This document shows positions 1 to 64,000 of a DNA stretch of 64,000 nucleotides, piece by piece. The notes beneath the pieces are model-generated. The model was given only the letters and a program-made list of their open reading frames with translations, made no database searches and was not told where the DNA came from. The first letter of the stretch is position 1. The number at the start of each line of letters is the position of its first letter. Source of the stretch: an uncultured Anaerolineae bacterium (GTDB lineage Bacteria > Chloroflexota > Anaerolineae > JAFGEY01); contig CAZLMZ010000001.1 of the NCBI GenBank assembly GCA_964560475.1, forward strand, positions 538-64,537. Reading direction: 5' to 3'. Made by a program: the position numbers and the translations under genes.

Positions 1-153
1 CACGTCTACGAGGCTCGTGTGATCGGGTACGTGCGACCGAACAACCTGGCGGCGGTAGAAAAGGCCGGGACGGCCAAAGCCGCGGTCAAAGGAGCACTGG
101 ATGAGCTGGAGCGACAGATAAGGAAGAAACGGGAGCGACTGCGGGACCACTGA
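1..153 (+). CDS. 3' end of an unidentified protein-coding gene (partial; the frame runs off the window start)
   Basis: An open frame from the window edge to a TGA at 151-153. No recognisable domain in the 50 visible residues. Confidence 0.3.
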   Translation, partial: HVYEARVIGYVRPNNLAAVEKAGTAKAAVKGALDELERQIRKKRERLRDH

Positions 154-269
154 CGCTCAGTCGCGCGGTGAGCCGGAGCAGAGGCACGGCCCTGGCAGCA
201 AGGGCAGTTCGCCTATAGCTAAGGTTGGCCTTGCTGCTGGCACCTAACCGGATACGAGGGAGATGATCG

Positions 270-866
270 ATGATGGAGAATACATTCACCTATACTGCGC
301 GCAGTAGAGAGAATCCCGCGCGTGTGGTGACATTCACCCTCTATGACCATCACATGTCCGTCGATGTCGGCGGGCTGATGGAACACGTCGACCGGGTGCT
401 GCGCGGTGAACCACAAGAGGCCGAGCAGGCTGAGGGGAAAGCGGAACCGCAGGAACGAGAAGAGGCTGGAGAGCGAGAGGACGGCAAAGAGCAAGAGCCG
501 TCACGACGAGACTCAGCCCTTGCAGTGATCAAACCAGCGGCCGTGTCCGTGTTGGAGCGCGGCACGAGCCCATTTCACGTGCGCGACGTGGCAGTGGATG
601 CCGATGGAGACTCGTTCCGGGTCAGGACCTGGATCCGTGCAGGGGGCCTTCGTGCGGCGCCGGTCCAGTTTACGTGGCAGTCGGTCGACAATCCAGAGGG
701 CGCACGTGCGTTTGCAGAGGAGCTGCGGCATCGCCAGCGTGCTGCGGCACATCCGGGCCGATTCCCGGGGCCCATGGACTACTGGCTGAGCTGGTTTCTC
801 GTAGCGGGTCTGGTCTTCGCTCTGTTCTGGCCGCGCGGGAGAGGAGGGCCAGAAGAGAGCGAGTAG
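270..866 (+). CDS. hypothetical protein with an acidic linker and a C-terminal transmembrane helix
   Basis: A 198-aa ORF with a GAGGGAG ribosome-binding site upstream. It has two loosely similar halves separated by a Glu-rich linker, and a hydrophobic C-terminus (WLSWFLVAGLVFALFW). Confidence 0.5.
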   Translation: MMENTFTYTARSRENPARVVTFTLYDHHMSVDVGGLMEHVDRVLRGEPQEAEQAEGKAEPQEREEAGEREDGKEQEPSRRDSALAVIKPAAVSVLERGTSPFHVRDVAVDADGDSFRVRTWIRAGGLRAAPVQFTWQSVDNPEGARAFAEELRHRQRAAAHPGRFPGPMDYWLSWFLVAGLVFALFWPRGRGGPEESE

Positions 867-1094
867 GTCGTTGTCGGGGCGTCCCAGCCTCCGCAACACC
901 GATAAGCTATGAGATACAGAGCGCCGCGCGCCGAGTAGGCGGCGGCGCTTTGATGGAGGGCAACTGGGACAGCGTACTGCAGCGGGCCTACGCGGGAAGG
1001 GTGTGCGCCCCTTGAGGTCGTGGCGTGCCCGAGGAGCAGGGCAAGCCAGTTGCGTAGCTGCTCAACGTTTCTTCGTCCTGAAGGGGCTCGATCC

Positions 1095-1976
1095 ATGGAC
1101 GATCTGCATAATCTGTTTCAGCGTGCGAACAAGGCATCTGGGGGACTATTAGGTATCCTGCAGCAGGCCTTTGAGAGCTTTGGCGGCGCTCGGGCACCTC
1201 AAGCCGCAGCGGCGATTGCCTACTTTGCGATGTTTTCACTGTTTCCGCTGCTATTGGCTCTGGTTGCGGGTGGAAGCTTTTTTCTCCAGAGCCAGCGTGC
1301 ATTCAACCAGGCGGTGAGCCTCGTCTCGAACGTGATCCCCGTTTCACAGACGCTGATCAGGGAAAATGTGAGCCAGGTGCTGGACAAGCGCGGCTCGATC
1401 GGCCTCGTGGCACTGATCAGCCTGGTGTGGTCTGCGTCGGGCGCGTTTACGGCGCTGGCAGGCAACATCAACCTTGCGTGGCCGGGCGCAGAAGAGATGG
1501 GACTCGTGGAGCAGCGACTCCTCGCGTTTGGCATGGTGGCCGGCGTGATCCTGCTGTTCGTCCTGTCAGTGGGAGCGACAGCTCTGCTCAGCTTCCTGCC
1601 ACAGCAAAACGTCCCTCTAGGAGGAGGGATCTCGATCTACAAGACGGCGTTCTGGCACATGCTATCGGCACTCGTGCCTGTGTCACTCAACCTGGTGATG
1701 TTTCTTGCTCTCTACCGGTGGGTGCCGAATATCGCTGTCCCCTGGCGAGCGGCACTGTGGGGAGGGGCATTCGCCGCGGTCGGCTGGGAACTGGCAAAGC
1801 GTGGCTTTGCCTACTACTTGAGCAGCGGCCTCGTGCGCTACGATCTGGTGTACGGTTCACTGGGAGCCGTTGTAGTGCTCATGTTTTGGATCTACCTCAG
1901 TGCGTGGATTGCGCTGTTTGGGGCCCATCTGAGTGCCGCCATCGCTAGGCGTGAGGTGACCCTGAAAGAAGGTTGA
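1095..1976 (+). CDS. YihY/BrkB (ribonuclease BN-like) family inner membrane protein
   Basis: The family signature AAAIAYFAMFSLFPLLLAL is present, and the protein is polytopic and hydrophobic. The start is placed at MDDLHNLF, in frame within the longer ORF 1020..1976. Confidence 0.8.
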   Translation: MDDLHNLFQRANKASGGLLGILQQAFESFGGARAPQAAAAIAYFAMFSLFPLLLALVAGGSFFLQSQRAFNQAVSLVSNVIPVSQTLIRENVSQVLDKRGSIGLVALISLVWSASGAFTALAGNINLAWPGAEEMGLVEQRLLAFGMVAGVILLFVLSVGATALLSFLPQQNVPLGGGISIYKTAFWHMLSALVPVSLNLVMFLALYRWVPNIAVPWRAALWGGAFAAVGWELAKRGFAYYLSSGLVRYDLVYGSLGAVVVLMFWIYLSAWIALFGAHLSAAIARREVTLKEG

Positions 1977-2283
1977 AGGATCTCTTGTCCGATGCCGAGG
2001 ATCAGCCCAAGCGGGAAGGGCCGAACGCGGGAGAGATCGACGAGCTACCGGGGCCGGCACAGGACTTGTGGCGTGACGATCTCTTTAGGGAGAAGCAGAG
2101 CGATTTGACGAACGGTGGTGCGGTGTACACGGCGGAGATCGTTGCCGTGCCTGGCGATGGAGTGGTGCCGGCGGTATTCCGCTACTAGCGCCGCGTGCCA
2201 GGGCAGTGCAGGGCCTGCCGGACGGCAGTACACATCTACGGGGTAGGAGTCGGAGCGGCAAGCCTCGCCGAGAGGAAAGGACA

Positions 2284-3240
2284 ATGTTTAGCGAGATACT
2301 CGTACCATTGGACGGCTCATCCCTGGCAGAGTGCGTGCTGCCTCACGTGGTTGCGGTGGCTACATCGTTCGATGCTGTTGCTGTGCTACTTCGCGTCTTG
2401 GGGCAAGAGCACGCAGAGGGCAGCGGCAGTCCTGCTGACCCGGTTGGGTGGCACCTCGCCGAGGCCGAGGCGCAGTCGTATCTGCAGGAGGTGGCGGATG
2501 GCCTGGCAGGCAGTGAAGTGAGCGCAGAGACGGTCATCCTCCAGGGGGCACCCGCTGAGCGGGTGCTGGAGCTGGCCAGGGAACGGGGATTCGGCCTGAT
2601 CGTGCTCAGCAGCCACGGGCAGAGCGGTCTCAGCGGCTGGAACGTGAGCAGCGTCGTACAAAAGATCATCCTCCGGGCTCGCCAGTCCGTGATGATCGTG
2701 CGTGCCTATCAGCCGGGCATAGAGCGGGGTGGCGTGGCGCGATACCGGCGCATCCTGGTGCCCCTCGACGGATCACAGCGTGCAGAGTGTGCGCTGCCAG
2801 TAGCCGCTCTCCTGGCTGAAGCGAACCGGGGCACGATCCTGCTGACGCACGTGGTCCACGAGCCTGAAATGCCTCGTCAGACCAAGCCGACGGAAGAAGA
2901 CCTCGATCTTGCAGAGCGCCTGGTGGAACGGAACACGGTAGAGGCTAAGGCATACCTTGATCGGCTGCGAAGGCGGCTGTCGGCCGACGCACAAGCCAGG
3001 TTACTCGTCGGCGGCGACGTGGCGACCACGCTTCAGGACGCTGTGGAGAGTGAGGAGGCTGATCTCGTCGTCCTGTCTGCACATGGATACTCTGGGGCGC
3101 CCCGACGCACCTACGGTAGCATCACGGCGGGTTTTATCGCATATGGTACTACGCCGCTACTCATCGTTCAGGACATCGAGGAGGATGAGTCGCGACCATC
3201 ACAGGCGGAACTATCAGTCAGAGAGCATAAAGGACACTAG
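2284..3240 (+). CDS. tandem-domain universal stress protein (UspA family)
   Basis: Two USP repeats (ILVPLDGS...LIVLSSHG and RILVPLDGS...LVVLSAHGYSG). RBS GAGGAAAGGA. The stop lies 4 nt before the start of the downstream glucan synthase. Confidence 0.8.
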   Translation: MFSEILVPLDGSSLAECVLPHVVAVATSFDAVAVLLRVLGQEHAEGSGSPADPVGWHLAEAEAQSYLQEVADGLAGSEVSAETVILQGAPAERVLELARERGFGLIVLSSHGQSGLSGWNVSSVVQKIILRARQSVMIVRAYQPGIERGGVARYRRILVPLDGSQRAECALPVAALLAEANRGTILLTHVVHEPEMPRQTKPTEEDLDLAERLVERNTVEAKAYLDRLRRRLSADAQARLLVGGDVATTLQDAVESEEADLVVLSAHGYSGAPRRTYGSITAGFIAYGTTPLLIVQDIEEDESRPSQAELSVREHKGH

Positions 3241-3243
3241 GGT

Positions 3244-6200
3244 ATGCCCGGTAAGGAGCAAGGCTCGGAAACTGCAACTCGCATCCAGAAACAGGAGCCG
3301 CGGACATCATCCGAGGGGATCGAGGCAGCGCAGGCACTAGCTCGGGAGCAACGGGCCGCGCTGGGTGCGGCGCGGGAGCGGTCCGTCCTGAGCTACCTGG
3401 ATGTACAGGATGAGGTGCTGACGCAAGCGTACCGGTACTTTGTGGAGCGATCAGAGACCGACATCTCGATCTCGTACGCCGGTGAGTGGATGCTGGACAA
3501 CTTTTACGTCGTACAGCAGACGCTGCGGCAGGTCCAGAAGGATATGCCCGACCGGTACTATCGTGAACTCCCGGTACTCGTCGACACGGATGCTGCGGGC
3601 CACCCACGCGCCTATGCACTTGCGCGCGAGATTGGGCGTTCTTCCCCGAATGGCATCGACATGGACAGGCTGCGAGCTTTTGTGCACGCTTACCAGTCGG
3701 TGAGGTCGCTCACGATGGGGGAGCTGTGGGCACTGCCAACGATGCTGCGTATCGTCGAGCTGGAGTACGTGACCTCGGCACTGCTCAAGATCGCTGATCT
3801 TGGGCCTATAGATGACGAGGATGCACTTTACGCTCTCACACCATTGGCTCAGGACGCGTCGAACGAGCAAGTGGTGGCAAACGGGATCCGAAGCCTGCAC
3901 GTGCTGCTCAACCAGGACTGGGAGAGCTGGTTCGAGGAGCTCAGCCAAGTCGAGCAGACCCTTCGTGAAGATCCAGTCGGCATCTACCCTCATATGGACT
4001 TTGAGACACGCGACCTGTATCGCAAGCGTGTAGAGACGCTGGCCAAGGGGACCGGCAGGGAGGAGGTGGAGATTGCAGAGGCGGCGGTCGAGCTAGCGAT
4101 AGAGAATCGCTCGCTAGCGGTCGAGGGGACCGAACCGGTGGCAACCGTAGAGCGTACGGCGCACGTAGGTTATGTGCTGGTAGGTAGTGGGCGCGATGGT
4201 CTGGAGGAGCGGCTGGACTATCGTCCGCCGTGGAAAGTGCGCATGCGGCGCTGGCTCGCCGCGCAGGCTACAGCCTTCTATTTCGGTGCCATCTCGGTCT
4301 CGACGCTGGGCGTGCTTACGCTGCTACTGCTGTACGGCCTCTGGGAAGGCGGCGCTCTATGGGTGTTGGTACTCGTTGGAGTGGTCAGCCTGATCCCGGC
4401 TTCTGCCGTAACCGTCGATGTGATCAACTGGTTGCTCACGCGCTTTGTCCCACCGCGGATGCTGCCCAAGATGGACTTCTCAGAAGGAGTGCCTGAGGAA
4501 TACACGACGATGGTCGTGATCCCCGCGCTGCTGAGCAGTGAGTCGGACATCCAGGCTCTGTTACAGCAGATCGAGCTACACTACCTGAGCAACGACGACC
4601 CAAACCTGCACTTTGCCTTGCTTACTGATTTCGCCGATGCCCCCGCGCAGGACATGCCGGAGGATGAGGCTCTGCTCGACAGGGCCAGCGCTGGCATCCG
4701 GCAGCTCAACCGGGCTCACGCGCGCGAGGGCGCAGACCCGTTCCACCTGTATCACCGCAGGCGGAAATGGAACGCGGCCGAGGAGACGTGGATGGGCTGG
4801 GAGCGCAAGCGTGGCAAGCTGTCCGAGTTCAACCAACTCCTGCTTGGGGAAGACGACACCTCCTATATGCTCAAGCTCGGAGACCAGCAAGCGCTATCGC
4901 GGGTGCGCTATGTGATCACACTCGATGCCGACACCTCACTGCCGCGGGACAGCGCACGGCGTCTCGCCGGCACGATGGCTCACCCGCTGAACAGGGCCAC
5001 CTTTGACTCTGAATCGGGGCGGGTAGTCTCTGGTTACACTGTGCTCCAGCCGCGGACAGAGATCAAGCCGACGAGCGCCAACCAGTCGCTCTTTGCCCGA
5101 GTGTATTCCGGCGACGTGAACCTGGACCTGTATTCGCGCGCGGTGTCTGACGTGTACCAGGACGTCTTTGGGGAAGGCATCTATGTAGGAAAGGGCATCT
5201 ATGACGTCGCGGCGTTCCAGAAGAGCCTGGATGGGCGTGTGCCAGAGAACGCTCTGTTGAGCCACGACCTCTTCGAAGGCGTGCACGGTCGCGCGGCGCT
5301 GGTGACCGATATCATTCTCTACGAGGACTATCCGCCCCACTATCTCGCCTATGCTCACCGCATGCACCGCTGGGTCCGGGGTGATTGGCAGCTCCTGCCA
5401 TGGCTGCTGCCGGGAGTACCGCACGAGACAAAGGGGAGCATTCGTAACGTGTTGTCCGTGCTCGACCGCTGGAAGCTGATCGATAACCTGCGGCGCAGCC
5501 TGACGCTCCCGTCGGTGCTGGCGCTGCTCATATGTGGCTGGCTGATCTTCCCTGGGGCCCCGTGGCTCTGGACAGTGATAGGGGCTGCCGTCGTCGGAGT
5601 GCCCCTGGTCACGTTGGGCATCTCGGCCGTGGTCGAGGGGGTCACAACTGGAGGCGGGATAAGGGAGAACATACGAGGGCTGCGTGATGACGCACTGCGT
5701 TGGCTGCTCGCGCTCGCGTTCATGCCATACCAAGTACTGATCACGATCGATGCCATCGGGAGCACGTTCGTCCGGCTGTTCGTCACGCATCGGCACCTGC
5801 TACAGTGGACCACAGCAGCTCACACGGTCAGCCTGTTCGGGCGAAAGATGCAGGTGGGTGTCATCTGGCTGCGGATGGGGGGAGCACCGCTAACGGCAGT
5901 GGCAGCAGGGATCCTGGTGGGCTTTGTGGCGCCCAGGTCGCTGGGCCCCGCGATCCCCTTACTCGTGGCCTGGGTGCTGTCGCCACAGATCGCACACTGG
6001 ATCAGCAGGCCGATCGAGCAGGTCAAGGAACATCTTCCAGCCGGGGCCTACGTCCGGCTGCGGCACCTCGCTCGCCGGACGTGGCTCTATTTCGAGCGCT
6101 TTGTGGGACCTGAAGACCACTGGCTGCCGCCAGACCACTATCAGGAGGAACCGCTCGGCGTGGTCGCTCATCGCACCTCGCCAACCAACATCGGCCTGTT

Positions 6201-9200
6201 GCTGTTGTCGACAGTAAACGCCTACGATCTGGGCTACATTGGACGAGTGGAGCTGACGATACGACTGCGCGATACATTGGACACGCTTACGGAGCTGGAA
6301 ACATACCGTGGGCATCTCATGAACTGGTACGATACGCGTACTCTCGAACCGCTCAGACCACGATATGTATCGACCGTAGACAGCGGCAATCTAGCTGGAT
6401 GCCTGCTGACCCTAGCACAGGCCTGTGAAAGCGTACCGTCTGCTCCGCTTCTGCGCTGGGAGGCATGGGAGGGCTTTCTCGACGCATGTGCGCTCCTGAT
6501 GGAGGCAGTCGGTCGCGTAGAAAGTGGTGCGTTGCGGGCAGCAACCGCTTCAATGGAAGAGACGCTGAGTGGATTCGAGCGACGGCTACTGGACAAGCGT
6601 GACGATCCTGCAGCGTGGCCCCGTTTGCTGCGCGAGTTTGCGGGGACGGGCTGGGAAACGTTCAATGCGCACATTATGGAGTACATTGAGGCACACGGCA
6701 ATGAGTTGAGCTCATCGACATTGCGCGAGATGCGCGTCTGGACGGAGCGAATGCAGTATCACCTCACCTGGTTGCAGCGGGAGGTCGACCAGTTGCTGCC
6801 GTGGTGGAACGTGCTTCAGGAACCTCCTGCCTTCCTCACTGGCGCGCAGGGCGAGGAGGTCGGCCCAGCATGGCAGGCCTTGCTGGCCATTCTGACCAGG
6901 ATCCCGAGCCTGGACGGCGTGCCGGAGCTCTGTCGTGCGGCACGGCTGCGGCTCGGTGAGCTGCAGACGATACTGAGAGAGATTGCCGAACCGGCCGATA
7001 GTGCGGAAGGGGTCGAGGAGGCGCTCCGCTGGTGCCAGCGCTTGCGGGATCAGCTCGATCGCGCCCAGGTGGATGCTGCTGGCCTGTCGGTCGCATTCGA
7101 GGAGATCGCCAGGCACGCGGACGACCTTTTCCGTGGGATGGAGTTCGGGTTCCTGCTGGATCCGCAGCGAGAGGTGTTCCGGATCGGATATAACGTGATG
7201 TCCGAGACGCTGGACAACAGCTACTACGACCTGCTTGCCTCGGAGGCCCGCATTGCCAGCTTGCTGGCTATCTGCAAGGGAGACGTACCTCAGCGACACT
7301 GGCTGCATATGGCGCGCCCGCTGGCCGAGATCGAAGGGATGAGGGCGCTCTTGTCGTGGAGTGGCACGATGTTCGAGTACCTCATGCCGACGCTCCTTGT
7401 CGAGAGCTATCCGGGAACATTGCTGGAGCAGAGCTGTCGTGTGGCCGTTGATAGGCAGATCGCCTACGCTCGCCGTGAGGGCGTACCGTGGGGAGTTTCA
7501 GAGTCGTCGTACTATCAGTTCGACGCCAACCGTGGCTACCAGTACAAGGCGTTCGGCGTGCCCGGATTGGGGCTCAAGCGGGGCCTGGCGGACGATCTCG
7601 TGGTCGCGTCCTATGCCTCCATACTGGCTCTTCCCATCCGGCCCAGGGCTGTGATGGAGAACCTAGATCGTCTCGAGGAGCTGCAGGCCAAGGGCCAGTA
7701 CGGCCTGTACGAGTCGATCGACTATACGGCGTCACGCTTGCCACTAGGGCAGCGCCACGCACTCGTGCGCACCTACATGGCGCACCACCAGGCGATGATT
7801 ATGCTCTCGCTGGGAAATGCGCTGTTGGCGGATGTCATGCAGCGGCGATTCCACTCGGACCAACGTGTGAGAAGCGTCGAGCTGCTGTTGCACGAGCGAG
7901 TACCGCAGGGCGCACCGTTGGAGGAACTGGGGGAGGACGAGGTCAGCGCCGTGCGGAGAGCAGAGCCAGAGGTGACGATCACGCCGTGGGAAGCATCTGC
8001 GGATGCGCCTTTGCCGATGCTACGTGTGTTGTCGAACGGCAGCTACACGGTAGTTGCTACTGCTGCAGGTGGTGGCTGGAGCGAGTATACGCCCTCGAAC
8101 GATGAGGGTGCCGGATCACAGGAAAAGGTCGCCCTGACCCGATGGCGGGCAGACACGACGTGCGATAGTTGGGGTACCTGGGTCTACCTACGAGACCTCG
8201 AGACTGGCCGGCTGTGGTCTCCTACCAGGCAGCCGATGCGATCTGGGGAGGGCGAGGGGGACGTGTCCTTTGCGCCGCACCAGGTCACATATGGGCGCCG
8301 CCTGGACGACTGGACCGTGCGAGCCGAGGTCACCGTGCCTCCAGACGACAACGTAGAGGTCCGCCGGCTGACGATCGTGAACCACGCTGACCAGGTACGG
8401 AGGCTGCGCGTGACCAGCTACGGCGAGGTCGTGCTGAACAGCCAAGAGACGGATCGACAGCATCCTGCATTCAACAAGCTCTTTATCGAGAGCGAGTTCG
8501 TTGAGGAGGAGCAGATACTGCTGTACCGGCGTCGGCCTCGAGCAGAGGGGGAGACACCTCTGTACCTCGGTCACGCTGTTGCCGTGCGCGGCGCAGAGGT
8601 GAGTGCTGTCGAGTATGAGGGGGACCGCGCCGAGTTCCTGGGACGCGGGCAGACGATTGCTGCGCCACAGTTGCTGTCCTCCAAGCGTGTGCTGACGGGA
8701 CACACGGGTGCCACGCTGGACCCGATCCTGTCTCTGGATCAGGAGATCGCTTTGGACCCGCGCAGTACAGCTCACGTCGCAGTAACGATCGCTGCAGGGA
8801 CATCGAGGGATGCCGTCATGCAAGTGATGACCCGGTACCGGCAGTGGGATGCGATCGACCGGGCCTTTACTGAGGCCAAGGGCCAGAGCGCCTATGCGCT
8901 CAGCGAGCTAGAGCTGACCGGTGAGGATCTGCAGCGGATCGATCGCCTTCTGGCAGCACTAGTTTACCCGTACCGCGGCCTGAGACCGGAAGCCGGCGTG
9001 ATCGCGCAGAACCAGAGAGGGCAGGCCACGCTGTGGGCACAGGGCATCTCGGGAGACTATCCGATCCTCCTGGTGTGCGTGCACGAGGAAGATGAGATGG
9101 AGCTGGTAAGTGACGTGCTCAAGGCCCACACGTATTGGCGCGAGCGCCGGATACAGGTCGATCTGGTTCTGCTGAATGAGAGAGAGACGGGATATGGGCA

Positions 9201-11883
9201 GGAGCTGAACGCTCAACTGCGCCGCTTGATCGAGCGAACAGGTGCCGATGGTCTGTTGAACCAGCGCGGCGGCATCTTTGTGCTACGTGCGGACCAGCTC
9301 GGCGAAGCGGACAGGATCCTTCTGCTGTCTGCTGCACGCGTCGTGCTCGATGGTGGAGCGGGCTCGCTCGCCGATCAGTTGGCAGCGCTCGAGGACCGGC
9401 CGGTGCGCCTTCCGGCGTTGCAGCCCACCTATCCAGGCGTCAGGGAGTCGGAGCCGACGCCAGCGCTGGAGGCGAGCGAGGATTTGCACTTCTGCAACGG
9501 GTACGGCGGGTTCACTCCTGACGGCAAAGAGTACGTCATCGATCTGGTACCCGGCCAGTGGACTCCCGCGCCCTGGGTCAACGTGATTGCGAACCCCGAG
9601 TTCGGGTTCCTGGTCTCCGAAGCAGGACTTGGAGGCACCTGGGCAGGCAACAGCCAGGAAAACCGGCTCACGCCCTGGCGCAATGATCCGGTGAGCGATG
9701 AGCCGGCTGAGGCGATCTACCTGCGCGATGAGCAGACAGGCGCGGTGTGGTCGCCGACACCGCTGCCGGTGCGCGTGCGGGCGCCATACGAGATCCGGCA
9801 CGGAGCGGGGTACTCGACGTTCACGCACAACAGCCACGGGCTTCGGCAGCGGGTCCGCGTCTTTGCGGCGCGCGATGACCCGATCAAGGTCATCCAGTTA
9901 AGGCTGGAGAACACGTGGAACCAAGGCCGGCGGGTGACGGCGACCTATTATGCCGAATGGGTCCTGGGCACCTCGCGCGATGGGGCCCAGCAGTTCGTGA
10001 TCCCGGAATTCGATGGCGAGTCGGAAGTGCTTCTGGCTCGTAACCCGTACAACAGCGAATTCTCCGAGCGCGTGGCGTTCGCCGCTGCCGGGCGACGGCT
10101 GCACGGCATGACCGGCGACCGTGGTGAGTTCCTGGGAAAGCTGGGCAGTATGCAGAGTCCGGCTGCGCTGGACCGCATCGGGCTAGAGGGCCGGGTGGAG
10201 GCAGGACTCGATCCGTGTGCCGCGTTGCAGGTTCACCTCGATCTCGGACCCGGCGAAAGCACAGAGATCCATTTCCTCCTGGGGCAAGGGACAAACCGGG
10301 AAGACGCGCTGGCACTCGCGCAGAAATATCGTACGCCAGATGTGGTGGACATGGCGTGGGACGAGATGCGGGAGCAGTGGGACGAGCTACTCGGCACAGT
10401 GCAGGTGGACACGCCGGATGAGGCGATGAACTTGGTCTTGAACCGCTGGCTGCTGTACCAGGCGCTGGCATGCCGTGTGTGGGGCCGCTCGGCGCTCTAT
10501 CAGTCGAGCGGGGCCTACGGCTTCCGCGACCAGCTTCAGGACGTGATGGCGCTCGTCCACGCCGCTCCCGAACTCGTCCGGGACCAGATCCTGCGCTCTG
10601 CGGAACACCAGTTCGAGGCCGGCGATGTCCTGCACTGGTGGCACCCACCCTCCGGGCGGGGCGTACGGACTCACATCTCTGACGACCTGTTGTGGCTGCC
10701 GTTGGTCACGGCTCACTATGTGCGGTGCACGGGCGATCGCGCGATCCTGGATGAGGAGCTTCCCTTCCTCCAGGCTGAGCCGCTCAAAGCCGACGAAGAG
10801 GACCGCTATGGCCAGTACAGCGCGACCGAGACGCACTATCCGCTGTACGAGCACTGTCTACGCGCGTTGGACAAGGGCACGACGTCCGGCGAGCACGGTC
10901 TGCCACTGATGGGTAGCGGTGACTGGAACGATGGCATGAACCGCGTCGGGATCGAGGGTGAGGGCGAAAGCGTGTGGTTGGGGTGGTTCCTGTACATGAA
11001 CCTGACTCAGTTTGCCGATCTATGCGCCGACCGGGGTGACGATGAACGGGCAGCAGCGTACCGAGAGCAGGCGGAGGAGCTGCGGCAGACCCTGGAGAAT
11101 GAGGCGTGGGACGGTGCGTGGTATCGACGGGCATACTATGATGATGGTAGCCCACTGGGCTCGGCACGCAACCGTGAGTGCAGGATCGACTCGATCGCCC
11201 AGTCCTGGTCGGTCCTGTCGGGGGCTGCAAGCGCCGATCGCGCAGGTCGTGCGATGCAGGCTGTCGAGGAGTGGCTCGTCAAGAGGGATGACCGACTGAT
11301 TTTGCTCTTTGCGCCACCTTTTGACAAGACGCTCAACGACCCGGGATATATCAAGGGCTATCCACCCGGGATCCGTGAGAACGGCGGGCAGTACACGCAC
11401 GCTGCATTGTGGGCGGTATGGGCGTATGCGCAGATGGGCAAGGGCACACGTGCCCAGTCACTCTTTTCGCTGCTCAACCCGGTGCTGCATAGCGATACAC
11501 AAGAGAAAGCGGATCACTACAAGGTGGAGCCCTACGTGGTCGTGGCAGACGTGTACAGCGTGCCTCCCCACGTAGGGCGCGGCGGCTGGAGCTGGTATAC
11601 GGGCTCGGGAGCGTGGATGTATCGGCTCGGTATAGAGGCGATCCTGGGAATCCAGCGCGAAGGTGAGGCGCTGCGGATCGACCCTCGCATCCCCGCCGAT
11701 TGGGATGGGTATGCGGTCCGCTACCGCTTTGGAGAGGCCTCCTACGAGATCCAGGTCGAGAACCCGGAACACGTACAGCAGGGAGTGTCAGAGATCGTGC
11801 TGGATGGACAAGCATCATTCGACGGCCTCGTACCTCTGGAGGACGATGGAGGGACGCACGACGTGCGGGTGGTGATGGGATGA
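3244..11883 (+). CDS. ndvB: cyclic beta-1,2-glucan synthase (Cgs/NdvB/ChvB type): N-terminal membrane-embedded GT84-like glycosyltransferase plus C-terminal GH94 phosphorylase-like domain
   Basis: A single 2879-aa ORF. It carries the processive-GT motifs DAD (VITLDADTSLPRD) and QxxRW (HRWVRGDWQ) flanked by multiple TM segments. The C-terminal third has GH94 signatures (GSGDWNDGMNRVG...ESVWLGWFLY). The size matches the ~2830-2870 aa Cgs proteins. Confidence 0.85.
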   Translation: MPGKEQGSETATRIQKQEPRTSSEGIEAAQALAREQRAALGAARERSVLSYLDVQDEVLTQAYRYFVERSETDISISYAGEWMLDNFYVVQQTLRQVQKDMPDRYYRELPVLVDTDAAGHPRAYALAREIGRSSPNGIDMDRLRAFVHAYQSVRSLTMGELWALPTMLRIVELEYVTSALLKIADLGPIDDEDALYALTPLAQDASNEQVVANGIRSLHVLLNQDWESWFEELSQVEQTLREDPVGIYPHMDFETRDLYRKRVETLAKGTGREEVEIAEAAVELAIENRSLAVEGTEPVATVERTAHVGYVLVGSGRDGLEERLDYRPPWKVRMRRWLAAQATAFYFGAISVSTLGVLTLLLLYGLWEGGALWVLVLVGVVSLIPASAVTVDVINWLLTRFVPPRMLPKMDFSEGVPEEYTTMVVIPALLSSESDIQALLQQIELHYLSNDDPNLHFALLTDFADAPAQDMPEDEALLDRASAGIRQLNRAHAREGADPFHLYHRRRKWNAAEETWMGWERKRGKLSEFNQLLLGEDDTSYMLKLGDQQALSRVRYVITLDADTSLPRDSARRLAGTMAHPLNRATFDSESGRVVSGYTVLQPRTEIKPTSANQSLFARVYSGDVNLDLYSRAVSDVYQDVFGEGIYVGKGIYDVAAFQKSLDGRVPENALLSHDLFEGVHGRAALVTDIILYEDYPPHYLAYAHRMHRWVRGDWQLLPWLLPGVPHETKGSIRNVLSVLDRWKLIDNLRRSLTLPSVLALLICGWLIFPGAPWLWTVIGAAVVGVPLVTLGISAVVEGVTTGGGIRENIRGLRDDALRWLLALAFMPYQVLITIDAIGSTFVRLFVTHRHLLQWTTAAHTVSLFGRKMQVGVIWLRMGGAPLTAVAAGILVGFVAPRSLGPAIPLLVAWVLSPQIAHWISRPIEQVKEHLPAGAYVRLRHLARRTWLYFERFVGPEDHWLPPDHYQEEPLGVVAHRTSPTNIGLLLLSTVNAYDLGYIGRVELTIRLRDTLDTLTELETYRGHLMNWYDTRTLEPLRPRYVSTVDSGNLAGCLLTLAQACESVPSAPLLRWEAWEGFLDACALLMEAVGRVESGALRAATASMEETLSGFERRLLDKRDDPAAWPRLLREFAGTGWETFNAHIMEYIEAHGNELSSSTLREMRVWTERMQYHLTWLQREVDQLLPWWNVLQEPPAFLTGAQGEEVGPAWQALLAILTRIPSLDGVPELCRAARLRLGELQTILREIAEPADSAEGVEEALRWCQRLRDQLDRAQVDAAGLSVAFEEIARHADDLFRGMEFGFLLDPQREVFRIGYNVMSETLDNSYYDLLASEARIASLLAICKGDVPQRHWLHMARPLAEIEGMRALLSWSGTMFEYLMPTLLVESYPGTLLEQSCRVAVDRQIAYARREGVPWGVSESSYYQFDANRGYQYKAFGVPGLGLKRGLADDLVVASYASILALPIRPRAVMENLDRLEELQAKGQYGLYESIDYTASRLPLGQRHALVRTYMAHHQAMIMLSLGNALLADVMQRRFHSDQRVRSVELLLHERVPQGAPLEELGEDEVSAVRRAEPEVTITPWEASADAPLPMLRVLSNGSYTVVATAAGGGWSEYTPSNDEGAGSQEKVALTRWRADTTCDSWGTWVYLRDLETGRLWSPTRQPMRSGEGEGDVSFAPHQVTYGRRLDDWTVRAEVTVPPDDNVEVRRLTIVNHADQVRRLRVTSYGEVVLNSQETDRQHPAFNKLFIESEFVEEEQILLYRRRPRAEGETPLYLGHAVAVRGAEVSAVEYEGDRAEFLGRGQTIAAPQLLSSKRVLTGHTGATLDPILSLDQEIALDPRSTAHVAVTIAAGTSRDAVMQVMTRYRQWDAIDRAFTEAKGQSAYALSELELTGEDLQRIDRLLAALVYPYRGLRPEAGVIAQNQRGQATLWAQGISGDYPILLVCVHEEDEMELVSDVLKAHTYWRERRIQVDLVLLNERETGYGQELNAQLRRLIERTGADGLLNQRGGIFVLRADQLGEADRILLLSAARVVLDGGAGSLADQLAALEDRPVRLPALQPTYPGVRESEPTPALEASEDLHFCNGYGGFTPDGKEYVIDLVPGQWTPAPWVNVIANPEFGFLVSEAGLGGTWAGNSQENRLTPWRNDPVSDEPAEAIYLRDEQTGAVWSPTPLPVRVRAPYEIRHGAGYSTFTHNSHGLRQRVRVFAARDDPIKVIQLRLENTWNQGRRVTATYYAEWVLGTSRDGAQQFVIPEFDGESEVLLARNPYNSEFSERVAFAAAGRRLHGMTGDRGEFLGKLGSMQSPAALDRIGLEGRVEAGLDPCAALQVHLDLGPGESTEIHFLLGQGTNREDALALAQKYRTPDVVDMAWDEMREQWDELLGTVQVDTPDEAMNLVLNRWLLYQALACRVWGRSALYQSSGAYGFRDQLQDVMALVHAAPELVRDQILRSAEHQFEAGDVLHWWHPPSGRGVRTHISDDLLWLPLVTAHYVRCTGDRAILDEELPFLQAEPLKADEEDRYGQYSATETHYPLYEHCLRALDKGTTSGEHGLPLMGSGDWNDGMNRVGIEGEGESVWLGWFLYMNLTQFADLCADRGDDERAAAYREQAEELRQTLENEAWDGAWYRRAYYDDGSPLGSARNRECRIDSIAQSWSVLSGAASADRAGRAMQAVEEWLVKRDDRLILLFAPPFDKTLNDPGYIKGYPPGIRENGGQYTHAALWAVWAYAQMGKGTRAQSLFSLLNPVLHSDTQEKADHYKVEPYVVVADVYSVPPHVGRGGWSWYTGSGAWMYRLGIEAILGIQREGEALRIDPRIPADWDGYAVRYRFGEASYEIQVENPEHVQQGVSEIVLDGQASFDGLVPLEDDGGTHDVRVVMG

Positions 11884-11923
11884 TCGGCCCGTACACAGAA
11901 GTGAGATAGAAGGAGGAACGGCC

Positions 11924-12523
11924 TTGGACGAAAGCGTCGATCTGTTCAGCGGCATCCTGACGGAGCGGCGGGGAGTGAACGTCGAGACACTGCGCTCGGT
12001 GCTCGATCTTGCGGTGGAGCTGGCCAGGGAGGGCCGCGAGGGGCGTCGGATCGGGACAATGTTCGTCGTCGCGGATGAGGAAGAGGTACTACAACGTTCG
12101 CGCTGCCTGATTCTCGACCCGCTGTGGCACCATCCGGTCGAGCGGCGACGGCTCACGGACCACAACCTGCGCGAAACCTTGAAAGAACTGGCGCAGTTGG
12201 ACGGGGCGTTCGTCATCTCGAACGAGGGGGTGGCGCTCTCGGCAACGCGCTATATCAATGCCTCTTCAGAGGGGATCGACCTGCCGCTCGGGCTGGGTGG
12301 CCGGCACATGGCGGCAGCGTCGATCACGTACGAGACGAACGCCGTTGCTGTCGTCGTCTCTGCGAGTTCGATCGTCCGTGTATTTGACGATGGCCAGCTC
12401 ATCGCCGAGATCATCCCGGAGATCTGGTTCCTGCGGCGCTATGGCGTGGCAGACAGGACCGTTCGTCCCGAGGGAGATGGGGAACAGATTGCCGTGTTCC
12501 ATCGCGGCGAGGGAGAACGCTGA
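11924..12523 (+). CDS. standalone DAC (diadenylate cyclase, DisA_N/CdaA-like) domain protein with an atypical RHM in place of RHR
   Basis: DAC landmarks align: GTMFVVAD (like GALIVV), DGAFVISNEG (the DGA motif) and LGGRHMAAASITYETNAVAVVVS (like LGTRHRAA...ALxIVVSEE). It has no TM segments and no HhH domain. It lies 40 nt downstream of ndvB on the same strand. Confidence 0.55.
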   Translation: MDESVDLFSGILTERRGVNVETLRSVLDLAVELAREGREGRRIGTMFVVADEEEVLQRSRCLILDPLWHHPVERRRLTDHNLRETLKELAQLDGAFVISNEGVALSATRYINASSEGIDLPLGLGGRHMAAASITYETNAVAVVVSASSIVRVFDDGQLIAEIIPEIWFLRRYGVADRTVRPEGDGEQIAVFHRGEGER

Positions 12524-12590
12524 GACTTGGCGCCGGCTGCCGTTCTCAGAGCAGGGTACATCGCTCTTTCCAGCAGGCGGGCCGACCTAG

Positions 12591-12626
12591 CCAACCCGAT
12601 CCTAACTCTGTCCACCAAAGTCAACC
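12591..12626 (+). repeat. 36-nt conserved intergenic motif, copy A (upstream of osmC)
   Basis: CCAACCCGATCCTAACTCTGTCCACCAAAGTCAACC. Copy B at 23414-23449 is 31/36 identical. Confidence 0.6.
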
Positions 12627-12743
12627 ACAGCTCAAACGCAGCCCATCAGTTTGGATCGATGAGCGATGCTATGATAGAGGAAAGTGGCAGTGGCGTCATA
12701 GAGGTGGTCTCGGTGGCGCGCTGCTCGTTCGAGAAGGATGGAC

Positions 12744-13187
12744 ATGATGGCAGAGATCAAGCGCAAAGGCCAGGCGATCTGGTCCGGTGACAAGAGGGGA
12801 AGCGGCACGGTCAGCACCGAGAGCGAGGTGTTGGACAGCACGCGATATACCTTCAAGACGCGGTTCGGTGACCAGCCGGGAACGAACCCAGAAGAGCTGA
12901 TTGCAGCGGCCCATGCGGGGTGCTTTAGCATGGCGCTCGCCGCCACCGCAAGCGACAAGGGCTATACGCCGCGCTATATCAAGACTGTGGCTACCTGTAC
13001 ACTCGTGCCCCTGGATGGAGGCGGGTACAAGATCGCCAAGATGGACCTCGATGTGAGCGCGAAGGTGCTCGATATCGACGAGGAAACCTTCCAGGAGCTC
13101 GTGGAAGAAGCCGACCAGGGGTGTCCTGTATCCAACCTGCTACGTCCTGGCTTGGAGATCACGCTAAAGGCCTCTCTGGCCGAGTAG
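12744..13187 (+). CDS. osmC: OsmC/Ohr family peroxiredoxin (osmotically inducible protein C-like)
   Basis: OsmC fold signatures (AAAHAGCFSMALAA ... DQGCPVSNLL, two conserved Cys). An AAGGA RBS sits 5 nt before the third in-frame ATG. Confidence 0.85.
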   Translation: MMAEIKRKGQAIWSGDKRGSGTVSTESEVLDSTRYTFKTRFGDQPGTNPEELIAAAHAGCFSMALAATASDKGYTPRYIKTVATCTLVPLDGGGYKIAKMDLDVSAKVLDIDEETFQELVEEADQGCPVSNLLRPGLEITLKASLAE

Positions 13188-13226
13188 AGTCCCACTGCAA
13201 GCTGGAAGGGACTACGAGGAGCGAAC

Positions 13227-14486
13227 ATGGAAACGTACGAATATGTCATCATCGGCGGCGGCATGGCCGGAGGAAAGGCCTGCGAAGGAATCCGCAAAGT
13301 GGATGAGCGCGGGCACGTTGTCCTGATCACGGACGAGGCCCACCGGCCTTACGAGCGTCCACCTCTCTCCAAGGAGTACATGGTGGGGGAAAAGGGCCTG
13401 AGCCGCGTCTACCTGCGGCCCGAGAGCTATTATCCGGAGCACGACGTAGAGGTGTGGACCGGCGTGCGGGCAACTGAGCTGAGCCCAACCTCGCACGTGG
13501 TCACGTTGGACAGTGGGGAGCAGATCCGCTACAACAAGCTGCTGCTAGCGACGGGCGGACGTGCGAAGCGACTGCCTCTGCCAGGGAACGGCCTGCCCGG
13601 TGTGTTCACCCTACGGACGATCGAGGACTCGGATGCGATCAAGGAAGCAGCAGAGACGGCCGAGCGCGCCCTGGTCCTGGGCGGGAGCTTTATTGGTTCG
13701 GAGGTCGCTTCCTCACTGACCCAACTGGGCGTCGAGGTAACGATGGTCTTTCCTGACAGGCGATTGCTCGAGCGGGTCGTACCTGAGGAGTTGAGTGCGT
13801 TTCTGCACCGTATGTACAAGGACCGGGGAGTGCGGATCATTCCTGAGACCACAGCAGAGAAGCTGAACGGGAGTGCCAAGGTCGCAGACGCGCAGCTCGA
13901 CAATGGGGAAACGCTCTCCGTCGATATGGTCGTCATGGGCGTCGGTATCAACCTGAACACTCAACTGGCACGAGATGCAGGACTGGAGCTCACGAAGGAG
14001 GGTGCGGTAGCTGTAGACCAATACCTGCGGACGAGCGACCACGACATCTATGCGGCCGGAGATATCGCGGCCTGGCCCAGCATGACCTTTCGCGAGGCTA
14101 CACTCTCCGGCGGGCCCAAGCGTCTGCGCGTGGAGCACTGGGACGTGGCGCGCAGCCAGGGGTTGCGTGCAGGCGGCAACATGGCAGGCGACCAGGCGCC
14201 CTATACAACGCTGCCCTACTTTTTCTCGGACCTGTTCGAGTTCAGCTTTGAGGCGTGGGGCGATCTGAGCGCGTGGGACACGACCGTCTTGCGCGGCTGC
14301 CTGGAGCGTGGAAGCTTTGCCTACTTTTACTTTCGTGAGACGCGACTGGTGGGCGTGCTTGCCGTCGGACGGCCGGACGAGGAGCGTAAACCCATGCAGG
14401 AACTGGTGCGTCTGGGCCCGCAGCACGAGAAGGTGGCGGAAGCGCTCAGGACAGAAGAAACCAGCTTGAGCAAGCTCATTACATAG
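13227..14486 (+). CDS. FAD/NAD(P)-dependent pyridine nucleotide-disulfide oxidoreductase (ferredoxin/rubredoxin reductase-like)
   Basis: An N-terminal FAD fold (YVIIGGGMAGG), a second Rossmann motif (LVLGGSFIGSEVASSL) and an AAGD motif. RBS GAGGAG. Confidence 0.8.
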   Translation: METYEYVIIGGGMAGGKACEGIRKVDERGHVVLITDEAHRPYERPPLSKEYMVGEKGLSRVYLRPESYYPEHDVEVWTGVRATELSPTSHVVTLDSGEQIRYNKLLLATGGRAKRLPLPGNGLPGVFTLRTIEDSDAIKEAAETAERALVLGGSFIGSEVASSLTQLGVEVTMVFPDRRLLERVVPEELSAFLHRMYKDRGVRIIPETTAEKLNGSAKVADAQLDNGETLSVDMVVMGVGINLNTQLARDAGLELTKEGAVAVDQYLRTSDHDIYAAGDIAAWPSMTFREATLSGGPKRLRVEHWDVARSQGLRAGGNMAGDQAPYTTLPYFFSDLFEFSFEAWGDLSAWDTTVLRGCLERGSFAYFYFRETRLVGVLAVGRPDEERKPMQELVRLGPQHEKVAEALRTEETSLSKLIT

Positions 14487-14733
14487 TGCAGGGCGGCCAG
14501 GCGGACCTGGAGCGAGGCGCTCTATGTGAGACAGGCAGGCGCGAGAGCAGTCAGCTACTATGCCCGCAGTGGCGATGTCGTCACGTTGGCCCTCGTTCGT
14601 GACGGTCAGCAGATAGAATCTCCCGCCAAACTGGAGGCTCGTCCGGCAGGTCAGCCTGGCTAGCTACACTTTCGCCCCAACGGGGCGTGGCCCCAGCCCG
14701 CAGCGGGTCGGGGCCACGTTTCGCCTTGTGGGC

Positions 14734-14762
14734 TTGGCGCCTGATGCAGATGGTAGTATAAT
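14734..14762 (+). promoter_or_regulatory. sigma70-type promoter candidate (TTGGCG-17-TATAAT) for the response regulator gene
   Basis: A perfect TATAAT at 14757-14762, a TTGGCG -35 and a 17-nt spacer, about 110 nt upstream of the ATG at 14874. Confidence 0.4.
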
Positions 14763-14873
14763 CGCGCCAACTAGGACCCTTGTTGCAGAGCGTACTGTAG
14801 ACCAAGTGCTGCAGCGGGGTCGTGTAACATCCGCGTTGGCTCTCCCGAGCCAGCGTGGGCAGGAGGAGAAGGT

Positions 14874-15593
14874 ATGAGCGGAATACTGCGCACGTTGGTC
14901 GTGGACGACGAGGAACGGATCCGCTTCTTCCTGCAGGAGACCCTGCAGCGGTCAGGACACGTTGTGACGACAGCCTCGAATGGAGAGGAGGCGCTGGAGC
15001 GGCTGCAGGAGACCTCGTTCGATCTCGTGATGCTTGACTTGATGCTGGGTGGGCGGATCGACGGTCAGCGTGTCCTCGAAGCGATCCGCTGGCGTTGGCC
15101 CGGTACGATCGTGATCATCCTGACTGCACATGGGTCGCTCGAGTCTGCCGTATCGGCGATCCAGGAAGGCGTGGATGGATACTTGCTCAAGCCTGTCCGG
15201 CCCGACGATATTCGCCGAGCTGTGGGAGAGGCGGTCGAGCGACGCCAGATGTTGGTCGAAGCAGAGCAGGATGGGGACTCGGGTCACATACTAAAGCGAG
15301 GCCCATTTGCGGTCGATCTTCAGAGCCGCCAGGTGACCTATGGTGAGAAGACAGTGGATCTCACTCCGAGCGAGTTCAAGCTTTTGGTCCACATGATGCA
15401 GAACGCGCGCGAGGCGATCTCACCGCCCGAGTTGGTACAAGCGGTACGCCAGTACAAGCCTGAATATCTGCAGGAAGCACGCCAGATCATCAAGTGGTAT
15501 GTTCATCGGCTGCGCCGTAAGGTGGAGCCAGATCCTTCGAACCCGAGGCATATCCTGAATGTCCGTGGCGTCGGCTATATGTTCGAGCCATAA
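14874..15593 (+). CDS. OmpR-family two-component response regulator (REC plus winged-helix), orphan
   Basis: A receiver domain (VVDDE...DLVMLDLMLGG...K) and a C-terminal trans_reg_C domain (LTPSEFKLL...VRGVGY). No histidine kinase is adjacent. Confidence 0.85.
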   Translation: MSGILRTLVVDDEERIRFFLQETLQRSGHVVTTASNGEEALERLQETSFDLVMLDLMLGGRIDGQRVLEAIRWRWPGTIVIILTAHGSLESAVSAIQEGVDGYLLKPVRPDDIRRAVGEAVERRQMLVEAEQDGDSGHILKRGPFAVDLQSRQVTYGEKTVDLTPSEFKLLVHMMQNAREAISPPELVQAVRQYKPEYLQEARQIIKWYVHRLRRKVEPDPSNPRHILNVRGVGYMFEP

Positions 15594-15623
15594 CGAGCCC
15601 GAATCGGCTTTCCACGATACTAG

Positions 15624-15666
15624 AGCGAGGCCCGCCCAGTCCAGACTGGGCAGGCCTCGCTTTGCT
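15624..15666 (+). terminator. rho-independent terminator after the response regulator gene
   Basis: A 16-bp GC-rich stem (GCGAGGCCCGCCCAGT / ACTGGGCAGGCCTCGC, one mismatch) followed by TTTGCTC. Confidence 0.6.
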
Positions 15667-15918
15667 CATCTGCTAGCCTGCTCCCGCACTCGGTATGTTG
15701 CTTCTGTCTGACGACATCACATACGAATGTCTCCTCCACGTGCAGTGCCCAACGAAAATCCAACCTAGTCAACCGGATCCGAAGGCAGCGCAAACCAACT
15801 CCATCGGTTGCGCGGATGCCAGTCTGCTACAATGGGGGTTGCACACGCGGTTTGGCGTGTTGTGTCCGGCACGCGTGGTCGTTGCCGTCTTGATACAGAC
15901 AGGAAAACCCACGGCTAC

Positions 15919-16872
15919 ATGGAGTATAAAGACTATTATGCGATCCTCGGCGTGAGCCGAGACGCAGACCCAAAGGAGATCCGGAGCGCGTATCGAAAGC
16001 TTGCGCGCCAGTACCATCCCGACGTCAATCCCGGCGACAGCGAGGCAGAGGAACGGTTCAAGGAGATCAATGAAGCCTACGAGGTCTTGTCGGACCCGGA
16101 AAAACGGGAAAAGTACGACCGACTCGGCTCGGAATGGCGTCGTTACCAGCAGGCCGGAGGTCAGCCCGGTGGCTTTGACTGGGATCAATGGCGATCTCAG
16201 CAAGCAGGCCCAGGCGGGCAGCGGGTGCACGTACGTTACGGTACCCCGGAGGATCTCGAGGACCTGTTTGGAGGCGCGGCGCCCTTCTCTGACTTTTTTG
16301 CGCAGATGTTCGGTGGCAGGGGAGGTGCGCCAGCAGGTGGATTCCAGTATCAGGTACAACCAAGGCGTGGACGGGACGTCGAGCAGGAGGTGCAGATCGA
16401 TCTACTGGAGGCCTACAAGGGCACAACTCGTACCCTACAGATGGACGGGCGACGTCTGCGAGTCAAGATCCCCGCTGGAGCACATACGGGAACACGGGTC
16501 CGCATTCCGGGAGCGGGGGCATCGGGCAGTGCAGGTGGCGAGCAGGGCGACCTTTACTTGCACGTGATCGTGGCGCCTGATCCGCGGTTCGAGCGCGAGC
16601 ACGCGGATCTGCATACGGACGTGCGGGTGGATCTGTATACTGCCATCCTGGGCGGGAAGGTGCCAGTGCCTACCCTCGATGGCACGGTCCGACTGACGAT
16701 CCCGGAGGGCACGCAGAACGGCCAGGTTTTCCGTCTGAGAGGGAAGGGCATGCCACAGCTGCGGGATCCCGAACAGCACGGGGACCTGTATACTAGAGTG
16801 CAGGTCGAGTTGCCGACGGAACTGAGCGATCGGCAGCGTGAGCTGTTCGAGGAACTGCGGCGAGCGGTCTAG
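15919..16872 (+). CDS. cbpA: curved-DNA-binding DnaJ-class co-chaperone (J domain, no zinc finger; CbpA-like)
   Basis: A J domain (DYYAILGVSRDADPKEIRSAYRKLARQYHPDVN), a G/F-rich linker, and a C-terminal DnaJ_C domain without the CxxCxGxG repeats. Confidence 0.85.
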   Translation: MEYKDYYAILGVSRDADPKEIRSAYRKLARQYHPDVNPGDSEAEERFKEINEAYEVLSDPEKREKYDRLGSEWRRYQQAGGQPGGFDWDQWRSQQAGPGGQRVHVRYGTPEDLEDLFGGAAPFSDFFAQMFGGRGGAPAGGFQYQVQPRRGRDVEQEVQIDLLEAYKGTTRTLQMDGRRLRVKIPAGAHTGTRVRIPGAGASGSAGGEQGDLYLHVIVAPDPRFEREHADLHTDVRVDLYTAILGGKVPVPTLDGTVRLTIPEGTQNGQVFRLRGKGMPQLRDPEQHGDLYTRVQVELPTELSDRQRELFEELRRAV

Positions 16873-16890
16873 AGGGAGCCACCAGACAGG

Positions 16891-17166
16891 ATGGGCAGGC
16901 AGGTGGAGCAAATCGAGACCACGATTGCCATTGCTGCGCAGGAAAGCGGCCTCTCGGTGCGGGTGGTGCAGCACTGCATCCGCGAGGGCCTGGTGGGGAT
17001 GGATCTCGGTGAAGCAGAGCTGGAGCGCTTGCGCCGCATCCGCCGCCTACGCGCGCTGGGGATCAATCCACACGGCATCGAGATTATCCTGCGTATGAGG
17101 AGGCAGATCGAGCATCTGCAGGCGCAGTTGGCTCGCATGGAGCAGCAGTGCCCAACAGATGAGTAG
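16891..17166 (+). CDS. cbpM: MerR-family HTH protein, chaperone-modulator CbpM/HspR-like
   Basis: A 91-aa protein with a MerR-type HTH followed by a short coiled coil (LRRIRRLRALGINPHGIEIIL). It sits immediately downstream of cbpA, as in cbpA-cbpM and dnaJ-hspR arrangements. Confidence 0.6.
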   Translation: MGRQVEQIETTIAIAAQESGLSVRVVQHCIREGLVGMDLGEAELERLRRIRRLRALGINPHGIEIILRMRRQIEHLQAQLARMEQQCPTDE

Positions 17167-17190
17167 GCGCGGCGTCCAGAGACGCCGCGT
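17167..17190 (+). other. stable GC hairpin between cbpM and the Lon-like gene
   Basis: CGCGGCGTC-caga-GACGCCGCG: a 9-10 bp perfect stem with a 4-nt loop directly after the cbpM stop. No U-tract follows it. Confidence 0.5.
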
Positions 17191-17225
17191 GAGCCCGAAT
17201 CACTGAAAAACGGAGGTAAGCAGAA

Positions 17226-19658
17226 ATGGACAAGAGGCAGCTAGAGACATCCGAGTTATACCAGCGTTGTGACCCTGCGCTCTTTGACTTTGAGACGACG
17301 GCCGATCTCGAGGAGTTGGGGGAGGTCATCGGGCAGCCACGCGCTGTGGAAGCGCTGCACTTTGGGATGGGCATCGGAACGGATGGGTACAATATCTATG
17401 CGATGGGCCCAACGGGAACGCGCAAGCGCGAACTCGTACGGGAGCTGTTTCAGAGACGGGCCAAGTCAGAGCGCGTGCCTAATGACTGGTGCTACGTCAA
17501 CAACTTTGACCAGCCGGCCAAACCTCGCGCGATCGGCCTGCCGCCAGGCATGGGCACAGAGTTTCGCAACGACATGGAGCATGCAACCGAGGAGCTGAGC
17601 ACAGCGATGTCGGCTGCTTTCGAGAGCGAGGAATATCAGACGCGGCAGCAGTCGATCGCAGAAGAGTTTCAGGAGCGCCAGTCGGAGGCGCTCGAGGGAC
17701 TGCGAGAGCGCGTCGAAAAGGATGATCTGGCCCTGATTCGTACGCCAGGCGGCTTTGTGTTCGCCCCAGTCCACGACGGGAACGTGCTGTCTCCCGAAGA
17801 GATCCAGCAGTTGTCCGAGGAGAGACGGCGGGCATTGGAGCGGAAAGTCGAAGACTATGAGCAGGATCTGCAACGGATCTTCCGACAGGTCCCGACCTGG
17901 CAGCGCGAGCGACGAGAGCAGATCAACGAGCTGAACCGCGAGATGGCAGAGTTTGCGGTCGGCGGCATCATCGACGAGCTGAAGGAAAAGTACGCCGGGT
18001 TCCCGGACGTTCTCGACTACCTGCAAGCAGTGCAGAAGGATGTTATCGAGAACGCGCAGGCCTTTATGCCGTCAGAACAGCAACAACAGCAGATGCCGGG
18101 TTTCCTACAGATGCTGGCGGGAGGGGCGGGCGCACAGGATCAGCAGCCTATACTGAGACGTTACCGGGTGAACCTCGTGGTCGAGCACGGCGACGATCAG
18201 GGAGCGCCGGTGATCTACGAGGACAACCCGAGCTATCAGAACCTGATCGGGCGGGTGGAGCACCAGGCCCAAATGGGCGCGCTGATCACTGACTTTAACC
18301 TGATCAAGGGTGGAGCGCTGCACGAAGCAAATGGCGGATACCTGATTCTGGACGTGCAAAAGGTACTGACAGAGCCGTACGCCTGGGAAGGCCTGAAGCG
18401 GGCGCTGCAGTCGAAGGACCTGCGCATCGAGTCGTTGGGCCAGCGGCTGAGCCTGATCAGCACCGTGTCCCTGGAGCCGGAGCCGATCCCGCTGAACGTC
18501 AGGGTGGCCTTGGTTGGGGATGAGAGGCTGTATTACTTGCTGTGGCAGCTCGATCCCGACTTCCGCGAGCTGTTCAAGGTCGCTGCCGACTTTGCCGGGG
18601 AGATGGATCGCACCGATCAGAGCCAGCGCCAGTATGCGCAGTTGATCGCGGGCCTGGTGCGACAGCACGACCTTCGCCCCTTGGACCGTACCGGGGTCGC
18701 ACGCGTGATCGAGCAAAGCGCACGGATGGTGGGCGACACGGCCAAGTTGTCTACGCAGGTGCGCAGCGTGGCTGACCTGCTGCAGGAGGCCAGCTACTGG
18801 GCCGGTGAGGCGGATGCCGACGTCGTGTCGGCAGACCACGTACAAAAGGCAATCGATGCCCAGATCTTTCGCGCGGATCGGATCCGCGAGCGAATGCAGG
18901 AGCAGGTTTTGCGTGAGACCATCCTGATCTCGACAGAGGGGACCGAGGTGGGACAGGTGAACGGCCTGTCCGTCATTTCGCTCGGCAACTTTTGGTTCGG
19001 GCGACCGACCCGGATTACGGCGCAGACACGCCTGGGCAGTGGGCAGGTGGTCGACATCGAACGCGAAGTCGAGCTGGGCGGACCGCTTCACTCAAAGGGC
19101 GTGCTGATCCTCTCGGGCTTTATGGGGGCGCGATATGCAGAGGATACGCCGCTCTCGTTGTCGGCGAGCCTGGTGTTCGAGCAGTCCTACGGTGGCGTCG
19201 ATGGAGACAGCGCCTCGTCGGCAGAGCTGTACGCGCTGCTTTCTGCCATCTCGGAAGTGCCGATCAAGCAGTCCTACGCGGTCACAGGCTCTGTGAACCA
19301 GCATGGACGCGTGCAGGCGATCGGCGGCGTAAACGTCAAGATCGAGGGCTTTTTCGACGTGTGCAAGGCACGCGGGCTGACAGGAGAGCAAGGCGTCCTG
19401 ATCCCGTCGTCGAATGTGAAGCACCTCATGCTGCGGCAAGATGTGCGCGACGCAGTCGATGCCGGCGAGTTTCACATCTATGCGGTGGACACAATCGATC
19501 AGGGCATCGAGATCCTGACCGGTATGCCTGCTGGCGAGCCGGACGAGGAGGGGAGCTATCCTGAGGGCACGGTCAACTATCGGGTCAAGCAGCGCCTCGC
19601 AGAGCTGGCGGAAAAGCGCCGCAAGTACGGTGCGTCGGGCAAGGAAGGTGAAGCATGA
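17226..19658 (+). CDS. Lon-like protease, COG1067/LonC-type (AAA-like domain with degenerate P-loop plus S16 Ser-Lys protease domain)
   Basis: An 810-aa protein. The N-terminal AAA-like region has GPTGTRKR where a Walker A motif is expected. The C-terminal Lon proteolytic domain contains GDSASSAELYALLSAIS ... KIEGF. RBS ACGGAGGT. Confidence 0.75.
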   Translation: MDKRQLETSELYQRCDPALFDFETTADLEELGEVIGQPRAVEALHFGMGIGTDGYNIYAMGPTGTRKRELVRELFQRRAKSERVPNDWCYVNNFDQPAKPRAIGLPPGMGTEFRNDMEHATEELSTAMSAAFESEEYQTRQQSIAEEFQERQSEALEGLRERVEKDDLALIRTPGGFVFAPVHDGNVLSPEEIQQLSEERRRALERKVEDYEQDLQRIFRQVPTWQRERREQINELNREMAEFAVGGIIDELKEKYAGFPDVLDYLQAVQKDVIENAQAFMPSEQQQQQMPGFLQMLAGGAGAQDQQPILRRYRVNLVVEHGDDQGAPVIYEDNPSYQNLIGRVEHQAQMGALITDFNLIKGGALHEANGGYLILDVQKVLTEPYAWEGLKRALQSKDLRIESLGQRLSLISTVSLEPEPIPLNVRVALVGDERLYYLLWQLDPDFRELFKVAADFAGEMDRTDQSQRQYAQLIAGLVRQHDLRPLDRTGVARVIEQSARMVGDTAKLSTQVRSVADLLQEASYWAGEADADVVSADHVQKAIDAQIFRADRIRERMQEQVLRETILISTEGTEVGQVNGLSVISLGNFWFGRPTRITAQTRLGSGQVVDIEREVELGGPLHSKGVLILSGFMGARYAEDTPLSLSASLVFEQSYGGVDGDSASSAELYALLSAISEVPIKQSYAVTGSVNQHGRVQAIGGVNVKIEGFFDVCKARGLTGEQGVLIPSSNVKHLMLRQDVRDAVDAGEFHIYAVDTIDQGIEILTGMPAGEPDEEGSYPEGTVNYRVKQRLAELAEKRRKYGASGKEGEA

Positions 19659-20506
19659 GCAGCGAGGAGGGAGAAGTGCGGATCCGGCGTATTCTCGTCG
19701 CTCTGGATGCGTCCACGCATAGCCGCGCAGCACTGGCAGCGGCGGCGGACTTGGCTGGACGCTTTCATGCCGAGCTGCTCGGCATGTTCGTAGAGGACGT
19801 GAACCTGCTCCGACTGGCAGAGCTGCCGTTCGCACGCGAGGTTTTCATCTACTCGGCGCGGCGCCGCGAGCTCAGTACACGCGAGATGGAGCGGCAGCTA
19901 CACGCCCAGGCACGCCGCGCGCGCGAGCTGCTGCGCGCAGAGGCAGAGCGTGCAGAGCTGGAATGGTCGTTCGAGGTGGCACGGGGGCGGATCACCGCTG
20001 AACTGCTACGCGCTGCGTCCGAAGCAGACATGATCATCCTGGGACGGGCTGGTTGGTCGCTCACGCAGGCGCGACGGCTCGGATCGACTGCGCGCGGTGT
20101 GGCAGTGCAGGCGCCCTCCATGGCCCTTCTGCTCCAAGAGGGAGGCTGCTTGGGGCCGCCGGTGATGGTCGTGTACGATGGGTCGGAGATCGGGGCGCGT
20201 GCACTCGAAACGGCGCTCGGCTTGAGTGAGGACGCGGGCGACATACTGACCGTAATCTTGGCGGACGGCCACGAGGCGCTGCCACGCCTGCGGGAGGAAG
20301 TGAACCAGCATCTGCGGGGTGCGGAGCAGGAGGTCGAGCTGCGATACGTGCCTTTGAGCGCATCGAACGTGCAGCGGCTCGCTCACATGGTGCGGATGGA
20401 GGGCTGCGGCACGCTGGTGTTGCCAGCGCGGAGCCGGCTGCTCCACAAAGATATGCTTCTCGACCTGCTGGACGAAACGGAGATCCCTGTCTTGCTGGTG
20501 CGGTAA
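19655..20506 (+). CDS. tandem USP-domain protein
   Basis: RRILVALDASTHSRAAL... and VMVVYDGSEIGARAL... The ATG overlaps the Lon-like stop (ATGA). Confidence 0.7.
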   Translation: MSSEEGEVRIRRILVALDASTHSRAALAAAADLAGRFHAELLGMFVEDVNLLRLAELPFAREVFIYSARRRELSTREMERQLHAQARRARELLRAEAERAELEWSFEVARGRITAELLRAASEADMIILGRAGWSLTQARRLGSTARGVAVQAPSMALLLQEGGCLGPPVMVVYDGSEIGARALETALGLSEDAGDILTVILADGHEALPRLREEVNQHLRGAEQEVELRYVPLSASNVQRLAHMVRMEGCGTLVLPARSRLLHKDMLLDLLDETEIPVLLVR

Positions 20507-20575
20507 GGGGATCCCCCCGTGCCTGATGTATGCTTGCCGTGCGGTGCGGACACGATCGGCTGAGAGGAGGCTGCA

Positions 20576-21781
20576 GTGGACCTGGATGTGATCGAGGCGT
20601 TGGTAGAGCCTGCGGATACCAAGATCGTTCTGCTAGTGATGGACGGGTTGGGTGGACTGGCCGGGGCAGAGAGTGGCAAGACGGCGCTAGAGGCGGCGCG
20701 CACGCCGCACCTCGACAAACTCGCGGCCCAGGGAATCTGCGGGCTGCACGAGTCCGTCCGGGCGGGGATCACGCCGGGCAGCGGCCCTGCGCATCTGGCG
20801 CTGTTTGGCTACGATCCGCTCCGCTACCAGGTGGGAAGGGGCGTACTGGCCGCACTGGGGATCGGCTTTGACCTGCAGCAAGGGGACGTAGCAGCGCGTG
20901 GGAACTTTTGCACGGTCGACGAGGAAGGACGCATCGCGGACCGTCGAGCCGGCCGGATCCCGACGTCCGAGAACGAGGAGCTGTGTGGGCTGCTGCGCCA
21001 GATCGAGCTACCTGACGTGGAGGTGTTCGTCGAGACGGTCAAGGAGTATCGCCTGCTCCTGGTGCTGCGCGGAGAGGGTCTGTCCGGTGCGATCGAGGAC
21101 ACGGACCCACAGGAAGTAGGCGAAAAGCCGCTGGATCCTGAACCCCGCACTACGGAGGCACAGCACACGGCCGACCTGGTCCGCGAGTTTGTGCGACAGG
21201 CGGGGGAGATCCTTTCTGGCAGGGAACCGGCGAACATGGTCTTGCTGCGCGGCTTTTCCAAGCGGCCATCGTGGCCACGCTTCCCGGATGTCTTTGGGCT
21301 CCGGGCGGGTGCCGTGGCGGCCTACCCAATGTACCGCGGCGTGGCAAAGTTGGTGGGTATGGACGTGCTCGAGAGCGGGTCAGAGCTGGAGGAAGAGTTC
21401 GCGACGGTCGAGCGGCATTGGGAAGGGTACGACTTTTACTTCCTGCATGCCAAGCACATGGACAGTGCAGGGGAAGACGGTAACATGGACGAGAAGGTGG
21501 CCCGGATCGAGGAGGTGGATGCACTCGTGCCGCGCCTCCTCGATCTGGAACCTGACGTGTTGGTAGTCACGGGCGATCACTCGACGCCGGTCCGCATGCG
21601 CTATCATAGCTGGCACCCCGTCCCCACCCTCCTGTGGTCGGAGTACTGCCGCAGAGACGACGTGTCGACGTTCGGAGAAACGGCCTGCTTACACGGCGGG
21701 CTCGGCCCCCGGTTCCCGGCGACGGATCTGATGCCACTGGCACTGGCGCACGCGAGGCGCCTGCGAAAGTTCGGCGCGTAG
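20576..21781 (+). CDS. apgM: 2,3-bisphosphoglycerate-independent phosphoglycerate mutase, archaeal type (ApgM, COG3635)
   Basis: VLLVMDGLGG ... RTPHLDKLA ... metal-binding Asp/His motifs across ~400 aa. GTG start with a GAGGAGG RBS. Confidence 0.85.
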   Translation: MDLDVIEALVEPADTKIVLLVMDGLGGLAGAESGKTALEAARTPHLDKLAAQGICGLHESVRAGITPGSGPAHLALFGYDPLRYQVGRGVLAALGIGFDLQQGDVAARGNFCTVDEEGRIADRRAGRIPTSENEELCGLLRQIELPDVEVFVETVKEYRLLLVLRGEGLSGAIEDTDPQEVGEKPLDPEPRTTEAQHTADLVREFVRQAGEILSGREPANMVLLRGFSKRPSWPRFPDVFGLRAGAVAAYPMYRGVAKLVGMDVLESGSELEEEFATVERHWEGYDFYFLHAKHMDSAGEDGNMDEKVARIEEVDALVPRLLDLEPDVLVVTGDHSTPVRMRYHSWHPVPTLLWSEYCRRDDVSTFGETACLHGGLGPRFPATDLMPLALAHARRLRKFGA

Positions 21782-21811
21782 ATAGGGAAGCTCCCGGAGG
21801 AGGAATATGCT

Positions 21812-23359
21812 GTGAAGCCGAGCGATCGCAAGACGGCAGAAGGAATCCTGTTCACGGACGAATATCAGCTCACCATGGCGCAGTTGTACTATCGCCTGGG
21901 TCTCCACGAACGGATGGCGCAGTTCGATCACTTCTTCAGAAGCTACCCCGACTATGGGGCACACCAGGCGGGGTACTGCATCAACGCGGGCATGGAATGG
22001 CTGCTCAACTGGATGCAGGAAGCACGCTTCCGCGCCACAGACCTCGCCTACCTGCGGGCACAGACGGGGCAGAACGGCGAGCGGATCTTTGGTGACGATT
22101 TCCTAAGGTGGCTGAAGCGAACCGATCCCTGGGCGGGGATGTCGATGTGGGCAATCGCAGAGGGGCGGGTCGTGCATCCGAGTGTCCCACTGACAGTGGT
22201 GCAGGGACCGTTGGCTATGGCACAGATCCTGGAGACGTCGTTGCTCAACCAGCTAAACTACCAGACCCTGATCGCGACCAAGGCGGCCAGGATCCGTGAC
22301 AGCGGGCGGGGTAGGCTGCTTCTCGAGTTTGGCCTGCGACGCGCACAAGGCCGGGGAGCCAACGCCGGGGCTCGCGCAGCACTGATCGGGGGAGCGGACT
22401 TTACCTCGAATGTAGGCGTTTCTCACGTATTGGGGTACCCACCCAAGGGCACACACGCACACAGCATGGTGCAGGTGTTCATGGCCTTGGGCGAGGGTGA
22501 ACTTGCAGCATTTCGTGCCTATGCGGATGTGTACCCGGACAACTGCTTACTGCTGGTCGACACGATCGACACCCTCCAAAGTGGGATTCCGAACGCGATC
22601 AAGGTCTTTGAGGAGCTACGGCGAAAGGGACACCAGCCTGTGGGCGTCCGTCTCGACTCGGGGGATCTGGCCTATCTGGCCGTGCAAGCGGCCAAAATGC
22701 TGGATGATGCCGGCTTTACAGAGACATCGATCGTGCTCTCGAACCAACTGGACGAGCTGGTGATCCTGCAGGTCATCGCGCAGATCCAGGAAGAGGCGCC
22801 GCGATACGGGGTTGACGCCGATAGTCTGATCGATCGTCTCGTGTATGGTGTCGGGACACGGCTGATCACCTCAGAGGGAGATGCTGCTCTGGATGGGGTG
22901 TACAAGCTCGTGGCGGTGCAAGAGGGGAACGAGTGGACGCCGGCCATCAAGATCTCGGAGAACCCGGAAAAGATTCCGAATCCCGGGAACAAGCGTGTGT
23001 GGCGGATCTACGATCGGCGGGGCCAAGCTACCGCGGACCTGATGACACTCCAGGACGAGGATCCGCGAGAGATGGAGACAATCGTGCTCCGACATCCCAG
23101 CGTGAGGCAGAAGCAACGGACACTGTCGCGCGAGGATGTCTCGGAGATTGAGCCGCTCCTGGAGGGAATACTCGACGGTGGCGAGATGGCTCATGAGCCA
23201 CCTCCGATCGAAGAGATGCGCGAGCGGCGCAAAGCTGACCTCAGCCGACTCGATCCGGGCGTGAAGCGGATCATGAATCCGCACATCTACCACGTATCAT
23301 TGAGCGAGAAACTGTGGAATCTGAAGAAGGAACTGGTCGAGGCCGCAAGGGCGCGCTAG
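21812..23359 (+). CDS. pncB: nicotinate phosphoribosyltransferase
   Basis: [15 protein letters not shown]..., a 515-aa long-form NAPRTase. GTG start with a GGAGGAGG RBS. Confidence 0.85.
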
Positions 23360-23413
23360 CAGATGGTGGTCTCGGCCAAGGGGTTGTTGGCTGCCTGTAC
23401 GCCTGTGCGCGGA

Positions 23414-23449
23414 CCAACCCGATCCTAACGCTGCTCTCCAAAGCCAACC
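23414..23449 (+). repeat. 36-nt conserved intergenic motif, copy B (upstream of the PRC-barrel/BON gene)
   Basis: CCAACCCGATCCTAACGCTGCTCTCCAAAGCCAACC. Confidence 0.6.
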
Positions 23450-23532
23450 GGTACCACAACGATCCCCAGCATGTGTGTTCCCTCGCCGATGGTATCATTC
23501 AAGTAGAGATGAGTCTATCAAGGAGGTAAATC

Positions 23533-24363
23533 ATGGCAGAGCACGACCTGAATATCGGAGCAACGGTGCACTGCGAGGATGGCATCTGCGGGCGGGTGGC
23601 CAAAGTAGTGGTTGACGTGCACTCGGAGCGAATCACCGACGTGGTCGTAGCCAGGCGTCTTCCGTTCTCGGCAGATCGCGTGGTCCCCATTGACGCAGTG
23701 GAGCGTACGAACGAGGATGAGGTATATCTCTCGCTATCGGCAGAGGAACTGGATGCGCATCCCGAGTACCGAGAGGTCGAATACACACAGCCATCAGCCG
23801 GTGTCTATGAAAGTGGCGGCGTACGTTGCTATAACAACACTTATACTTATGCGTGTGACCTGCCGGTGGTACCAAGGGTCCGCCACGAGACGCATCCTGG
23901 CGTGGATGCAGACCGGGCCGTCGTCGGGCGTGGCACGCGCGTGCTGAATGCACAGGGCGAGGTGGCGCGCGTGGATCACGTGCTTATAGATCCCGAAAGC
24001 GACAAGATCACGCACCTGGTGCTGCGACGGGGTCTGGTTCCCAGGTACCCGATCCTTCCTATAGAAGAGGTGGACGAGTTCGGCGATGAGGTGGTGACGG
24101 TGAACCTGACCGAGGAAGCGATCGTAGCGCTGCCACGCTACCAACGCCGCCGGAGCCAGGATCTCGTGGCTGAACTGCGAGACCGCTATGCCAAGTCTTC
24201 GCGCGAGTTCGACCGGGTGGAGATCTCTGCCGAGGGGGGCATCATCCGGCTTGGTGGATCGGTATCTGAGGCAAAGAGCAAGCGGCACGCCGAGGCGATC
24301 GCGCGCTCGGTGCCTGGCGTGATCGACGTCGAGAACCAGATCGAGGTCGACGCCTCGGACTAG
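23533..24363 (+). CDS. PRC-barrel (x2) plus C-terminal BON domain protein (OsmY-like stress protein)
   Basis: PRC-barrel segments (GATVHCEDGICGRVAKVVVD; GTRVLNAQGEVARVDHVLID) and a BON domain (IISAEGGIIRLGGSVSEAKSKRHAEAIARSVPGVIDVENQIEV). A strong AAGGAGG RBS. Confidence 0.7.
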   Translation: MAEHDLNIGATVHCEDGICGRVAKVVVDVHSERITDVVVARRLPFSADRVVPIDAVERTNEDEVYLSLSAEELDAHPEYREVEYTQPSAGVYESGGVRCYNNTYTYACDLPVVPRVRHETHPGVDADRAVVGRGTRVLNAQGEVARVDHVLIDPESDKITHLVLRRGLVPRYPILPIEEVDEFGDEVVTVNLTEEAIVALPRYQRRRSQDLVAELRDRYAKSSREFDRVEISAEGGIIRLGGSVSEAKSKRHAEAIARSVPGVIDVENQIEVDASD

Positions 24364-24428
24364 GCAGCGACCGTATATGCGTGAGGCCCTCTCTGCTACA
24401 GGCGAGATGGGCGGGCTCATCGCCTGCC

Positions 24429-24457
24429 TTGACGCCGACCGCATCCTCGTGTACCAT
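24429..24457 (+). promoter_or_regulatory. sigma70-type promoter candidate (TTGACG-17-TACCAT) for the TetR gene
   Basis: Hexamers with 17-nt spacing, 36 nt upstream of the ATG at 24493. Confidence 0.4.
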
Positions 24458-24492
24458 TGCGACACCCGTGGCAGGTAGGATGGAGGTACCGG

Positions 24493-25125
24493 ATGGGCGA
24501 AGCGCAGTCATCACTGCGGGCACAGAAAAAGCTACAGACACAGCACCGGATCCTCGACGTGGCAGTCAAGCTGTTCCAGGAACAGGGATTTGACAACACC
24601 TCGTTCGAGGAGGTGGCTGAAGAGGCGAGCGTCTCTCGTGCCACCGTCTTTAACTATTTCCCAAGCAAGCGCGACCTGTTGCGCGCAATCGGCCTGGACG
24701 AGTTGGGCAAGTTGAGACGGATGGCAGAAGAGGATCTATGCGATGTCGAGAGCGCGGTTGCCAGGATCCGCCTGGTCATGCGCCAACTCGTATCTGACAC
24801 ACTGCCCTACCTGAACGTGACACGCTATGTTATTGTGAGCTCGATGCTTTATCCATCGGCCGAAGCGCCGGCAAGCCTCGGCCTCGGCGAGATTCTGCAT
24901 CGGCTCGTAGTGGAAGCACAACAGCGGGGCGAGATCCGGCCCAATCTCAGTCCCGTCGAAGTCTCGCATGCGATCAGCGGCGCTTACCTGGCCGTCTTTC
25001 TAGCGCGCGTCTCTCACAGCGAGTCGGCGGCCTGGGATGACGAGCCGGACGTGTCTAGTATTGTCGATATGCTTTTCGAAGGGATCGCAGGGCCAGCATA
25101 TTGTACACCACCGGCACTCGAGTAG
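24493..25125 (+). CDS. TetR/AcrR family transcriptional regulator
   Basis: An N-terminal TetR HTH (ILDVAVKLFQEQGFDNTSFEEVAEEASVSRATVFNYFPSKRDLL). Confidence 0.85.
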   Translation: MGEAQSSLRAQKKLQTQHRILDVAVKLFQEQGFDNTSFEEVAEEASVSRATVFNYFPSKRDLLRAIGLDELGKLRRMAEEDLCDVESAVARIRLVMRQLVSDTLPYLNVTRYVIVSSMLYPSAEAPASLGLGEILHRLVVEAQQRGEIRPNLSPVEVSHAISGAYLAVFLARVSHSESAAWDDEPDVSSIVDMLFEGIAGPAYCTPPALE

Positions 25126-25134
25126 CGTGGTAGG

Positions 25135-26571
25135 TTATGGCCTGGCGCCAGGCCGGGTGTATCCGAGGGACTGCGATCGGTCCAGGGCGCTTGCTAGCGT
25201 TTCGACCATTTCCGGATGGTCGAGCCACGCATTTCCTGTTTCCTGTTGGTCGCTCTCCATATCGTAAAGCTGACCAAGGGGTCCTCCGGGAGACGGTTCG
25301 ACGTGCCGCGGCTCTGTAAACCCGCCTGAACCCAGGCCGCGGATCAGCTTCCAGCGGCCCTGGCGGAGGGAGAACATGCCATCACCGGAATGGTGCACGA
25401 GCATCTCCCGGACCGGTCCGGATGCGGGCGTGCCTGTTAGCGCGCCGAAGAAACTGTAGCTGTCCTGTCCTGCGCTCGCCGGCAAAGGGATGTCGAGAAT
25501 GTCTGCACACGTTGCCATCAGGTCGCAGAGGCAGGTGAGGTGACTGCTGACTGCGCCGGGTGCGATGTGTCCAGGCCAGCGTGCGATGAACGGTTCGCGG
25601 TGCCCGCCGTCCCAGATGTCGGCCTTTTGTCCCCGTAGCTCGCCGTTCGACTTGTGTCCATAGTCACGCCCATCATAGTTGGTGAGGCGAGCACCGTTGT
25701 CGCTCGTGACGATAACCAGGGTGCGTTCTTGAAGGCCATGCCTTACCAGTGCGTCATCGATCTGCCCTACCATCCAGTCGACCAGCGCCACCATGTCGCC
25801 ACGCTCGCCAGCATCGCTCGTGCCTGCTGTCAAGTCCGGCGGGACGCAAGGCCGATGGGGTGCAGAAGGCGTGAGGTAGAGGAAAAAGGGCTGCTCTGGC
25901 TGCCGCTCGGCGTGCCGGTCAATGAAAGCAACTGCGCGCTCAGCAAAGCGGACGTCGACGAGGTCGTCCCGCCAGTCCGGAACCATGAGTCCCTCGCGCT
26001 GCTGCGGCAAGTAGGGGGTCTTGTCGACGCTCGGGATGCCCACTGTATGGTCGTCCTCGACAAAGCAGTAAGGGGCCATGTCGAGGGATCCGGTGATGCA
26101 GAAGCAAGTGTCAAACCCAAGCGCGAGGGGACCGCCCTGGATGGGGACGGCATAGTCAACGTTCCGGCCATCGGCCGTGGGTGGCTGTCCATCTATCGTC
26201 GTCCAGCCGAGGCCCAGATGCCATTTTCCAATCGCGGCGGTCGCGTATCCCTGCTGCTTGAGCATGGAGGCGACGGTCAGGCGCTCGGGCTCGATGAGCG
26301 GGGGCTCGAAACCCCACAACACCCACTTTTTCAGGCGGCTGCGCCAGCAGTAGCGCCCGGTGAGTACGCTGTACCGACTGGGCGTACACACGGCGGCCGA
26401 AGAGTGGGCGTCGGTAAAGCGGATGCCATCGCTGACCAGGCGGTCCATGTGAGGGGTCCGGATCTTGGTGGCGCCATAGCAGCCCAGGTCACCGTAGCCC
26501 ATGTCGTCAGCCATGATAAAGACGATGTTCGGTTTGATCGAGGGAGAATATGTGCTGCCCATGGGGTTCAC
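25135..26571 (-). CDS. arylsulfatase-family sulfatase (Cys-type, CxPxR)
   Basis: IVFIMADDMGYGDLGCYG ... CTPSRYSVLTGRY, the sulfatase signature. About 475 aa. Confidence 0.85.
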   Translation of the reverse strand: MNPMGSTYSPSIKPNIVFIMADDMGYGDLGCYGATKIRTPHMDRLVSDGIRFTDAHSSAAVCTPSRYSVLTGRYCWRSRLKKWVLWGFEPPLIEPERLTVASMLKQQGYATAAIGKWHLGLGWTTIDGQPPTADGRNVDYAVPIQGGPLALGFDTCFCITGSLDMAPYCFVEDDHTVGIPSVDKTPYLPQQREGLMVPDWRDDLVDVRFAERAVAFIDRHAERQPEQPFFLYLTPSAPHRPCVPPDLTAGTSDAGERGDMVALVDWMVGQIDDALVRHGLQERTLVIVTSDNGARLTNYDGRDYGHKSNGELRGQKADIWDGGHREPFIARWPGHIAPGAVSSHLTCLCDLMATCADILDIPLPASAGQDSYSFFGALTGTPASGPVREMLVHHSGDGMFSLRQGRWKLIRGLGSGGFTEPRHVEPSPGGPLGQLYDMESDQQETGNAWLDHPEMVETLASALDRSQSLGYTRPGARP

Positions 26572-26668
26572 CTTCCTCTCTTGGTTGTCGCCTCAGCGAT
26601 CCGCGGGCCAACGGGCGCGACATACGGAATGGACTGGTGCATATGGAACAACCATACCTGCCAAGCGG

Positions 26669-27151
26669 TCAGCCGCGCTCCTCGCCGGGCTTCTCAAGAG
26701 AGATCGACATCACTGTCTGGGCATAGCCACGGTAGACTGTATACTCGAGGATATGCCAGCCGAGGCGTTCGTAGAAGGGAGCCCGGTCAGGGGTGAACAG
26801 GTGGAGTACAGGGAAACCGAGGCGCTTCGCCCGGTCAACGATTGCTCCGACCAGCGCGCTCCCGGTTCCGTGCTCCCGGTAGGGCGGATCGACATAGACG
26901 CTGGCAAGCCAGGGCGAGAGGTCCATCCGCGTGTCCATGTCGTGTGCGATCAAGCTGGCTGAACCCAGCAGCGTGTCACCAGAGAGCGCGACGAGCGTCA
27001 TCGGCACAGTATCGCGCCCGTGCCTACGCAGCGTAGTGGCACGTTGGGCAGCAGAGACACCAACGTCGAGGTAGCTCCACTGCGCATAGTGCCATTCTGC
27101 GAGCACGGGGATGTGCTCCGGATAATCAACCAGGTACTCGATACGAACCAT
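26669..27151 (-). CDS. GNAT family N-acetyltransferase
   Basis: An acetyl-CoA binding motif (REHGTGSALVGAIVDRAKRLG). Confidence 0.8.
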   Translation of the reverse strand: MVRIEYLVDYPEHIPVLAEWHYAQWSYLDVGVSAAQRATTLRRHGRDTVPMTLVALSGDTLLGSASLIAHDMDTRMDLSPWLASVYVDPPYREHGTGSALVGAIVDRAKRLGFPVLHLFTPDRAPFYERLGWHILEYTVYRGYAQTVMSISLEKPGEERG

Positions 27152-27321
27152 TCACATTATTCCTTCACAGCGTGAGGCACAGAGGGTGGTCTTGGCGCGG
27201 GCCGTGCTGCGGCTCGAAGGTCTGGATCAACGATGGGGCGGTGGGCGGCGCGAGCGAGCCGTGGCCCGAGCGAGCGGTAGCACGAGCGAGAAACGACGCG
27301 GGCTGCTCACTCACTCAGTGG

Positions 27322-27570
27322 CTACTGCCAGGCGCGTACGGCCGCCAACAGGGCCTCGAACTCTTCCCGGCAGTGTGCACATCGCTCAAGATGGTCGTGC
27401 AGTCTCGGCATCATCCCGGCAGCGTCGGCACCATTCAGGATCAGATCCGCAAAGCGATCCAGGTACTCGAAGCATTCGGGGCAGTCCATTTCATCGAATT
27501 GTGCGGTCACGACCTCACAGATGAGCGCACGCACTCTTGTTATGCGAGCTGCATTTGGGTGACTGGACAT
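27322..27570 (-). CDS. putative zinc-finger anti-sigma factor (zf-HC2 type)
   Basis: An 82-aa protein with an H-x3-C-x2-C motif (HLERCAHCREEF) plus an upstream CPEC. It sits directly downstream of the ECF sigma gene. Confidence 0.6.
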   Translation of the reverse strand: MSSHPNAARITRVRALICEVVTAQFDEMDCPECFEYLDRFADLILNGADAAGMMPRLHDHLERCAHCREEFEALLAAVRAWQ

Positions 27571-27597
27571 GCCATACCTTTCGCAGGTCGTTGATCA

Positions 27598-28221
27598 TCA
27601 GTCGTCGAATATGGCGAGAATATCCTCTTTAGACAGCCCCCGACTGAGGAGGCGATTCTGCAGACGCTGGCGCGCGTCGAAAAGCAGCTTGTACAGCGCG
27701 TTGCGATTGGTGTCCATGCGGCGCGCCAGTTCAGTCAGCGGAACGCCGGAGATGCGCGCCGCGACGAGCGCTTGCCGCTGCCGATCGGTCAGCTCCTCCT
27801 CGATCACTTCTCGCACGACCTCCAGCAGCTCGTGTTGTAGTGCCTGCTGTTCGGTGCCAGCAGAGGGGTCCACCCATGTTCGTGGGATCAGGTCTCCATC
27901 TGGCATCTCGATCATCTGCTCGAGTGAGACGTCCTTCCAACGACGGCGGCGCAGCTCGGTGAAAGCGACGTGCACGGCGATCTTGTTAGCCCAGGTCGTG
28001 AACCGAGCCTCACCGCGGAACGTGTCGAGTGCGTCGAGGATCTTGAGTATGGCGTCCTGGGCAAAGTCCTCGATGTCCGCTTCTGTGACGCTTCCGTACT
28101 TAGCCAGGGCGTATCCCAGGCCGCGTACGAGCAGCTCCCAAAGATCGTTCACGGCCAGCTCTCGCTGGGGCCCAGGTTCGCTTAGGTCGCTGATCCACTC
28201 CTCATTACTGCGCTCAGACAA
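27598..28221 (-). CDS. RNA polymerase sigma-70 factor, ECF subfamily
   Basis: Region 2 (DAILKILDALDTFRGEARFTTWANKIAVHVAFTELRRRR) and region 4 (LTDRQRQALVAARISGVPLTELARRM). Confidence 0.85.
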   Translation of the reverse strand: MSERSNEEWISDLSEPGPQRELAVNDLWELLVRGLGYALAKYGSVTEADIEDFAQDAILKILDALDTFRGEARFTTWANKIAVHVAFTELRRRRWKDVSLEQMIEMPDGDLIPRTWVDPSAGTEQQALQHELLEVVREVIEEELTDRQRQALVAARISGVPLTELARRMDTNRNALYKLLFDARQRLQNRLLSRGLSKEDILAIFDD

Positions 28222-28347
28222 TGCTATCTCCCACTGTACACCTCTGACTCGAGTCGATCGCTTCGTGGCACCGGGTCGACTCTACAACCCACGTATTGTA
28301 TCACGATATGGACTCGGTGTCCAAGCGCTTTGCCCACGCTCCGCGCA

Positions 28348-28382
28348 ACACATTGGGCTGGCCCATCGCTTCGTGGTATAAT
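28348..28382 (+). promoter_or_regulatory. extended -10 promoter candidate (TGgTATAAT) for the nitroreductase gene
   Basis: TGG-TATAAT at 28374-28382 with a TTGGGC -35-like hexamer, about 50 nt upstream of the ATG at 28435. Confidence 0.35.
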
Positions 28383-28434
28383 CCGCTCGATGGTTGGAGC
28401 CTGGGCGTCCAGGCAGGGAGATGGAGGTGGAGGG

Positions 28435-28947
28435 ATGACAGACGTTCACGAGCTGGTGGCACAGCGGTACAGTGTCCGCGCGTACAAGCCGGATCCGGTT
28501 GCGGAGGAAGACCTAGAGCAGATCCTGCAAGATGCCTGCCTGGCGCCTACCGCGGCGAACCGGCAGCCTTTTCAGTTGATCGTGATCCATACAGGAGGAC
28601 GCACGGAGGAGCTACGACGGATCTATGATCGTGGTTGGTTCGTGCAGGCCCCGATCGTGATCTGCGCCTGCGCAGTGCTCGGCGAGAGCTGGGTCCGCAG
28701 CGACGGCAAGAACTATGCGGACGTCGACGTAGCGATCGTGATGGATCACCTGATCTTGTCCGCTACGAACCGCGGCCTGGGTACGTGCTGGATCGGTGCG
28801 TTCGATCGCGATGTCGCGCGCGAGGTTCTTGGCCTGCCCGAGGGTGTGGAGCCGATCGCGTTCACCCCACTCGGCTATGCGGTCGACGAACCGCGGCCAA
28901 AGCGACGCAAACCGGTCTCCGAGCTCGTTCGCTACGAAAGATGGTAG
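28435..28947 (+). CDS. nitroreductase family protein
   Basis: RYSVRAY...LQDACLAPTAANRQPFQLIVI ... GLGTCWIGAF. Confidence 0.8.
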   Translation: MTDVHELVAQRYSVRAYKPDPVAEEDLEQILQDACLAPTAANRQPFQLIVIHTGGRTEELRRIYDRGWFVQAPIVICACAVLGESWVRSDGKNYADVDVAIVMDHLILSATNRGLGTCWIGAFDRDVAREVLGLPEGVEPIAFTPLGYAVDEPRPKRRKPVSELVRYERW

Positions 28948-28987
28948 CTCGGATTCCCACACCGGGGAGAGAGGAGAAGAAGGATAG

Positions 28988-30802
28988 ATGAGCGACGTGC
29001 CAGGGGCGCTGCCACACTGGGATCTGACCGTCGTGTATCCTGACGTCGATTCGGATGCGTTCCGAGCGGCCTATGCGGATATGGCGGCGCGGATCGACAA
29101 CCTCGAGGCCTTGTTTGACAGACACGACATCGGTCGCCAACCGGCTACTGCCGTGGGCAAGGATCTCGTAGGCAGCTTTGAGACCGTCGTACAGCAACTG
29201 AACGAGCTGCTCGAGCGTTCCCGGACGATGTACGCCTATCTATTCGGACACATCGCTACAGACTCGCGCGACGAGCGGGCACAGGCCAAGTGGAGTGAGT
29301 ACCAGCAGCTTCGAGTCAAGCTCGTACTGATCGAGCGGCGCTTTGTGGCATGGATCGGCGCGCTCGACGTAGACGGGCTGATCGAGCGCTCGTCGCTGGC
29401 GCAGGCGCATGCCTTTGCTTTGCGTGTGGCACAGCAGGCAGCTGCCCATCTCCTCCCTTCCGAGCAGGAAGCCCTGGTCGCCGACCTGGATCTGGTCGCC
29501 GGCAAGGCGTGGGCCAAGCTGCACGGGGCGTTCACCTCGCAGCTCACCGTGCCGGTCGAGATCGAGGGAGAGGTTCGCCAGCTACCGATGAGCGCGGTGC
29601 GCAACCTGGCTTCGAGTCCAGAGAGGGAGGTGCGGCGCCGGGCTTACGAGGCAGAGCTGGCGACGTGGGAGCGGGCAGAGGTCCCTCTCGCGGCAGCGAT
29701 GAACGGGATCAAGGGCCAGGTGGATCTCGTCGCCCGGCGGCGCGGCTGGGCGTCGGTCCTCGATGAGGCGCTGTTTGCGGGCCGCATCGACCGGGCGACA
29801 CTGGACGCGATGATGGAAGCGGCGTGGGATTCGTTTCCTGACTTTCAGCGATATCTTCGGGCAAAGGCGCGGTTGCTGGATCTGCCCGTGCTAGGGTGGT
29901 ATGATCTCTTTGCACCAGTGGGCACGGATCAACGCCAGTGGCGCTTTGTCGAGGCAAGTTCGTTCGTTATCGAGCAGTTTGGAAGCTACTCGGCTCGGCT
30001 GGCCGACCTGGCGGAACGCGCGTTCAGCGAGCGGTGGATCGATGCAGAGCCGCGCGATGGCAAGCGCGACGGGGCATTCTGCATGTGGATCCAGGGCGAC
30101 GCATCGCGCGTCCTGGCGAACTATCGGCCTGTGTACGGTGGCGTCAGTACACTGGCCCACGAACTGGGGCATGCGTACCACAATCTGAACCTGTCCCGGA
30201 GAACGATGCTGCAGCGCGACACGCCGATGACAATGGCAGAGACGGCGAGCATCTTCTGTGAGACGATCGTGCGGCATGCTGCGCTGGCGGAAGCCACGCC
30301 GGAACAGCAGCTCACGATCCTGGAAGCAGCGCTGCAGGGAGCGTGCCAGGTCGTGGTGGACATATCGAGTCGTTTCCTGTTCGAGCAGCGTACTTTTGAG
30401 CAGAGGCGAGCGCGCGAGCTGTCGGCGCGCGAGCTGTGTGCACTGATGGAACAGGCACAGCGCGAGACCTATGGCGATGGCCTCGACCAGGATGTGCTGC
30501 ATCGTTACATGTGGGCGGTAAAGCCGCACTATTACAGTACGAGCCGCTCGTTCTACAACTACCCCTACATGTTCGGGCTGCTCTTTGGCCTCGGCCTGTA
30601 CGCGCGTTACCAGGAGACTCCCGAGGCGTTCAGGGCGGAGTACGACGACCTGCTGGCCTCTACCGGGATGGCTGCGCCGGCCGAACTCGCGGCGCGGTTT
30701 GGGATCGAGCTGTCGACGCCAGACTTTTGGCGATCCAGCCTAGATATCGTGCGCGCCGACATTGACCGGTTCGAGACGCTGGCAAACGAACTGAGTCGAT
30801 AG
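28988..30802 (+). CDS. pepF: oligoendopeptidase, M3 (PepF) family
   Basis: The HExxH zinc motif (AHELGHAYH) in a ~600-aa M3B-type architecture. Confidence 0.85.
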   Translation: MSDVPGALPHWDLTVVYPDVDSDAFRAAYADMAARIDNLEALFDRHDIGRQPATAVGKDLVGSFETVVQQLNELLERSRTMYAYLFGHIATDSRDERAQAKWSEYQQLRVKLVLIERRFVAWIGALDVDGLIERSSLAQAHAFALRVAQQAAAHLLPSEQEALVADLDLVAGKAWAKLHGAFTSQLTVPVEIEGEVRQLPMSAVRNLASSPEREVRRRAYEAELATWERAEVPLAAAMNGIKGQVDLVARRRGWASVLDEALFAGRIDRATLDAMMEAAWDSFPDFQRYLRAKARLLDLPVLGWYDLFAPVGTDQRQWRFVEASSFVIEQFGSYSARLADLAERAFSERWIDAEPRDGKRDGAFCMWIQGDASRVLANYRPVYGGVSTLAHELGHAYHNLNLSRRTMLQRDTPMTMAETASIFCETIVRHAALAEATPEQQLTILEAALQGACQVVVDISSRFLFEQRTFEQRRARELSARELCALMEQAQRETYGDGLDQDVLHRYMWAVKPHYYSTSRSFYNYPYMFGLLFGLGLYARYQETPEAFRAEYDDLLASTGMAAPAELAARFGIELSTPDFWRSSLDIVRADIDRFETLANELSR

Positions 30803-30878
30803 TGCCTTTGTGGCGGTGCCATCGGTACCGGAGGATCGCGGACCAGACAGAGAGACGGCCTACAAGGAGGCGCGTAAG

Positions 30879-32342
30879 GTGAGGATCCTGTACATCGATA
30901 TCGATACGCTGAGAGCAGACCACCTCGGCTGCTATGGTTACCACCGTGATACGAGCCCGAACATTGATGCGCTGGCAAGGGAGGGCGTGCGTTTCGAACA
31001 CTGCTACAATACGGACGCCCCTTGTCTGCCCTCGCGCGCCTCGATGTGGAGCGGGCGTTGTGGCTACCATACCGGCGTCGTGAACCACGGCGGCACCGCC
31101 GCAGATCCGTTCATCGAGGGAACGACGCGCGGGTTCCGAGACATCTATGCAGGGACGAGCTGGATGAGCGCGCTGCGCCAGACAGGCCTGTACACAGCCA
31201 CGGTCAGCCCGTTCGGGGAGCGGCACGGCGCGTGGCACTGGTACGCCGGTTTCAGAGAGGTGCACAACCCGGGTTTCGGCGGGGGAGAGATCGCCGACCA
31301 GGTCACGCCGGACGCGCTCGCGTGGATCGAACGCAACGCGAGTAGGGATAATTGGTTCCTGCATGTCAACTACTGGGACCCACATACGCCGTACCGCACA
31401 CCCGAGTCCTACGGCAATCCATTTGAGGGTGAGCCGTTGCCGGCGTGGCTGACAGAAGAAGTGCGGCAGAGGGCATGGGACGGGTACGGGCCACACAGTG
31501 CCCAGGAGCCACATAGCTGGGGCGGGGAGACCTTCTACGAACGTTTCCCACGGATCCCAGCACAGCTCGACTCGATGGAAGCCGTCCGGCGCTGGATCGA
31601 CGGCTATGACGTGGGGATCCGCTATGCGGACGAGCATGCGGGACGTCTGCTCAATGCGCTCGCGGATGCAGGCGTGCTCGATGAGACAATCGTGATGGTC
31701 AGCTCGGACCACGGAGAGAACCAGGGCGAGCTCAACGTGTGGGGCGATCACCAGACGGCAGACGAGATCACGTGTCGCGTCCCGATGATCGTATGTGCAC
31801 CCGGAATCGTGAGCGAGCCGCGCGTGGACGCTGGAATGCACTACGAGTATGACTGGGCCGCCACGCTGATCGAACTGGCCGGAGGTACTGTCCCGGACAA
31901 CTGGGACGGCGTGCCCTTTACCGAGGCCTTCCGTGCGGGCAGGGCTGAGGGCCGGGAGTACCTGGTCGTGAGCCAGAACGCCTGGTCGTGCATGCGCAGC
32001 GTGCGCTTCGGTGACTATATCTGCCTGCGCACCTACCACGATGGTTACAAGCAGCTCGAACCGGTCATGCTGTTTGACTTGCGCAAGGATCCTCACGAGC
32101 AGCGGGATCTGGCTTCTGAGCGACCAGAACTGGCAAACCAGGCGATGCGCTACCTCGAAGCGTGGCAGCACGACATGATGGTGACCAGCCGGCACGACGT
32201 CGACCCGATGATGACCGTGCTGCGCGAAGGCGGCCCCTTTCACACGCGGGGCCGTTTGCCTGCGTACCTGGCGCGCCTGCGGGCGACGGGACGAGGTCAC
32301 CACGCCGAGCGGCTGGCGGCGCTGCATCCGGACGAGATCTAG
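30879..32342 (+). CDS. sulfatase (Cys-type, CxPxR), alkaline-phosphatase superfamily
   Basis: ILYIDIDTLRADHLGCYG ... DAPCLPSRASMWSG. The start is placed at a GTG preceded by AAGGAGG; the longer ORF from 30810 is also possible. Confidence 0.75.
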   Translation: MRILYIDIDTLRADHLGCYGYHRDTSPNIDALAREGVRFEHCYNTDAPCLPSRASMWSGRCGYHTGVVNHGGTAADPFIEGTTRGFRDIYAGTSWMSALRQTGLYTATVSPFGERHGAWHWYAGFREVHNPGFGGGEIADQVTPDALAWIERNASRDNWFLHVNYWDPHTPYRTPESYGNPFEGEPLPAWLTEEVRQRAWDGYGPHSAQEPHSWGGETFYERFPRIPAQLDSMEAVRRWIDGYDVGIRYADEHAGRLLNALADAGVLDETIVMVSSDHGENQGELNVWGDHQTADEITCRVPMIVCAPGIVSEPRVDAGMHYEYDWAATLIELAGGTVPDNWDGVPFTEAFRAGRAEGREYLVVSQNAWSCMRSVRFGDYICLRTYHDGYKQLEPVMLFDLRKDPHEQRDLASERPELANQAMRYLEAWQHDMMVTSRHDVDPMMTVLREGGPFHTRGRLPAYLARLRATGRGHHAERLAALHPDEI

Positions 32343-32363
32343 GCGCCGGCTGAGCCTCGCGCG

Positions 32364-33128
32364 TCAGGCGTTGCGTTCAGCGATGATGCGCAGACCGTCC
32401 AGCGTCAACCAGGGCTCGATCGCGGCAAACTCGTTGCTGAGGGGAGGGATGACGCTCGCCAAGCCTCCAGTCGCAATGGCAAGCGCCTGGCCTCCCATCT
32501 CGGCGCGCATGCGCCGGATGAGTGCCTCCACCAGGCCAACGTATCCATACACGACGCCCGACTGAATGGAGTGCGTGGTGTTCCGTCCGATGGCGGCTGC
32601 CGGGGGAGTAAGTTGCACGCGCGGCAGTTGGGCGGTCTGGCTGGAAAGCGAGGCTGCGGCTGTATTCAGCCCGGGAGCGATCGCCACACCGAGCAGGTCG
32701 CCCGGCACGGCGACCGCAGTGAAGGTGAGCGCCGTGCCAAAGTCGACGACGATGCAATTCCGCTCGAACCGCGCATAGGCAGCGACCGCGTTGGCGACGA
32801 GATCCGCTCCGACCTCCGAGGGGTTGTCCGTGCGAATCCGGATCCCGGTTCGTACTCCAGGTCCCACGATCAGGGGAGGGCGCGCCATCTCTTCGCCGAG
32901 CATGCGCACAAGGGCGTCGGTGACGGGAGGGACGACGCTGCTCAGCACGGCCCGGTCGATCTCGCCTATGGCAATGCCGCTTTCACGGAATAGACTATGA
33001 AACAACACACTGTACTCGTCGGGCATCTGGTCGGGTACGGTGCGGATGCGCCAGTGGTCGGTCCACTGCCCTCCCCGGTGTATGCCAAAGGCGACGTTGG
33101 TGTTTCCGACGTCGATTGCGAGTAGCAC
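32364..33128 (-). CDS. coaX: type III pantothenate kinase
   Basis: MLLAIDVGNTNVAFG ... the ASKHA fold. It is the last gene of the ECF transporter operon. Confidence 0.85.
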   Translation of the reverse strand: MLLAIDVGNTNVAFGIHRGGQWTDHWRIRTVPDQMPDEYSVLFHSLFRESGIAIGEIDRAVLSSVVPPVTDALVRMLGEEMARPPLIVGPGVRTGIRIRTDNPSEVGADLVANAVAAYARFERNCIVVDFGTALTFTAVAVPGDLLGVAIAPGLNTAAASLSSQTAQLPRVQLTPPAAAIGRNTTHSIQSGVVYGYVGLVEALIRRMRAEMGGQALAIATGGLASVIPPLSNEFAAIEPWLTLDGLRIIAERNA

Positions 33129-33193
33129 AGATCCTCCTATGGGTACACCAAACCTGCCGAGCGAGCTACCTGGTGCATGCGCGACGGCTGCAC

Positions 33194-33973
33194 CTAGAGG
33201 TAGCTCGCGCCTACCACGACCAGGGCCATCCCAGCCGTGACCAAGGCAGCAACTGCATCATGCCAGCTCAGGTGAAGCTGCCGTAGGCTGGTCCGCTGAG
33301 AGCCACCACGATAGCCGCGCGCTTCCATTGCTGTAGCTAGCTGCTCGGCCCTTTGGAAGGCCAGCACAAATATCGGGACGAATACAGGTACCCAGCTCTG
33401 CACGCGTTCCAGGGGGTTCCCTGTCGGGTCTGCTCCTCGTGCGCGCTGTGCTGTCATGATCCTATCGACCTGATCCGAGATCGTGGGCACAAAGCGCAGG
33501 GCAATGGTCATGACCATCGACACCTCCGGGACTGGCAGCCCGATCTGAGTCAACGGGGAGAGGGTCGCCTCCAGTCCGTGCGCCAACTGGCCCGGCGAGG
33601 TGGTGTAGGTGAGCAGTGAGCTAATGACGACGAGCAGGCAGAGCCGGTAGATCAGGACTCCTCCAGCAAGCAACCCGCTCAGCGTGACCGAGATGCTGCC
33701 CACGCTGACAAGCGGCTCGCCTGGGGTCGTGAACGCGTAAAAGAAGAACATCACGAACCCGATCCAGAAGATGGTGTAGATGGTCCGCAGCAGCGACAGG
33801 AGCGGCACCTTGGCGAGCAGCGCAATGCCAATGACGAACGCCGCCAGCAGCAATCCTCCTGCAACGCTAGGTGCGTAGAAGGGCAGCACCATCAGTACGA
33901 GCGCCACGGCGAGCTTGGCTCGCGGATCCAGCCTATGAACGACAGTTTCGTCAGGAACGTACATACCTGGCAT
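33194..33973 (-). CDS. ecfT: energy-coupling factor transporter transmembrane component EcfT (CbiQ family)
   Basis: Polytopic. The start is placed at MPGMYVPDETVVHRLDPRAKL, immediately after the ecfA' stop. The upstream part of the track ORF 33194..34264 overlaps ecfA' and is not coding. Confidence 0.8.
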   Translation of the reverse strand: MPGMYVPDETVVHRLDPRAKLAVALVLMVLPFYAPSVAGGLLLAAFVIGIALLAKVPLLSLLRTIYTIFWIGFVMFFFYAFTTPGEPLVSVGSISVTLSGLLAGGVLIYRLCLLVVISSLLTYTTSPGQLAHGLEATLSPLTQIGLPVPEVSMVMTIALRFVPTISDQVDRIMTAQRARGADPTGNPLERVQSWVPVFVPIFVLAFQRAEQLATAMEARGYRGGSQRTSLRQLHLSWHDAVAALVTAGMALVVVGASYL

Positions 33974-33981
33974 GAGGAGAC

Positions 33982-34848
33982 TCAAGGCCGGCCTCCTCGT
34001 GCCTGCCACGCGCGGTAGATCTCGGCAGCCGCCTCTTCTGGCAGCACGCGGTCGGTCTGCACCGGCCAGCCAGCAGCCTCGAGGCGATGCAGCAGGACGA
34101 CGGGGGCCGGAGCGCTGAGCCCCGCGTTGGCAAGCGTCTGGCGATCGCTCAGTACGGCGCGCACTGGCCCGTCGGCGATGATCTGACCCGCGTTGAGAAT
34201 CGCCGCCCGGTCGACTACCCGTACGATCTGTCCGAGGTCGTGCGAAACAATGACCAGCGTGCACTGGGTCTCGGAGTGCAGCTCATTGACCAGATCGAGA
34301 AGCTCGCGCCGGCCGCTGGGGTCCAGCCCTGCAGTTGGCTCGTCGAGGATGAGCACGTCGGGGCGCAGGCTCAGGATGCTGGCCAGCGCTACACGCCGCA
34401 TCTCCCCGCCGCTGAGCGTAAAGGGGGAACGGTGGGCGAATGTCTCCGGCGGCAGGCCGACGCGGTTTAGCGCCCAGTGCACTCTCTGCTCGACCTCTGC
34501 ACGAGGAAGGCGCAGTCTTTTCGGGCCGAAAGCGACCTCGCGGAAGACGGTTTGCTCAAAGATCTGTTCCTCGGGGTATTGGAGGGCAAGGCCGATACGC
34601 CTGCGTTGGCTGCGCGTCCTGGAGGAGCGTGTCCGCAGAACGACATCGTCCAGGCGAACCTTGCCGGCAGTTGGCACCAAGAGCCCAGCCAGGATCTGGG
34701 CCAGCGTAGACTTGCCTGAACCGGTCGGCCCGAGGATCCCTATGCGTTCGCCCGGCGAGATTGCCAGGTCAATACCGTGCAGCGCCATGTGGCTGAGCGG
34801 CGTACCTGCGTTGTAGGTGTGCGATACGCCTAGGAGCTCAATGTGCAC
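33982..34848 (-). CDS. ecfA2: ECF transporter ATPase EcfA' (second ABC ATPase)
   Basis: Walker A (GPTGSGKST), the signature (LSGGEMRRVALA) and Walker B (ILDEPTAGLD). The start is placed at a GTG (VHIELLGVSH) preceded by GAGGG. The 484-aa track ORF upstream of this is an overlap artefact. Confidence 0.75.
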   Translation of the reverse strand: MHIELLGVSHTYNAGTPLSHMALHGIDLAISPGERIGILGPTGSGKSTLAQILAGLLVPTAGKVRLDDVVLRTRSSRTRSQRRRIGLALQYPEEQIFEQTVFREVAFGPKRLRLPRAEVEQRVHWALNRVGLPPETFAHRSPFTLSGGEMRRVALASILSLRPDVLILDEPTAGLDPSGRRELLDLVNELHSETQCTLVIVSHDLGQIVRVVDRAAILNAGQIIADGPVRAVLSDRQTLANAGLSAPAPVVLLHRLEAAGWPVQTDRVLPEEAAAEIYRAWQARGGRP

Positions 34849-35672
34849 AGCACCCTCGCCATATCGTCCACGGTCTGTAGATCTGGTGGCAGTGGCACGC
34901 CCCACCCAACGAGGCGATGCGCGATCTCGACCACAGGGGGCAAGTCCAGGCCAAGCGATCGCAGCCGGGCGGGCTCGGCAAAGATGCGCGTTGGTGGTCC
35001 ATCCGCCACGATACGCCCGCGGTGCATCACGAGCAAGCGGCCGGCGAGGGCGGCCTCCTCCATCGACTGTGTGATGAGGATAGTTGTCGTCTCGTGCTCC
35101 GTATTGAGCATCTTGATCGTGTCGAGCACGCGCTCGCGACCAGATGGGTCGAGCATCGAGGTTGGTTCGTCGAATACGATGCACGCAGGCTGCATCGCGA
35201 GCACGCCGGCGATGGCCACCAACTGCTTCTGCCCGCCAGAAAGCAGGTAGGGAGGGCGCGTCGCGTAGCCGGCCAGACCCACGGCATCCAGCGCAGCATC
35301 CACGCGTGCGCGGATCTCGGCTGGTGGGACGCCAAGGTTCTCGAGCCCGAAGGCGACGTCTTCCTCCACGGTGCTGGCGACGAGCTGGCTGTCGGGATTC
35401 TGAAATACCATCCCGACCTGCTGGCGGATTCGCCACCTGTCGCGGGGCTCGGCGGTGAGCATGCCAGACACCCAGACCTCACCAGAAGTGGGCATCAGGA
35501 GGCCGTTCAGATGCTGGGCAAGGGTAGACTTGCCCGATCCATTCGGCCCCACGATACCCACGAACTCGCCGTGGTGCAGGTCGAGATCGATCCCATCCAG
35601 GGCAGCGATCGGTACGCCAGCGTCAAACACGTACGTGTGACGCAACGCGCGGATACGGATGAGAGGCTGCAC
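34830..35672 (-). CDS. ecfA1: ECF transporter ATPase EcfA
   Basis: Walker A (GPNGSGKST), the signature (LSGGQKQLVAIA) and Walker B (IVFDEPTSMLD). Confidence 0.85.
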   Translation of the reverse strand: MQPLIRIRALRHTYVFDAGVPIAALDGIDLDLHHGEFVGIVGPNGSGKSTLAQHLNGLLMPTSGEVWVSGMLTAEPRDRWRIRQQVGMVFQNPDSQLVASTVEEDVAFGLENLGVPPAEIRARVDAALDAVGLAGYATRPPYLLSGGQKQLVAIAGVLAMQPACIVFDEPTSMLDPSGRERVLDTIKMLNTEHETTTILITQSMEEAALAGRLLVMHRGRIVADGPPTRIFAEPARLRSLGLDLPPVVEIAHRLVGWGVPLPPDLQTVDDMARVLCTLSS

Positions 35673-35681
35673 CGACCTGGC

Positions 35682-36275
35682 CTAATCCCGTGCTGCAGCG
35701 ATGCGAGCCCGACCCAAGGCCCGAAGCGCGGCGAGCGTGGGAATCGTCACAACTAGGGCCAGGGCAACCTCGATCGGGACGTTCATCGTAAACACGGGCA
35801 CGAGTAGCGAGACCGGAAGTGTGCCGAGCCAGATCAGGATGCCCAGCACGCCAAAGGTGTTGGTCAGCGTACCTACGAGTCCCGCCAGGGCAGCAGCAGC
35901 CGGGGGCCACCGCCGCAAGGGGCGATACGCATAGTAGGCCAGAACACCGATCAGGATCCTGGGCAGAAAGGCCGCGAGCAGCGCTACAAAGAGGTTACCG
36001 TTCGCGAAGGTGAGGTAGGTGGGACTGTAAAGATACCAGGTAGAGACGGCAAGCACCAGCCCGACCAACCCGCCGACGATCGGGCCAGACAGCAACCCGG
36101 CAATGATCGCTGGCAAGTGCAGGCTAGTAGCAGCCTCTGTTGGATTGGGCACGGGGATCAGCCCAAGTGGGGTAAAGGCCAGGACTATGGCTAGTGCGCC
36201 AAAGATGCCGGCGACGGCGATATCCTGTGTACTGATGCGCGGCCGCTTGGGGCCCTGACGCGGTTCGTCTTCCAT
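35682..36275 (-). CDS. ECF transporter substrate-specific S component (substrate unknown; pantothenate suggested by operon context)
   Basis: A 197-aa protein with 5-6 TM segments and a Gly/Ala-rich composition. It is the first gene of an operon S-ecfA-ecfA'-ecfT-coaX. Confidence 0.7.
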   Translation of the reverse strand: MEDEPRQGPKRPRISTQDIAVAGIFGALAIVLAFTPLGLIPVPNPTEAATSLHLPAIIAGLLSGPIVGGLVGLVLAVSTWYLYSPTYLTFANGNLFVALLAAFLPRILIGVLAYYAYRPLRRWPPAAAALAGLVGTLTNTFGVLGILIWLGTLPVSLLVPVFTMNVPIEVALALVVTIPTLAALRALGRARIAAARD

Positions 36276-36474
36276 AGCTACATTCCTCTCGGTCTCGCAT
36301 GGGGTGTCCGGGGATCTGCAGCCAGGAAGAACCGGTCGCCGCGAATCGCGGCTTGACGACGCGGGCCCTGCATTTGACCGTCTCGGTCACGGCTGTGATC
36401 CCAGCGGTACACCAAACGCACTTGACTCGACTAGATGCTGCTCGCAGCCGACTAGGCCAGTCTGCGGCAGACAG

Positions 36475-36503
36475 ATTATAGCACGTCACACTACGGTATG
36501 CAA
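36475..36503 (-). promoter_or_regulatory. sigma70-type promoter candidate (TTGCAT-17-TATAAT) driving the ECF operon; followed by a ~190-nt leader
   Basis: On the minus strand, TATAAT occupies 36480-36475 and TTGCAT occupies 36503-36498, with a 17-nt spacer. Confidence 0.4.
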
Positions 36504-36522
36504 CTCTCGGACCATCGTTGCA

Positions 36523-37632
36523 TCACAACAAGTCTTCCACCGGCATATACTCCAGGGTCCAGGCATCGGCAACGGAGCAGTACGTGACGTGACCCTGGTA
36601 GGTGTTGATCCCCCTGGCGAGCCCCGCATCGTGCTGCAGGGCACCCTCGACGCCGTGTGCAGCGAGCCGGGTGATGTAGGACAGCGTCGCGTTGCTGAGG
36701 GCATAGGTGCTGGTGCGTGGCACTGCACCGGGCATGTTGGCGACGCAGTAGTGGATCACACCATCAACCAGAAAGATCGGGTCTGAGTGTGTGGTGGGGT
36801 GTGAGGTCTCGACGCAGCCGCCTTGGTCCACGGCGACGTCGATGACCACGCTACCGGGGGCCATCGTGCCGATCATGGACCGTGTGACGAGCTTGGGTGC
36901 CTTGGCGCCCTTGATCAGTACCGCCCCAATCATCAAGTCGGCGCGGCGGACGGCCTGCGCGATATTCAGCGGGTTCGAGCTGAGCGTCGTCAACCTGCCG
37001 CCGAGGACGTCGTGGAGATAGCGTAAGCGGTCGATGTTGATGTCGATGATGATCACGTGAGCGCCCATGCCCAGCGCGACCTGGGCGGCGTTGGTGCCCA
37101 CGGTGCCAGCGCCGATGATCACGACATCCGCCGGACGTACTCCCGGCACACCACCGAGGATCTTGCCCCGGCCGCCGTTCATCTTTTCCATATAGTGCGC
37201 GCCGATCTGGACGGCCATCCGCCCCGCGACCTCGCTCATCGGCGTGAGCAACGGCAGGTGGCCGTTCGGCAGCTCGACCGTCTCGTACGCAATGCCCGTT
37301 ACCTCGTGGGATACCAGCGCGCGAGTCAGTTGCTCGTCAGCCGCCAGGTGCAGGTAGGTGAATAGGGCGAGTCCTGACCGCAGGAACTCGTACTCTTGCG
37401 GAAGCGGCTCCTTGACCTTGACGACCAGCTCTGCCGACCAGGCGTCCGCACTGCGCGGCACGATCTTGGCGCCAGCCTCAGCATACTCCTGGTCGGTAAA
37501 GCCACTGCCTTCTCCTGCCCCGCTTTCCAGCCAGACCTCGTGGTCCATCTGGGTCAGGTGGTGGACGCCGCCCGGCGTCATGGACACGCGGTACTCGTTA
37601 TCCTTGATCTCGCGCGGTACGCCGATGATCAT
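36523..37632 (-). CDS. ald: alanine dehydrogenase
   Basis: MIIGVPREIKDNEYRV... and an NAD motif (VVIIGAGTVGTNAA). A GAGGAGG RBS sits 7 nt upstream of the internal ATG; the longer track ORF is not used. Confidence 0.85.
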   Translation of the reverse strand: MIIGVPREIKDNEYRVSMTPGGVHHLTQMDHEVWLESGAGEGSGFTDQEYAEAGAKIVPRSADAWSAELVVKVKEPLPQEYEFLRSGLALFTYLHLAADEQLTRALVSHEVTGIAYETVELPNGHLPLLTPMSEVAGRMAVQIGAHYMEKMNGGRGKILGGVPGVRPADVVIIGAGTVGTNAAQVALGMGAHVIIIDINIDRLRYLHDVLGGRLTTLSSNPLNIAQAVRRADLMIGAVLIKGAKAPKLVTRSMIGTMAPGSVVIDVAVDQGGCVETSHPTTHSDPIFLVDGVIHYCVANMPGAVPRTSTYALSNATLSYITRLAAHGVEGALQHDAGLARGINTYQGHVTYCSVADAWTLEYMPVEDLL

Positions 37633-37993
37633 CGTTGATCCTCCTCTTGCCGAGATGACTGCAAGTGCGTTGTGGGTCTGCATCGACCACGAAGTCATTA
37701 TACCACGCCAGCCGCACGGCGCGAAATCTGGAGTGACCGCATCCGAGCGGGAGCTGCACACTGGAGCGAGCGCAGGCGGGCATCGCGATGCTGACCGGTG
37801 ACACATAGGGAGGTTCTAGTTACATTCGCGAAAGCAGATGTGCTACCTTGGTAGATCCGGGTGCGGCGGATCATGCATCTCTCGAAGAACGTTCGGCGAG
37901 ACGAGCGCTGGACCGGCGCTTGTCTGGGGGCCTTGGCCATGCTATACTGCAGTTTCTGCAGCACAGACTCAAGACTGGGCGACAAGAGGACAT

Positions 37994-38683
37994 ATGATGG
38001 AGACCGTTGTTCTGGATCGTATCCGCTACCGGGCGGATATCAGCGCGTTGGCAAAACGGCTACACATTGTCGAAGGGAGCGCCGACCACGACGATCTCGT
38101 GGCATTGGCACGGGAAGCTGACTCGGTCGCTCGCCCGAAGGCGATGTATAGGGCAGGGTATATCGAGGATCGCGGCGATGACTACGTCATCATTGCCGGT
38201 ACCAGGTTCACGAGCCGCATCCTTCGCGTGAACCTGGAACAGGCGCACCGTGCCTTTCTCTACGTCGCCACCTGCGGCACCGAGCTAGAGGCCTGGGCGC
38301 ACGCGCTAACGGATCTGCTGCAGTGCTACTGGGCCGAGGCGATCCAGGAAGCAGCGCTTCGAGAGGCCACACGGGCCCTGTATCACGATCTGGCGGAGCG
38401 TTATCGACCAGGGAAAACCTCGGCCATGGCGCCGGGCTCGCTGGGCGAATGGCCTTTGAGCGAGCAGCGCCCCCTATTCTCTACGTTGGGCGATGTACGA
38501 GGGACGATCGGCGTAGCGCTTTCTGACAGCCTGCTGATGATCCCTGCCAAGTCGGTGTCGGGCATCCGCTTCCCGACGGAAGAGAGCTTTGAGAGCTGCC
38601 AGTTGTGCCCGCGCGGCGGCTGCCCGGGGCGCCGCGCCCCCTATGACCGTTCCCTGTACGACCGCCGCTATCGCGCTACGTAG
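37994..38683 (+). CDS. standalone vitamin-B12-dependent methionine synthase activation (AdoMet-binding reactivation) domain protein
   Basis: Motifs match the MetH C-terminal domain: APGSLGEWPL (like PGYPACP) and LLMIPAKSVSGIRFP (like AMWPGASVSGWYF). It also carries an extra C-terminal Cys cluster (CQLCPRGGCPG). Confidence 0.7.
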   Translation: MMETVVLDRIRYRADISALAKRLHIVEGSADHDDLVALAREADSVARPKAMYRAGYIEDRGDDYVIIAGTRFTSRILRVNLEQAHRAFLYVATCGTELEAWAHALTDLLQCYWAEAIQEAALREATRALYHDLAERYRPGKTSAMAPGSLGEWPLSEQRPLFSTLGDVRGTIGVALSDSLLMIPAKSVSGIRFPTEESFESCQLCPRGGCPGRRAPYDRSLYDRRYRAT

Positions 38684-38714
38684 CCTCCCTTTTCTCCAGG
38701 GCGATCCATAGCCA

Positions 38715-39452
38715 TCAGGGCGCGCGTCCTGTGTTAGCGTCCCTGAGTGCTTGCAGCGTGCGAGACATATCATCGGGGTAGGGGGCCGAAAAGTGCAAGG
38801 GGTCCCCGGTCTGGGGGTGCACGAAGGCAATGCTCAGCGCGTGTAGGGCGGCCCGAGCGATGAGAACGCGGTCTGCCGTCCCGGGCACGTTTTCCCCTGA
38901 ATGGAGCATAGAGGGCAGCAGCCCCGGACCGCCGCCGTACAGTGCATCGCCCACGATGGGGAACCCGACTGCGCTTAAGTGGGCGCGGATCTGGTGGGTC
39001 CGGCCAGTTCTCGGGCGTGCTTCGAGCAGAGCAAAGCCAGGGAACCGTTCAAGAACCGCAAAGCGAGTCAGAGACGGCTTGCCCCGGGCAGCGTCAACGA
39101 CGGTGCGGTGCCGCCGGTCGCCGTCACCGCGCAGCGCGAGGTCGACCTGGTTCTCTTCCCAGGTTGGGACGCCAACTGTGAGCGCGTGGTATACTTTGGC
39201 GACATCTCGCTCCTGGAACTGTGTGTTGAGATCCCGGTGGGCTGCAGCGCTGCGGGCAAAGACGATCACGCCGCTGGTCTCGCGGTCGAGGCGATGTACG
39301 ATCCACAGGCGGCCAAAGTCTGGCTCGAGGATCTGTGCCAGATAGGGCTCCTCTCCAAAGCCACCACGGATGACCAACAGACCGGTGGGTTTGTTGGCTA
39401 CCAAGAGTGAAGCATCGGCCCACAGCACCAGCTCCTCTGATGTCCACGTCAC
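38715..39452 (-). CDS. RluA-family pseudouridine synthase
   Basis: The catalytic motif HRLDRETSGVIVFA and the RluA-family HQIRAH motif. Confidence 0.85.
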   Translation of the reverse strand: MTWTSEELVLWADASLLVANKPTGLLVIRGGFGEEPYLAQILEPDFGRLWIVHRLDRETSGVIVFARSAAAHRDLNTQFQERDVAKVYHALTVGVPTWEENQVDLALRGDGDRRHRTVVDAARGKPSLTRFAVLERFPGFALLEARPRTGRTHQIRAHLSAVGFPIVGDALYGGGPGLLPSMLHSGENVPGTADRVLIARAALHALSIAFVHPQTGDPLHFSAPYPDDMSRTLQALRDANTGRAP

Positions 39453-39512
39453 GACATCCAGTCCTTTGCCTGGCTCTCTAGAGCATCACCCATCACGTCG
39501 ACGTTCAGACGC

Positions 39513-40541
39513 TCAGGGAACGATCACCGTCCGCACGCCGGCACCATAACGCTGCAGGTTGTCGAGGGCGTCGTTAGTCGCCGCTGCGTCGAGCGGGATC
39601 CGACGAGTGATGACCTGCGCGAGATCGAGCCTGCCCTGCCGGACAAATTCGAACAGGAGCGGCAACTCGACGATCCTATGGTCTGAGGCACCGATGATCT
39701 CGGTTTCCTTGCCCAAGACTTCGGTATAGGAACGGACGGGGAAAGATCCGTCAGTGATACCTACGAGGACAGCGCGCCCCATAATGGCGAGTGAACGCAC
39801 CGCTTGCTGCATCGTGCTCGGCAGGCCGATCAGCTCGAGCGCGACGTCAACGCCCTTGCCGCTGGTAAGGCGCCGGATGGAGGCAACCGGGTCCAGGTGG
39901 GCGGCATCGACCGGCGCAGCACCCAACTGCTCGGCCATGGCGAGCCGTCCAGCGTCGATGTCGACCGCATAGACCTGCAGAGCACCGAATGCGCGCGCCA
40001 GTTGGATGGCCGACATGCCGAGGCCGCCTGCGCCATAGACAGCGACGCTCTCGCCCGGCTGGAGCCGTGCTTTGCGCAGAGCGTGGAAGGAAGTGGCAGT
40101 GGAGCACATCATAACCGCGCCGGCCTCGAATGGGATGTCAGCAGGAAGTGGAACCACGCTTCGAGCAGGCACGGCGATGTACTCTGCATAGCCTCCATCA
40201 CGGTGCTTGCCGATCATCTGCCCAGTGAGGCAGAACTGCTCGTGCCCCAGGCGGCAATAATGGCACTCACCACACGTGGCCAGATAGTGGATGGCAACAC
40301 GGTCGCCTGCGCTGAACCCACTGACCTCGTCCCCCGTGCGCTCGACGGTACCTGCCACCTCGTGGCCCAGTGTGATCGGAAGCTGTGCGACGGGTGAGGT
40401 ACCGGCCCGATAGTGGGCGTCGGAATGGCAGACGCCAGCAGCGCGGACCCGCACGAGGACGTCTTGATCTCCGAGCGAGGGTGTGGGGATCTCTTGCATC
40501 TCAAGAGGCTGCCCGATCTCAGTAAGACGAACGGCCTGCAT
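39513..40541 (-). CDS. zinc-dependent alcohol dehydrogenase (MDR family)
   Basis: GVCHSD..GHEVAG and a structural zinc site (CGECHYCRLGHEQFC). Confidence 0.8.
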   Translation of the reverse strand: MQAVRLTEIGQPLEMQEIPTPSLGDQDVLVRVRAAGVCHSDAHYRAGTSPVAQLPITLGHEVAGTVERTGDEVSGFSAGDRVAIHYLATCGECHYCRLGHEQFCLTGQMIGKHRDGGYAEYIAVPARSVVPLPADIPFEAGAVMMCSTATSFHALRKARLQPGESVAVYGAGGLGMSAIQLARAFGALQVYAVDIDAGRLAMAEQLGAAPVDAAHLDPVASIRRLTSGKGVDVALELIGLPSTMQQAVRSLAIMGRAVLVGITDGSFPVRSYTEVLGKETEIIGASDHRIVELPLLFEFVRQGRLDLAQVITRRIPLDAAATNDALDNLQRYGAGVRTVIVP

Positions 40542-41227
40542 TAATCACCCTCCTGCTGGCTGCGACGGGGTTCGGCGCGACCGGAGCCGATGCGCAGCGA
40601 AATGTAGCGCAACACGGTTCGCCACACCCCGCCCGGAGGGCGGCCTGCCTGTGGGCTGGCCTCGGAGGCGTGGATTCCAAACAGATCATAGTGGACCACA
40701 TCCGGCAGTGGCTTGCGCTGCGTGGGGGACGGGTCTTCATCCGGAAAGCCCAACGTCAGGATCCCGACCACCTCCCAATCATCGGGGAGGCGGAGGACAG
40801 CACCAATGGCACCGCGATCCAGACCGCCGATCCAGCAGGTGCCCAGGCCGAGGGCCTTGGCCTGGAGCATCATCTGCCCACCGGCCAGACCGATGTCTTC
40901 GTGCAGGAACTGGCGGTAGACGCGACTGCCCTGGTAGCCACAGAGGACGATCATGATCGGTGCCTCGTCCACCGCTACCCAGCGCACAAAGTAGAAGGAA
41001 GCGTGGGCGGCGACCTCCTTGCGCACCTCAGCGTCGCGCACGACGACGAAAGCCCACGGCTGCCGGTTGCTGGCCGAGGGAGCCCAGCGCCCGGCTTCGA
41101 GTACCTGGTGGAGCAAGTCATCAGGCACGGTGTCTGAACGATAGCGGCGAATGCTCCGCCGCGCCTGAAGCAGTGCCATCGTGGCTTCCGGCGATGGCAG
41201 GTCGGTCGGGGCTGTTTCCTGGCTCAA
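40541..41227 (-). CDS. nitroreductase family protein
   Basis: RRSIRRY...APSASNRQPWAFVVV. Confidence 0.8.
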   Translation of the reverse strand: MSQETAPTDLPSPEATMALLQARRSIRRYRSDTVPDDLLHQVLEAGRWAPSASNRQPWAFVVVRDAEVRKEVAAHASFYFVRWVAVDEAPIMIVLCGYQGSRVYRQFLHEDIGLAGGQMMLQAKALGLGTCWIGGLDRGAIGAVLRLPDDWEVVGILTLGFPDEDPSPTQRKPLPDVVHYDLFGIHASEASPQAGRPPGGVWRTVLRYISLRIGSGRAEPRRSQQEGD

Positions 41228-41361
41228 GCGTCTCTCCCGCGTTGTGTACGTGATCTATCGGTCTGTGACGGCACATTGTACCCCAAGGTCGAGCTGCCAA
41301 CAAATGCCCGTCCGGCTTTCGAGTCGTGGCAGAACGCCGGCGCACGCGCGAGTCGGGCGAC

Positions 41362-41390
41362 TTGACAGTCCAAACCCACGATGTTATGAT
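41362..41390 (+). promoter_or_regulatory. consensus sigma70 promoter (TTGACA-17-TATGAT) upstream of the PfkB kinase gene
   Basis: An exact -35 consensus with 17-nt spacing. It leaves a ~135-nt GC-rich leader before the ATG at 41528. Confidence 0.5.
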
Positions 41391-41527
41391 GGCTCGAGCC
41401 TGGGTTTGTGCGGTCCACGGGGTAGCAGCGCAGGCCCAGCCGGTCCAGCGGCGCCCGCGGTGACTCGCGCGAACCGGCACGACGGGCGCTGGGCACGCGT
41501 AGATGGCGGATCAGCGGATGAGGAGGG

Positions 41528-42559
41528 GTGTGCATGGACATCGTCTGCCTGGGCGAGATGCTGATCGACATGTTCCCGTCGGAGCTCGGCCGGCGACTGG
41601 CAGAGGTCTCAGCATTCCACCCAAAGCCCGGAGGGGCGCCAGCGAACGTTGCGGTCGCTGCGGCCCGATTGGGCGCAGAGAGCGCCTTCGTCGGCAAGGT
41701 AGGAGATGACGCATTCGGGCACCATCTGATCGAGGTGCTGCGCGCAGAAGGGGTCGATACGTCAGGGATGCGCCTCGATCGGGAGGCGCGCACGACGATG
41801 GCGTTCATCGCGCAGCCCGACGAGGACACCTCCGAATTTGTGTTCTACCGCAACCCCGGCGCGGACATGAGGCTGCGGCCGGACGAGCTGGACCGAGGTA
41901 TGCTCGGCCAGACCAAGGCCTTTCATTTTGGCTCGATCAGCCTGATCGCCGAACCGAGTTGCAGCGCGACGCTCGAGGCACTGAAGGAAGCGCGTGTGGG
42001 AGGGGCGCTAATCTCCTTTGACGTAAACTATCGCCCGACCTTGTGGGAGGCGCCGGCAGCGGCGCGGGAACGGATCGAGGAGACGATCCCACTGGCTGAC
42101 GTGATCAAGGTGAACGAGGTCGAGCTGGCGCTGCTCACCGCGGTGTCCGGCCTGGGCAAGGGTGGAGCCTCCGATACGCCGTCGCCGGGCCGGCTGGCCG
42201 GTGCTCTTTCGGCACTTGATCGCGGCAGCCAGTCGCTGTTGAGCATGGGACCGCGCCTGTGCGTCGTCACACTCGGCAGGGAGGGCAGCTATTTTTCGAC
42301 GAGGCAAGGCGGCGGACACGTGCCGGGCTTCCAGGTCGAGACCGTGGACGCCACGGGGTGTGGAGACGCGTTCGTGGCTGGCCTGTTGTGGCAGTTGGTT
42401 GGGCATGGCGTGTGGCGAGAACCGTTGGACGTCGTTGCAGTGGGCACCGCGCTGCGCTATGCGAATGCCGTGGGGGCATTGACGTCGCTCACGCGCGGCG
42501 TGATCCCTGCGCTGCCGACCGCCGCACAGGTGGCGACATTCCTGTCCTCTCAGACCTGA
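41528..42559 (+). CDS. PfkB-family carbohydrate kinase (fructokinase/ribokinase-like)
   Basis: N-terminal GG motifs (VCLGEMLIDM ... KPGGAPANVAVAAARLG) and a C-terminal DATGCGDAFVAGLL. Confidence 0.8.
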   Translation: MCMDIVCLGEMLIDMFPSELGRRLAEVSAFHPKPGGAPANVAVAAARLGAESAFVGKVGDDAFGHHLIEVLRAEGVDTSGMRLDREARTTMAFIAQPDEDTSEFVFYRNPGADMRLRPDELDRGMLGQTKAFHFGSISLIAEPSCSATLEALKEARVGGALISFDVNYRPTLWEAPAAARERIEETIPLADVIKVNEVELALLTAVSGLGKGGASDTPSPGRLAGALSALDRGSQSLLSMGPRLCVVTLGREGSYFSTRQGGGHVPGFQVETVDATGCGDAFVAGLLWQLVGHGVWREPLDVVAVGTALRYANAVGALTSLTRGVIPALPTAAQVATFLSSQT

Positions 42560-42599
42560 GGAGGGGCTCCGTGTAGTGGAGAACACGCTGCAAGTGGAT

Positions 42600-42628
42600 T
42601 TGACAGCACGTGGGAAGCGTGCTACACT
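42600..42628 (+). promoter_or_regulatory. consensus sigma70 promoter (TTGACA-17-TACACT) with a palindromic spacer
   Basis: The spacer GCACGTGGGAAGCGTGC is itself an inverted repeat (GCACG...CGTGC), which suggests an overlapping operator. Confidence 0.5.
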
Positions 42629-42726
42629 GGAGACGTTCTGAGAGAGATACGGACCAGGCTGGCGTGTAGCGCCGCCTGGGTAGCCAAGAGAGCGGGGCAC
42701 AGCCTCGCGCGAAAGGGAGGCATGCT

Positions 42727-42795
42727 ATGCAGATGAAGAGCTGGAAAGGAACTGTCATCGACATCGAGCGTGCCTGTGAGGATCTGATCGCATAG
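42727..42795 (+). CDS. candidate 22-codon micro-ORF / leader peptide (MQMKSWKGTVIDIERACEDLIA)
   Basis: GGGAGG sits 6 nt upstream of the ATG, which is ~75 nt downstream of the consensus promoter. It terminates 25 nt before the first hairpin of the attenuator-like structure. There is no homology support. Confidence 0.3.
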   Translation: MQMKSWKGTVIDIERACEDLIA

Positions 42796-42818
42796 ACATC
42801 GGCGGACAGCCGGTCTTG

Positions 42819-42962
42819 CGGCCACGGGCGCGTTCAGCCCCGTGGCCGTTTGTGTTGGGGTCTACTCACATGCGGTGAGCCGCGTAGACGAGTGTGGGCC
42901 ACGGGGTATCCAGCCTCGTGGCCTTTTGTCATGCGGGGCCTGGCCTTGTTGGCGCTCACCGC
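42819..42962 (+). promoter_or_regulatory. attenuator-like RNA structure: four-segment alternative hairpins, second hairpin with a U-tract
   Basis: Segment 1 GGCCACGGG (42820-28) pairs with segment 2 CCCGTGGCC (42839-47). Segment 3 GGCCACGGG(G) (42897-905) pairs with segment 4 CTCGTGGCC (42915-23), followed by TTTTGT. Segment 2 is also perfectly complementary to segment 3. A long-range clamp GCGGTGAGC (42872-80) / GCTCACCGC (42954-62) encloses the second hairpin. Confidence 0.45.
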
Positions 42963-43056
42963 GGGAGGAGGTTTGTCATGGCTTCTGTTACGTCGGAACC
43001 CAAGTTGTCGATGGACATACGCCATGCGAGAACACACGTGAAAGGGAATAGAAGCA

Positions 43057-44094
43057 GTGACTGGGAGACCCACTCCTGTGCAGGATCCTGAGCAATGCGA
43101 AGACGAATACGAGTACTATGAACGCATGTTCGACCCGGTGCGGACCGACCGTCGAGCACGGCGGAAGCGCAAGCCGGTGGCGAGACACATACCCAAGCGA
43201 GACGAGGAGGTGGTGATCGCCGAACTGGGCGATCTGGTCGGGCTCGAGGGTGGGTTCCGTCCGACCTACACGCCAGGACGTTACGAGGAGGGCTGGCTGC
43301 TCGAGTCGATCCGTTCGTTCTACGATCAGGGCCTGATCGTGGACGTACTGGCACTGGTCAAAGGTGGCAAGGAAGCGAGCGTCTACCTGTGCCAAGCCCA
43401 TCCCTCGACGGGCACTGACCTGCTGGCGGCCAAGGTGTACCGGCCACGCAAGTTCCGGAATCTGAGCAACGACAAGGTGTACCGCCAGGGGCGTGACGTG
43501 CTCACCGTGGACGGGCGGGCGGTGAAAAAGACAGATCACCGCGTGATGCGCGCGATCGGGAAAAAGACTGCGTTTGGGATGCAGGTCAGCCATACCTCGT
43601 GGTTGATGCACGAATACAATGCCCTCCGTTCGCTGTACCGTGCGGGAGGAGCTGTACCTCGCCCCTATGCCGCTACAGAGAACGCGATACTGATGGGCTA
43701 CTGCGGCGACGCGCGCCTCGCTGCACCAACGCTCAGCCACATACGCCTGGACGAGGAAGAGGCGGAGCCGCTCTACCAGGAGGTGATGCGGAACGTGGAG
43801 CTCATGCTGTCACACGGCATGATCCACGGCGACCTATCCGCGTACAATATCCTGTACTGGGAAGGCACGATCATGCTGATCGACTTTCCGCAGGTGGTCA
43901 GCCTGGACGCGAATCGGGAGGCGATCGACTTGCTCGATCGCGACGTGACTCGCGTCTGTGCGTACTTTCAGCGGCAGGGCGCGGCGCACGAACCGGGCTC
44001 GATCGTAGAGCGGCTGTGGGAAGCCTATGGTACGCCGCTGCCACCGGTCGACCTGGAGTTAATGACCCTGGACGAGCTGCCTACCACCGGATAG
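43057..44094 (+). CDS. RIO-type serine protein kinase (RIO1 family)
   Basis: The RIO signature (KEASVYLCQ ... LMHEYNALRSL ... MIHGDLSAYNILY ... IDFPQ). GTG start with an AAAGGGAA RBS. Confidence 0.75.
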   Translation: MTGRPTPVQDPEQCEDEYEYYERMFDPVRTDRRARRKRKPVARHIPKRDEEVVIAELGDLVGLEGGFRPTYTPGRYEEGWLLESIRSFYDQGLIVDVLALVKGGKEASVYLCQAHPSTGTDLLAAKVYRPRKFRNLSNDKVYRQGRDVLTVDGRAVKKTDHRVMRAIGKKTAFGMQVSHTSWLMHEYNALRSLYRAGGAVPRPYAATENAILMGYCGDARLAAPTLSHIRLDEEEAEPLYQEVMRNVELMLSHGMIHGDLSAYNILYWEGTIMLIDFPQVVSLDANREAIDLLDRDVTRVCAYFQRQGAAHEPGSIVERLWEAYGTPLPPVDLELMTLDELPTTG

Positions 44095-44098
44095 AATG

Positions 44099-44128
44099 GT
44101 GCCCCACCCTGCACGCGGGGTGGGGCAC
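44099..44128. terminator. bidirectional terminator hairpin between convergent genes
   Basis: An 11-bp perfect stem (GTGCCCCACCC / GGGTGGGGCAC) with an 8-nt loop, between the RIO kinase stop (44094) and the convergent UDG-like gene end (44174). Confidence 0.55.
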
Positions 44129-44173
44129 TCTGTAGATGGGTGTACCGAAGAGGCGTTTGCCGAGCTGAGGTGC

Positions 44174-44845
44174 TTAGCGATGCTGCTGTGGCAGCGACTG
44201 CACGCTAGCCACAAAGCGCGATTTGCCGCCGTGCGATGGGTGCCGGATATAGGGCGCGCGGACGTCGAGCTTACGCAGTTGCGCCTCGCTGACGCGGCCG
44301 ATGGCGAACACCTGCGCCGGGCCAAAGAGGCTGAGAATACAGCGCAGGATGGGGATAGCGCTGTCCAGCTCGTGCTGTGTGGGCTTGCGATTGCTGAGCG
44401 GCTCTCTGTCAAAAGGATGCCAGGGAAAGGCGTTCCACAGCGCGCAGTCCTGGCGGCCGTCGAACGCCTGCCACACGATTGTCCCCGAGCGCTCATGCCA
44501 CAGCTCGTCGACGCTGCTCTGCTGCAGACCGAGGCCCTGCGCCCATAAAAGGCACTCTGGGCCTACGATCTGCGCCTCGCCTGTGAAGGGAATTCCAGAG
44601 AAGCGGCACCCTGCGTAACCGGCAGCCTCGCCGACCAGGAGGTAGGATGCGCCTGAGAAGGACTCCAGGTAGCGGCGCAGGTTGCTGCGACGAATCGCCG
44701 GTGCCCCTGGCACGCCCAGTTCGGGGTCGAGATCGCGGTACTGGTTGAAGGCGCCGTCGCCGTCATAGTCAACCAACAGCTCGAACAACCGGTCCAGCAA
44801 AGACTCTCGTGCCTGCCCGTCCATAGGTGCCTGCTGCGCACTCAC
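44174..44845 (-). CDS. uracil-DNA glycosylase superfamily protein (family 4/5-like)
   Basis: UDG motif A-like (LLVGEAAGYAGCRFSGIPFTGE) and a C-terminal HPSHGG motif. Confidence 0.5.
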   Translation of the reverse strand: MSAQQAPMDGQARESLLDRLFELLVDYDGDGAFNQYRDLDPELGVPGAPAIRRSNLRRYLESFSGASYLLVGEAAGYAGCRFSGIPFTGEAQIVGPECLLWAQGLGLQQSSVDELWHERSGTIVWQAFDGRQDCALWNAFPWHPFDREPLSNRKPTQHELDSAIPILRCILSLFGPAQVFAIGRVSEAQLRKLDVRAPYIRHPSHGGKSRFVASVQSLPQQHR

Positions 44846-46012
44846 CTATGTCACGTCCTGGGCAAACGGGGCTTTTTGCTCGGCAAAGAGCTGGCCGGTG
44901 TGGAAAAAGGTGCGGACCGTATCCTCGACGCCCGTGATCATGCGCTGCCCCTGGTTGTTCTCGGTCACATAAGCCGGTTGCAGATCCTGAATCGGGGCGG
45001 CGCGATGCAGGGCAGCAATACAAGCCACGTGGGCACGCCCGATCTCGAGCGTGCAATACGGTCGGGCGACCCGACCGAGCGCCATATCGGCAACGTTCTC
45101 GGCCATCGAAGCACGAGGTGGGCTTTCACGAACGCTCTCTGTACTGCCATCGACATAGGTGATCGTGGCCTCGCCCCCAATCCTCCAGTCCACCTGCCCT
45201 CGTTCTGCCTCGAGGTGCATCACCGGGTCCATTAGCTCGCCGCAAGCGTGGGTGGCAGCAAAAAGGACTTCGACGCCGCCTTCCGTCCACGCGCGCATGC
45301 AGCCGGTGTCAAAACTCTCGATGTCGTAGGCACGGTAGAGCTCGGCCTCGACCTGCTGTACTGATGCGGCCTGGCCTCGATGTGGCGAGGCAAGATAGAG
45401 CATGTTCATGATCTGGTGCGCCAGGGCATTGTTGAACGGAGAGTCATACACGGGATGCCCCTCGCAGAAGAGCTTGCCGGCCCACTCGTTGCGAGCATAG
45501 TAGGCGCGAGGGCGAGGCCACAAGGCAGCGATCGCGATGCGACGCACGTGCCCCAGACGCCCTGCCGCGATGTATTCCTTGAGAGTCTGAAAGACGGGTG
45601 AGTAGAGTTGCTGAAAGCCGACCGCACACTGCCGGCCACTCTCTTGGCGGGCGACAATCATGTCGTCCACCTCGGCGAGCGAGCCGGCTACCGGTTTCTC
45701 GACGAGGACGTGATAGCCCGCGCGCAGGGCAGCGATCGCCATGGGGGCGTGAAGGTAGATCGGTACGGGTAGGGTCACGACGTCTACCTGATCCCGGCAT
45801 GCCTGCAGCATGTCGGCATAGTCACCAAAGACGCGCACGCCCTGCTGTTCGAACTGCGCAACGACCTCGGGATGATCCGCCTTGTCGATGATCATCGAGG
45901 CCGCAAGGCGGCCTCGCCCGACCTCGGCAAGGCCAGCGACCATACCCAGGTGCGAGCGCGAGTAGCCCTGGATGCCTACTACTGCAAAGCGGACCGGATC
46001 GTGCGACGACAT
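44846..46012 (-). CDS. Gfo/Idh/MocA family oxidoreductase
   Basis: An N-terminal NAD(P) fold (VRFAVVGIQGYSRSH ... EKPVA). Confidence 0.8.
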   Translation of the reverse strand: MSSHDPVRFAVVGIQGYSRSHLGMVAGLAEVGRGRLAASMIIDKADHPEVVAQFEQQGVRVFGDYADMLQACRDQVDVVTLPVPIYLHAPMAIAALRAGYHVLVEKPVAGSLAEVDDMIVARQESGRQCAVGFQQLYSPVFQTLKEYIAAGRLGHVRRIAIAALWPRPRAYYARNEWAGKLFCEGHPVYDSPFNNALAHQIMNMLYLASPHRGQAASVQQVEAELYRAYDIESFDTGCMRAWTEGGVEVLFAATHACGELMDPVMHLEAERGQVDWRIGGEATITYVDGSTESVRESPPRASMAENVADMALGRVARPYCTLEIGRAHVACIAALHRAAPIQDLQPAYVTENNQGQRMITGVEDTVRTFFHTGQLFAEQKAPFAQDVT

Positions 46013-46036
46013 CTTGTTCTCCTCCTAGGGCTCTGG

Positions 46037-47167
46037 TTATGCGTGTTCGATCTGCTCAGAGAGTACAATGCCCCTCTCGGCATAGCCAGCGAGCAGGTGG
46101 CGATAGCAGTCCTCCACACGGCCGATATACTCGGGTGGACAGATTCCTCTTCCCACGAACAGGCCGGACGCGATCTGCCGCGCGACGATCGCGCAGGTAT
46201 AGCCCGTCGTCCGAGCCATCGACGTCGTTCCCGAAACCTGGTCATAGCGGTCGAGCAGGTCATAGCTGTAGGTGTACGGCGTGCCATTCTTCCTGCCGCG
46301 CACGGTGACCTGCATGATGGTCAGATCTCCCTCGTCGTCCAGGGACCACTGCTGAGCCAGCAGGTTGACCGTGAGGTCGACCGGACGGATCTGCTGGCCG
46401 CCCACGGCGATCGGCTCCTGTGAAAAGAACCCACTGTCCCGCAGGACACGCATCAGCGCGGCATGGCCCGGGTAGCGAAGCGTTTTTTCTTTCATCGACG
46501 GGCAGTCGAGGGTGCGGATCAGGGTCCGCAGGCCGTCGCTGTTAAAAGCCTCGAGCGTGCCTATGCCGGGCACATCGATCAGCTCGATGTCAGAGAGAGC
46601 GGGCCGGGTGACCTGCCTGCCGTCCTCGACCAAGCGTGCAGGGCGCGTGTACTCTTCGATCACGTCGAGCGGAGAAAAGACAGCCTGGTACTCGTAGGGC
46701 CAGCGGCGGACCACGGGCAGCCCCCCGACGTAACAGTCGTACTGCTCCAGGTGGTCCAACTGGGAGGCAACGTGCCCTGCCAGGATGTTGCAGAGCCCTG
46801 GCGCGACTCCACAGTCAACCACGGCGATCACGCCTAGCTCACGCGCCAGGTCGTCGAGCAAGAACGCATCTTCTGGGAAGAAGGAGATGTCGACCACGTC
46901 CTTCCGGGCAAGGAGAACGCGCCGCATTGTCTCGAAGCCCATATGACCGGGCACAGCGCAGACGACGAGGTCGGCGTCGCGTACCGCTGCGGCGACGCCT
47001 TTGCTTGTGCGAAGGTCGGTTAGGGCGGTCTCGATGGGGCAGGGGTCGAGCTCAGTTAAGCGTACCGGATCGATGTCGACAACCTGCACCGCAAAGCCAG
47101 GCTCCTGGCACAGGTCCCGCGCGATCGCGCTGCCGACGCGCCCAGCCCCAAGCACTGTCAACTGCAT
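46037..47167 (-). CDS. saccharopine dehydrogenase-like NAD(P)-binding oxidoreductase
   Basis: MQLTVLGAGRVGSAIARDL ... a Sacchrp_dh-type architecture. An AGGAGAA RBS precedes the internal ATG; the longer track ORF 46037..47380 is not used. Confidence 0.7.
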   Translation of the reverse strand: MQLTVLGAGRVGSAIARDLCQEPGFAVQVVDIDPVRLTELDPCPIETALTDLRTSKGVAAAVRDADLVVCAVPGHMGFETMRRVLLARKDVVDISFFPEDAFLLDDLARELGVIAVVDCGVAPGLCNILAGHVASQLDHLEQYDCYVGGLPVVRRWPYEYQAVFSPLDVIEEYTRPARLVEDGRQVTRPALSDIELIDVPGIGTLEAFNSDGLRTLIRTLDCPSMKEKTLRYPGHAALMRVLRDSGFFSQEPIAVGGQQIRPVDLTVNLLAQQWSLDDEGDLTIMQVTVRGRKNGTPYTYSYDLLDRYDQVSGTTSMARTTGYTCAIVARQIASGLFVGRGICPPEYIGRVEDCYRHLLAGYAERGIVLSEQIEHA

Positions 47168-47207
47168 CGCATTCTCCTGGGCACGCAGTGCGAGCCGGCG
47201 TGATTGG

Positions 47208-48173
47208 TCATCCCCGCTCCTCACGGACGTAGGGCAGGCCCAGCGCGGCGGGTGCGCCGATGCGCTTGCGGGCCGCTTCGCGAGAGCCAAGGATGAGGAC
47301 GATGACAGTAAAGGCATACGGCACCATCTGCAAGAAGAAGCCGAGGTAGGGGTTGTAGAAGAACGGGTTGCGGACCCCAAGCAGGCTGGTGGGACCTTGC
47401 AGATCGAGAATCAGCCTGCGCAACGCGCCAAAGGTGTAGGCGCCGACCGCAGCGCGCAGCGGGTTCCACTGCGCAAAGATGACGAGCCCCACCGCGATCC
47501 AGCCCTGGCCCGAAGTCGTCATCTCGCTGAACCAGCCAGGAGAGACCGCGAGGCTGATCGTGGCTCCGGCCAGGCCTGCGAGCAGGCCGCCCACACAGAC
47601 ATAGAAGTATCGCAAGCGGTAGACATGGATGCCCAGGGCGTCTGCTGCGGCCGGATGTTCGCCTACAGCGCGGAGGTGAAGTCCCGGGCGGGTGCGGTTC
47701 ATGTAGAACCACACGAGAGGCGTAAACAGGTAGCCCAGGTATACGAGCACGTTGTGGTTATCAAACAGGATCGGGCCGAAAAATGGCACCTGCGCCAGAA
47801 GCGGGATGCCGAAAGACGGAAGGAGCGAGATCGTGCCAGCTTTGCTGAGACCCTCACCAAAGATCAGGCTGAGCCCGGTGCCCAGAAACGTTAGAGAGAG
47901 ACCACTGACGACTTGATCGGCCTGGAGGTGGATCGTCACGAAACCGTGCAGCAGGCTGACCAGACCAGCGACCAGCATGGCCACGAGCAGTCCAAGCCAC
48001 GGGCTTCCAGTAGAAACGGCGACGCCAAAGCCGCTCATGGCGCCCATCAGCATCATGCCCTCGACGCCGAGGTTGAGGATGCCAGAGCGCTCGCACAGCA
48101 GCTCACCGATGGTGGCAAAGAGAAGGACGGTACCCGTCGCGATCCCCGAATGCAGGATGATGCTTGGGTCCAT
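47208..48173 (-). CDS. ABC transporter permease (nucleoside/BMP-type, NupC/YufQ-like)
   Basis: A polytopic protein with branched-chain/monosaccharide-type permease architecture, in an operon with the BMP binding protein. Confidence 0.8.
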   Translation of the reverse strand: MDPSIILHSGIATGTVLLFATIGELLCERSGILNLGVEGMMLMGAMSGFGVAVSTGSPWLGLLVAMLVAGLVSLLHGFVTIHLQADQVVSGLSLTFLGTGLSLIFGEGLSKAGTISLLPSFGIPLLAQVPFFGPILFDNHNVLVYLGYLFTPLVWFYMNRTRPGLHLRAVGEHPAAADALGIHVYRLRYFYVCVGGLLAGLAGATISLAVSPGWFSEMTTSGQGWIAVGLVIFAQWNPLRAAVGAYTFGALRRLILDLQGPTSLLGVRNPFFYNPYLGFFLQMVPYAFTVIVLILGSREAARKRIGAPAALGLPYVREERG

Positions 48174-48175
48174 GC

Positions 48176-49303
48176 CTATGCCTCCTGCACGTGCGAAAGG
48201 CGGATGCGATAGCGTAACAGCACGTCGCTGGCAATAACTGCAAAGAGGATAATGCCCTGGATCAGCTTGGGGATCCCTGAAGGCTGGATCTCTCGTCCGG
48301 CCAGTATGAGTGATCCGAACAAAAGGGAGACGACGACCACGGCAAAGGGGTTCAGCTTGGCCAGCCAGGCGACAATGATGCCGGTAAAGCCATAGCCGGG
48401 CGAGATGGTGCCCTGGAAGCGGTGTACCACCCCGGAGATTTCAGAGACGCCGGCAAGTCCGGCCAGCCCGCCCGAGAACATCATCACCAGGATCGTGTTG
48501 CGGACGATGGGGATGCCAGCATACTGTGCGGCCCGCGGATTGTCACCGATCAGACGGATCTCGTAGCCCCACCGGCTGCGATAGATCACGAACCAGACCA
48601 GCACGGCAGCCAGGATGCCGAAGACGAGGCCGAGATGTGTGGTCAACCCGCGGAAGAGCGGTACCTGCTGGGCATAGTCCGCCAGGCGAGGTAGCCAGGC
48701 ATTTCTGGGAAAGACCCTGCTCATCTCGAACCCACCCTCGCTCCACACGGCAAAGATAAAGAAATAGTTCCACGAGATGGCGATATAGTTCAGCATGAGG
48801 GTGGTGATGATCTCGTTGACGTTGAGTTTGGCCTTCAAGACGCCAGGGATCAGGCCCCACAACGCGCCCGCAGCCGTTCCGGCGACGATCATCGCCAGGA
48901 GCATGAGCGGGCGTGGCGTAGACTCGGGCAGCAAGGGAGCCAGGACGACAGTGCTCGCCCCAAAGGCGCCGATCATGAACTGACCCTCGGCCCCGATGTT
49001 CCACAGCCGCATGCGGAAGGCTAGGGAGCACGCGAGCCCAACCAGGATGATCGGCGTCGCCTTGACCAGCGTGTCGGAAAAGACGCCGAGGCTGCCAAAG
49101 GAAGCGCGGGCAATGTGCGCGTACGTCGAAAAGGGGTTGCCGCCGACGAGCACCAGGATCACGGCACCCACTGCCAAGGCAGCAGCAACGGCGGCCAGGG
49201 AAACGAGAGGCGGCATCCAGGCCGGCACCGGTTCGAGGCGCGGCTCCATCGCGATGCGGTATGGGATCCGGATGCGGCGTTTGCGAACGGTCGCTGTGCT
49301 CAT
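48176..49303 (-). CDS. ABC transporter permease (NupB/YufP-like)
   Basis: A polytopic protein. Its start overlaps the ATPase stop. Confidence 0.8.
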   Translation of the reverse strand: MSTATVRKRRIRIPYRIAMEPRLEPVPAWMPPLVSLAAVAAALAVGAVILVLVGGNPFSTYAHIARASFGSLGVFSDTLVKATPIILVGLACSLAFRMRLWNIGAEGQFMIGAFGASTVVLAPLLPESTPRPLMLLAMIVAGTAAGALWGLIPGVLKAKLNVNEIITTLMLNYIAISWNYFFIFAVWSEGGFEMSRVFPRNAWLPRLADYAQQVPLFRGLTTHLGLVFGILAAVLVWFVIYRSRWGYEIRLIGDNPRAAQYAGIPIVRNTILVMMFSGGLAGLAGVSEISGVVHRFQGTISPGYGFTGIIVAWLAKLNPFAVVVVSLLFGSLILAGREIQPSGIPKLIQGIILFAVIASDVLLRYRIRLSHVQEA

Positions 49304-50838
49304 TGTCCCTCACTCCTTCGCTTTTGGCGCCGTTCGCCGGTCATCATCAGACCTACTGCCTCACGGTCCTCGGTCTGCATCTCGCCTGCGATCTGGCCCT
49401 CATAGATCACGGCGACCCGGTCACTGAGCGCAAACAGCTCGTCGAGCTCTTCCGAGATGAGAAGGATGGCTGCACCGCTCTCCCGCTGCGCCAGCAACAG
49501 GCGCTGGACGTCCTCGATAGCACCCACATCTAGGCCTCGCGTTGGCTGGACGGCGACCAGCAGCCGAGGTTGGGTCGCGATCTCGCGGGCCAGGATCAGC
49601 CGCTGCAAGTTGCCGCCCGAGAGCAGTCGCGCTGGTACGTCGATCGAGGGAGCGACAATGTCGTACGCCTGCTTCAGATCTCCTGCCCAGGCGTTTGCCG
49701 CTGCCTGGCTGATCGCCCAGCCCTGGGCGATGGGCTCCCGGCGGTAGTGCTTCATGATCAGGTTGTCTGTTAGGCTCAGGTTGGGTGCACTACCCACCTC
49801 GGTCCGGTCTTCGGGCACGTGCGAAACGCCACGCTGGATCGCGGTGAGCGTGCGGCCGTTCTCGATCTTCTGTCCCTGGATCATGATGCGACCAGAGGTG
49901 GCCGGGCGCAGTCCCGTGATCACTTCCGCCAGCTCCCGCTGGCCATTACCAGCGATGCCAGCAAGGCCAAGGACTTCGCCCGCCCTGACCTGGAGAGACA
50001 AACCGCGCAGCGCAGGCAAGCCCTTGTCGTTGTCTGCGTGAATGTCGTCGACTGCGAGCACTACTTGACCGGGTTTCTGTGCGGCCTTTTCGACGCGGAA
50101 CAGGACCGACCGGCCCACCATCAGACGTGCCAGCTCTTCGGCACTCGTCGCATCCTTGTCGAGCCCTGCCGCGGTGACGCGGCCCTTGCGCAAGACGGTA
50201 ACCCGATCAGCGACCTGCATCACCTCGCGCAGTTTGTGGCTGATAAAGATGACCGATTTTCCCTCTCGGGTCATCGAGCGGAGGGTGCGAAACAGCTCCT
50301 CAATCTCCGGTGGGGCGAGAACGGCTGTCGGCTCATCCATGATCAGCACGTCGGTCCCACGGTAGAGCATCTTGAGGATCTCTACGCGCTGCTGTTCACC
50401 GACACAGAGCTGCCAGATCCGGGCCCTGGGATCCACGTGCAGCCCAAAGCGCTCGCCCAATCGAGCGACGCGTTGGTGGTAGGCGGCAAGCCGCAGGAAA
50501 AAACGAGGCTCATCGAGGCCGAGAAGGATGTTCTCGGTCACCGTCTGCGACTGTACGAGCATAAAGTGCTGGTGTACCATACCGATGCCCAGGTCGATCG
50601 CGTCCCGCGGGGATCGCAGGTCGGCACGATGCCCACAGACTGTGATCTGACCAGCGTCAGGGCGATACAGTCCAGCCAGGACGTTCATCAGCGTGCTCTT
50701 GCCTGCCCCGTTTTCGCCGAGCAGAGCATGGATTTCCCCGGCGTGGACGGTCAAGTCTACGTAGTCGACGGCGACCACCCCCGGGAAGCGCTTGACGATG
50801 CCCCGCATCTCGATGGCAGGACACAGTTCCCCTTGCAT
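49300..50838 (-). CDS. ABC transporter ATP-binding protein with duplicated ATPase domains (NupA/YufO-like)
   Basis: Two Walker A motifs (GENGAGKST; GIAGNGQRE-type) and two signature motifs. The start is placed at MQGELCPAIEMRGIVKRF with a GAAAGG RBS. Confidence 0.85.
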   Translation of the reverse strand: MQGELCPAIEMRGIVKRFPGVVAVDYVDLTVHAGEIHALLGENGAGKSTLMNVLAGLYRPDAGQITVCGHRADLRSPRDAIDLGIGMVHQHFMLVQSQTVTENILLGLDEPRFFLRLAAYHQRVARLGERFGLHVDPRARIWQLCVGEQQRVEILKMLYRGTDVLIMDEPTAVLAPPEIEELFRTLRSMTREGKSVIFISHKLREVMQVADRVTVLRKGRVTAAGLDKDATSAEELARLMVGRSVLFRVEKAAQKPGQVVLAVDDIHADNDKGLPALRGLSLQVRAGEVLGLAGIAGNGQRELAEVITGLRPATSGRIMIQGQKIENGRTLTAIQRGVSHVPEDRTEVGSAPNLSLTDNLIMKHYRREPIAQGWAISQAAANAWAGDLKQAYDIVAPSIDVPARLLSGGNLQRLILAREIATQPRLLVAVQPTRGLDVGAIEDVQRLLLAQRESGAAILLISEELDELFALSDRVAVIYEGQIAGEMQTEDREAVGLMMTGERRQKRRSEGQ

Positions 50839-50972
50839 CAGTGACCTTTCACCATACGACGCGCTGCACCTCAGCACTGCTAGAAGGCAGCAACGTCGCT
50901 CGGAAAGCAGAAGTGGAGGGGCAGGGAACCGTCGCCTGCCCCTCCCGATCGATATCTACGCGAGGCTGCGGG

Positions 50973-52178
50973 CTAAGGCTCGGGCAGCTCTGCGACGATG
51001 CCGTCCGCCCACCAGTACATACAGGTGTTGCACTCGAGTCCGGGTGCGCCGGGTGGAAGCTGGTCGAGGTCGTTCTGGACCAGGCTCTCGCCTTCCGCAA
51101 GGACTACGTTGCCTTGGTTGTCCATGATTGGCCCGGAAAAGACATCAAAGCGATCGAACTGGCCTGCCAGCATCTTGGCCAGCGTGTCCTTGACCAATTG
51201 CACATCCTCGGCCGGGAGGTCGGCTACGCCGGGCTGTGGCGTCTCGCCCGCCATGAACCCGTAGAGGCCCATGCTGCCGGTATCCTCATCAAAGTAGTGC
51301 CAGCCGACCTCGTAGGTGCCGTCGCGTACCCCGTTCACGATCTCGGCGTACACGGGACCCCAGATCCAGTAGGGTGCGGTGAGGCACGCATCGACCTTGC
51401 ATGAGCCAGACCAGTCATAGGTGACGCCCCACTTGCCTTTTTCCTGAGCGACGTCGGCAACCGCTGGCGTATCGGCGCCGGTAAAGACGACCTGGGCGCC
51501 TGCGTCAAAGAGCGATGCGGCAGCATCTCGCTCTACCGTCGGGTCGTGCCAGGTGTTGATCCACCGTACGTCCAGCGTGCACTCGGGGCAGGTCTCTTTC
51601 ATGCCCAGCGCAATGGCATTGCCGAGGCGAATCTCTTCCGGGATCGGGAAGGTCGCCATGTAGCCCAGCTTGGGGTTGCCATCCGCCTTGGCACGCGAAC
51701 CGGCGAGCATGCCAGCCAGGTACTTCATATCCTCCATGGCGCCAAAGAGGTTACCAAAGTTCGTGCTGTTCGACTTGTAGCCGCTGGTGTGGATGTAGGT
51801 AGTATCCGGAAACTCGCCAGCCACGGTCTCCATGGGATCCATGTAGCCGAAAGACGTGCCAAAGATCAGGTCAAAGCCCTTGCGCGACAGGCTGCGGAAG
51901 ACCTGCTCCGAGTCTGCGCCCTCGGGAACGTTCTCGATATATGCTGTGTGTACGTTCTCGACGTTCTGCTGTAGGTACTGCAGACCCTCATAGTGCGCCT
52001 GGCTCCAGCCACCGTCGTCGTGTGGGCCGATGAGCACAAAGGCTACGTTGAACTTGCCGCGTTCCGTGACTGGGATCTCGAATCCCCCCACGACCTCCGG
52101 CTTCTGTTGGCAGGCGGTCAACAGCGCTGACAACAGGATGACCGCTGTGACCAAGACGGAGAACCTCTTTGATTGCAC
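50973..52178 (-). CDS. BMP-family (basic membrane protein/Med) ABC substrate-binding lipoprotein
   Basis: A lipobox (LLTAC) and BMP-family signature motifs. GTG start preceded by AAGGAGG. Confidence 0.8.
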   Translation of the reverse strand: MQSKRFSVLVTAVILLSALLTACQQKPEVVGGFEIPVTERGKFNVAFVLIGPHDDGGWSQAHYEGLQYLQQNVENVHTAYIENVPEGADSEQVFRSLSRKGFDLIFGTSFGYMDPMETVAGEFPDTTYIHTSGYKSNSTNFGNLFGAMEDMKYLAGMLAGSRAKADGNPKLGYMATFPIPEEIRLGNAIALGMKETCPECTLDVRWINTWHDPTVERDAAASLFDAGAQVVFTGADTPAVADVAQEKGKWGVTYDWSGSCKVDACLTAPYWIWGPVYAEIVNGVRDGTYEVGWHYFDEDTGSMGLYGFMAGETPQPGVADLPAEDVQLVKDTLAKMLAGQFDRFDVFSGPIMDNQGNVVLAEGESLVQNDLDQLPPGAPGLECNTCMYWWADGIVAELPEP

Positions 52179-52447
52179 CTTTTCCTCCTTGCGTAGTGTA
52201 GTTGGGACGCGCACTGCTATCGATCGTGCTGGACGATGTCTCTCTGCTGCACCTCCTTTGATTCGCACACAGACCCGTAGGCTGCACAGTGAGTGCCAGC
52301 CAAGGTTAAAGCCAGCCGCGTATTATAGTGGATGTCTGCCTCACACGCCAAATTGGATGCAGGAGCAACACAGCTTTGGTGAGACGGGCACGAGAAGATC
52401 GTGCCGGGAGAACCTCAGCATCGAGGGACGAAAAGGTGCCGACGGCG

Positions 52448-53224
52448 CTAGATCAACAGGGCACAAATGTCGTCGCTACGCAAACGGAAGGTACGGTCAT
52501 CTAGCTGCTCGACGCCCGGGCGGCGCCGATAGTTCGTTACGTCGACGTTCTTGAGCACGCGGATCTCTTGCTCATAGGGTGGCTCGATCGTGAACGGCGG
52601 GATGTCAGCGAGATGACGGGTCGCTTCCGAGATCGTCTGGCGGATGAGCTCCTGCGCACGCTGTGGTGAGAGGTGAATCGCCATCTCGATGCCGCGTCCT
52701 TGCTTCACGGACGCACCGTGGAGGGTAGGGATGAGCGCCTGGGCCTCGGCAACGGCCTTGTCACCACCCGACAGAAACACCGTTGGGATGCCGAGGCTAC
52801 CGGCCAGTGCTGCCCGGCAGCCGAACTCACCCATCGCAATGCCATTGAGCTTGTAGTAGTCGATCGAGCGGGAGCTGTAGGTGTGGCTAAGCGGCGCATC
52901 CGGGGTGCCGGCCATCGCATGCTGTCCAACGAAATAGAGCGCGTCAAAGCCTTCATCCAGGAAGTAGGGTGGGGAGATGGGGCCACGCGGGATGAAGCGT
53001 GCAGCAGCATGGAGCTGTTCTACATCCAACCCGCCATTGCCGTGGCCATCCCACACGACAACGTCCGCATCGGGGACAACATCCAGGATGCCGTCCACTG
53101 CCGCGTTGACCTCGGCAGTAAGGAGGCGCATTGCTCGCTCCTTCAAAGGCCCTGGCTCGCGTGTCTGAGCCCAGCGCTGAACCCCAGCAACGCCTTCCAG
53201 GTCGGTCATGATATACGCTTTCAT
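52448..53224 (-). CDS. M55 family metallopeptidase (D-aminopeptidase DppA-like)
   Basis: An N-terminal MKAYIMTDLEGVAGV, characteristic of peptidase M55. Confidence 0.8.
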   Translation of the reverse strand: MKAYIMTDLEGVAGVQRWAQTREPGPLKERAMRLLTAEVNAAVDGILDVVPDADVVVWDGHGNGGLDVEQLHAAARFIPRGPISPPYFLDEGFDALYFVGQHAMAGTPDAPLSHTYSSRSIDYYKLNGIAMGEFGCRAALAGSLGIPTVFLSGGDKAVAEAQALIPTLHGASVKQGRGIEMAIHLSPQRAQELIRQTISEATRHLADIPPFTIEPPYEQEIRVLKNVDVTNYRRRPGVEQLDDRTFRLRSDDICALLI

Positions 53225-54735
53225 CTCTCGGTGTCCTCCCCAGTTGCTCTACCGTACGTTGTAGTCAGTTCGCCCAGCCAACGGGCAATGCCGCCGTCCA
53301 GCGCGCCACTCTGATAGCGCCACTGCCAGTTCCCGCCCGTCGTACCGGGCGTGTTCATGCGCGCCTCACTACCCAGCTTGAGTAGATCCTGCGCAGTCAC
53401 CACGGCCATGTTGGCAACCGACATGAAGGCGAGCTGCATCATGCTCCACACGATGTCGTGCTCGTCGCGGCCCAAGTAGCGCAGCACAAACGCCCGCTCC
53501 TCCCGGTCACGGCTGTTATACCAGCCTATGGTCGTGTCGTTGTCGTGTGTGCCCAGGTAGACGACATAGTCTTCCTCATAGTTGTGCGGGAGGTATTCGT
53601 GGCTGGAATCGTCGGCAAATGCGAAATGAAGCACCTTCATGCCGGGCAGCTTCACACGTTTGCGGAGGGCGCGGACGGCGTCGGTGATGATGCCGAGATC
53701 TTCGGCGATGATGGGCAGTTCCGGTCCGAATTCCGCCCTGAGCGCGTCAAAGAAGGCATCTGCCGGGCCCGGCACCCAGCGGCCACGGACGGCTGTTGGC
53801 TCGTCCGCAGGGATTTCCCAATAGGTTTCTAGACCGCGGAAATGATCGATGCGGAGAATATCGACGAGCTCGAGAACAGAACGAAGGCGCCGAATCCACC
53901 AACTAAAGCCATCGGCAGCGATGACGTCCCAACGGTAGAGCGGGTTGCCCCAGCGCTGCCCCGTGGCACTAAAGTAGTCGGGCGGCACGCCGGCCACAAC
54001 CGTAAGATGGCCTTGCCCGTCCATGTAAAAGATCTCCGGGTCCGCCCATGCATCGGCACTGTCGGGCGCGACAAAGATCGGGATGTCACCGACGAGCCGA
54101 ATGCCACGCTCGTTGGCATAGCTGCGCAGCGCGCTCCATTGCTCAAAGAAGCGATACTGGACGTACTTGTGGAATTGGGTCGTTTCGCCGAGCGCGGCGC
54201 GCTGTGCGGCGAGGGCCTGGGGATCACGCTGGACCAGCGATGCCTCCCAGGTGTTCCACATTGCCCCATCGTGCGCTTCCTTGAGGGCCATAAAGAGCGC
54301 ATAGTCCTCCAGCCAGTGACTCTTTTCCTCGCAGAACCGCTCAAAGGCAGCGCGTTGTGCCCGGTCAGCGACCGAGCGAAAACGGCGTGCTGCCTGGCGA
54401 AGTACGCCGGTCTTCCACTCGATCACAGAACCATAGTCCACGTGATCGGAGGCAAAGCCAGGCGCGTCCTCGAGTGCGGCTGCCGAGAGATCTCCAATCT
54501 CGACCAGCCGCGTCAGGTCGATGAGCAGAGGGTTACCGGCGTGCGACGAGAAGGAGGCGTAGGGCGAGTCGGCATAGCCCGTCGGCCCGAGCGGCAGGAC
54601 CTGCCACAGGCTCTGCCTGGCCGAACACATAAAGTCCACGAAGCGGTAGGCCTCGTAGCCCAGGTCACCAATGCCATACCTGCCGGGCAAAGAGGTGGGA
54701 TGGAGTAGCACGCCGCTGCGCCGGGCTTGGTCCAT
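53221..54735 (-). CDS. malQ: 4-alpha-glucanotransferase (amylomaltase, GH77)
   Basis: SGVLLHPTSLPGRYGIGDLG ... GH77 motifs across ~500 aa. Confidence 0.85.
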   Translation of the reverse strand: MDQARRSGVLLHPTSLPGRYGIGDLGYEAYRFVDFMCSARQSLWQVLPLGPTGYADSPYASFSSHAGNPLLIDLTRLVEIGDLSAAALEDAPGFASDHVDYGSVIEWKTGVLRQAARRFRSVADRAQRAAFERFCEEKSHWLEDYALFMALKEAHDGAMWNTWEASLVQRDPQALAAQRAALGETTQFHKYVQYRFFEQWSALRSYANERGIRLVGDIPIFVAPDSADAWADPEIFYMDGQGHLTVVAGVPPDYFSATGQRWGNPLYRWDVIAADGFSWWIRRLRSVLELVDILRIDHFRGLETYWEIPADEPTAVRGRWVPGPADAFFDALRAEFGPELPIIAEDLGIITDAVRALRKRVKLPGMKVLHFAFADDSSHEYLPHNYEEDYVVYLGTHDNDTTIGWYNSRDREERAFVLRYLGRDEHDIVWSMMQLAFMSVANMAVVTAQDLLKLGSEARMNTPGTTGGNWQWRYQSGALDGGIARWLGELTTTYGRATGEDTER

Positions 54736-55033
54736 GTGCTTGTCTCCTGTTCGTGGTGGCGCGGGCTTGCTTGTGTCAGCCGAACCTGCTTACTAACGCG
54801 GCTTCCCCAGACGGGCCGTTCCCGCTGGGTACGACGGCGATTCTACACCCGTTCAGCTCACCCGTCAATCGCCCACACGGGGAGAACGAGACCAACTTTT
54901 CTGCGAGGTGTGCCTTCCAAAATAGATGCGAACGGGTTGCCAAGCCGTGGGAAATGTATAGAATATAGCGACGAGCAGCACGCGGGCCGGTGCGTCAGTA
55001 GGTATACACGCGTATGCAGCTCAGGGAGGGTCT

Positions 55034-56029
55034 ATGAGAGCCGAGCTGATCTATAACGCAAGAGCCGGCCCAATCGCAGTTCGCCACGAGATGGGGGATG
55101 TCCGGGATTACCTGGAGCACCGTGGCTGGAACACCACGATCCGAGAGACGCGGGCACCACTCGAGGCCACTCGACTGGCACGGGAGGCGGCAGAGCGGGG
55201 GATCGAAGTCGTCGTCGCTGTGGGGGGGGATGGCACGGTAAATGAGGTCGCCGCAGGTTTGATCGAGACAGATACAGCGCTGGGTGTCCTCCCTGTTGGG
55301 ACAACGAACGTCTGGGCACTGCAGATGCACATCCCGGCGTTGAATCCGGTCGGGGTGGACTCACAGTTCGCGCGGCTGACTTCTGACCTGGAGCAGCGGA
55401 TCGATCACAAGGTGCCACTGAGCCACTATCGCACCGTACTGCTCAATGCAGCTCACGTCCTGCTGCACGGCGAGGTGGTCTCGGTAGACGTCGGTGTGGC
55501 GAACGACCGGCACTTTTTGCTGTGGTGCGGTGTCGGGCTCGATGCCGCGGTCACAGAGAGCGTGCCCGCGGAACAGAAAAAGTCACTAGGCCCTCTGGCA
55601 TTCGTGGGGACGACGCTCAACAAGCTGCGCGATTACAAGAACGCCTCGGTCACACTCACCCTCGATGGAACGGTGAGACGCGTCGCCACGTCATTGATCG
55701 TGGCGAGCAACATCCAACTGTACGGCGGGATCCTGCCGCTCGGGGCACGGGCCTATGTGAACGATGGCAAGCTCGACGTATGTGTTTTTCACGGCGAGGG
55801 GATTCTACGCTACCTGCAGCACGTGTTCAAAGTTGCGGCGCGCACACACGTCGAGGATACGGAGATCGATTACTACCAGGCCCGGGAGGTGCATGTCGAA
55901 TCGAGCACGCCGCTCCCGGTGCACGTGGACGACGAGCCGTTCTCAGAAACCCCGGTCACCATCGGCGTGCGTCCACGCGCATTGCGGGCTATCGTGCCCC
56001 GGAACGTGCCAAGAGATCTATTCGTGTAG
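55034..56029 (+). CDS. diacylglycerol kinase catalytic-domain lipid kinase (YegS/DagK family)
   Basis: VVVAVGGDGTVNEV ... a DAGK_cat domain. Confidence 0.8.
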   Translation: MRAELIYNARAGPIAVRHEMGDVRDYLEHRGWNTTIRETRAPLEATRLAREAAERGIEVVVAVGGDGTVNEVAAGLIETDTALGVLPVGTTNVWALQMHIPALNPVGVDSQFARLTSDLEQRIDHKVPLSHYRTVLLNAAHVLLHGEVVSVDVGVANDRHFLLWCGVGLDAAVTESVPAEQKKSLGPLAFVGTTLNKLRDYKNASVTLTLDGTVRRVATSLIVASNIQLYGGILPLGARAYVNDGKLDVCVFHGEGILRYLQHVFKVAARTHVEDTEIDYYQAREVHVESSTPLPVHVDDEPFSETPVTIGVRPRALRAIVPRNVPRDLFV

Positions 56030-56050
56030 CAGAGAGGCGTCGCTCTCCCT

Positions 56051-56992
56051 CTAAGAAAAGGCCGACGACTGGACGACGATCCCTTGGCGCGTTTCATGGA
56101 TAGCCATGCCATCTTGCCAGATGCGATAGCTGCAGTCCGCTTCTACAGAGCGGTTGTAACGCGCCACGTACGGCCGCTCCTCTGAGTCAAAGGCATAGAT
56201 CGTCACACCGCCTCGGTAGGACCACGTGAGGTCGTGTAGATCCTGTAGTGCTGTGCTCACAGCCTCGACGACGGACAGCCCCATCTTGACGTACAGCAGC
56301 ACGCTCCGCGCCGTCCCAGAACGGATGGTCATCTCGCCAAAGCCGGTGCAGGAGGCCGCTCCGTAGCGATTGTCGGCATAGTTGCCTGCCCCGATGATGG
56401 GCGAATCTCCGATGCGTCCAGGGTACTTCCACGCCCAGCCGCTCGTACTGACGCCGCTGGCAATGTCTCCATGCTGGTCACGGACCATCAGGCATACTGT
56501 GCCGTGCGCGGTTTCGGGATCTGCCGACATGCGTGCCCAAGGTGCGAGAGGCTGGACCGGCCAACGTTCCCACTGCTCGGGAGTCGTTCTCTGGCGTACC
56601 CAGTCGGCCCAGGTGCTGCGAACGATCTCGGACATCAGGTCACCTGCTTCGGCCCCGATCTCTTGCGCAAAACGGGCTGCGCCCGCGCCGACGAGAAAGA
56701 CGTGGGGGAGTCCAGCCATCACAGCTCTGGCCACTGAGATCGGGTGGAGATAGCCGTGCAGCGCACCTACTGCGCCCGTCTCGAGCGTGCGCCCGTCCAT
56801 GATGCTGGCGTCCAGCTCGTGCTCACCGAGGAGGTTGGGCCAGGCGTCTTGCCCCACGCTGTGCACGTCTGGGGCGGTCTCGACGAGGCGCAGACCTGCC
56901 TCCACGGCGTCTAGCGCGTGACCTCCGGCTTTGACGATGCTCACGGCGGCCTCCATACCGGCTTGAGCTGTACTGCTCCCAAGTACAATCAT
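56051..56992 (-). CDS. isoaspartyl peptidase / L-asparaginase (Ntn-hydrolase, Asparaginase_2)
   Basis: HGTVCLMV, the autoproteolytic Thr region, and GAGNYAD. The start is placed at MIVLGSS with a GAGAGGA RBS. Confidence 0.8.
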   Translation of the reverse strand: MIVLGSSTAQAGMEAAVSIVKAGGHALDAVEAGLRLVETAPDVHSVGQDAWPNLLGEHELDASIMDGRTLETGAVGALHGYLHPISVARAVMAGLPHVFLVGAGAARFAQEIGAEAGDLMSEIVRSTWADWVRQRTTPEQWERWPVQPLAPWARMSADPETAHGTVCLMVRDQHGDIASGVSTSGWAWKYPGRIGDSPIIGAGNYADNRYGAASCTGFGEMTIRSGTARSVLLYVKMGLSVVEAVSTALQDLHDLTWSYRGGVTIYAFDSEERPYVARYNRSVEADCSYRIWQDGMAIHETRQGIVVQSSAFS

Positions 56993-57002
56993 GTGATCCT
57001 CT

Positions 57003-57902
57003 CTATCGAATGCGCGGGTCGAGTGCGTCACGCAGCCCATCGCCCATCAGGTTGACGGCGAGCACGGTGATAGTCATCATTGCGCCTGGTACGAGGACGA
57101 TCCAGGGCGCCTGGCGGAGAAAGCCTCGTCCCTGGTCGATCATTGCTCCCCATTCCGCCATAGGTGGCTGAGCGCCCAGCCCCAGGAAACTGAGCGCTGC
57201 ACCACTGAGGATCGCCCACCCGATGTCGAGCGCGGCGAGGGCAATGATCGCGGGCAGCACATTAGGCAAGATGTGGCGGATCAAGATGCGCGTGTCCGTG
57301 CAGCCAACGATGCGCGCGGCCCTGACGAACCATGCACGCTCCAGGCGTGCGGTGTTGGCACGTACGACGCGGATATAGCGTGGCATCGCGGCCAAGCCGA
57401 CGGCAATCATCGCGTTCTGGACGCCCGCGCCCAGCCAGGCGATGATCAACAGTGCGAGCAGAATGCTGGGAAAAGCGAGCATGATATCGGTGACCCTGAC
57501 CACCAGCGCATCCACCCATCCTCCTTGATAGCCAGCAATCAGGCCCAACCAGAGCCCCGGCAATAGGGCGGTGACGACGGCTAACAATCCAACCGGGAGT
57601 GACACCCTCCCACCATAGAACGTGCGGCACATGACATCGCGTCCGAACTGGTCCGTGCCCAGCCAGTACTGGGAGGTAGGGCCCTGCAAGCGAGTCTCGG
57701 CGTGTATTGTGTTCGGATCACAGCCAGTGAGCACAGGACCGAGAGCAGCCAGGCAGAGCACCAAGCCGAGAAGCACGAGGCCAGCGATGGCGTCGGGCAT
57801 CTGGTACCAAGCACGACGCCTGGGCAGTATGGGAATAGGTCGATAGGGTGGGTGTTTGCGCGTCGGGATCGGATAGCTGCGGACGGGAGGGGACTTGGCC
57901 AT
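57003..57902 (-). CDS. ABC peptide transporter permease (DppC/OppC-like)
   Basis: The BPD_transp_1 EAA region and the OppC N-terminal architecture. Confidence 0.8.
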   Translation of the reverse strand: MAKSPPVRSYPIPTRKHPPYRPIPILPRRRAWYQMPDAIAGLVLLGLVLCLAALGPVLTGCDPNTIHAETRLQGPTSQYWLGTDQFGRDVMCRTFYGGRVSLPVGLLAVVTALLPGLWLGLIAGYQGGWVDALVVRVTDIMLAFPSILLALLIIAWLGAGVQNAMIAVGLAAMPRYIRVVRANTARLERAWFVRAARIVGCTDTRILIRHILPNVLPAIIALAALDIGWAILSGAALSFLGLGAQPPMAEWGAMIDQGRGFLRQAPWIVLVPGAMMTITVLAVNLMGDGLRDALDPRIR

Positions 57903-57904
57903 AG

Positions 57905-58828
57905 CTAGCGTTCGCAGACGGTTGGATCGAAATAGCAGTGAGCCAGGTCTACGATGAGATTGATCCCTGTATAGATCGCTGCACTCACGAGTACGGTGCC
58001 CTGGATGACAGGGTAATCATAGTACAGGATCGCTTCGACCAGCGTCCGTCCGAGGCCCTGCCGCGCAAACACACTCTCGGTGATCACGGCGCCGCCCAGC
58101 ATAAAGCCGAACTGCAGTCCCACGAGGTTGAGCAGCGTCGGCAGCGTGGTGCGCAGTGCGTGCCGAATAAGGACCTGGATCTCGCTGAGTCCCTTGGCGC
58201 GAGCCACCCGGATGTAGTCCTTGTCGAGCACTTCGAGTAGCTGCGTACGTACGACTCGGGCGATACTGCCCGACGAGGCCAAGCCCATCGCTGTGGCTGG
58301 CAGTACCAGGTGAAGCGGCGTGCCCTGACCGGTCGCAGGCAGCCATCTCAGCGCCAGGCTAAAGGCGAGGATGAGAAGCAGCCCGGAGAGGGCGATGGGC
58401 ACAGAGACACCCAGCACGGCTATGCCCATGCACACCCGGTCGATCCAGGTTCCCTGGTGCATCGCGGCCAGGATCCCGAGCACAAGCCCCAGGGCAACCG
58501 CCAGTACGATCGCGGTCGTGGCAAGCGCCAGCGTGGCCGGAGCTTGTTGGGCGATCATTGCGGCGACAGACTGGCCAGTGAAGATAGAGCGCCCCAGGTC
58601 CAGGCGTGCGATATCAGAGAGATAGGCGAGGTACTGGGTACTGAGCGGCTTGTCGAGACCGTACTGCGTGCGCAGTTGGTTCAACAGTGCCGACGAGCCT
58701 CCTGCCTGTGCGGCGAGGACGCTCGCCGGGTCTCCAGACAGCACGCGTACTGCCAGAAACACAAGAGTGGCGATGCCAAGAAACGTCGGCAACGTCCCAA
58801 GGACGCGCTGGGTCATGTACTGCTGCAC
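57905..58828 (-). CDS. ABC peptide transporter permease (DppB/OppB-like)
   Basis: MQQYMTQRVLGTLPTFLGIATLVFL ..., the typical DppB N-terminus. Confidence 0.8.
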   Translation of the reverse strand: MQQYMTQRVLGTLPTFLGIATLVFLAVRVLSGDPASVLAAQAGGSSALLNQLRTQYGLDKPLSTQYLAYLSDIARLDLGRSIFTGQSVAAMIAQQAPATLALATTAIVLAVALGLVLGILAAMHQGTWIDRVCMGIAVLGVSVPIALSGLLLILAFSLALRWLPATGQGTPLHLVLPATAMGLASSGSIARVVRTQLLEVLDKDYIRVARAKGLSEIQVLIRHALRTTLPTLLNLVGLQFGFMLGGAVITESVFARQGLGRTLVEAILYYDYPVIQGTVLVSAAIYTGINLIVDLAHCYFDPTVCER

Positions 58829-58897
58829 GGATACGAATTCTCTCTCTGGGAGCCCCCTTGGCGCGGCGGCTCTCGCTCCTCTCTGCCTATAGCGAGG

Positions 58898-60481
58898 TTA
58901 CTTGACCTCGACGCCGTACAGCCAGGGGAACCAACCCTGCGCATCGAACCGAAGGCCCTCTACGCTCGACGATGCACCGTTGAGGTTCACATAGTCACGG
59001 ATCGGAAGGATCAGCGCCTCTTCCATGATGCGTTCCTGGATCTGGGCATAGATGCGCGCTCGCTCGACCGCGTCTTGTGCCTGTATGCCCAGGTCCAGCA
59101 GGTGATCCAGCTCTGGATCGCGCACCTTTGACCAGTTAAAGCCGCCCTCCACGTTGCTCGAGTAGAAGGTCGAATCGAGAATGCTCGGGTCGCTGCTCGA
59201 CAGGGTGAACGGGATGAGATGATAGTTCCCCTCGGCAGCAGTTTGCACCAACGCAGGATAGGCGGCGATGACTTGCATATCGAGCTCGATCCCGACCTGC
59301 TCGTACTGCTGCTTGAGTACCTGTCCTACCTCTGGCACAAAGCCCCAACTCGACAGGATCGTCTGCAGCGCCAGCCTTTGCCCGTCGCGCTCTCTGATCC
59401 CATCCCCATTGCTGTCCACCCAGCCGGCCTCGTCGAGGAGCGCACGAGCACGATCGGGATCAAAGGGGTACATTGATTCGACGCTGTCGGTATAGCCCCA
59501 CGTGACGCGGGTCAAGGGACCGTAGGCAGGTGGTGAATAGCCCATAAAGACGACATCCACGATCTCTTGCCGGTCGGCGGCGTAGAGCAGTGCCTGCCGC
59601 ACCCGGATGTCATCTGTGGGGGCTCTTTCCGTGTTCAGGTACATCTGCAGGGATAGGCCGGGGACCGGCACGGTGATCAACTGAAAGTCCGGGTCGGCGT
59701 CGAGCCGCGCGGCGTCAGCCGGCGGGATCTCTCCCATCACCTGGACCTGGCCCGACTCGAGGGCCGGAGAGCGGGTCGCTGCATCGACAAAGAAGCGGAA
59801 TTCGATCTCGTTCAGCGACGGCGGTCCCTGGCGCGCAAAGAACGAGGGTGCCCACTGGTAGTCCGGGTTCCGCTCCAGCGTGATCTGGTCGTTGGGGGTG
59901 TACTCCTTGAAAGTGAAAGGTCCTGTCCCGACCTGGTGGAACTGGTACTCATCGCCCCATTTGGCTAACGCCGTTGGCGAGGCCATGGCCAGGTAGACCT
60001 GGCTGGCAGCACTCAGGAAGGGCGCATAGGGGCTAGTAAACGTGACGCGAGCCGTGTATTCGTCGGCAACCTCGCAGGCATCGTAGGGCCCGAGCAAACT
60101 GCGCGCCTTGGCTGAGCGTGTCTCGGGATTGGCAATGCGGTCGAGGTTGACACACACGGCATCGGCATTGAACGGTGTGCCGTCGTGGAAGGTGACATCC
60201 TGCCGCAAGTAGAAGGTGTACGAGGTGCCATCCTGCGATATCTGCCAGCGTTCGGCGAGGCCAGGGACGAATTCCCCCTCCAGAGTGAGCCAGACGAGCG
60301 GGTCGTACACGCTCGTAAGCGGGATGCCGAGCTCGGATGAGGCGCCCACGTGGGGGTCGATGCTCGACGGCGAGAGCGTGAGGCCGTAGACCAGTCTGCC
60401 CTGGCCGGTCGCGGCACGACATGCGCCTGCAACCAGCAGCAGGCAGATCCCAACTGCCATGATCCGAAGGGTATGACGCAT
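58898..60481 (-). CDS. ABC transporter substrate-binding protein, family 5 (peptide/nickel)
   Basis: A signal peptide (MRHTLRIMAVGICLLLVAGACRA) and SBP_bac_5 architecture across ~527 aa. Confidence 0.8.
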   Translation of the reverse strand: MRHTLRIMAVGICLLLVAGACRAATGQGRLVYGLTLSPSSIDPHVGASSELGIPLTSVYDPLVWLTLEGEFVPGLAERWQISQDGTSYTFYLRQDVTFHDGTPFNADAVCVNLDRIANPETRSAKARSLLGPYDACEVADEYTARVTFTSPYAPFLSAASQVYLAMASPTALAKWGDEYQFHQVGTGPFTFKEYTPNDQITLERNPDYQWAPSFFARQGPPSLNEIEFRFFVDAATRSPALESGQVQVMGEIPPADAARLDADPDFQLITVPVPGLSLQMYLNTERAPTDDIRVRQALLYAADRQEIVDVVFMGYSPPAYGPLTRVTWGYTDSVESMYPFDPDRARALLDEAGWVDSNGDGIRERDGQRLALQTILSSWGFVPEVGQVLKQQYEQVGIELDMQVIAAYPALVQTAAEGNYHLIPFTLSSSDPSILDSTFYSSNVEGGFNWSKVRDPELDHLLDLGIQAQDAVERARIYAQIQERIMEEALILPIRDYVNLNGASSSVEGLRFDAQGWFPWLYGVEVK

Positions 60482-60605
60482 GTGATCTCCTCCACGAGAC
60501 GGCGTTTCGCCGTAGGTAACCGTGCTCTGCGCACTGCGCCCGAGGCGCTCAGACCCGGGTCACCAGAGCGCGTGCTCCGCGCGGCACAAGGTGCGCCTCC
60601 CCATG

Positions 60606-61415
60606 CTAGGATGAGCACTCGTTGGACTGCTTCAGGGACGACGCATCATCCAGTGCCGAGAGCGCCAGGGCGCGTGCGGCGCGCGCGCCCTGGTCAAGGA
60701 AGACGGTGTCGATCCCGATGCAGAGGAGGTTGTAGCCGTCAGCGACGGTGCGCTGGACGGCAGCCAACGTGGGACGCACGAGAAGGAGTCCCACGGACTT
60801 GACTGCGGCGTCGCAGGCAGCGATCACCCGCTGGCACGCTTCACGGACCCGGGGATCCTCGGTCTGGCCTGGGACGCCATAGGAACCCGAGAGATCGTAC
60901 GGGCCGATAAAGACCGCGTCTATGCCGGGCACGGCAGCGATCTCTTCGATCTGCTCGACCCCTTGGCGGCTCTCGATCATCACGATGACTGTCGTGGACT
61001 CGTTGGCCGACCGGGCCTCGGCATCAAAGTTGACTCCCCAGTCGTTGGCGCGCGAGAAGGAAAAACCGCGCACTCCCAGCGGAGGGTACTTGGCTGCAGC
61101 GACCGCGCGTCGGGCCTCGTCGGCCGTGTTGACGAATGGCACCAATACGCCTGCCGCCCCGACGTCGAGCGCGCGTCGAATCTCTAGCACGTCGTTGCGA
61201 GTGACGCGTGCAATAGGCGTGACGCCACGCCCGTACATACCACGGAGCAATTGGGTGAGCGACGAGATATCGATGTCGGTGTGCTCGATGTCGATCGCGA
61301 TCCAGTCAAAGCCGGCGTTGGCGAGGACCTCTGCTGCGGTGGCACTATTGATCTGGAGCCAGGTGCCGAGAATGACGTCTCTTTGGAGCAGGGCGCGGCG
61401 AAAGGCATTATCCAT
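60606..61415 (-). CDS. HpcH/HpaI family aldolase (citrate-lyase beta-like)
   Basis: A TIM-barrel aldolase family (GFDWIAIDIEHT ... VLVPFVNTADEA). Confidence 0.8.
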   Translation of the reverse strand: MDNAFRRALLQRDVILGTWLQINSATAAEVLANAGFDWIAIDIEHTDIDISSLTQLLRGMYGRGVTPIARVTRNDVLEIRRALDVGAAGVLVPFVNTADEARRAVAAAKYPPLGVRGFSFSRANDWGVNFDAEARSANESTTVIVMIESRQGVEQIEEIAAVPGIDAVFIGPYDLSGSYGVPGQTEDPRVREACQRVIAACDAAVKSVGLLLVRPTLAAVQRTVADGYNLLCIGIDTVFLDQGARAARALALSALDDASSLKQSNECSS

Positions 61416-61482
61416 GGCGATTCCTTCTCCTCCTCTGGCATGGGCAAGCCGGCATGGATATGCTCACCTGTCCATTCACCGG

Positions 61483-61522
61483 GACAAGATAAGCTCCCGC
61501 CGTCTATCGACAAGCGGGAGCT
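61483..61522 (-). terminator. terminator hairpin 3' of the tRNA cluster
   Basis: A 9-bp perfect stem (AGCTCCCGC / GCGGGAGCT) with a 13-nt loop, followed on the minus strand by UAUCUUGU. Confidence 0.45.
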
Positions 61523-61525
61523 GTT

Positions 61526-61601
61526 TGGCGCGCCCGGCGGGACTCGAACCCACAACCTTCGCTTTCGTAGAGCGGTGCTCTATCCATTGAGCCACGGGCG
61601 C
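61526..61601 (-). tRNA. tRNA-Arg (anticodon ACG), CCA encoded
   Basis: Cloverleaf folded by hand: 7-bp acceptor stem GCGCCCG/CGGGCGC, D-arm GCTC/GAGC, anticodon loop CU-ACG-AA, T-loop TTCGAGT, terminal CCA. Confidence 0.85.
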
Positions 61602-61615
61602 ACATTCGTTATCAG

Positions 61616-61705
61616 CGGGGAGGCAGGGATTCGAACCCTGGAAGGAGCTTTTGACCCCTTAACCGCTTAGCAGGCGGCCCCATTCGACCACTCTGGCACC
61701 TCCCC
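61616..61705 (-). tRNA. tRNA-Ser (anticodon GCU), type II with long variable arm, no encoded CCA
   Basis: Acceptor stem GGGGAGG/CCTCCCC, anticodon loop CU-GCU-AA, long variable arm, T-loop TTCGAAT. Confidence 0.85.
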
Positions 61706-61720
61706 TTGGCTGTTCTGCAG

Positions 61721-61807
61721 CGGAGGGAGAGGGATTCGAACCCCCGGTGACCTTGCGGCCACAACGGTTTTCAAGACCGCCGCCATCGTCCACTCGGCCA
61801 TCCCTCC
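61721..61807 (-). tRNA. tRNA-Ser (anticodon UGA), type II, no encoded CCA
   Basis: Acceptor stem GGAGGGA/TCCCTCC, anticodon loop CU-UGA-AA, long variable arm, T-loop TTCGAAT. Confidence 0.85.
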
Positions 61808-61928
61808 AGGTTGGCACCAACTCTCTGTCCGACGCGAAAACTAGTATAGCAGAAGTCGATGCAGCTGTCAAACACCAAATCTGATGTCTGGCACTTGGCG
61901 ACCAGGGCACATTGCCGATGCGCGCTCG

Positions 61929-62825
61929 CTATGGCGAGAAATGGCGGCGGACGAAAGTCTGAAGCTGGGCACGCTCTTCAGATATGCCCTCGCTCAGCCG
62001 TCCGGCTGCCACGACCGGGAGCCAGGACGTGGCCCGCTCGCGAATGCCGGGGCAGTGCTGCTCGTAGCTCCTGAGATAGGCCCATCGTGCCATGCGGCGG
62101 AGCACGTCCCGCCACGACCTGAATCGAGCCTCCGGTGGAGAAGCACCTCCGGAAAGGAGCAGTGTGCGGGCGACATCTGCGGCCGGATCGCCGACCGAGG
62201 CATCGATCCAGTCGATGATCACCAGCCCCTGGGGGGAGATCAGCACATTATCGGGATGGAAATCACCGTGGCAGAGGCTGTCTCCTTCTGGAAGGTGGGC
62301 GAGTCGATCCAGTACGCGCGCTTTGAGGCCTTTGTCTGGCAGCAGCGCGCGGCCGATCTTGGCCGCAAGGCGGTCCTTGAGCGAGGATAGGCCGGGGGCT
62401 GTGTGCGCATGGATCTCATAGTGCAGGACGGCAAGGTCGCGAAACGCGGCTATCACCTTCCAGGGATGCGGCGACAGGCTCGCAAGCAGCGAGGTGCCCT
62501 CTATCCGCTCATAGAACACGCCCCACCGCCCGCCAACCTGCACCATATCGCCTACCGCAGGCACGGACAGACCACTCTCGTGCACTGCACGCGCAATCTC
62601 ACGCTCCCGCTGGACGGCCTCCCGAGGCATCCAATCGTCGAAGAGCTTGAGGACCCACGAATCTTGCCATGCATAGATCTCGGCCGTACGCCCGCGGGCA
62701 ACGGGCGATCCCAGTCCATCTAGCCGAGGAATACGGTGCGGCGGTTCGCTCACGTAAGCACCCGGAGGACGAGTAACTGTCTCCTCAACTGGCGTGGTGT
62801 GCGGATCAGGCAGGCGATGCGGCAT
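61929..62825 (-). CDS. aminoglycoside phosphotransferase (APH) family protein kinase-like enzyme
   Basis: The catalytic loop (LCHGDFHPDNVLI) and IDWIDAS (the DFG equivalent). Confidence 0.8.
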   Translation of the reverse strand: MPHRLPDPHTTPVEETVTRPPGAYVSEPPHRIPRLDGLGSPVARGRTAEIYAWQDSWVLKLFDDWMPREAVQREREIARAVHESGLSVPAVGDMVQVGGRWGVFYERIEGTSLLASLSPHPWKVIAAFRDLAVLHYEIHAHTAPGLSSLKDRLAAKIGRALLPDKGLKARVLDRLAHLPEGDSLCHGDFHPDNVLISPQGLVIIDWIDASVGDPAADVARTLLLSGGASPPEARFRSWRDVLRRMARWAYLRSYEQHCPGIRERATSWLPVVAAGRLSEGISEERAQLQTFVRRHFSP

Positions 62826-62863
62826 CGGGAAACAGACTCCTGGTACCGGCCTGGTGGAAAGCG

Positions 62864-64000
62864 CTATGCCAGGTACGGGATCGTCATTGGCCCTTGCGGC
62901 AATACGCAGAGGCGCGGTCCATAGTCTGCGATCAGCCTATCGAGCGTCGCCTCGATGTCGCGGCACGGAGTCAGCATCGCGTGCCGGATCTGCTCGTCGG
63001 ATAGACCATCAGCATAGATGTGGATATCTGCATGCAGGCATAGCCTGGCGTGCAGGAAAGCCTCCCACTGATCGAGTGCCCGAAAGTCCGGAGCCGTAAC
63101 CTGATCCCACAATTGCTGTGGAGACGACGCTTCCCATAGTAGCTTCTTGTAGTTGCCGTGGTCGGGGATGCCGTCCCAACATTGGCTCGCAACGAGGATC
63201 GCTCCACCCTTGCGGACAATCTGTGCCGCAGCAGAGATACCCTTCACCGTCTGGTAGAGATCCAGGTCGAGCGGATATCCGGCATTCGTGGTCAAGGCGA
63301 CGTCGAACAGCTCCTCGACCGCCACCATGGCCGATTCACGGACATACGTGGTGCCCGCCTCGTGGGCAGCGACCAGGTCTCCGGCAAAGACGCCAGTGAT
63401 CTGCTTGTCACGGTTGAGGGAGACGTTGAACAAGAAATCGGGCTCTGTCATCTTGGCAACCTCGAGCATCTCTTCCCAGATCGGGTTGCCGTGCGTGACG
63501 CCCCAGGTTGCCTTTGGATTGGAGAGCATCTGCCCACTGTGATTGTCGAGGATGGTCTCGGCGCCCGAAACGGCGGGCAAGACGGCCTTGGGTCCTCCGC
63601 TGAACCCGGCAAAGATGTGCGGCTCGATAAAGCCGGTCAGGATCTTGACATCCGCTTCCAGATAGTCGCGGTTGACCCAGGCGTCGCGTCCGAATTGGGT
63701 CTTGCCCACGCGGACCACCTTTTCCGCTTCGGTTGCCCGATGCTGCACAACGCGGTAGCGACCCAGGATTGTGTCGCCAACCATCTCTCTGAGCTCGGCC
63801 TGTGTGTTGGGCCGGTGTGTGGCCAGGCCGTTGATCAAGGTGATCTGCTGCGGTGGAACCACGCTGATCTCGTCCAGGAGCAGGGGCAACATGCGCTTAC
63901 GCGGCTGGGGGCGAGTCAGATCGCTGAAGACGATGGCGACACTCGTGTCGGGGGAGACCAGGTCGCGCACAGGTGGTGCGCCAGTGGGTGCGCCCAGCGC
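62864..64000 (-). CDS. LarA-like lactate racemase family protein (N-terminus beyond the window)
   Basis: A DUF2088/LarA N-domain (GFIEPHIFAGFSGGPK, the His-rich Ni-pincer region). The frame remains open to the window edge. Confidence 0.65.
   Translation of the reverse strand, partial: ALGAPTGAPPVRDLVSPDTSVAIVFSDLTRPQPRKRMLPLLLDEISVVPPQQITLINGLATHRPNTQAELREMVGDTILGRYRVVQHRATEAEKVVRVGKTQFGRDAWVNRDYLEADVKILTGFIEPHIFAGFSGGPKAVLPAVSGAETILDNHSGQMLSNPKATWGVTHGNPIWEEMLEVAKMTEPDFLFNVSLNRDKQITGVFAGDLVAAHEAGTTYVRESAMVAVEELFDVALTTNAGYPLDLDLYQTVKGISAAAQIVRKGGAILVASQCWDGIPDHGNYKKLLWEASSPQQLWDQVTAPDFRALDQWEAFLHARLCLHADIHIYADGLSDEQIRHAMLTPCRDIEATLDRLIADYGPRLCVLPQGPMTIPYLA

Follow-up and report, generated by a model that had tools for sequence, protein, structure and literature searches.

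We provide evidence that a small gene in a 64,000-nucleotide stretch of Anaerolineae DNA (the window) probably encodes an active DacZ-type diadenylate cyclase (DAC) without a sensor domain, a reading drawn from sequence comparison and from analogy with assayed enzymes. The protein reads RHM where CdaA and DisA read RHR, and our alignments indicate that this methionine is a normal residue of the DacZ subtype and not a lesion. RHR is often presented as a motif of all DACs, yet DacZ-branch enzymes normally have methionine or another non-basic residue in third place. RHM is unsuited as a flag for dead cyclases, and this correction is the main value of the analysis. The gene and its landmarks are as follows.

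11911-11916, plus strand: AGGAGG, Shine-Dalgarno-like, 7 nt before the TTG (read from the sequence)
11924-12523, plus strand: DAC gene, predicted 199-aa single-domain DacZ-type protein, TTG start, TGA stop included (ORF list and translation)
12200-12208, plus strand: codons of the DGA catalytic motif, D93-G94-A95 (read from the sequence)
12296-12310, plus strand: codons of G125-G126-R127-H128-M129, the RHR position, here RHM (read from the sequence)
12353-12367, plus strand: codons of V144-V145-S146-A147-S148, the VVS-x-S strand in place of VSEE of CdaA (alignment to CdaA structures)
12416-12520, plus strand: family-specific C-terminal extension, residues 165-199, a helix P-E-I-W-F-L-R-R-Y followed by a low-confidence tail

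Domain and fold were computed here. The Pfam DAC profile PF02457 covers residues 34-158 (E=7.3e-18; 64.7 bits against a cut-off of 27) and is matched over positions 3-118 of its 119; the domain begins at about residue 20-34 and is followed by a 40-residue tail. The Pfam search found no second domain in the protein. There is no hydrophobic stretch of transmembrane length in the N-terminal 33 residues, which form a charged, soluble N-terminus, and neither a linker nor an HhH domain is present. An AlphaFold2 model computed from an alignment of 100 sequences (pLDDT 86.3, pTM 0.83) is confident over residues 5-174 and falls below a pLDDT of 50 at residues 175-199. In a Foldseek search of the PDB with this model, the top 50 matches were all DACs (probability 1.00, target-normalised TM 0.63-0.69), the best being Staphylococcus aureus DacA, CdaA, Mycobacterium tuberculosis DisA and DacM. 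The product is a soluble stand-alone DAC-domain protein with the mixed alpha/beta DAC fold. These results bear out the initial annotation, which had described a DAC (DisA_N) core with a DGA motif, lacking both the transmembrane helices of CdaA and the HhH/linker domains of DisA, and had proposed a PF02457 search and a structural comparison as checks. The NCBI entry for the protein's own cluster, from an Anaerolineae MAG, likewise reads "DisA nucleotide-binding domain protein".

Galperin reportedly sorted DACs into 22 families in 2023 ("All DACs in a row"). We computed the subtype affinity of the window protein from profile scores and alignments. Its best NCBIfam match is NF041371 (DacZ; E=2.6e-40), at 138.5 bits against a cut-off of 430; this whole-protein cut-off is missed by the 199-aa protein, which matches only profile positions 123-268 of 270, the C-terminal catalytic half, whereas a Haladaptatus DacZ scored for comparison reached 449.8. 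The profiles for CdaA (TIGR00159; 18 bits against 188.8), DisA (NF010009; 17.6 against 201) and CdaM (NF038327; 18.7 against 225) all remained below their cut-offs, and the single N-terminal transmembrane helix of CdaM is absent. Pairwise, the protein is 44% identical over 149 aa to the DacZ of Haloferax volcanii, with methionine aligned to methionine, and when the short family to which it belongs was compared with DacZ-like proteins by hhalign, the probability was 100 (48% identity over 151 columns, E=3e-54). The next-nearest relatives, as returned by exhaustive HMMER searching of representatives at 50% identity, measure 270-300 aa or more. Their C-terminal DAC domain shares 40-50% identity with the window protein at its residues ~18-165; many of them carry PK_C-like/DacZ_N domains, and the extra domains of DacZ relatives are PF19294, PF21754-6 or PF02887. 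By sequence, then, the window protein is a catalytic domain of the DacZ type and lacks the PK_C-like domain that DacZ has at its N-terminus.

The initial annotation had correctly read G-G-R-H-M where CdaA and DisA have G-T-R-H-R, and alignments to solved CdaA chains place Met129 opposite the second arginine of GTRHRAA. It had gone on to propose that loss of this arginine means altered or absent cyclase activity, for example in a c-di-AMP-binding or regulatory paralogue, and here the evidence points the other way. The H. volcanii diadenylate cyclase (P0464, 269 aa, retrieved with the Haladaptatus plasmid DacZ as query) has the motif GLGARHMAGGA, and RHM is found in 108 of 120 haloarchaeal DacZ clusters. 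According to one study (PMC6741144), H. volcanii has no other DAC and cannot do without this one, and the enzyme produces c-di-AMP in vitro when manganese is supplied. An active enzyme with the same RHM refutes the proposition that RHM means altered or dead, removes the ground for a receptor inferred from RHM, and shows that a literal RHR defines CdaA and DisA and not all DACs. The classic evidence for an essential RHR is a triple RHR-to-AAA mutant (PMC3328451), which carries no information on the third residue alone.

Within the short family itself, position 129 is methionine in 179 of 201 aligned members (valine in 17, leucine in 4, isoleucine in 1), which makes Met129 characteristic of the family rather than a mutation of this one protein. 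Among DacZ-like representatives, the corresponding position is A, I, V, L, M, W or S, and arginine is very rare there; Methanocaldococcus infernus has RHV, Methanotorris RHR, and the Haladaptatus megaplasmid DacZ that passes NF041371 (449.8 against 430) has RHH. The residue before the arginine, position 126, is serine in 180 of the 201 members, glycine in 10, threonine in 6 and alanine in 5. Glycine at this site has a precedent in active enzymes, namely the minimal PanS DACs, which are active with the catalytic motifs DGF and GGR and contact the nucleotide through D, G, G and R (bioRxiv 10.64898/2026.08.10.743927).

It could still be argued that the protein is a pseudo-enzyme or receptor, which has kept the DAC fold, lost catalysis and binds c-di-AMP or ATP beside a canonical CdaA or DisA encoded elsewhere. 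The second arginine is missing, the threonine before the first arginine is replaced by glycine, and Glu147 of the family is alanine in this lineage; moreover, one Actinomycetota MAG (GS_HAYS_MAG_00014) holds two paralogues, one fused to a DsbA-like domain and one stand-alone (L043 and L072), and not every copy need be a housekeeping cyclase. Conserved residues do not speak decisively here, as a receptor could keep them too. Against this stand the RHM of the active H. volcanii DacZ and the GGR of active PanS, and we consider a pseudo-enzyme quite improbable. Within the 64-kb window, neither tblastn nor a family-alignment HMM run on six-frame ORFs found a second DAC gene.

An active DacZ-type cyclase is further supported by the conservation of the family, computed here over 201 members. 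Invariant residues are E36-G37-R38-E39-G40, G44, S59, L64-D65-P66, K87-E88, D93-G94, F96, S106, G123, G125, R127-H128, A130, A132, S146, R152, G157 and E162; P165, E166 and W168 vary hardly or not at all, and 194 of the 201 have A95 and 196 have Y110. Position 147 is glutamate in 186 of the 201 and alanine in the window protein, and position 148 is serine or threonine. At well-kept sites the window protein departs from the consensus by S126G, E147A, C12L and C108T, and these departures count against its being an active cyclase; in archaeal DacZ-like proteins the E147 site may hold E, K or Q. DacZ reads LSES at the VVS-x-S strand of the window protein. In CdaA, the glutamate of SEE is a metal ligand. 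As this residue is serine throughout the DacZ clade, metal handling would differ from that of CdaA. The C-terminal tail has the consensus G-L-H-L-x-G-P-Y-S-x-R...T-V-V-S-K across the family, and could be a partner-binding or oligomerisation motif. In the window protein the tail diverges from this consensus (residues 176-199, 12449-12520). Comparison with a 91%-identical orthologue (L081) gave dS 0.61, dN 0.048 and dN/dS 0.079, as computed here, so that the gene is under purifying selection, and its GC content is in line with that of its flanks.

The short family is cellular and has many members. More than 7,494 clusters came back when 5.8 billion proteins were searched, and the best 120 of these are almost all DAC-only proteins of 190-246 aa that are 59-99% (mostly 60-74%) identical to the window protein and come from Anaerolineae, Caldilineaceae, Kiritimatiellae, Lentisphaerae, Calditrichota and Thermodesulfobacteriota; in summary, the family spans 55-70% identity and more than 10 phyla. 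A scan of one genome per species found it in at least 452 species, adding Desulfobacterota (including the cultured Desulfacinum infernum), Planctomycetota, Verrucomicrobiota, Dadabacteria, Elusimicrobia, Nitrospirota, Rubrobacteraceae, Rhodothermales, KSB1 and Bdellovibrionales. Among 2.9 million viral contigs there was a single match. On plasmids, tblastn matched only haloarchaeal dacZ on Haladaptatus megaplasmids. These dacZ genes lie on replicons of 540-600 kb (Haladaptatus salinisoli NZ_CP085330.1, L085 1129-1935; and NZ_CP085338.1). The H. salinisoli plasmid copy reads RHH instead of the RHM of 108 of 120 haloarchaeal clusters, and on this ground it may be a second, plasmid-borne copy.

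A census of gut genomes lists 19 Verrucomicrobiota species with a "DacZ"-class protein as their only DAC class (PMC12901056). The short family is present in Kiritimatiellae, Lentisphaerae and Verrucomicrobia, and the census species would fit a short family acting as sole cyclase, "DacZ" being the class label of the census and membership of these proteins in the family a candidate assignment. Our literature searches found no assayed member of the short bacterial family, and nothing relevant on a stand-alone DAC. The family, which is strongly conserved, comprises sensor-less DacZ-like cyclases in bacterial phyla whose c-di-AMP biology is almost unstudied. The window gene is an ordinary member of this large, database-annotated family, and nothing unusual is left at the locus.

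In some members of the family the DAC is joined to a cytoplasmic DsbA-like Thioredoxin_4 domain whose CPYC motif is intact.

L019 3894-5060, L041 8978-10537 and L043 9248-10561: N-terminal DsbA-like fusion, Rubrobacteraceae and other Actinomycetota
L047 9416-10537, L063 9353-10576 and L068 2539-3747: N-terminal DsbA-like fusion, Rubrobacteraceae and other Actinomycetota
P0122 (cluster of 385): N-terminal DsbA-like fusion, Rubrobacteraceae and other Actinomycetota
L057 9983-11179 (Rhodothermales), and P0121: C-terminal DsbA-like fusion

Since the fusions occur in both domain orders and in different phyla, they appear to be independent events, and they suggest a functional tie to thiol-redox chemistry. 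Other architectures were also seen. P0130 (324 aa) joins an N-terminal zf-UBP zinc finger to the DAC domain, and P0262 (279 aa), a DacZ-type protein related at greater distance, begins with a LysR-type HTH and would be a DNA-binding diadenylate cyclase. Semi-conserved cysteines are found in the family at positions 12, 61 and 108, of which the window protein has C61 alone. A cysteine disulfide switch as a general mechanism was set aside, because the semi-conserved cysteines are missing from the DsbA-fused forms and only C61 is present here. A literature search on DsbA with diadenylate cyclase returned nothing relevant.

From these sequences one may construct a wider proposal, namely that the ~200-aa DacZ-like proteins form a distinct bacterial cyclase class, perhaps the main or only source of c-di-AMP in many Gram-negative and uncultured phyla (e.g., Chloroflexota, Desulfobacterota, PVC and Rubrobacteria) and perhaps gated by thiol-redox state. 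The redox element draws on the two-way DsbA-like CPYC fusions, the semi-conserved cysteines and the OsmC and disulfide-reductase neighbours. We regard this proposal, taken as a whole, as speculative and rather doubtful; if true, a redox-gated class would tie oxidative stress to c-di-AMP signalling.

In the window, the DAC gene stands within a run of stress-related genes (1020-24363), all on the plus strand.

1020-1976, plus strand: BrkB
2206-3240, plus strand: tandem-Usp
3244-11883, plus strand: NdvB/Cgs-like cyclic beta-1,2-glucan synthase, 2879 aa (Pfam Glyco_trans_2_3 [GT2], Glycoamylase, GH94 supersandwich, GH94 catalytic)
12738-13187, plus strand: OsmC-family gene (Pfam OsmC, E=1.2e-19)
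13227-14486, plus strand: FAD-disulfide oxidoreductase
14874-15593, plus strand: OmpR-type regulator
15808-16872, plus strand: DnaJ
17226-19658, plus strand: LonC-like protease
19655-20506, plus strand: Usp
23533-24363, plus strand: BON+PRC-barrel

The ndvB stop lies 40 nt from the TTG of the DAC gene, and this junction contains no terminator-like site and no plus-strand promoter-like site. Four metagenomic contigs (L081-L084), which encode the 91%-identical protein P0002, have the order Usp, ndvB, DAC, ..., osmC, FAD-disulfide oxidoreductase and OmpR-type regulator, and keep the ~40-nt junction. Cotranscription with ndvB is therefore probable, as the initial annotation had supposed from the spacing. 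In the same contigs a 289-aa HHH_8/HHH_5 gene lies between the DAC gene and osmC; after the DAC stop, the window has 68 bp (12525-12592) in place of a 1,013-bp segment (L081 6544-7556, with the gene at 6670-7539). The HHH_8 + HHH_5 protein corresponds to a PolX-like N-terminal part. A stand-alone DAC with an HhH protein beside it recalls a DisA split in two.

The functional coherence that the initial annotation saw in the ndvB/osmC neighbourhood holds for this lineage and its close relatives but does not extend to the family. Among 80 loci of other species, BLAST found homologues of NdvB, OsmC, BrkB, DnaJ and LonC within 10 kb in none, and homologues of Usp and of the oxidoreductase in one locus each; clustering of the ORFs at these loci yielded no neighbour common to more than about a quarter of them. 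The osmotic neighbourhood thus belongs to the lineage, and an osmotic operon as a property of the family was rejected. Other lineages have settings of their own. In Rubrobacteraceae (L027, L029, L031, L037, L038, L042, L051, L072 and others), one to three genes for cNMP-binding sensor histidine kinases lie directly upstream, often overlapping the DAC start, with a REC-thioredoxin-reductase fusion further upstream, and a conserved gene of ~192 aa and an MFS transporter lie downstream. A c-di-AMP riboswitch was sought in the window and not found, Rfam returning only three tRNAs. These tRNA genes stand in a row on the minus strand (61529-61807; RF00005, 55-65 bits).

As to catalysis, product, oligomeric mechanism and regulation, we infer the following scheme for the window protein. 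By analogy with characterised DACs, two protomers, each with bound ATP and a divalent metal ion, which is Mn2+ in DacZ, would pair head-to-head. Asp93 and Gly94, together with Gly125, Arg127 and His128, would place the ribose and phosphates for formation of two 3'-5' bonds, giving c-di-AMP. Because the protein has no sensor domain, its output would probably depend on expression, with the conserved C-terminal tail or partner proteins possibly contributing. Expression in this lineage would probably be from the ndvB transcript, within the stress-gene cluster, and a thiol-redox input is hinted at by the DsbA-like fusions of relatives. Minimal DACs that lack a sensor domain may be active constitutively, and PanS is.

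The product may be questioned separately, in that the protein could be an active cyclase that makes something else, such as mixed 3'3'-cUA, as some minimal DACs do. PanS makes cUA or c-di-AMP by means of a remodelled lid loop, and the Y110-G123 loop of the window protein ("INASSEGIDLPL") is longer than that of CdaA and strongly conserved across the family. The loop of H. volcanii DacZ ("LEPSAEGVDIPK") is, however, equal in length and similar in sequence, and the product of this enzyme in vitro is reported to be c-di-AMP (PMC6741144). We therefore judge another product unlikely, and retain c-di-AMP as the probable product of a DacZ-type cyclase.

Comparison with known systems places the window protein closest to DacZ. 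With CdaA/DacA (TIGR00159) it shares the DAC fold (TM about 0.65-0.69), the DGA motif, the tyrosine after the beta-hairpin, G-x-R-H and the serine of VS; identity is only ~21-23%, the three N-terminal transmembrane helices belong to CdaA alone, and RHM and S-x-S stand against RHR and S-E-E. DisA (NF010009) has the same fold, the M. tuberculosis enzyme being among the top structural matches, but its linker and HhH DNA-binding domain are missing here.

PanS resembles the window protein in being DAC-only, in its G-G-R motif and in its activity without a full RHR (bioRxiv 10.64898/2026.08.10.743927), and these likenesses, above all the small DAC-only build, raise the question of whether the protein is an anti-phage decoy cyclase of the Panoptoo/PanS kind. 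By its description, however, PanS is a protein of ~150 aa that lies in defence islands and is partnered by an S2TM-beta effector, and this sets the window protein apart, which is ~200 aa long, is widely conserved and has a DacZ-type core. Its neighbours are ndvB and osmC, with no adjacent S2TM-beta effector. The surroundings of the gene in the 80 loci are housekeeping or stress-related and variable, with neither a two-gene operon nor a conserved gene for a small membrane partner among them. PADLOC gave no match, with a library from 2023 that predates PanS. Such a decoy is extremely improbable. Membership in a defence system more generally was also rejected, given the absence of a PADLOC match with the 2023 library and the lone match in viral contigs.

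DacZ (the H. volcanii HVO_1660 type; NF041371), or CdaZ of Methanocaldococcus, differs from the window protein in several respects. It carries an N-terminal PK_C-like/DacZ_N domain of ~120 aa, in place of which the window protein has a short N-terminal segment of its own; the archaeal protein ends at a point corresponding to about residue 168, while the bacterial one continues in a C-terminal extension of ~35 aa; and haloarchaeal dacZ is in an operon with mscS2, whereas the window gene is not adjacent to mscS. The catalytic core, however, is held in common, including the motifs L-A-[IV]-E-[IL]-x-x-x-G-x-x-G...G-[TA]-x-F, K-E-[LF]-[AS]-x-L-D-G-A-F-V-I-S, P-x-G-L-G-x-R-H-M-A and V-[VL]-S-[EA]-S.

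Follow-up and report, generated by a model that had tools for sequence, protein, structure and literature searches.

We found that the two 36-mers upstream of the osmC and PRC-barrel/BON genes are the upstream part (boxes 1-4) of an ~85-bp promoter module, three copies of which lie in the window, the whole 64,000-nt stretch of uncultured Anaerolineae DNA that was analysed. Judged from sequence, this module is probably, though by no means certainly, an activator-dependent promoter bound by the OmpR/PhoB-style regulator encoded nearby and serving a stress regulon. The activator reading is favoured because the boxes are phased direct repeats, a -35 is missing, and the module is linked to an OmpR-family gene.

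The 36-mers, CCAACCCGATCCTAACTCTGTCCACCAAAGTCAACC (12591-12626) and CCAACCCGATCCTAACGCTGCTCTCCAAAGCCAACC (23414-23449), are both on the + strand and agree at 31/36 positions, as a sequence-only reading of the window had reported. The degenerate 36-mer has two matches in the window against 0.00 expected (100 dinucleotide shuffles). In a PWM scan of the whole window the two copies scored 62.5 and 60.9 and everything else at most -2.1, with no further copy. The -10-like hexamers pointed out earlier (TATGAT at 12670, TATCAT at 23493) are correctly placed, and TGn precedes both, making them extended -10 elements (TGnTAnnAT). Exactly 43 nt separate the 36-mer end from the hexamer in both copies; the start codon follows the 36-mer end by 111 nt for osmC (ATG at 12738) and by 83 nt for the BON gene (ATG at 23533). 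What had been described as a weaker echo upstream of cbpA proved to be a real third module, full length and in register (E = 4e-4). The modules and the genes around them are as follows.

12591-12675, + strand: module 1, osmC promoter (anchored alignment; nhmmer E = 3.5e-15)
12591, 12601, 12611, 12621, + strand: module 1 boxes 1-4 (CCAACC, CCTAAC, TCCACC, TCAACC), equal to 36-mer copy 1
12632, + strand: module 1 box 5 (TCAAAC)
12643-12654, + strand: module 1 -35-region element CCATCAGTTTGG
12667-12675, + strand: module 1 extended -10 TGCTATGAT, start site predicted near 12682
12738-14486, + strand: operon downstream of module 1 (Pfam, NCBIfam)
12738-13187, + strand: osmC peroxiredoxin, first gene of that operon
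13227-14486, + strand: FAD/NAD(P) pyridine-nucleotide-disulphide reductase, second gene of that operon
14734-14762, + strand: promoter of the regulator gene, canonical sigma-70-type TTGGCG-17-TATAAT, no CCAAC array
14874-15593, + strand: OmpR/PhoB-family response regulator, receiver plus winged helix (Pfam Response_reg + Trans_reg_C), candidate box binder
15749-15833, + strand: module 3, cbpA promoter (profile E = 3e-14)
15749, 15760, 15770, 15795, + strand: module 3 boxes (CCAAC, CCAAC, CAACC, CCAAC)
15801-15810, + strand: module 3 CCATCGGTTG
15825-15833, + strand: module 3 extended -10 TGCTACAAT
15919-19658, + strand: genes downstream of module 3 (Pfam, NCBIfam)
15919-16872, + strand: cbpA, DnaJ-type
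16891-17166, + strand: 91-aa MerR/HspR-like protein
17226-19658, + strand: Lon-like protease
23414-23498, + strand: module 2, PRC/BON promoter (profile E = 2e-10)
23414, 23424, 23434, 23444, 23455, + strand: module 2 boxes, the first four equal to 36-mer copy 2
23490-23498, + strand: module 2 extended -10 TGGTATCAT
23533-24363, + strand: PRC-barrel/BON protein gene, downstream of module 2

Each module carries five CCAAC-type boxes on the coding strand, and their average spacing of ~10.5 bp, about one DNA turn, would put them on one helix face. The AAC cores begin at model positions 3, 14, 23, 33 and 45 (spacings of 11, 9, 10 and 12 bp), in keeping with the 10-11 bp period of the direct repeats in OmpR/PhoB-family binding arrays; counted from the predicted start site, the array covers about -91 to -44. 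It ends on a sigma-A-type extended -10 (TGnTAnnAT), and no canonical, TTGACA-like -35 is present in the module promoters. An inverted GGTTG sits at the -35 position in most copies and is not present in module 2. Relative to the predicted start site, the array holds a fixed place upstream of, or replacing, the sigma-A -35. When anchored on the -10, all three window promoters align in one ungapped register, and 10 sequences from three operon types share invariant positions (counted from the hexamer) at -79 (C.AAC), -68 (C.AAC), -55 (CC), -35 (AAC) and -27 (CCA.C). The osmC and cbpA modules match at 38/76 positions in this alignment versus a null of 19.2 +/- 3.9. Leave-one-class-out profiles recover the other classes as the sole window matches; a profile from osmC-type promoters only finds, besides its own class, the cbpA and BON copies alone. 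Boxes 3 and 4 are weak in the BON and cbpA copies. Module 3 is the window copy nearest the family consensus: the cbpA copy is the most canonical, and the GATCCTAAC version is a lineage-specific variant. The 36-mer had been proposed as a shared cis-regulatory site, which its fixed distance to the -10 and the stress genes behind it support; as a whole unit it falls short, the unit being ~85 bp.

Orthologous loci keep the arrangement. Boxes and the exact 43-nt spacing are retained at BON loci with 72-76% protein identity and at osmC loci with 80-88%, while DNA upstream of box 1 diverges among them, and in relatives the gene preceding osmC differs, yet the module remains with osmC. Module 1 is kept in related loci L013, L014-16, L017-18 and L019, module 2 in L001-L010, and module 3 in L013, L014-16 and L018. 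Conservation of the motif upstream of osmC and BON orthologs, suggested earlier as a check, was thereby found. One further BON homolog (L011, 74%) has no intergenic region at all, and OsmC/BON homologs in three other Chloroflexota loci (L100, L101, L103) lack the module. An iterated profile gave 38 sites across 473 kb of DNA from related Anaerolineae; in 904 kb of control loci it gave none (best E = 2.5). In this family the information content is highest at the boxes, autocorrelation peaks at lags 10-11, and the extended -10 never varies at its key positions (TG, A at position 2, T at position 6). The distance from boxes to extended -10 does not differ among the three window copies and all their orthologs, and across the 38 sites it is nearly fixed (a few small indels).

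The genes behind the module recur. Those flanking the 36-mers are as first named, OsmC (Pfam, NCBIfam TIGR03562) and a PRC+BON protein. In related Anaerolineae the module stands 5' of PRC, M50-CBS protease, reductase, dodecin and receiver-only regulator genes, and over the whole family PRC/BON, M50-CBS protease, FAD reductase, chaperones and receiver-only regulators come back. PRC/BON genes carry it in the window and in L007, L010, L024 and L104 (the last chosen independently of the response regulator (RR) gene), M50-CBS genes in L036 and L104, and Pyr_redox genes in the window operon and in L035. The description of the targets as osmotic and oxidative effectors caught their stress character and was too narrow, chaperones, proteases, reductases and signalling receivers also being included; of the other window genes that had been listed with them (ndvB, the DAC-like gene and two USP genes), none has a module. 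From spacing only, we infer that the cbpA, MerR/HspR-like and Lon-like genes form one operon. A TetR gene follows the BON gene.

Many loci have several copies per 20 kb, L036 has a tandem pair (10717 and 10796), and ~13 of the 38 copies contain a terminator-like hairpin with T-run; this would suit an intergenic cassette, dispersed or mobile (REP/MITE-like, or a portable unit of terminator and promoter), that spread by duplication and has no specific regulatory logic. We consider this improbable. The three copies of the 64-kb window fall within 11 kb, its other 53 kb having none; same-genome copies share little outside the boxes (50/76 in the best pair, 38/76 for osmC versus cbpA), copies are orthologously conserved in position, and neither terminal inverted repeats nor target duplications were seen. 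For nearly every copy, a reading frame in the same direction begins no more than ~230 nt away, or no more than 600-1200 nt away if a stretch without genes lies between, and the same gene families recur downstream. The exact 19-base core CCAACCCGATCCTAACNCTG has no match in 596 Gb of reference genomes, which also means that the source species is not among the GTDB representatives. An exact-pattern scan of JGI metagenome contigs gave the near-identical osmC locus (L013) and one other match (L012), which lies on a low-complexity contig and was put down to chance. A REP/BIME or MITE repeat was rejected on the three clustered window copies, the co-directional genes and the lack of terminal inverted repeats, in a comparison that held no complete genome and drew all its sequences from uncultured organisms. 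To that extent the module passes the dispersed-repeat check proposed at the outset: three copies per 64 kb within 11 kb, each facing a downstream gene, with positions kept in relatives.

The hairpins also bear on an RNA-level element, which could serve the gene upstream as 3'-UTR or terminator, be a small RNA derived from a 3'-UTR and containing a CCAAC-rich single-stranded region, or form a leader structure. At every window copy the gene upstream runs in the same direction (gap 54-155 nt), and in distant relatives box 5 pairs with an inverted GGTTGG in a strong hairpin with a T-run after it, the inner stem showing compensatory changes (GCTG/CAGC, ACTG/CAGT, CACCT/AGGTG, CTAAC/GTTAG). Such an element nevertheless seems very unlikely. 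Neither the window copies nor any of the osmC and BON orthologs show a significant hairpin (z -1.5 to +1.0) or a T-run; the window modules gave fold z-scores of -0.9 to +1.0 on both strands, and as intrinsic terminators they were not recognised (z -1.0, -0.9 and +1.0; 2-3 T in the last 12 nt). The Rfam gathering search returned only 3 tRNAs for the window and nothing for 6 related loci. The hairpins that do occur, at 15624-15661 directly after the RR gene and at 14686-14718 after the reductase gene that ends the module 1 operon (1.0 kb upstream of module 3), are outside the modules, and an RNA element gives the invariant extended -10 at fixed distance no role. Two module sites are flanked by divergent genes and thus have no upstream gene that needs a terminator; because of these sites, and because the regulator gene has a -35/-10 promoter and the module promoters have no -35, we take the module for a promoter and not a 3' element. 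The small structured RNA that had been entertained at first is likewise disfavoured by the fold z-scores, the lack of an Rfam match and the position of the element upstream of the predicted start site. The terminator feature appears only as an overlay in ~13/38 distant copies; the best reading of the hairpin there is a terminator of the preceding gene that overlaps the promoter for want of space.

The candidate activator is the response regulator at 14874-15593. Its phospho-acceptor residues are intact (DD10-11, D55, T84, K106). The best NCBIfam matches are RpaB (152 bits against a cut-off of 330), MtrA (132/300) and OmpR (129/331), all under the curated cut-offs, so the protein was rejected as an RpaB, OmpR or MtrA equivalog; relatives in the PDB are RegX3, RpaA, MtrA and KdpE. 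Its orthologous group is a distinct one that occurs in Anaerolineae MAGs only, with orthologs at 48-69% identity and other OmpR-family proteins at no more than 38%. The recognition helix EAR.IIKWY.HRLR.KVE is conserved in 27/27 aligned sequences (the window, two close relatives and 24 orthologs). The profile finds a module immediately 3' of the RR ortholog at 18 of 24 loci, and inspection by eye at ~22 of them, an association confounded by the distant loci having been fetched via the RR gene, which over-samples modules near it. Site and regulator thus co-localise across genomes, in a biased sample, and the gene downstream of the RR-adjacent module varies between loci. With the phased direct repeats and the missing -35, this linkage (at least 18/24 related genomes, so sampled) favours the activator site among the options first offered for the 36-mer. 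The regulator gene's own promoter serves as this organism's example of a promoter that needs no activator. A partner histidine kinase was not found among the window ORFs tested, and none adjoins the regulator; in related Anaerolineae a cytoplasmic PAS/GAF histidine kinase forms a pair with it.

From these features we infer that the regulator binds the boxes. Phosphorylated dimers would bind cooperatively in head-to-tail order, like OmpR at ompF/ompC or ArcA and PhoB at multi-repeat sites, and the promoter-proximal protomer would substitute for the missing -35 contact and recruit RNA polymerase. In this organism the modules would switch on osmC and the reductase, the PRC/BON protein, and cbpA with the Lon-like protease; in related Anaerolineae they would drive the PRC, M50-CBS protease, reductase, dodecin and receiver-only regulator genes, the whole making up a clade-wide stress and proteostasis regulon. 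A purely head-to-tail array does not account for the inverted GGTTG box. Because extended -10 promoters are able to work unaided by an activator, a repressor or some other factor could be what binds the array.

It is possible, though we doubt it, that the promoter is regulated but its boxes are read by another transcription factor, activator or repressor, encoded elsewhere, or by a sigma factor (alternative or group-2) with a preference for extended -10 promoters in such an upstream context. Module and RR are associated by neighbourhood only, in a biased sample, a MerR/HspR-like gene lies in the cbpA operon and a TetR gene after BON, and two features, the -35 inverted GGTTG and, in the osmC and cbpA copies, a C at -13 (TGCTA...), recall stress-sigma promoters. 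MerR, HspR and TetR proteins, however, bind palindromes, not five phased direct repeats, and the module stays 3' of the RR gene though the following gene changes. The -10 matches the sigma-A extended -10 at key positions, the TTG of GGTTG is only 14-15 nt from it, and 'CAAC' is 9 nt from 'CGGTT', not 16-17, with no conserved element at ECF or sigma-32 spacing. Both a sigma-32-like reading of CCCAT/CCCAG at -27 and an ECF-like reading of 'CAAC...CGGTT' were rejected for wrong spacing and the invariant extended -10. The alternative-sigma element, another of the early options, consequently lost ground to the sigma-A-like -10 with its TG and the lack of a conserved -35/-10 pair at either spacing, in a comparison by eye with consensus sequences from general knowledge.

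Activation by the neighbouring regulator would have close parallels. With OmpR the module shares the regulator family (Response_reg + Trans_reg_C) and an osmotic-stress connection; however, OmpR half-sites are of the GTTACA/GAAACA type and the boxes are CCAAC, five clear boxes plus one inverted stand in place of six, and the phylum is another, with a regulator that is not an OmpR ortholog (129 bits vs 331) and a putative binding. At ompF/ompC of E. coli and Yersinia, OmpR has three tandem 20-bp sites (F1-F2-F3/C1-C2-C3) of two 10-bp sub-elements each; OmpR-P molecules bind these in tandem, and the phased half-sites, upstream of a weak promoter, cover ~60 bp and end near -40 (PMC3050692). ArcA of E. 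coli uses two to five direct repeats at 11-bp (or 22-bp) centre-to-centre spacing, their number and quality varying between promoters (PMC3798270). The module likewise has a spacing close to the helical repeat; ArcA, in contrast, is mostly a repressor with an A/T-rich motif and sites overlapping promoters, whereas the module array lies upstream of the -10 in promoters without a -35. Exactly such an architecture is found with known OmpR-family regulators (PMC3050692, PMC3798270). In cyanobacteria RpaB recognises HLR1, a direct-repeat pair of 10-bp period; sites centred ~50 nt upstream activate transcription, in a stress-acclimation regulon (PMC6525291). RpaB is the best-scoring NCBIfam model for the window regulator, but 152 bits is far under the cut-off of 330, so the two are not orthologs, their targets are unrelated, and HLR1, (G/T)TTACA(T/A)(T/A), has two repeats only against five boxes. 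In PhoB pho boxes, Streptomyces PhoP repeat units and actinobacterial GlnR boxes, direct repeats with an 11-bp period take the place of the -35 at activator-dependent promoters. GlnR boxes, 5-nt xnAAC-type sites separated by 6 nt, formally resemble the CCAAC-N6-CCAAC of the module; consensus, regulators, signals and phyla differ in all three systems, and the likeness is architectural only. The sigma-S, sigma-B and EcfG general-stress regulons have a similar gene content (OsmC, OsmY/BON, PRC-barrel proteins, chaperones) but are defined by distinctive -35/-10 elements, while the module -10 is housekeeping-like and its shared element is the upstream repeat array.

The literature search gave nothing relevant on the motif or a Chloroflexi regulon, and no described stress regulon or regulator-motif pair for Anaerolineae. 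What is new here is the CCAAC module with its candidate two-component system, phased repeats for a winged-helix regulator being textbook already. Tentatively, these may belong to an undescribed clade-wide general-stress circuit of Anaerolineae, in which a cytoplasmic PAS/GAF histidine kinase, the OmpR-type regulator and a receiver-only partner would govern dozens of promoters by way of a portable CCAAC array doubling as terminator. If so, the array would double as the upstream gene's intrinsic terminator because box 5 and the inverted copy form a stem, and genes would join the regulon by insertion of one compact terminator-promoter cassette. Anaerolineae are abundant and almost entirely uncultured; an 85-bp module with a candidate two-component system would allow regulon prediction straight from metagenome-assembled genomes, and module and regulator offer a concrete DNA-protein pair for in-vitro work. 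The value is that of an annotation and regulon resource, not a conceptual advance, and includes a functional hint for poorly understood proteins found repeatedly behind the module (PRC/BON, dodecin, M50-CBS, receiver-only regulators).

Some smaller sequence likenesses were set aside. The 16-mer core occurs exactly twice in the window, plus once with 2 mismatches at 49769-49784 on the - strand, inside an ABC-ATPase coding sequence, a chance match. The 11-mer GGTGGTCTCGG, shared at 12703 and 23365, also occurs in coding sequence at 55474 and is missing from BON orthologs, and was taken as a chance or compositional match. A Dam/GATC methylation idea was dropped, GATC being found only in the window-lineage variant CCCGATCC and the wider family having CCAAC-N6-CCAAC without it. 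The peptide NPILTL, noticed earlier as common to spurious small ORFs in both 36-mer regions, was reproduced.

A real, conserved cis-regulatory module underlies the two 36-nt motifs that the sequence-only reading reported at 12591-12626 and 23414-23449. Their coordinates, + strand orientation and identity (31/36 positions) were confirmed, as were the flanking genes. The degenerate 36-mer pattern matches twice in the window against 0.00 expected from shuffles, and a four-instance PWM gives 61-62 bits at both sites and stays below 0 at all other places in the 64 kb; a sequence at 49769 (-) that differs from the 16-mer core at two positions is noise inside ABC-ATPase coding sequence. The gap from motif end to TATGAT or TATCAT is exactly 43 nt in both copies, and TGn precedes both hexamers, which are therefore extended -10 elements.

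The motif is real but forms part of a longer unit, as became clear from an ungapped alignment, anchored on the -10 hexamer, of the window osmC, BON and cbpA promoters and their orthologs. Invariant in all of these are C.AAC at -79, C.AAC at -68, CC at -55, AAC at -35 and CCA.C at -27, then TG..A..AT. With the correct anchor osmC and BON share 50/76 identities and osmC and cbpA 38/76, against a window-wide null of 19 +/- 4. What had been noted as a weaker echo before cbpA is a true member of the family: a profile of osmC-type promoters only has just two other matches in the window, to BON (E = 8.5e-6) and to cbpA (E = 4e-4), the latter full length and in register. The window modules are:

12591-12675, module 1, osmC promoter; preceded by a DAC-domain gene, followed by osmC (TIGR03562) and then a pyridine-nucleotide-disulphide reductase gene
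15749-15833, module 3, cbpA promoter
23414-23498, module 2, PRC/BON promoter; preceded by a NAPRTase gene, followed by the PRC+BON protein gene

Read in 10-nt steps, every one is a run of CCAAC-like hexamers (CCAACC, CCTAAC, TCCACC, TCAACC, TCAAAC and CCCATC in the osmC copy). The CCAACCCGATCCTAAC element of the sequence-only reading is present, but as a lineage variant of the family consensus and not its canonical form; the window cbpA copy (CCAACGAAAATCCAAC) is canonical.

Proteins identical to those of the window were found on short metagenome contigs only. In related loci (L-numbers) the module is retained upstream of osmC and BON orthologs, as the earlier reading had proposed to check. 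At BON orthologs of 76% and 72% identity (L007-9, L010) the 16-mer core is unchanged and the 43-nt spacing kept, and sequence 5' of box 1 has diverged. The module also persists at OsmC orthologs of 80-88% (L014-L019), where its substitutions are informative (such as CAAACCCGATCCCAAC in L014 and CAAACCAGATCCTAAC in L019), although another gene (HHH-domain) now sits before osmC. The cbpA-type module is likewise retained, in front of either cbpA or an Hsp70 gene. All these relatives share with the window an OmpR-family regulator gene (14874-15593, + strand, in the window) placed after the osmC operon and before the cbpA/Hsp70 module.

Relatives of this regulator, searched with one genome per species, comprise 24 Anaerolineae/Chloroflexota MAG loci at 48-69% identity, after which there is a sharp fall to <=38% (other phyla). 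In most of the 24 loci the promoter profile matches just 3' of the regulator gene, nearly always full length; fetching the distant loci via that gene inflates the association. Further matches occur at second or third places within ~7 kb. The explanation as a mobile cassette is given lower weight. Three rounds of profile refinement converged on 38 sites (E <= 5e-6) in 473 kb, and the best match in control loci (Gemmatimonadota, Cyanobacteria, others; 904 kb) had only E = 2.5. Loci with no significant match mostly show CCAAC-N6-C(C/T)AAC ... TGnTAnnAT by eye (L038-L041). The weighted consensus is CCAACccAAttCCAAC.tTgccAACCaAa.cCAac...agccCCAACC.a..cCAtCgGTTgggg......t.tt.TGcTAt.AT, with information concentrated in the boxes and -10 and autocorrelation maxima at lags 10-11. 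The architecture of the array is conserved, and its register to an extended -10 of sigma-A type is fixed; it is oriented towards the downstream genes and linked to the regulator gene. L036 has two tandem copies directly 3' of the regulator gene, the first (10717-10788) with a terminator-like hairpin and the second (10796-10880) with a -10.

Many loci have receiver-only regulators behind modules; PRC-barrel protein, dodecin, M50-CBS protease, LuxR-type regulator, DoxX, KH protein and Pyr_redox reductase genes are also found there. In L104, fetched by BON homology alone (42% identity), an operon that begins with an M50-CBS gene and extends to a PRC/BON gene has a module (E = 3e-12) at its head; with the other loci, this indicates that PRC/BON, M50-CBS and reductase genes recur behind modules in different genomes. 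The module is absent at three other OsmC/BON loci from more distant Chloroflexota. Between the module -10 and a receiver-only regulator gene, some loci have a gene-less 600-800 nt:

L028, 10852-11629
L027, 3550-4351
L064, 10883-11574
L037, 10827-11439

DNA conservation here is 72-78% among L027, L064 and L028, with no consistent reading frame and no Rfam match; transcription of the stretch from the module might yield a long leader or a non-coding RNA absent from the annotation.

That the module itself acts as RNA is given lower weight. Folding of 101-nt segments at the three window copies, on both strands, gave z-scores of -0.9 to +1.0, and Rfam found three tRNAs only in the window (cluster at 61529-61807, minus strand) and nothing in six related loci. 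About 13 of the 38 distant copies do form a 10-16 bp stem from box 5 (CCCAACC) and an inverted GGTTGGG, followed by a T-run, and the inner stem shows compensatory changes (L020, L021, L022, L024, L028, L032, L036, L037). A co-directional gene, in most cases that of the regulator, precedes each of the strong hairpins. Where modules separate divergent genes (L025 at 91(-), L035 at 7648(-)), there is a short CAACC...GGTTG repeat only and no T-run. The hairpin looks like the upstream gene's intrinsic terminator laid over -45 to -15 of the next promoter, and we read it as not being the function of the module. Terminator-like hairpins of the window (14686-14718 and 15624-15661) are separate and lie outside the modules.

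Judged from sequence, the module appears to be of a well-known kind, an activator-dependent promoter with a repeat array for a response regulator. The tandem winged-helix domains of the 14874-15593 regulator would bind the boxes, and the bound regulator would activate transcription from the module promoters, which have no -35; the regulator's own promoter is canonical (TTGGCG-17-TATAAT). Its receiver has the complete set of phospho-acceptor residues, and all 27 aligned sequences (window, two close relatives, 24 orthologs) conserve the recognition helix EAR.IIKWY.HRLR.KVE. Likewise conserved in 27/27 is a Y-x-P/C-E/D...EAR segment directly before the helix, presumably longer, by eye, than the OmpR/PhoB loop. 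In 10/10 loci tested, the gene preceding the regulator ortholog encodes a cytoplasmic PAS/GAF-HisKA-HATPase kinase; no kinase adjoining the regulator was found in the window. Reading of the boxes by an alternative sigma, a repressor or another factor has lower weight. Among precedents, the candidate array comes closest to OmpR at ompF/ompC with its tandem sub-elements of 10 bp (PMC3050692), to ArcA sites of two to five repeats spaced 11 bp apart (PMC3798270) and to RpaB/HLR1, for which activation comes from sites with centres around -50 (PMC6525291); the window regulator is not orthologous to OmpR, ArcA or RpaB. Literature searches turned up neither this motif nor such a regulon; the module belongs to a poorly studied class (Anaerolineae).

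Other features of the window were noted. Both intergenic regions with the motif contain the 11-mer GGTGGTCTCGG (12703-12713, 23365-23375), which is also found inside coding sequence (55474-55484); as a shared element it was judged chance or compositional, being also in coding sequence and absent from BON orthologs. The osmC leader (12690-12737) has a conserved stretch (GGTGGTCTC-N2-3-TGGCG-GC) common to the window, L013, L014 and L017. The DAC-domain protein (11924-12523) scores best against haloarchaeal DacZ diadenylate cyclase (138 bits, below the cut-off of 430), higher than against bacterial DisA/CdaA models. After cbpA, an 810-aa protein (17226-19658) resembles Lon (141 bits to a LonB-related model, less than its cut-off), with no NCBIfam match in its ~300 N-terminal residues. 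The predicted 85-nt cbpA leader (15834-15918) begins GGGT(T)GCA in the window, L013, L014 and L018 and contains inverted repeats GCACACGC...GCGTGTTG; with a 91-aa MerR/HspR-like gene (16891-17166; HspR model score 29 bits) in the putative cbpA operon, heat-shock control may have an additional layer here.

Follow-up and report, generated by a model that had tools for sequence, protein, structure and literature searches.

Organization of the operon

An ECF transporter operon with a long leader raises two questions: which compound is imported, and what kind of RNA, if any, controls the genes. Such a locus lies on the minus strand of the window analysed here, a stretch of 64,000 nucleotides from an uncultured Anaerolineae bacterium. 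Its five minus-strand genes formed one operon in the order S component, EcfA, EcfA′, EcfT, and CoaX. The S gene (35682–36275) encoded a PanT-like ECF S component of 197 aa that matched PF12822 (E = 2e-19). EcfA (ATPase 1; 34830–35672) passed the cut-off of TIGR04520 with 339 bits against 315. EcfA′ (ATPase 2; 33982–34848) had a GTG start, which was corrected to 34848 from the flanking sequence; its best match, TIGR04521, gave 311 bits when scored on 33982–34836, slightly below the family cut-off of 330. The ATG start of EcfT (33194–33973) was likewise corrected to 33973 from the flanking sequence, and the protein matched PF02361 with E = 1.8e-46. CoaX, a type III pantothenate kinase (32364–33128), was above both curated cut-offs, with 227 bits against 24.7 for PF03309 and 278.5 bits against 233 for NF009855.

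The family models agreed with the initial annotation of this locus as a dedicated ECF transporter operon with the type III pantothenate kinase in last position. The tight packing described there, with overlaps or gaps of 8–10 nt, held for every junction but the last. The S and EcfA genes were separated by 9 nt, EcfA and EcfA′ overlapped by 19 nt, and EcfA′ and EcfT were 8 nt apart, whereas the gap between ecfT and coaX was 65 nt and coaX had its own GGAGG ribosome-binding site.

Substrate of the S component

A profile of the S component was built from 54 homologues and compared with PDB chains. It matched the ECF-PanT chains 4RFS_S (E = 1.5e-30) and 6ZG3_C (E = 8.4e-24), both over the full length; the S chains of these two structures are PanT (PMC7755397). 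The corresponding values for other vitamin S components were 1e-6 for RibU, 0.018 for BioY, and >0.5 for ThiT. The similarity was visible in the family profile only: a pairwise comparison of the single S-component sequence with the PDB chains gave no similarity, and none of the NCBIfam subfamily models was above its cut-off. The S gene was linked to coaX in 21 of 32 loci, among them a locus of the Firmicutes Thermovenabulum in which coaX lay directly 3′ of a homologous S gene. Because the S-family profile was far closer to PanT than to RibU, BioY, or ThiT, pantothenate is well supported as the probable imported substrate, an assignment based on homology together with the conserved linkage to coaX. 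The PanT-like importer that had been proposed was borne out by this comparison, in which PanT and no other vitamin family took the top place.

The ECF-PanT complexes of L. brevis (4RFS) and L. delbrueckii (6ZG3) are likewise composed of a PanT-like S component with EcfA, EcfA′, and EcfT. In the lactobacilli, PanT uses one ECF module common to other S components (group II), whereas the Anaerolineae S gene is accompanied by its own module and coaX, an arrangement that is dedicated and group-I-like. For this operon, which is widespread in Anaerolineae, an annotation of the S component as PanT-like is now justified.

Promoter and leader

Upstream of the S gene, a −35 hexamer, TTGCAT (36498–36503), was followed after a 17-nt spacer by an extended −10 element, TGcTATAAT (36475–36483; TG at 36483–36482 and TATAAT at 36480–36475), which ended 6 nt before the first hairpin of the leader. 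This promoter was not listed by the consensus promoter scanner because its −35 hexamer has only three of six matches to TTGACA. In the relatives, TTGACA-17-TATAAT occupied the equivalent site, 6–7 nt before the first hairpin. Transcription would start about 6 nt past TATAAT, at the foot of the first hairpin, and the promoter position implies a predicted leader of about 193 nt, in agreement with the TTGCAT-17-TATAAT promoter at 36503–36475 and the leader of about 190 nt annotated initially. The ribosome-binding site, GAGAGGAA (36283–36290), was located 7 nt before the ATG at 36275.

The leader folded better than all of 200 dinucleotide shuffles (z = −3.3) and was kept in every Anaerolineae locus with upstream sequence. 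These results, together with the covariation of the first hairpin described below, upheld the view of the leader as a structured cis-regulatory RNA; a leader unconserved in related genomes would have spoken against it, and the opposite, a strong conservation in Anaerolineae, was found.

The leader is a tandem pan motif

By its sequence and predicted structure, the leader belongs to the pan motif in its tandem form (Weinberg et al. 2010, Genome Biol 11:R31; Rfam RF01749) and is a previously unannotated copy. It adds a member to a known orphan motif and does not establish a new RNA class. The pan motif has been known since 2010 as an orphan element of pantothenate genes, with Chloroflexi among its hosts (PMC2864571), and Firmicutes, delta-proteobacteria, and Chloroflexi show a strong conservation of its core nucleotides. 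The leader had been considered notable because no pantothenate/CoA riboswitch class is established, and it could not be matched to the TPP, FMN, cobalamin, THF, or preQ1 cores; it is indeed structured, but it is not an unknown element.

A covariance model composed only of 46 published second-hairpin pan sequences matched positions 36407–36374 with 24.6 bits (E = 2.2e-4), which was the best match in the 64 kb on both strands. The next-best match reached 13.5 bits, and no other match in the 64 kb was below E = 0.3. Applied to 30 Anaerolineae loci, the same model matched exactly once per locus, always upstream of the S gene, and gave no other match in 330 kb. When a 111-nt slice was compared with Rfam, RF01749 was the top family at 15.0 bits (E = 1.6), which missed the gathering threshold of 36.2; wider Rfam searches beyond this slice gave no match. 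The RF01749 alignment placed the second hairpin correctly and misplaced the first. We take the sub-threshold score as a limit of the model and not as evidence against homology. Since the score lies below the gathering threshold, the Anaerolineae copies have stayed unannotated, and the Rfam pan model misses a whole Chloroflexota lineage.

The leader shared with the published motif a stem with two conserved bulged adenines, one on each strand at a distance of 5 base pairs, the tandem arrangement of hairpins that is usual outside delta-proteobacteria, and the second-hairpin consensus CYGC-YKGGAUC...GACCRRGACRG. It also shared the position in the 5′ UTR of vitamin-B5 genes, where a terminator often comes next. 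Among the published pan sequences, those of Dehalococcoides differed very little from the window in either hairpin.

Structure of the two hairpins

The first pan hairpin, HP1 (36440–36468), was composed of the paired segments GC/GC, CGCAG/CUGCG, and CUGG/UCGG, with bulged adenines at 36461 and 36442. The second hairpin, HP2 (36377–36408; ACCGCUGGGAUCAC-AGCC-GUGACCGAGACGGU), had bulged adenines at 36399 and 36381, and G36402 and G36384 were opposed and unpaired. This G–G juxtaposition of the Anaerolineae HP2 is U–U or U–G in Firmicutes, and the middle helix of the pan core contained an invariant non-Watson–Crick position. HP1 preceded HP2 by 31 nt when the outer A–U pair was taken as part of HP2; in the relatives the spacer, counted to the conserved CCG, was mostly 20–60 nt and up to 83 nt.

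Both hairpins were independently predicted by RNAalifold on 13 leaders, with unpaired columns exactly at the bulges. The architecture with two bulged adenines was found in 91 of 124 loci, compared with about 2% by chance. All nine pairs of HP1 were changed on both sides in a compensatory manner, with 68 compensatory cells against 15.8 ± 2.9 in shuffles. HP2 was nearly invariant within Anaerolineae and showed little covariation of its own. Unlike the published motif, the Anaerolineae lineage had a predicted extra helix around HP2, the flanking helix PF, in which the 5′ strand UGCGUUUG (36420–36413) pairs with the 3′ strand CAAAUGCA (36376–36369). The cognate flanks gave −8.03 kcal/mol, whereas permuted flanks gave −6.48 ± 0.27 kcal/mol and none of 2000 permutations was as low; PF probably clamps HP2. 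With both pan hairpins enforced, the fold was only 2.8 kcal/mol above the minimum-energy fold.

The pairing pattern bears on whether the inverted repeats are instead DNA operators of a dimeric transcription factor. U–G and G–U pairs were numerous and occurred in the sense orientation only; at one pair of HP1 they were present in 21 of 66 sequences. As these pairs are A–C mismatches on the other strand, they argue for an RNA structure and not for a DNA palindrome. The first repeat does lie 6 nt past the −10 box, in a classical repressor position, but HP2 lies about 60–90 nt into the transcript. Furthermore, the asymmetric single-base bulges are conserved, and the loops range from 5 to >40 nt, differences for which extensions of the stem compensate. 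A DNA operator is therefore very improbable, the least probable of the readings considered here.

Probable expression platform

A GC-rich hairpin, GUCG-ucaa-GCCGCG-auu-CGCGGC-GAC with the tail CGGUUCUUCCUGG, was predicted at 36322–36360, in the minimum-energy fold as well as with both pan hairpins enforced. It contains the palindrome GCCGCGAUUCGCGGC at 36352–36338. This perfect hairpin, to which the initial annotation had drawn attention, is present; however, it is not the conserved core, which lies upstream at 36468–36369, and it sits at the position of the relatives' terminator. Nine relatives had canonical terminators at +20 to +23 nt after HP2, and in the published annotated pan alignment a terminator is predicted after at least one pan RNA, that of the Caldicellulosiruptor row. 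The U tract of the GC-rich hairpin in the window was degenerate, and neither of two scans called a terminator there. The hairpin is probably the expression platform and not the sensor.

The typical location of a terminator between the motif and the gene is difficult to reconcile with a constitutive 5′ stabiliser or processing signal, for which the operon would not be regulated by its leader. In every locus that carried a promoter, HP1 was the first element of the predicted transcript, and 5′-terminal hairpins stabilise mRNAs against 5′-dependent decay in other systems. A stabiliser would nevertheless need neither the invariant bulged adenines nor the conserved internal sequence nor a second hairpin, and in different phyla the motif is confined to the same single metabolic pathway. 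We regard this explanation as very improbable.

The segment GGCUGCAGAUCCCCGG (36307–36322), a candidate switching or anti-SD element and the second part of the proposed platform, was complementary to the 5′ strand and loop of HP2. In the minimum-energy fold it paired with 36404–36391, and once HP2 was enforced it paired with the ribosome-binding region. The HP2 strand and this downstream segment were no more complementary than shuffles. The HP2 octamer GACCGAGA recurred at 36294–36287. In the model of the window, the accessibility of the ribosome-binding site was 0.34 in all three states, with no change among them, and across 31 leaders only a marginal shift was found (p about 0.05). In the relatives, the modelled terminators formed with a probability of 0.87–0.99 regardless of the state of HP2, and no RNA-only antiterminator was visible in the modelling.

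Gene context of the pan hairpin

Metagenomes were scanned with a pattern of the pan hairpin, and the first downstream gene was recorded. The most frequent genes were PanB (24), the ECF S component (18), Peptidase_S58 (15), and EcfA (13), and the rarer ones were DUF2520/Rossmann (PanG-like reductases; 4), CoaX (2), and one other. The published description of the motif comprises panB, panC, and aspartate decarboxylase only, whereas the downstream genes in the window, as in at least 30 MAGs of Anaerolineae, were those of a PanT-type ECF importer and coaX. The operon of the window is one of uptake and phosphorylation (PanT-ECF-CoaX) and not of synthesis; it belongs to the same pathway with other genes. 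In the literature consulted, this context of importer and coaX is not described for the pan motif. The pan element would also control the PanT-type ECF importer, the type III pantothenate kinase, and S58 peptidases.

Proposed mechanism and nature of the effector

The pan-motif leader probably acts as a cis-acting sensor of the pantothenate import and phosphorylation operon; we place the probability of this reading at roughly 0.8. It builds on what was directly observed, namely the gene identities, the leader conservation, the hairpin structure and covariation, the pan membership, and the neighbouring genes. In the mechanism that we propose, for which we infer where transcription starts, the direction in which regulation acts, the kind of effector, and the helices that switch, an effector reporting pantothenate/CoA sufficiency would bind the quasi-symmetric HP1 and HP2. 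Its binding would set the share of transcripts that pass the attenuator (36360–36335, tail UUCUUCC) and are translated, and the segment 36322–36307 may pair alternatively with the 5′ strand of HP2 or the ribosome-binding region. As a result, vitamin-B5 uptake and the first step of CoA synthesis would be co-controlled and matched to pantothenate biosynthesis.

Each pan hairpin was pseudo-two-fold symmetric, and the hairpins were arranged in tandem; the discoverers of the motif considered these features to suggest the site of a dimeric protein (Weinberg et al. 2010, PMC2864571). The absence of an RNA-only antiterminator from the modelling likewise favours a protein over a metabolite. In published in-line probing, 1 mM pantothenate, CoA, or beta-alanine caused no modulation of pan RNA, in tests limited to one Geobacter construct and three compounds, with constructs that the authors described as possibly inactive. 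A dimeric RNA-binding protein is our tentative choice of effector, somewhat more likely than a directly bound small molecule, although no candidate protein for the pan hairpins is known. The RAT hairpins of BglG–LicT antitermination are quasi-symmetric with conserved bulges, lie upstream of an otherwise constitutive terminator, and suit a dimeric RNA-binding domain, and the pan hairpins may be analogous to them. An RAT hairpin extends into the 5′ strand of its terminator; HP2, in contrast, ends about 20 nt before the terminator. Unlike the RAT systems, pan has no known associated CAT/PRD-type regulator, and the sequences are unrelated.

The absence of any visible regulator gene adjoining the element is also what would be expected if the pan hairpins were a true riboswitch, with a CoA-pathway small molecule bound by the RNA itself and without a protein. 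This is possible, though it is the less likely form of the sensor. The core nucleotides are conserved across phyla, including the invariant position in the middle helix, and the genes controlled serve to make, import, and phosphorylate a single vitamin, as with the classical vitamin riboswitches. The motif is very simple and quasi-symmetric, and its discoverers favoured the protein site; small tandem hairpins can nonetheless be riboswitches, as in guanidine-II. The lack of modulation in the probing described above counts against direct binding, within the limits of that construct and those compounds. Moreover, the modelling showed no ligand-dependent alternative to the terminator, and pan is still an orphan after 16 years, with no CoA or pantothenate riboswitch found in the literature.

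CoA is among the few universal cofactors without a known RNA sensor (Kavita and Breaker 2022), and type III pantothenate kinase is not subject to feedback inhibition by CoA (PMC12570885), a gap that control at the level of expression would fill. Because this kinase is not CoA-inhibited, and because the importer, CoaX, and S58 peptidases are among the controlled genes, the signal is more likely to be the status of the CoA pathway downstream of the kinase than pantothenate itself. A riboswitch ligand made after the pantothenate kinase would likewise follow from the presence of coaX and the importer in the controlled set, with 4′-phosphopantothenate, 4′-phosphopantetheine, dephospho-CoA, and acyl-CoA as candidates. 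That pan is the missing CoA-pathway riboswitch, with such a post-kinase ligand (4′-phosphopantothenate, 4′-phosphopantetheine, dephospho-CoA, or a CoA thioester), is unlikely in our estimate; the three compounds probed in 2010 included none of the four. The importer and kinase in the pan gene set lead to a short, concrete list of ligands, or to a protein pull-down. If the riboswitch reading were true, the GC-rich form found in Anaerolineae, which includes the flanking helix (36469–36365), would be a better-behaved construct for a ligand search.

Organization of the operon and its promoter

Five genes, all on the minus strand, occupied positions 32364–36503. They encoded an ECF transporter S component of 197 aa (35682–36275; PF12822), EcfA (34830–35672; TIGR04520, 339 bits, over the cut-off), EcfA′ (best match TIGR04521, 311 bits, slightly below the cut-off of 330), EcfT (PF02361), and the type III pantothenate kinase CoaX (32364–33128; PF03309, 227 bits; NF009855 over the cut-off). 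The starts of EcfA′ (GTG at 34848) and EcfT (ATG at 33973) were corrected by reading the sequence of the start regions. The tight packing described in the initial annotation, with overlaps or gaps of 8–10 nt, held for the first three junctions (S/EcfA, 9-nt gap; EcfA/EcfA′, 19-nt overlap; EcfA′/EcfT, 8-nt gap) but not for ecfT/coaX. Unlike the other junctions, the latter contained a 65-nt spacer (33129–33193) with its own GGAGG ribosome-binding site, and a scan of this spacer revealed no promoter-like or terminator-like site.

The gene upstream of the operon, encoding alanine dehydrogenase, ended at 36523. The promoter was located as originally annotated, with TTGCAT (36503–36498) and TATAAT (36480–36475) separated by 17 nt, and a TG at 36483–36482 formed an extended −10 element. 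It was skipped by a consensus scanner because the −35 hexamer matches only three of six positions. The annotated palindrome (36352–36338) and ribosome-binding site GAGAGGAA (36290–36283) were also present. The leader of ~193 nt folded better than all 200 of 200 dinucleotide shuffles (z = −3.3).

Identification of the pan motif

The genes adjacent to the leader hairpin in metagenome contigs pointed to the pan motif (Rfam RF01749), hairpins of which occur mainly in tandem and precede panB, panC, or aspartate decarboxylase in three phyla (Weinberg et al. 2010). The Dehalococcoides rows of the published alignment (supplement file 133) read UGCCACCGACC..GGCGGUGAGC ... CCGCUUGGAUCG..CGGCCGAGACGG and are essentially the two hairpins of the window, HP1 and HP2. 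A covariance model was built from 46 published second-hairpin sequences and nothing else. Its top match in the whole window was 36407–36374 (24.6 bits, E = 2.2e-4), with the runner-up at 13.5 bits, and in each of 30 loci it matched exactly once upstream of S, with no further match in 330 kb. The leader is the pan motif, known since 2010, and thus not a new class. The host phyla first described for the motif are reportedly Chloroflexi, Firmicutes, and delta-proteobacteria.

Rfam at gathering thresholds returned only tRNAs and RNase P from the window and 15 related loci, and zero matches at E ≤ 10 on a 501-nt slice. The sole gathering-level matches within the window were three clustered tRNA genes (61529–61807, minus strand). 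The Rfam filters failed on this leader because its sequence-only signal was weak: an nhmmer profile of the published alignment ranked hairpin 2 first, but not significantly (E = 2, 4.8 bits). RF01749 was the top family on a 111-nt slice alone; it scored 15 bits, below the gathering score of 36.2, and misplaced hairpin 1.

Structure of the two hairpins

HP1 (36468–36440, minus strand) was composed of the pairs G36468–C36440 and C36467–G36441, a bulged A36442, a 5-bp CGCAG/CUGCG helix, a bulged A36461, and a 4-bp distal stem. From its base inward, HP2 (36408–36377, minus strand) contained the ACCG/CGGU helix, a bulged A36381, a C–G and a U–A pair, and G36402 opposite G36384, which were unpaired. 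Two G–C pairs, a bulged A36399, and a UCAC/GUGA stem closing the loop AGCC came next. RNAalifold, applied to a MAFFT alignment of 13 leaders picked by locus alone, predicted exactly these two hairpins, with unpaired columns at the bulges and at the G–G position.

Since neither the published tandem nor hairpin 1 gave a MAFFT realignment good enough for model building, HP1 was tested by an architecture scan and covariation counts in addition to RNAalifold. In 91 of 124 loci, the 130 nt preceding HP2 contained a perfect copy of the HP1 architecture, compared with ~2% of shuffled or random stretches, and HP1 was present in 26 of the 27 loci that were collected solely by protein homology and had enough upstream sequence. 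Among 68 distinct HP1 sequences, which were chosen for perfect pairing and were therefore 100% paired by construction, two-sided changes occurred at nine of nine pairs. Compensatory cells numbered 68, whereas shuffles gave 15.8 ± 2.9 (0/500 as high). U–G and G–U pairs were frequent in the sense orientation, which argues for RNA and against a DNA operator. HP2 was near-invariant within Anaerolineae, and it is the wider family that provides its structural support.

The sequences flanking HP2 appear to pair as an additional helix, PF, 36420–36413 with 36376–36369. The pairing energy of cognate flanks was −8.03 kcal/mol, against −6.48 ± 0.27 kcal/mol for permuted flanks (0/2000 permutations as low), and compensation was visible between the window (GCGUUUG/CAAAUGC), Thermoflexus-like loci (CUUUCC/GGAAAG), and L123 and L128 (CACGUUCU/GGAAUGUG). 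A small hairpin just upstream of HP2 (CACCG-CUUUC-CGGUG) was rejected, as it was not conserved in the Thermoflexus-like loci or the window; PF covaries instead.

Conservation of the leader in relatives

When the 300-nt sequences preceding the S gene were aligned by eye across related loci, as the initial annotation had proposed for orthologous loci, the leader proved to be conserved and its layout shared. A sigma-70 promoter was followed after 6–7 nt by hairpin 1, a variable spacer, and hairpin 2. Hairpin 1 read GCCACGGACC...GGCCGUGAGC in relatives and GCCGCAGAC...GGCUGCGAGC in the window, while the core of hairpin 2 was a near-invariant CCGCUGGGAUC-[short stem-loop]-GACCGAGACGG. Many loci carried a GC-rich hairpin with a U tract ~20 nt past hairpin 2.

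Six Thermoflexus-like loci (L004, L007, L013, L014, L016, and L028) were without the sigma-70 promoter of other loci. They contained a perfect ~15-bp inverted repeat, GAGGTGACAGTCACCT-(4 nt)-AGGTGACTGTCACCTC, immediately before the pan element, ~10–45 nt upstream of hairpin 1 (e.g. L013 ~4700–4745), which may act as a terminator for the gene upstream or as an operator. Within the S-gene 5′ UTR of Thermoflexus-like loci (L011 ~100–170, also L004, L007, L013, L019, L025, and L028), a 9–10-nt unit, CCTTGTATC, was repeated in tandem three to seven times after the pan element and before the ribosome-binding site; the copy number differed by locus. In the Anaerolineales locus L023 (~90–125), the first hairpin was a variant, GCCGGGUGACACACCCGGCUUGAGC, without the canonical bulged-A layout, and hairpin 2 was canonical.

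Probable expression platform and effector

Canonical intrinsic terminators were located 20–23 nt past HP2 in nine relatives, and terminators were also seen by eye at several panB-, S58-, and DUF2520-type loci. In the published annotated alignment, a predicted terminator was marked after at least one pan RNA, in the Caldicellulosiruptor row. The window had a hairpin at the same position (36360–36335), which included the palindrome; it was not called a terminator by either scan, and its tail CGGUUCUUCC was a poor U tract.

In thermodynamic models, the relatives' terminators formed at a probability of 0.87–0.99 whether HP2 was favoured or disfavoured, and no RNA-only antiterminator was seen. In the minimum-energy fold of the window, 36322–36307 paired with the complementary 5′ strand of HP2. 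When HP2 was enforced, the same segment paired with the ribosome-binding region at a cost of only +2.8 kcal/mol. A classical four-strand translational switch was nevertheless rejected: the pairings exist in the window, but the duplex energies equalled those of shuffles, and the modelled accessibility of the ribosome-binding site shifted just marginally.

The most conserved octamer of HP2, GACCGAGA (36388–36381), was repeated at 36294–36287, overlapping the ribosome-binding site (GACCGAGAGGAA). This second copy was not conserved in relatives and may be a chance occurrence or a window-specific mimic. A third pan-like hairpin around it was considered, and its pairing failed by eye.

The tandem pan element is probably the sensor of the leader, controlling read-through and/or translation of the PanT–ECF–CoaX operon; what acts as its effector, and in which direction it regulates, is inferred. 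A dimeric RNA-binding protein is somewhat more likely as the effector than a small-molecule ligand, because each hairpin is quasi-two-fold symmetric, the hairpins are in tandem, and the terminators form constitutively. Literature searches found no validated CoA or pantothenate riboswitch. PanK-III is free of CoA feedback inhibition (PMC12570885). Combined with the control of both coaX and the importer by pan, this suggests that the signal is sensed after the kinase step, which narrows down an old orphan motif in a useful and testable way.

Identity of the transporter

The single S sequence gave zero matches in the PDB, so that a profile was needed, and no specific NCBIfam model, that collection having no PanT-specific one; members of the S family gave just sub-threshold FolT and ThiT matches there. 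A profile made from 54 diverse homologues matched L. brevis PanT (4RFS chain S, E = 1.5e-30) and L. delbrueckii ECF–PanT (6ZG3 chain C, E = 8e-24). These structures, both identified in PMC7755397, were far ahead of RibU (1e-6), BioY (0.018), and ThiT (> 0.5), in line with the PanT-like assignment made initially.

The nearest S relatives were proteins of Anaerolineae MAGs (77–99% identity). Among 32 genome loci with protein matches, ecfA and ecfA′ followed S in 28 and a coaX match followed in 21, including a Thermovenabulum MAG (Firmicutes), in which coaX lay directly after a 42%-identical S gene. Pantetheine is not a substrate of PanK-III (PMC12570885), which likewise points to pantothenate as the cargo. 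A PanT-like pantothenate importer, formed by the S component with the ECF module, is thus a well-supported prediction from homology and gene linkage.

Gene neighbours of the pan hairpin

Metagenome contigs were scanned with the exact pattern GCTGGGATC-N(4-34)-GACCGAGACGG, which gave 120 stretches, 99 of them with the base-paired prefix that a genuine copy should have. The first downstream gene in these 99 loci was PanB in 24, an ECF S component in 18, Peptidase_S58 in 15, EcfA in 13, a Rossmann/DUF2520 protein in four, CoaX in two, and PTS IIB in one. No recognisable gene followed in 14 loci, several of which were chance matches inside coding regions, and too little sequence remained in eight. 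The Rossmann/DUF2520 neighbour is presumably of the PanG ketopantoate-reductase family.

The paper of Weinberg et al. and its supplements, a regulon survey (2013), reviews of riboswitches (2022) and of CoA (2025), and a study of CoA in B. subtilis (2024) contained no association of the pan motif with an ECF PanT importer, coaX, or S58 peptidases.

The Peptidase_S58 (DmpA/BapA-like) gene followed the same arrangement of promoter, tandem pan element, and terminator in its 15 loci from marine and other metagenomes (among them L040, L046, L055, L060, L070, L074, L076, L081, L102, L130, L133, and L150), which suggests a beta-aminopeptidase supplying beta-alanine for pantothenate. The sorbose-family PTS IIB gene, the one neighbour with no link to the CoA pathway, lay 58 nt downstream of a single pan hairpin 2 with Anaerolineae-type flanks (L089 ~2092–2180). 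In some lineages, ecfA took the place of the S gene immediately after the pan leader. This was the case in L080 and L153, whose ecfA encoded a fused EcfA–EcfA′ of ~600 aa, and also in L067, L069, L093, L116, L124, and L132. In L085 and L050, coaX lay directly after the pan leader.
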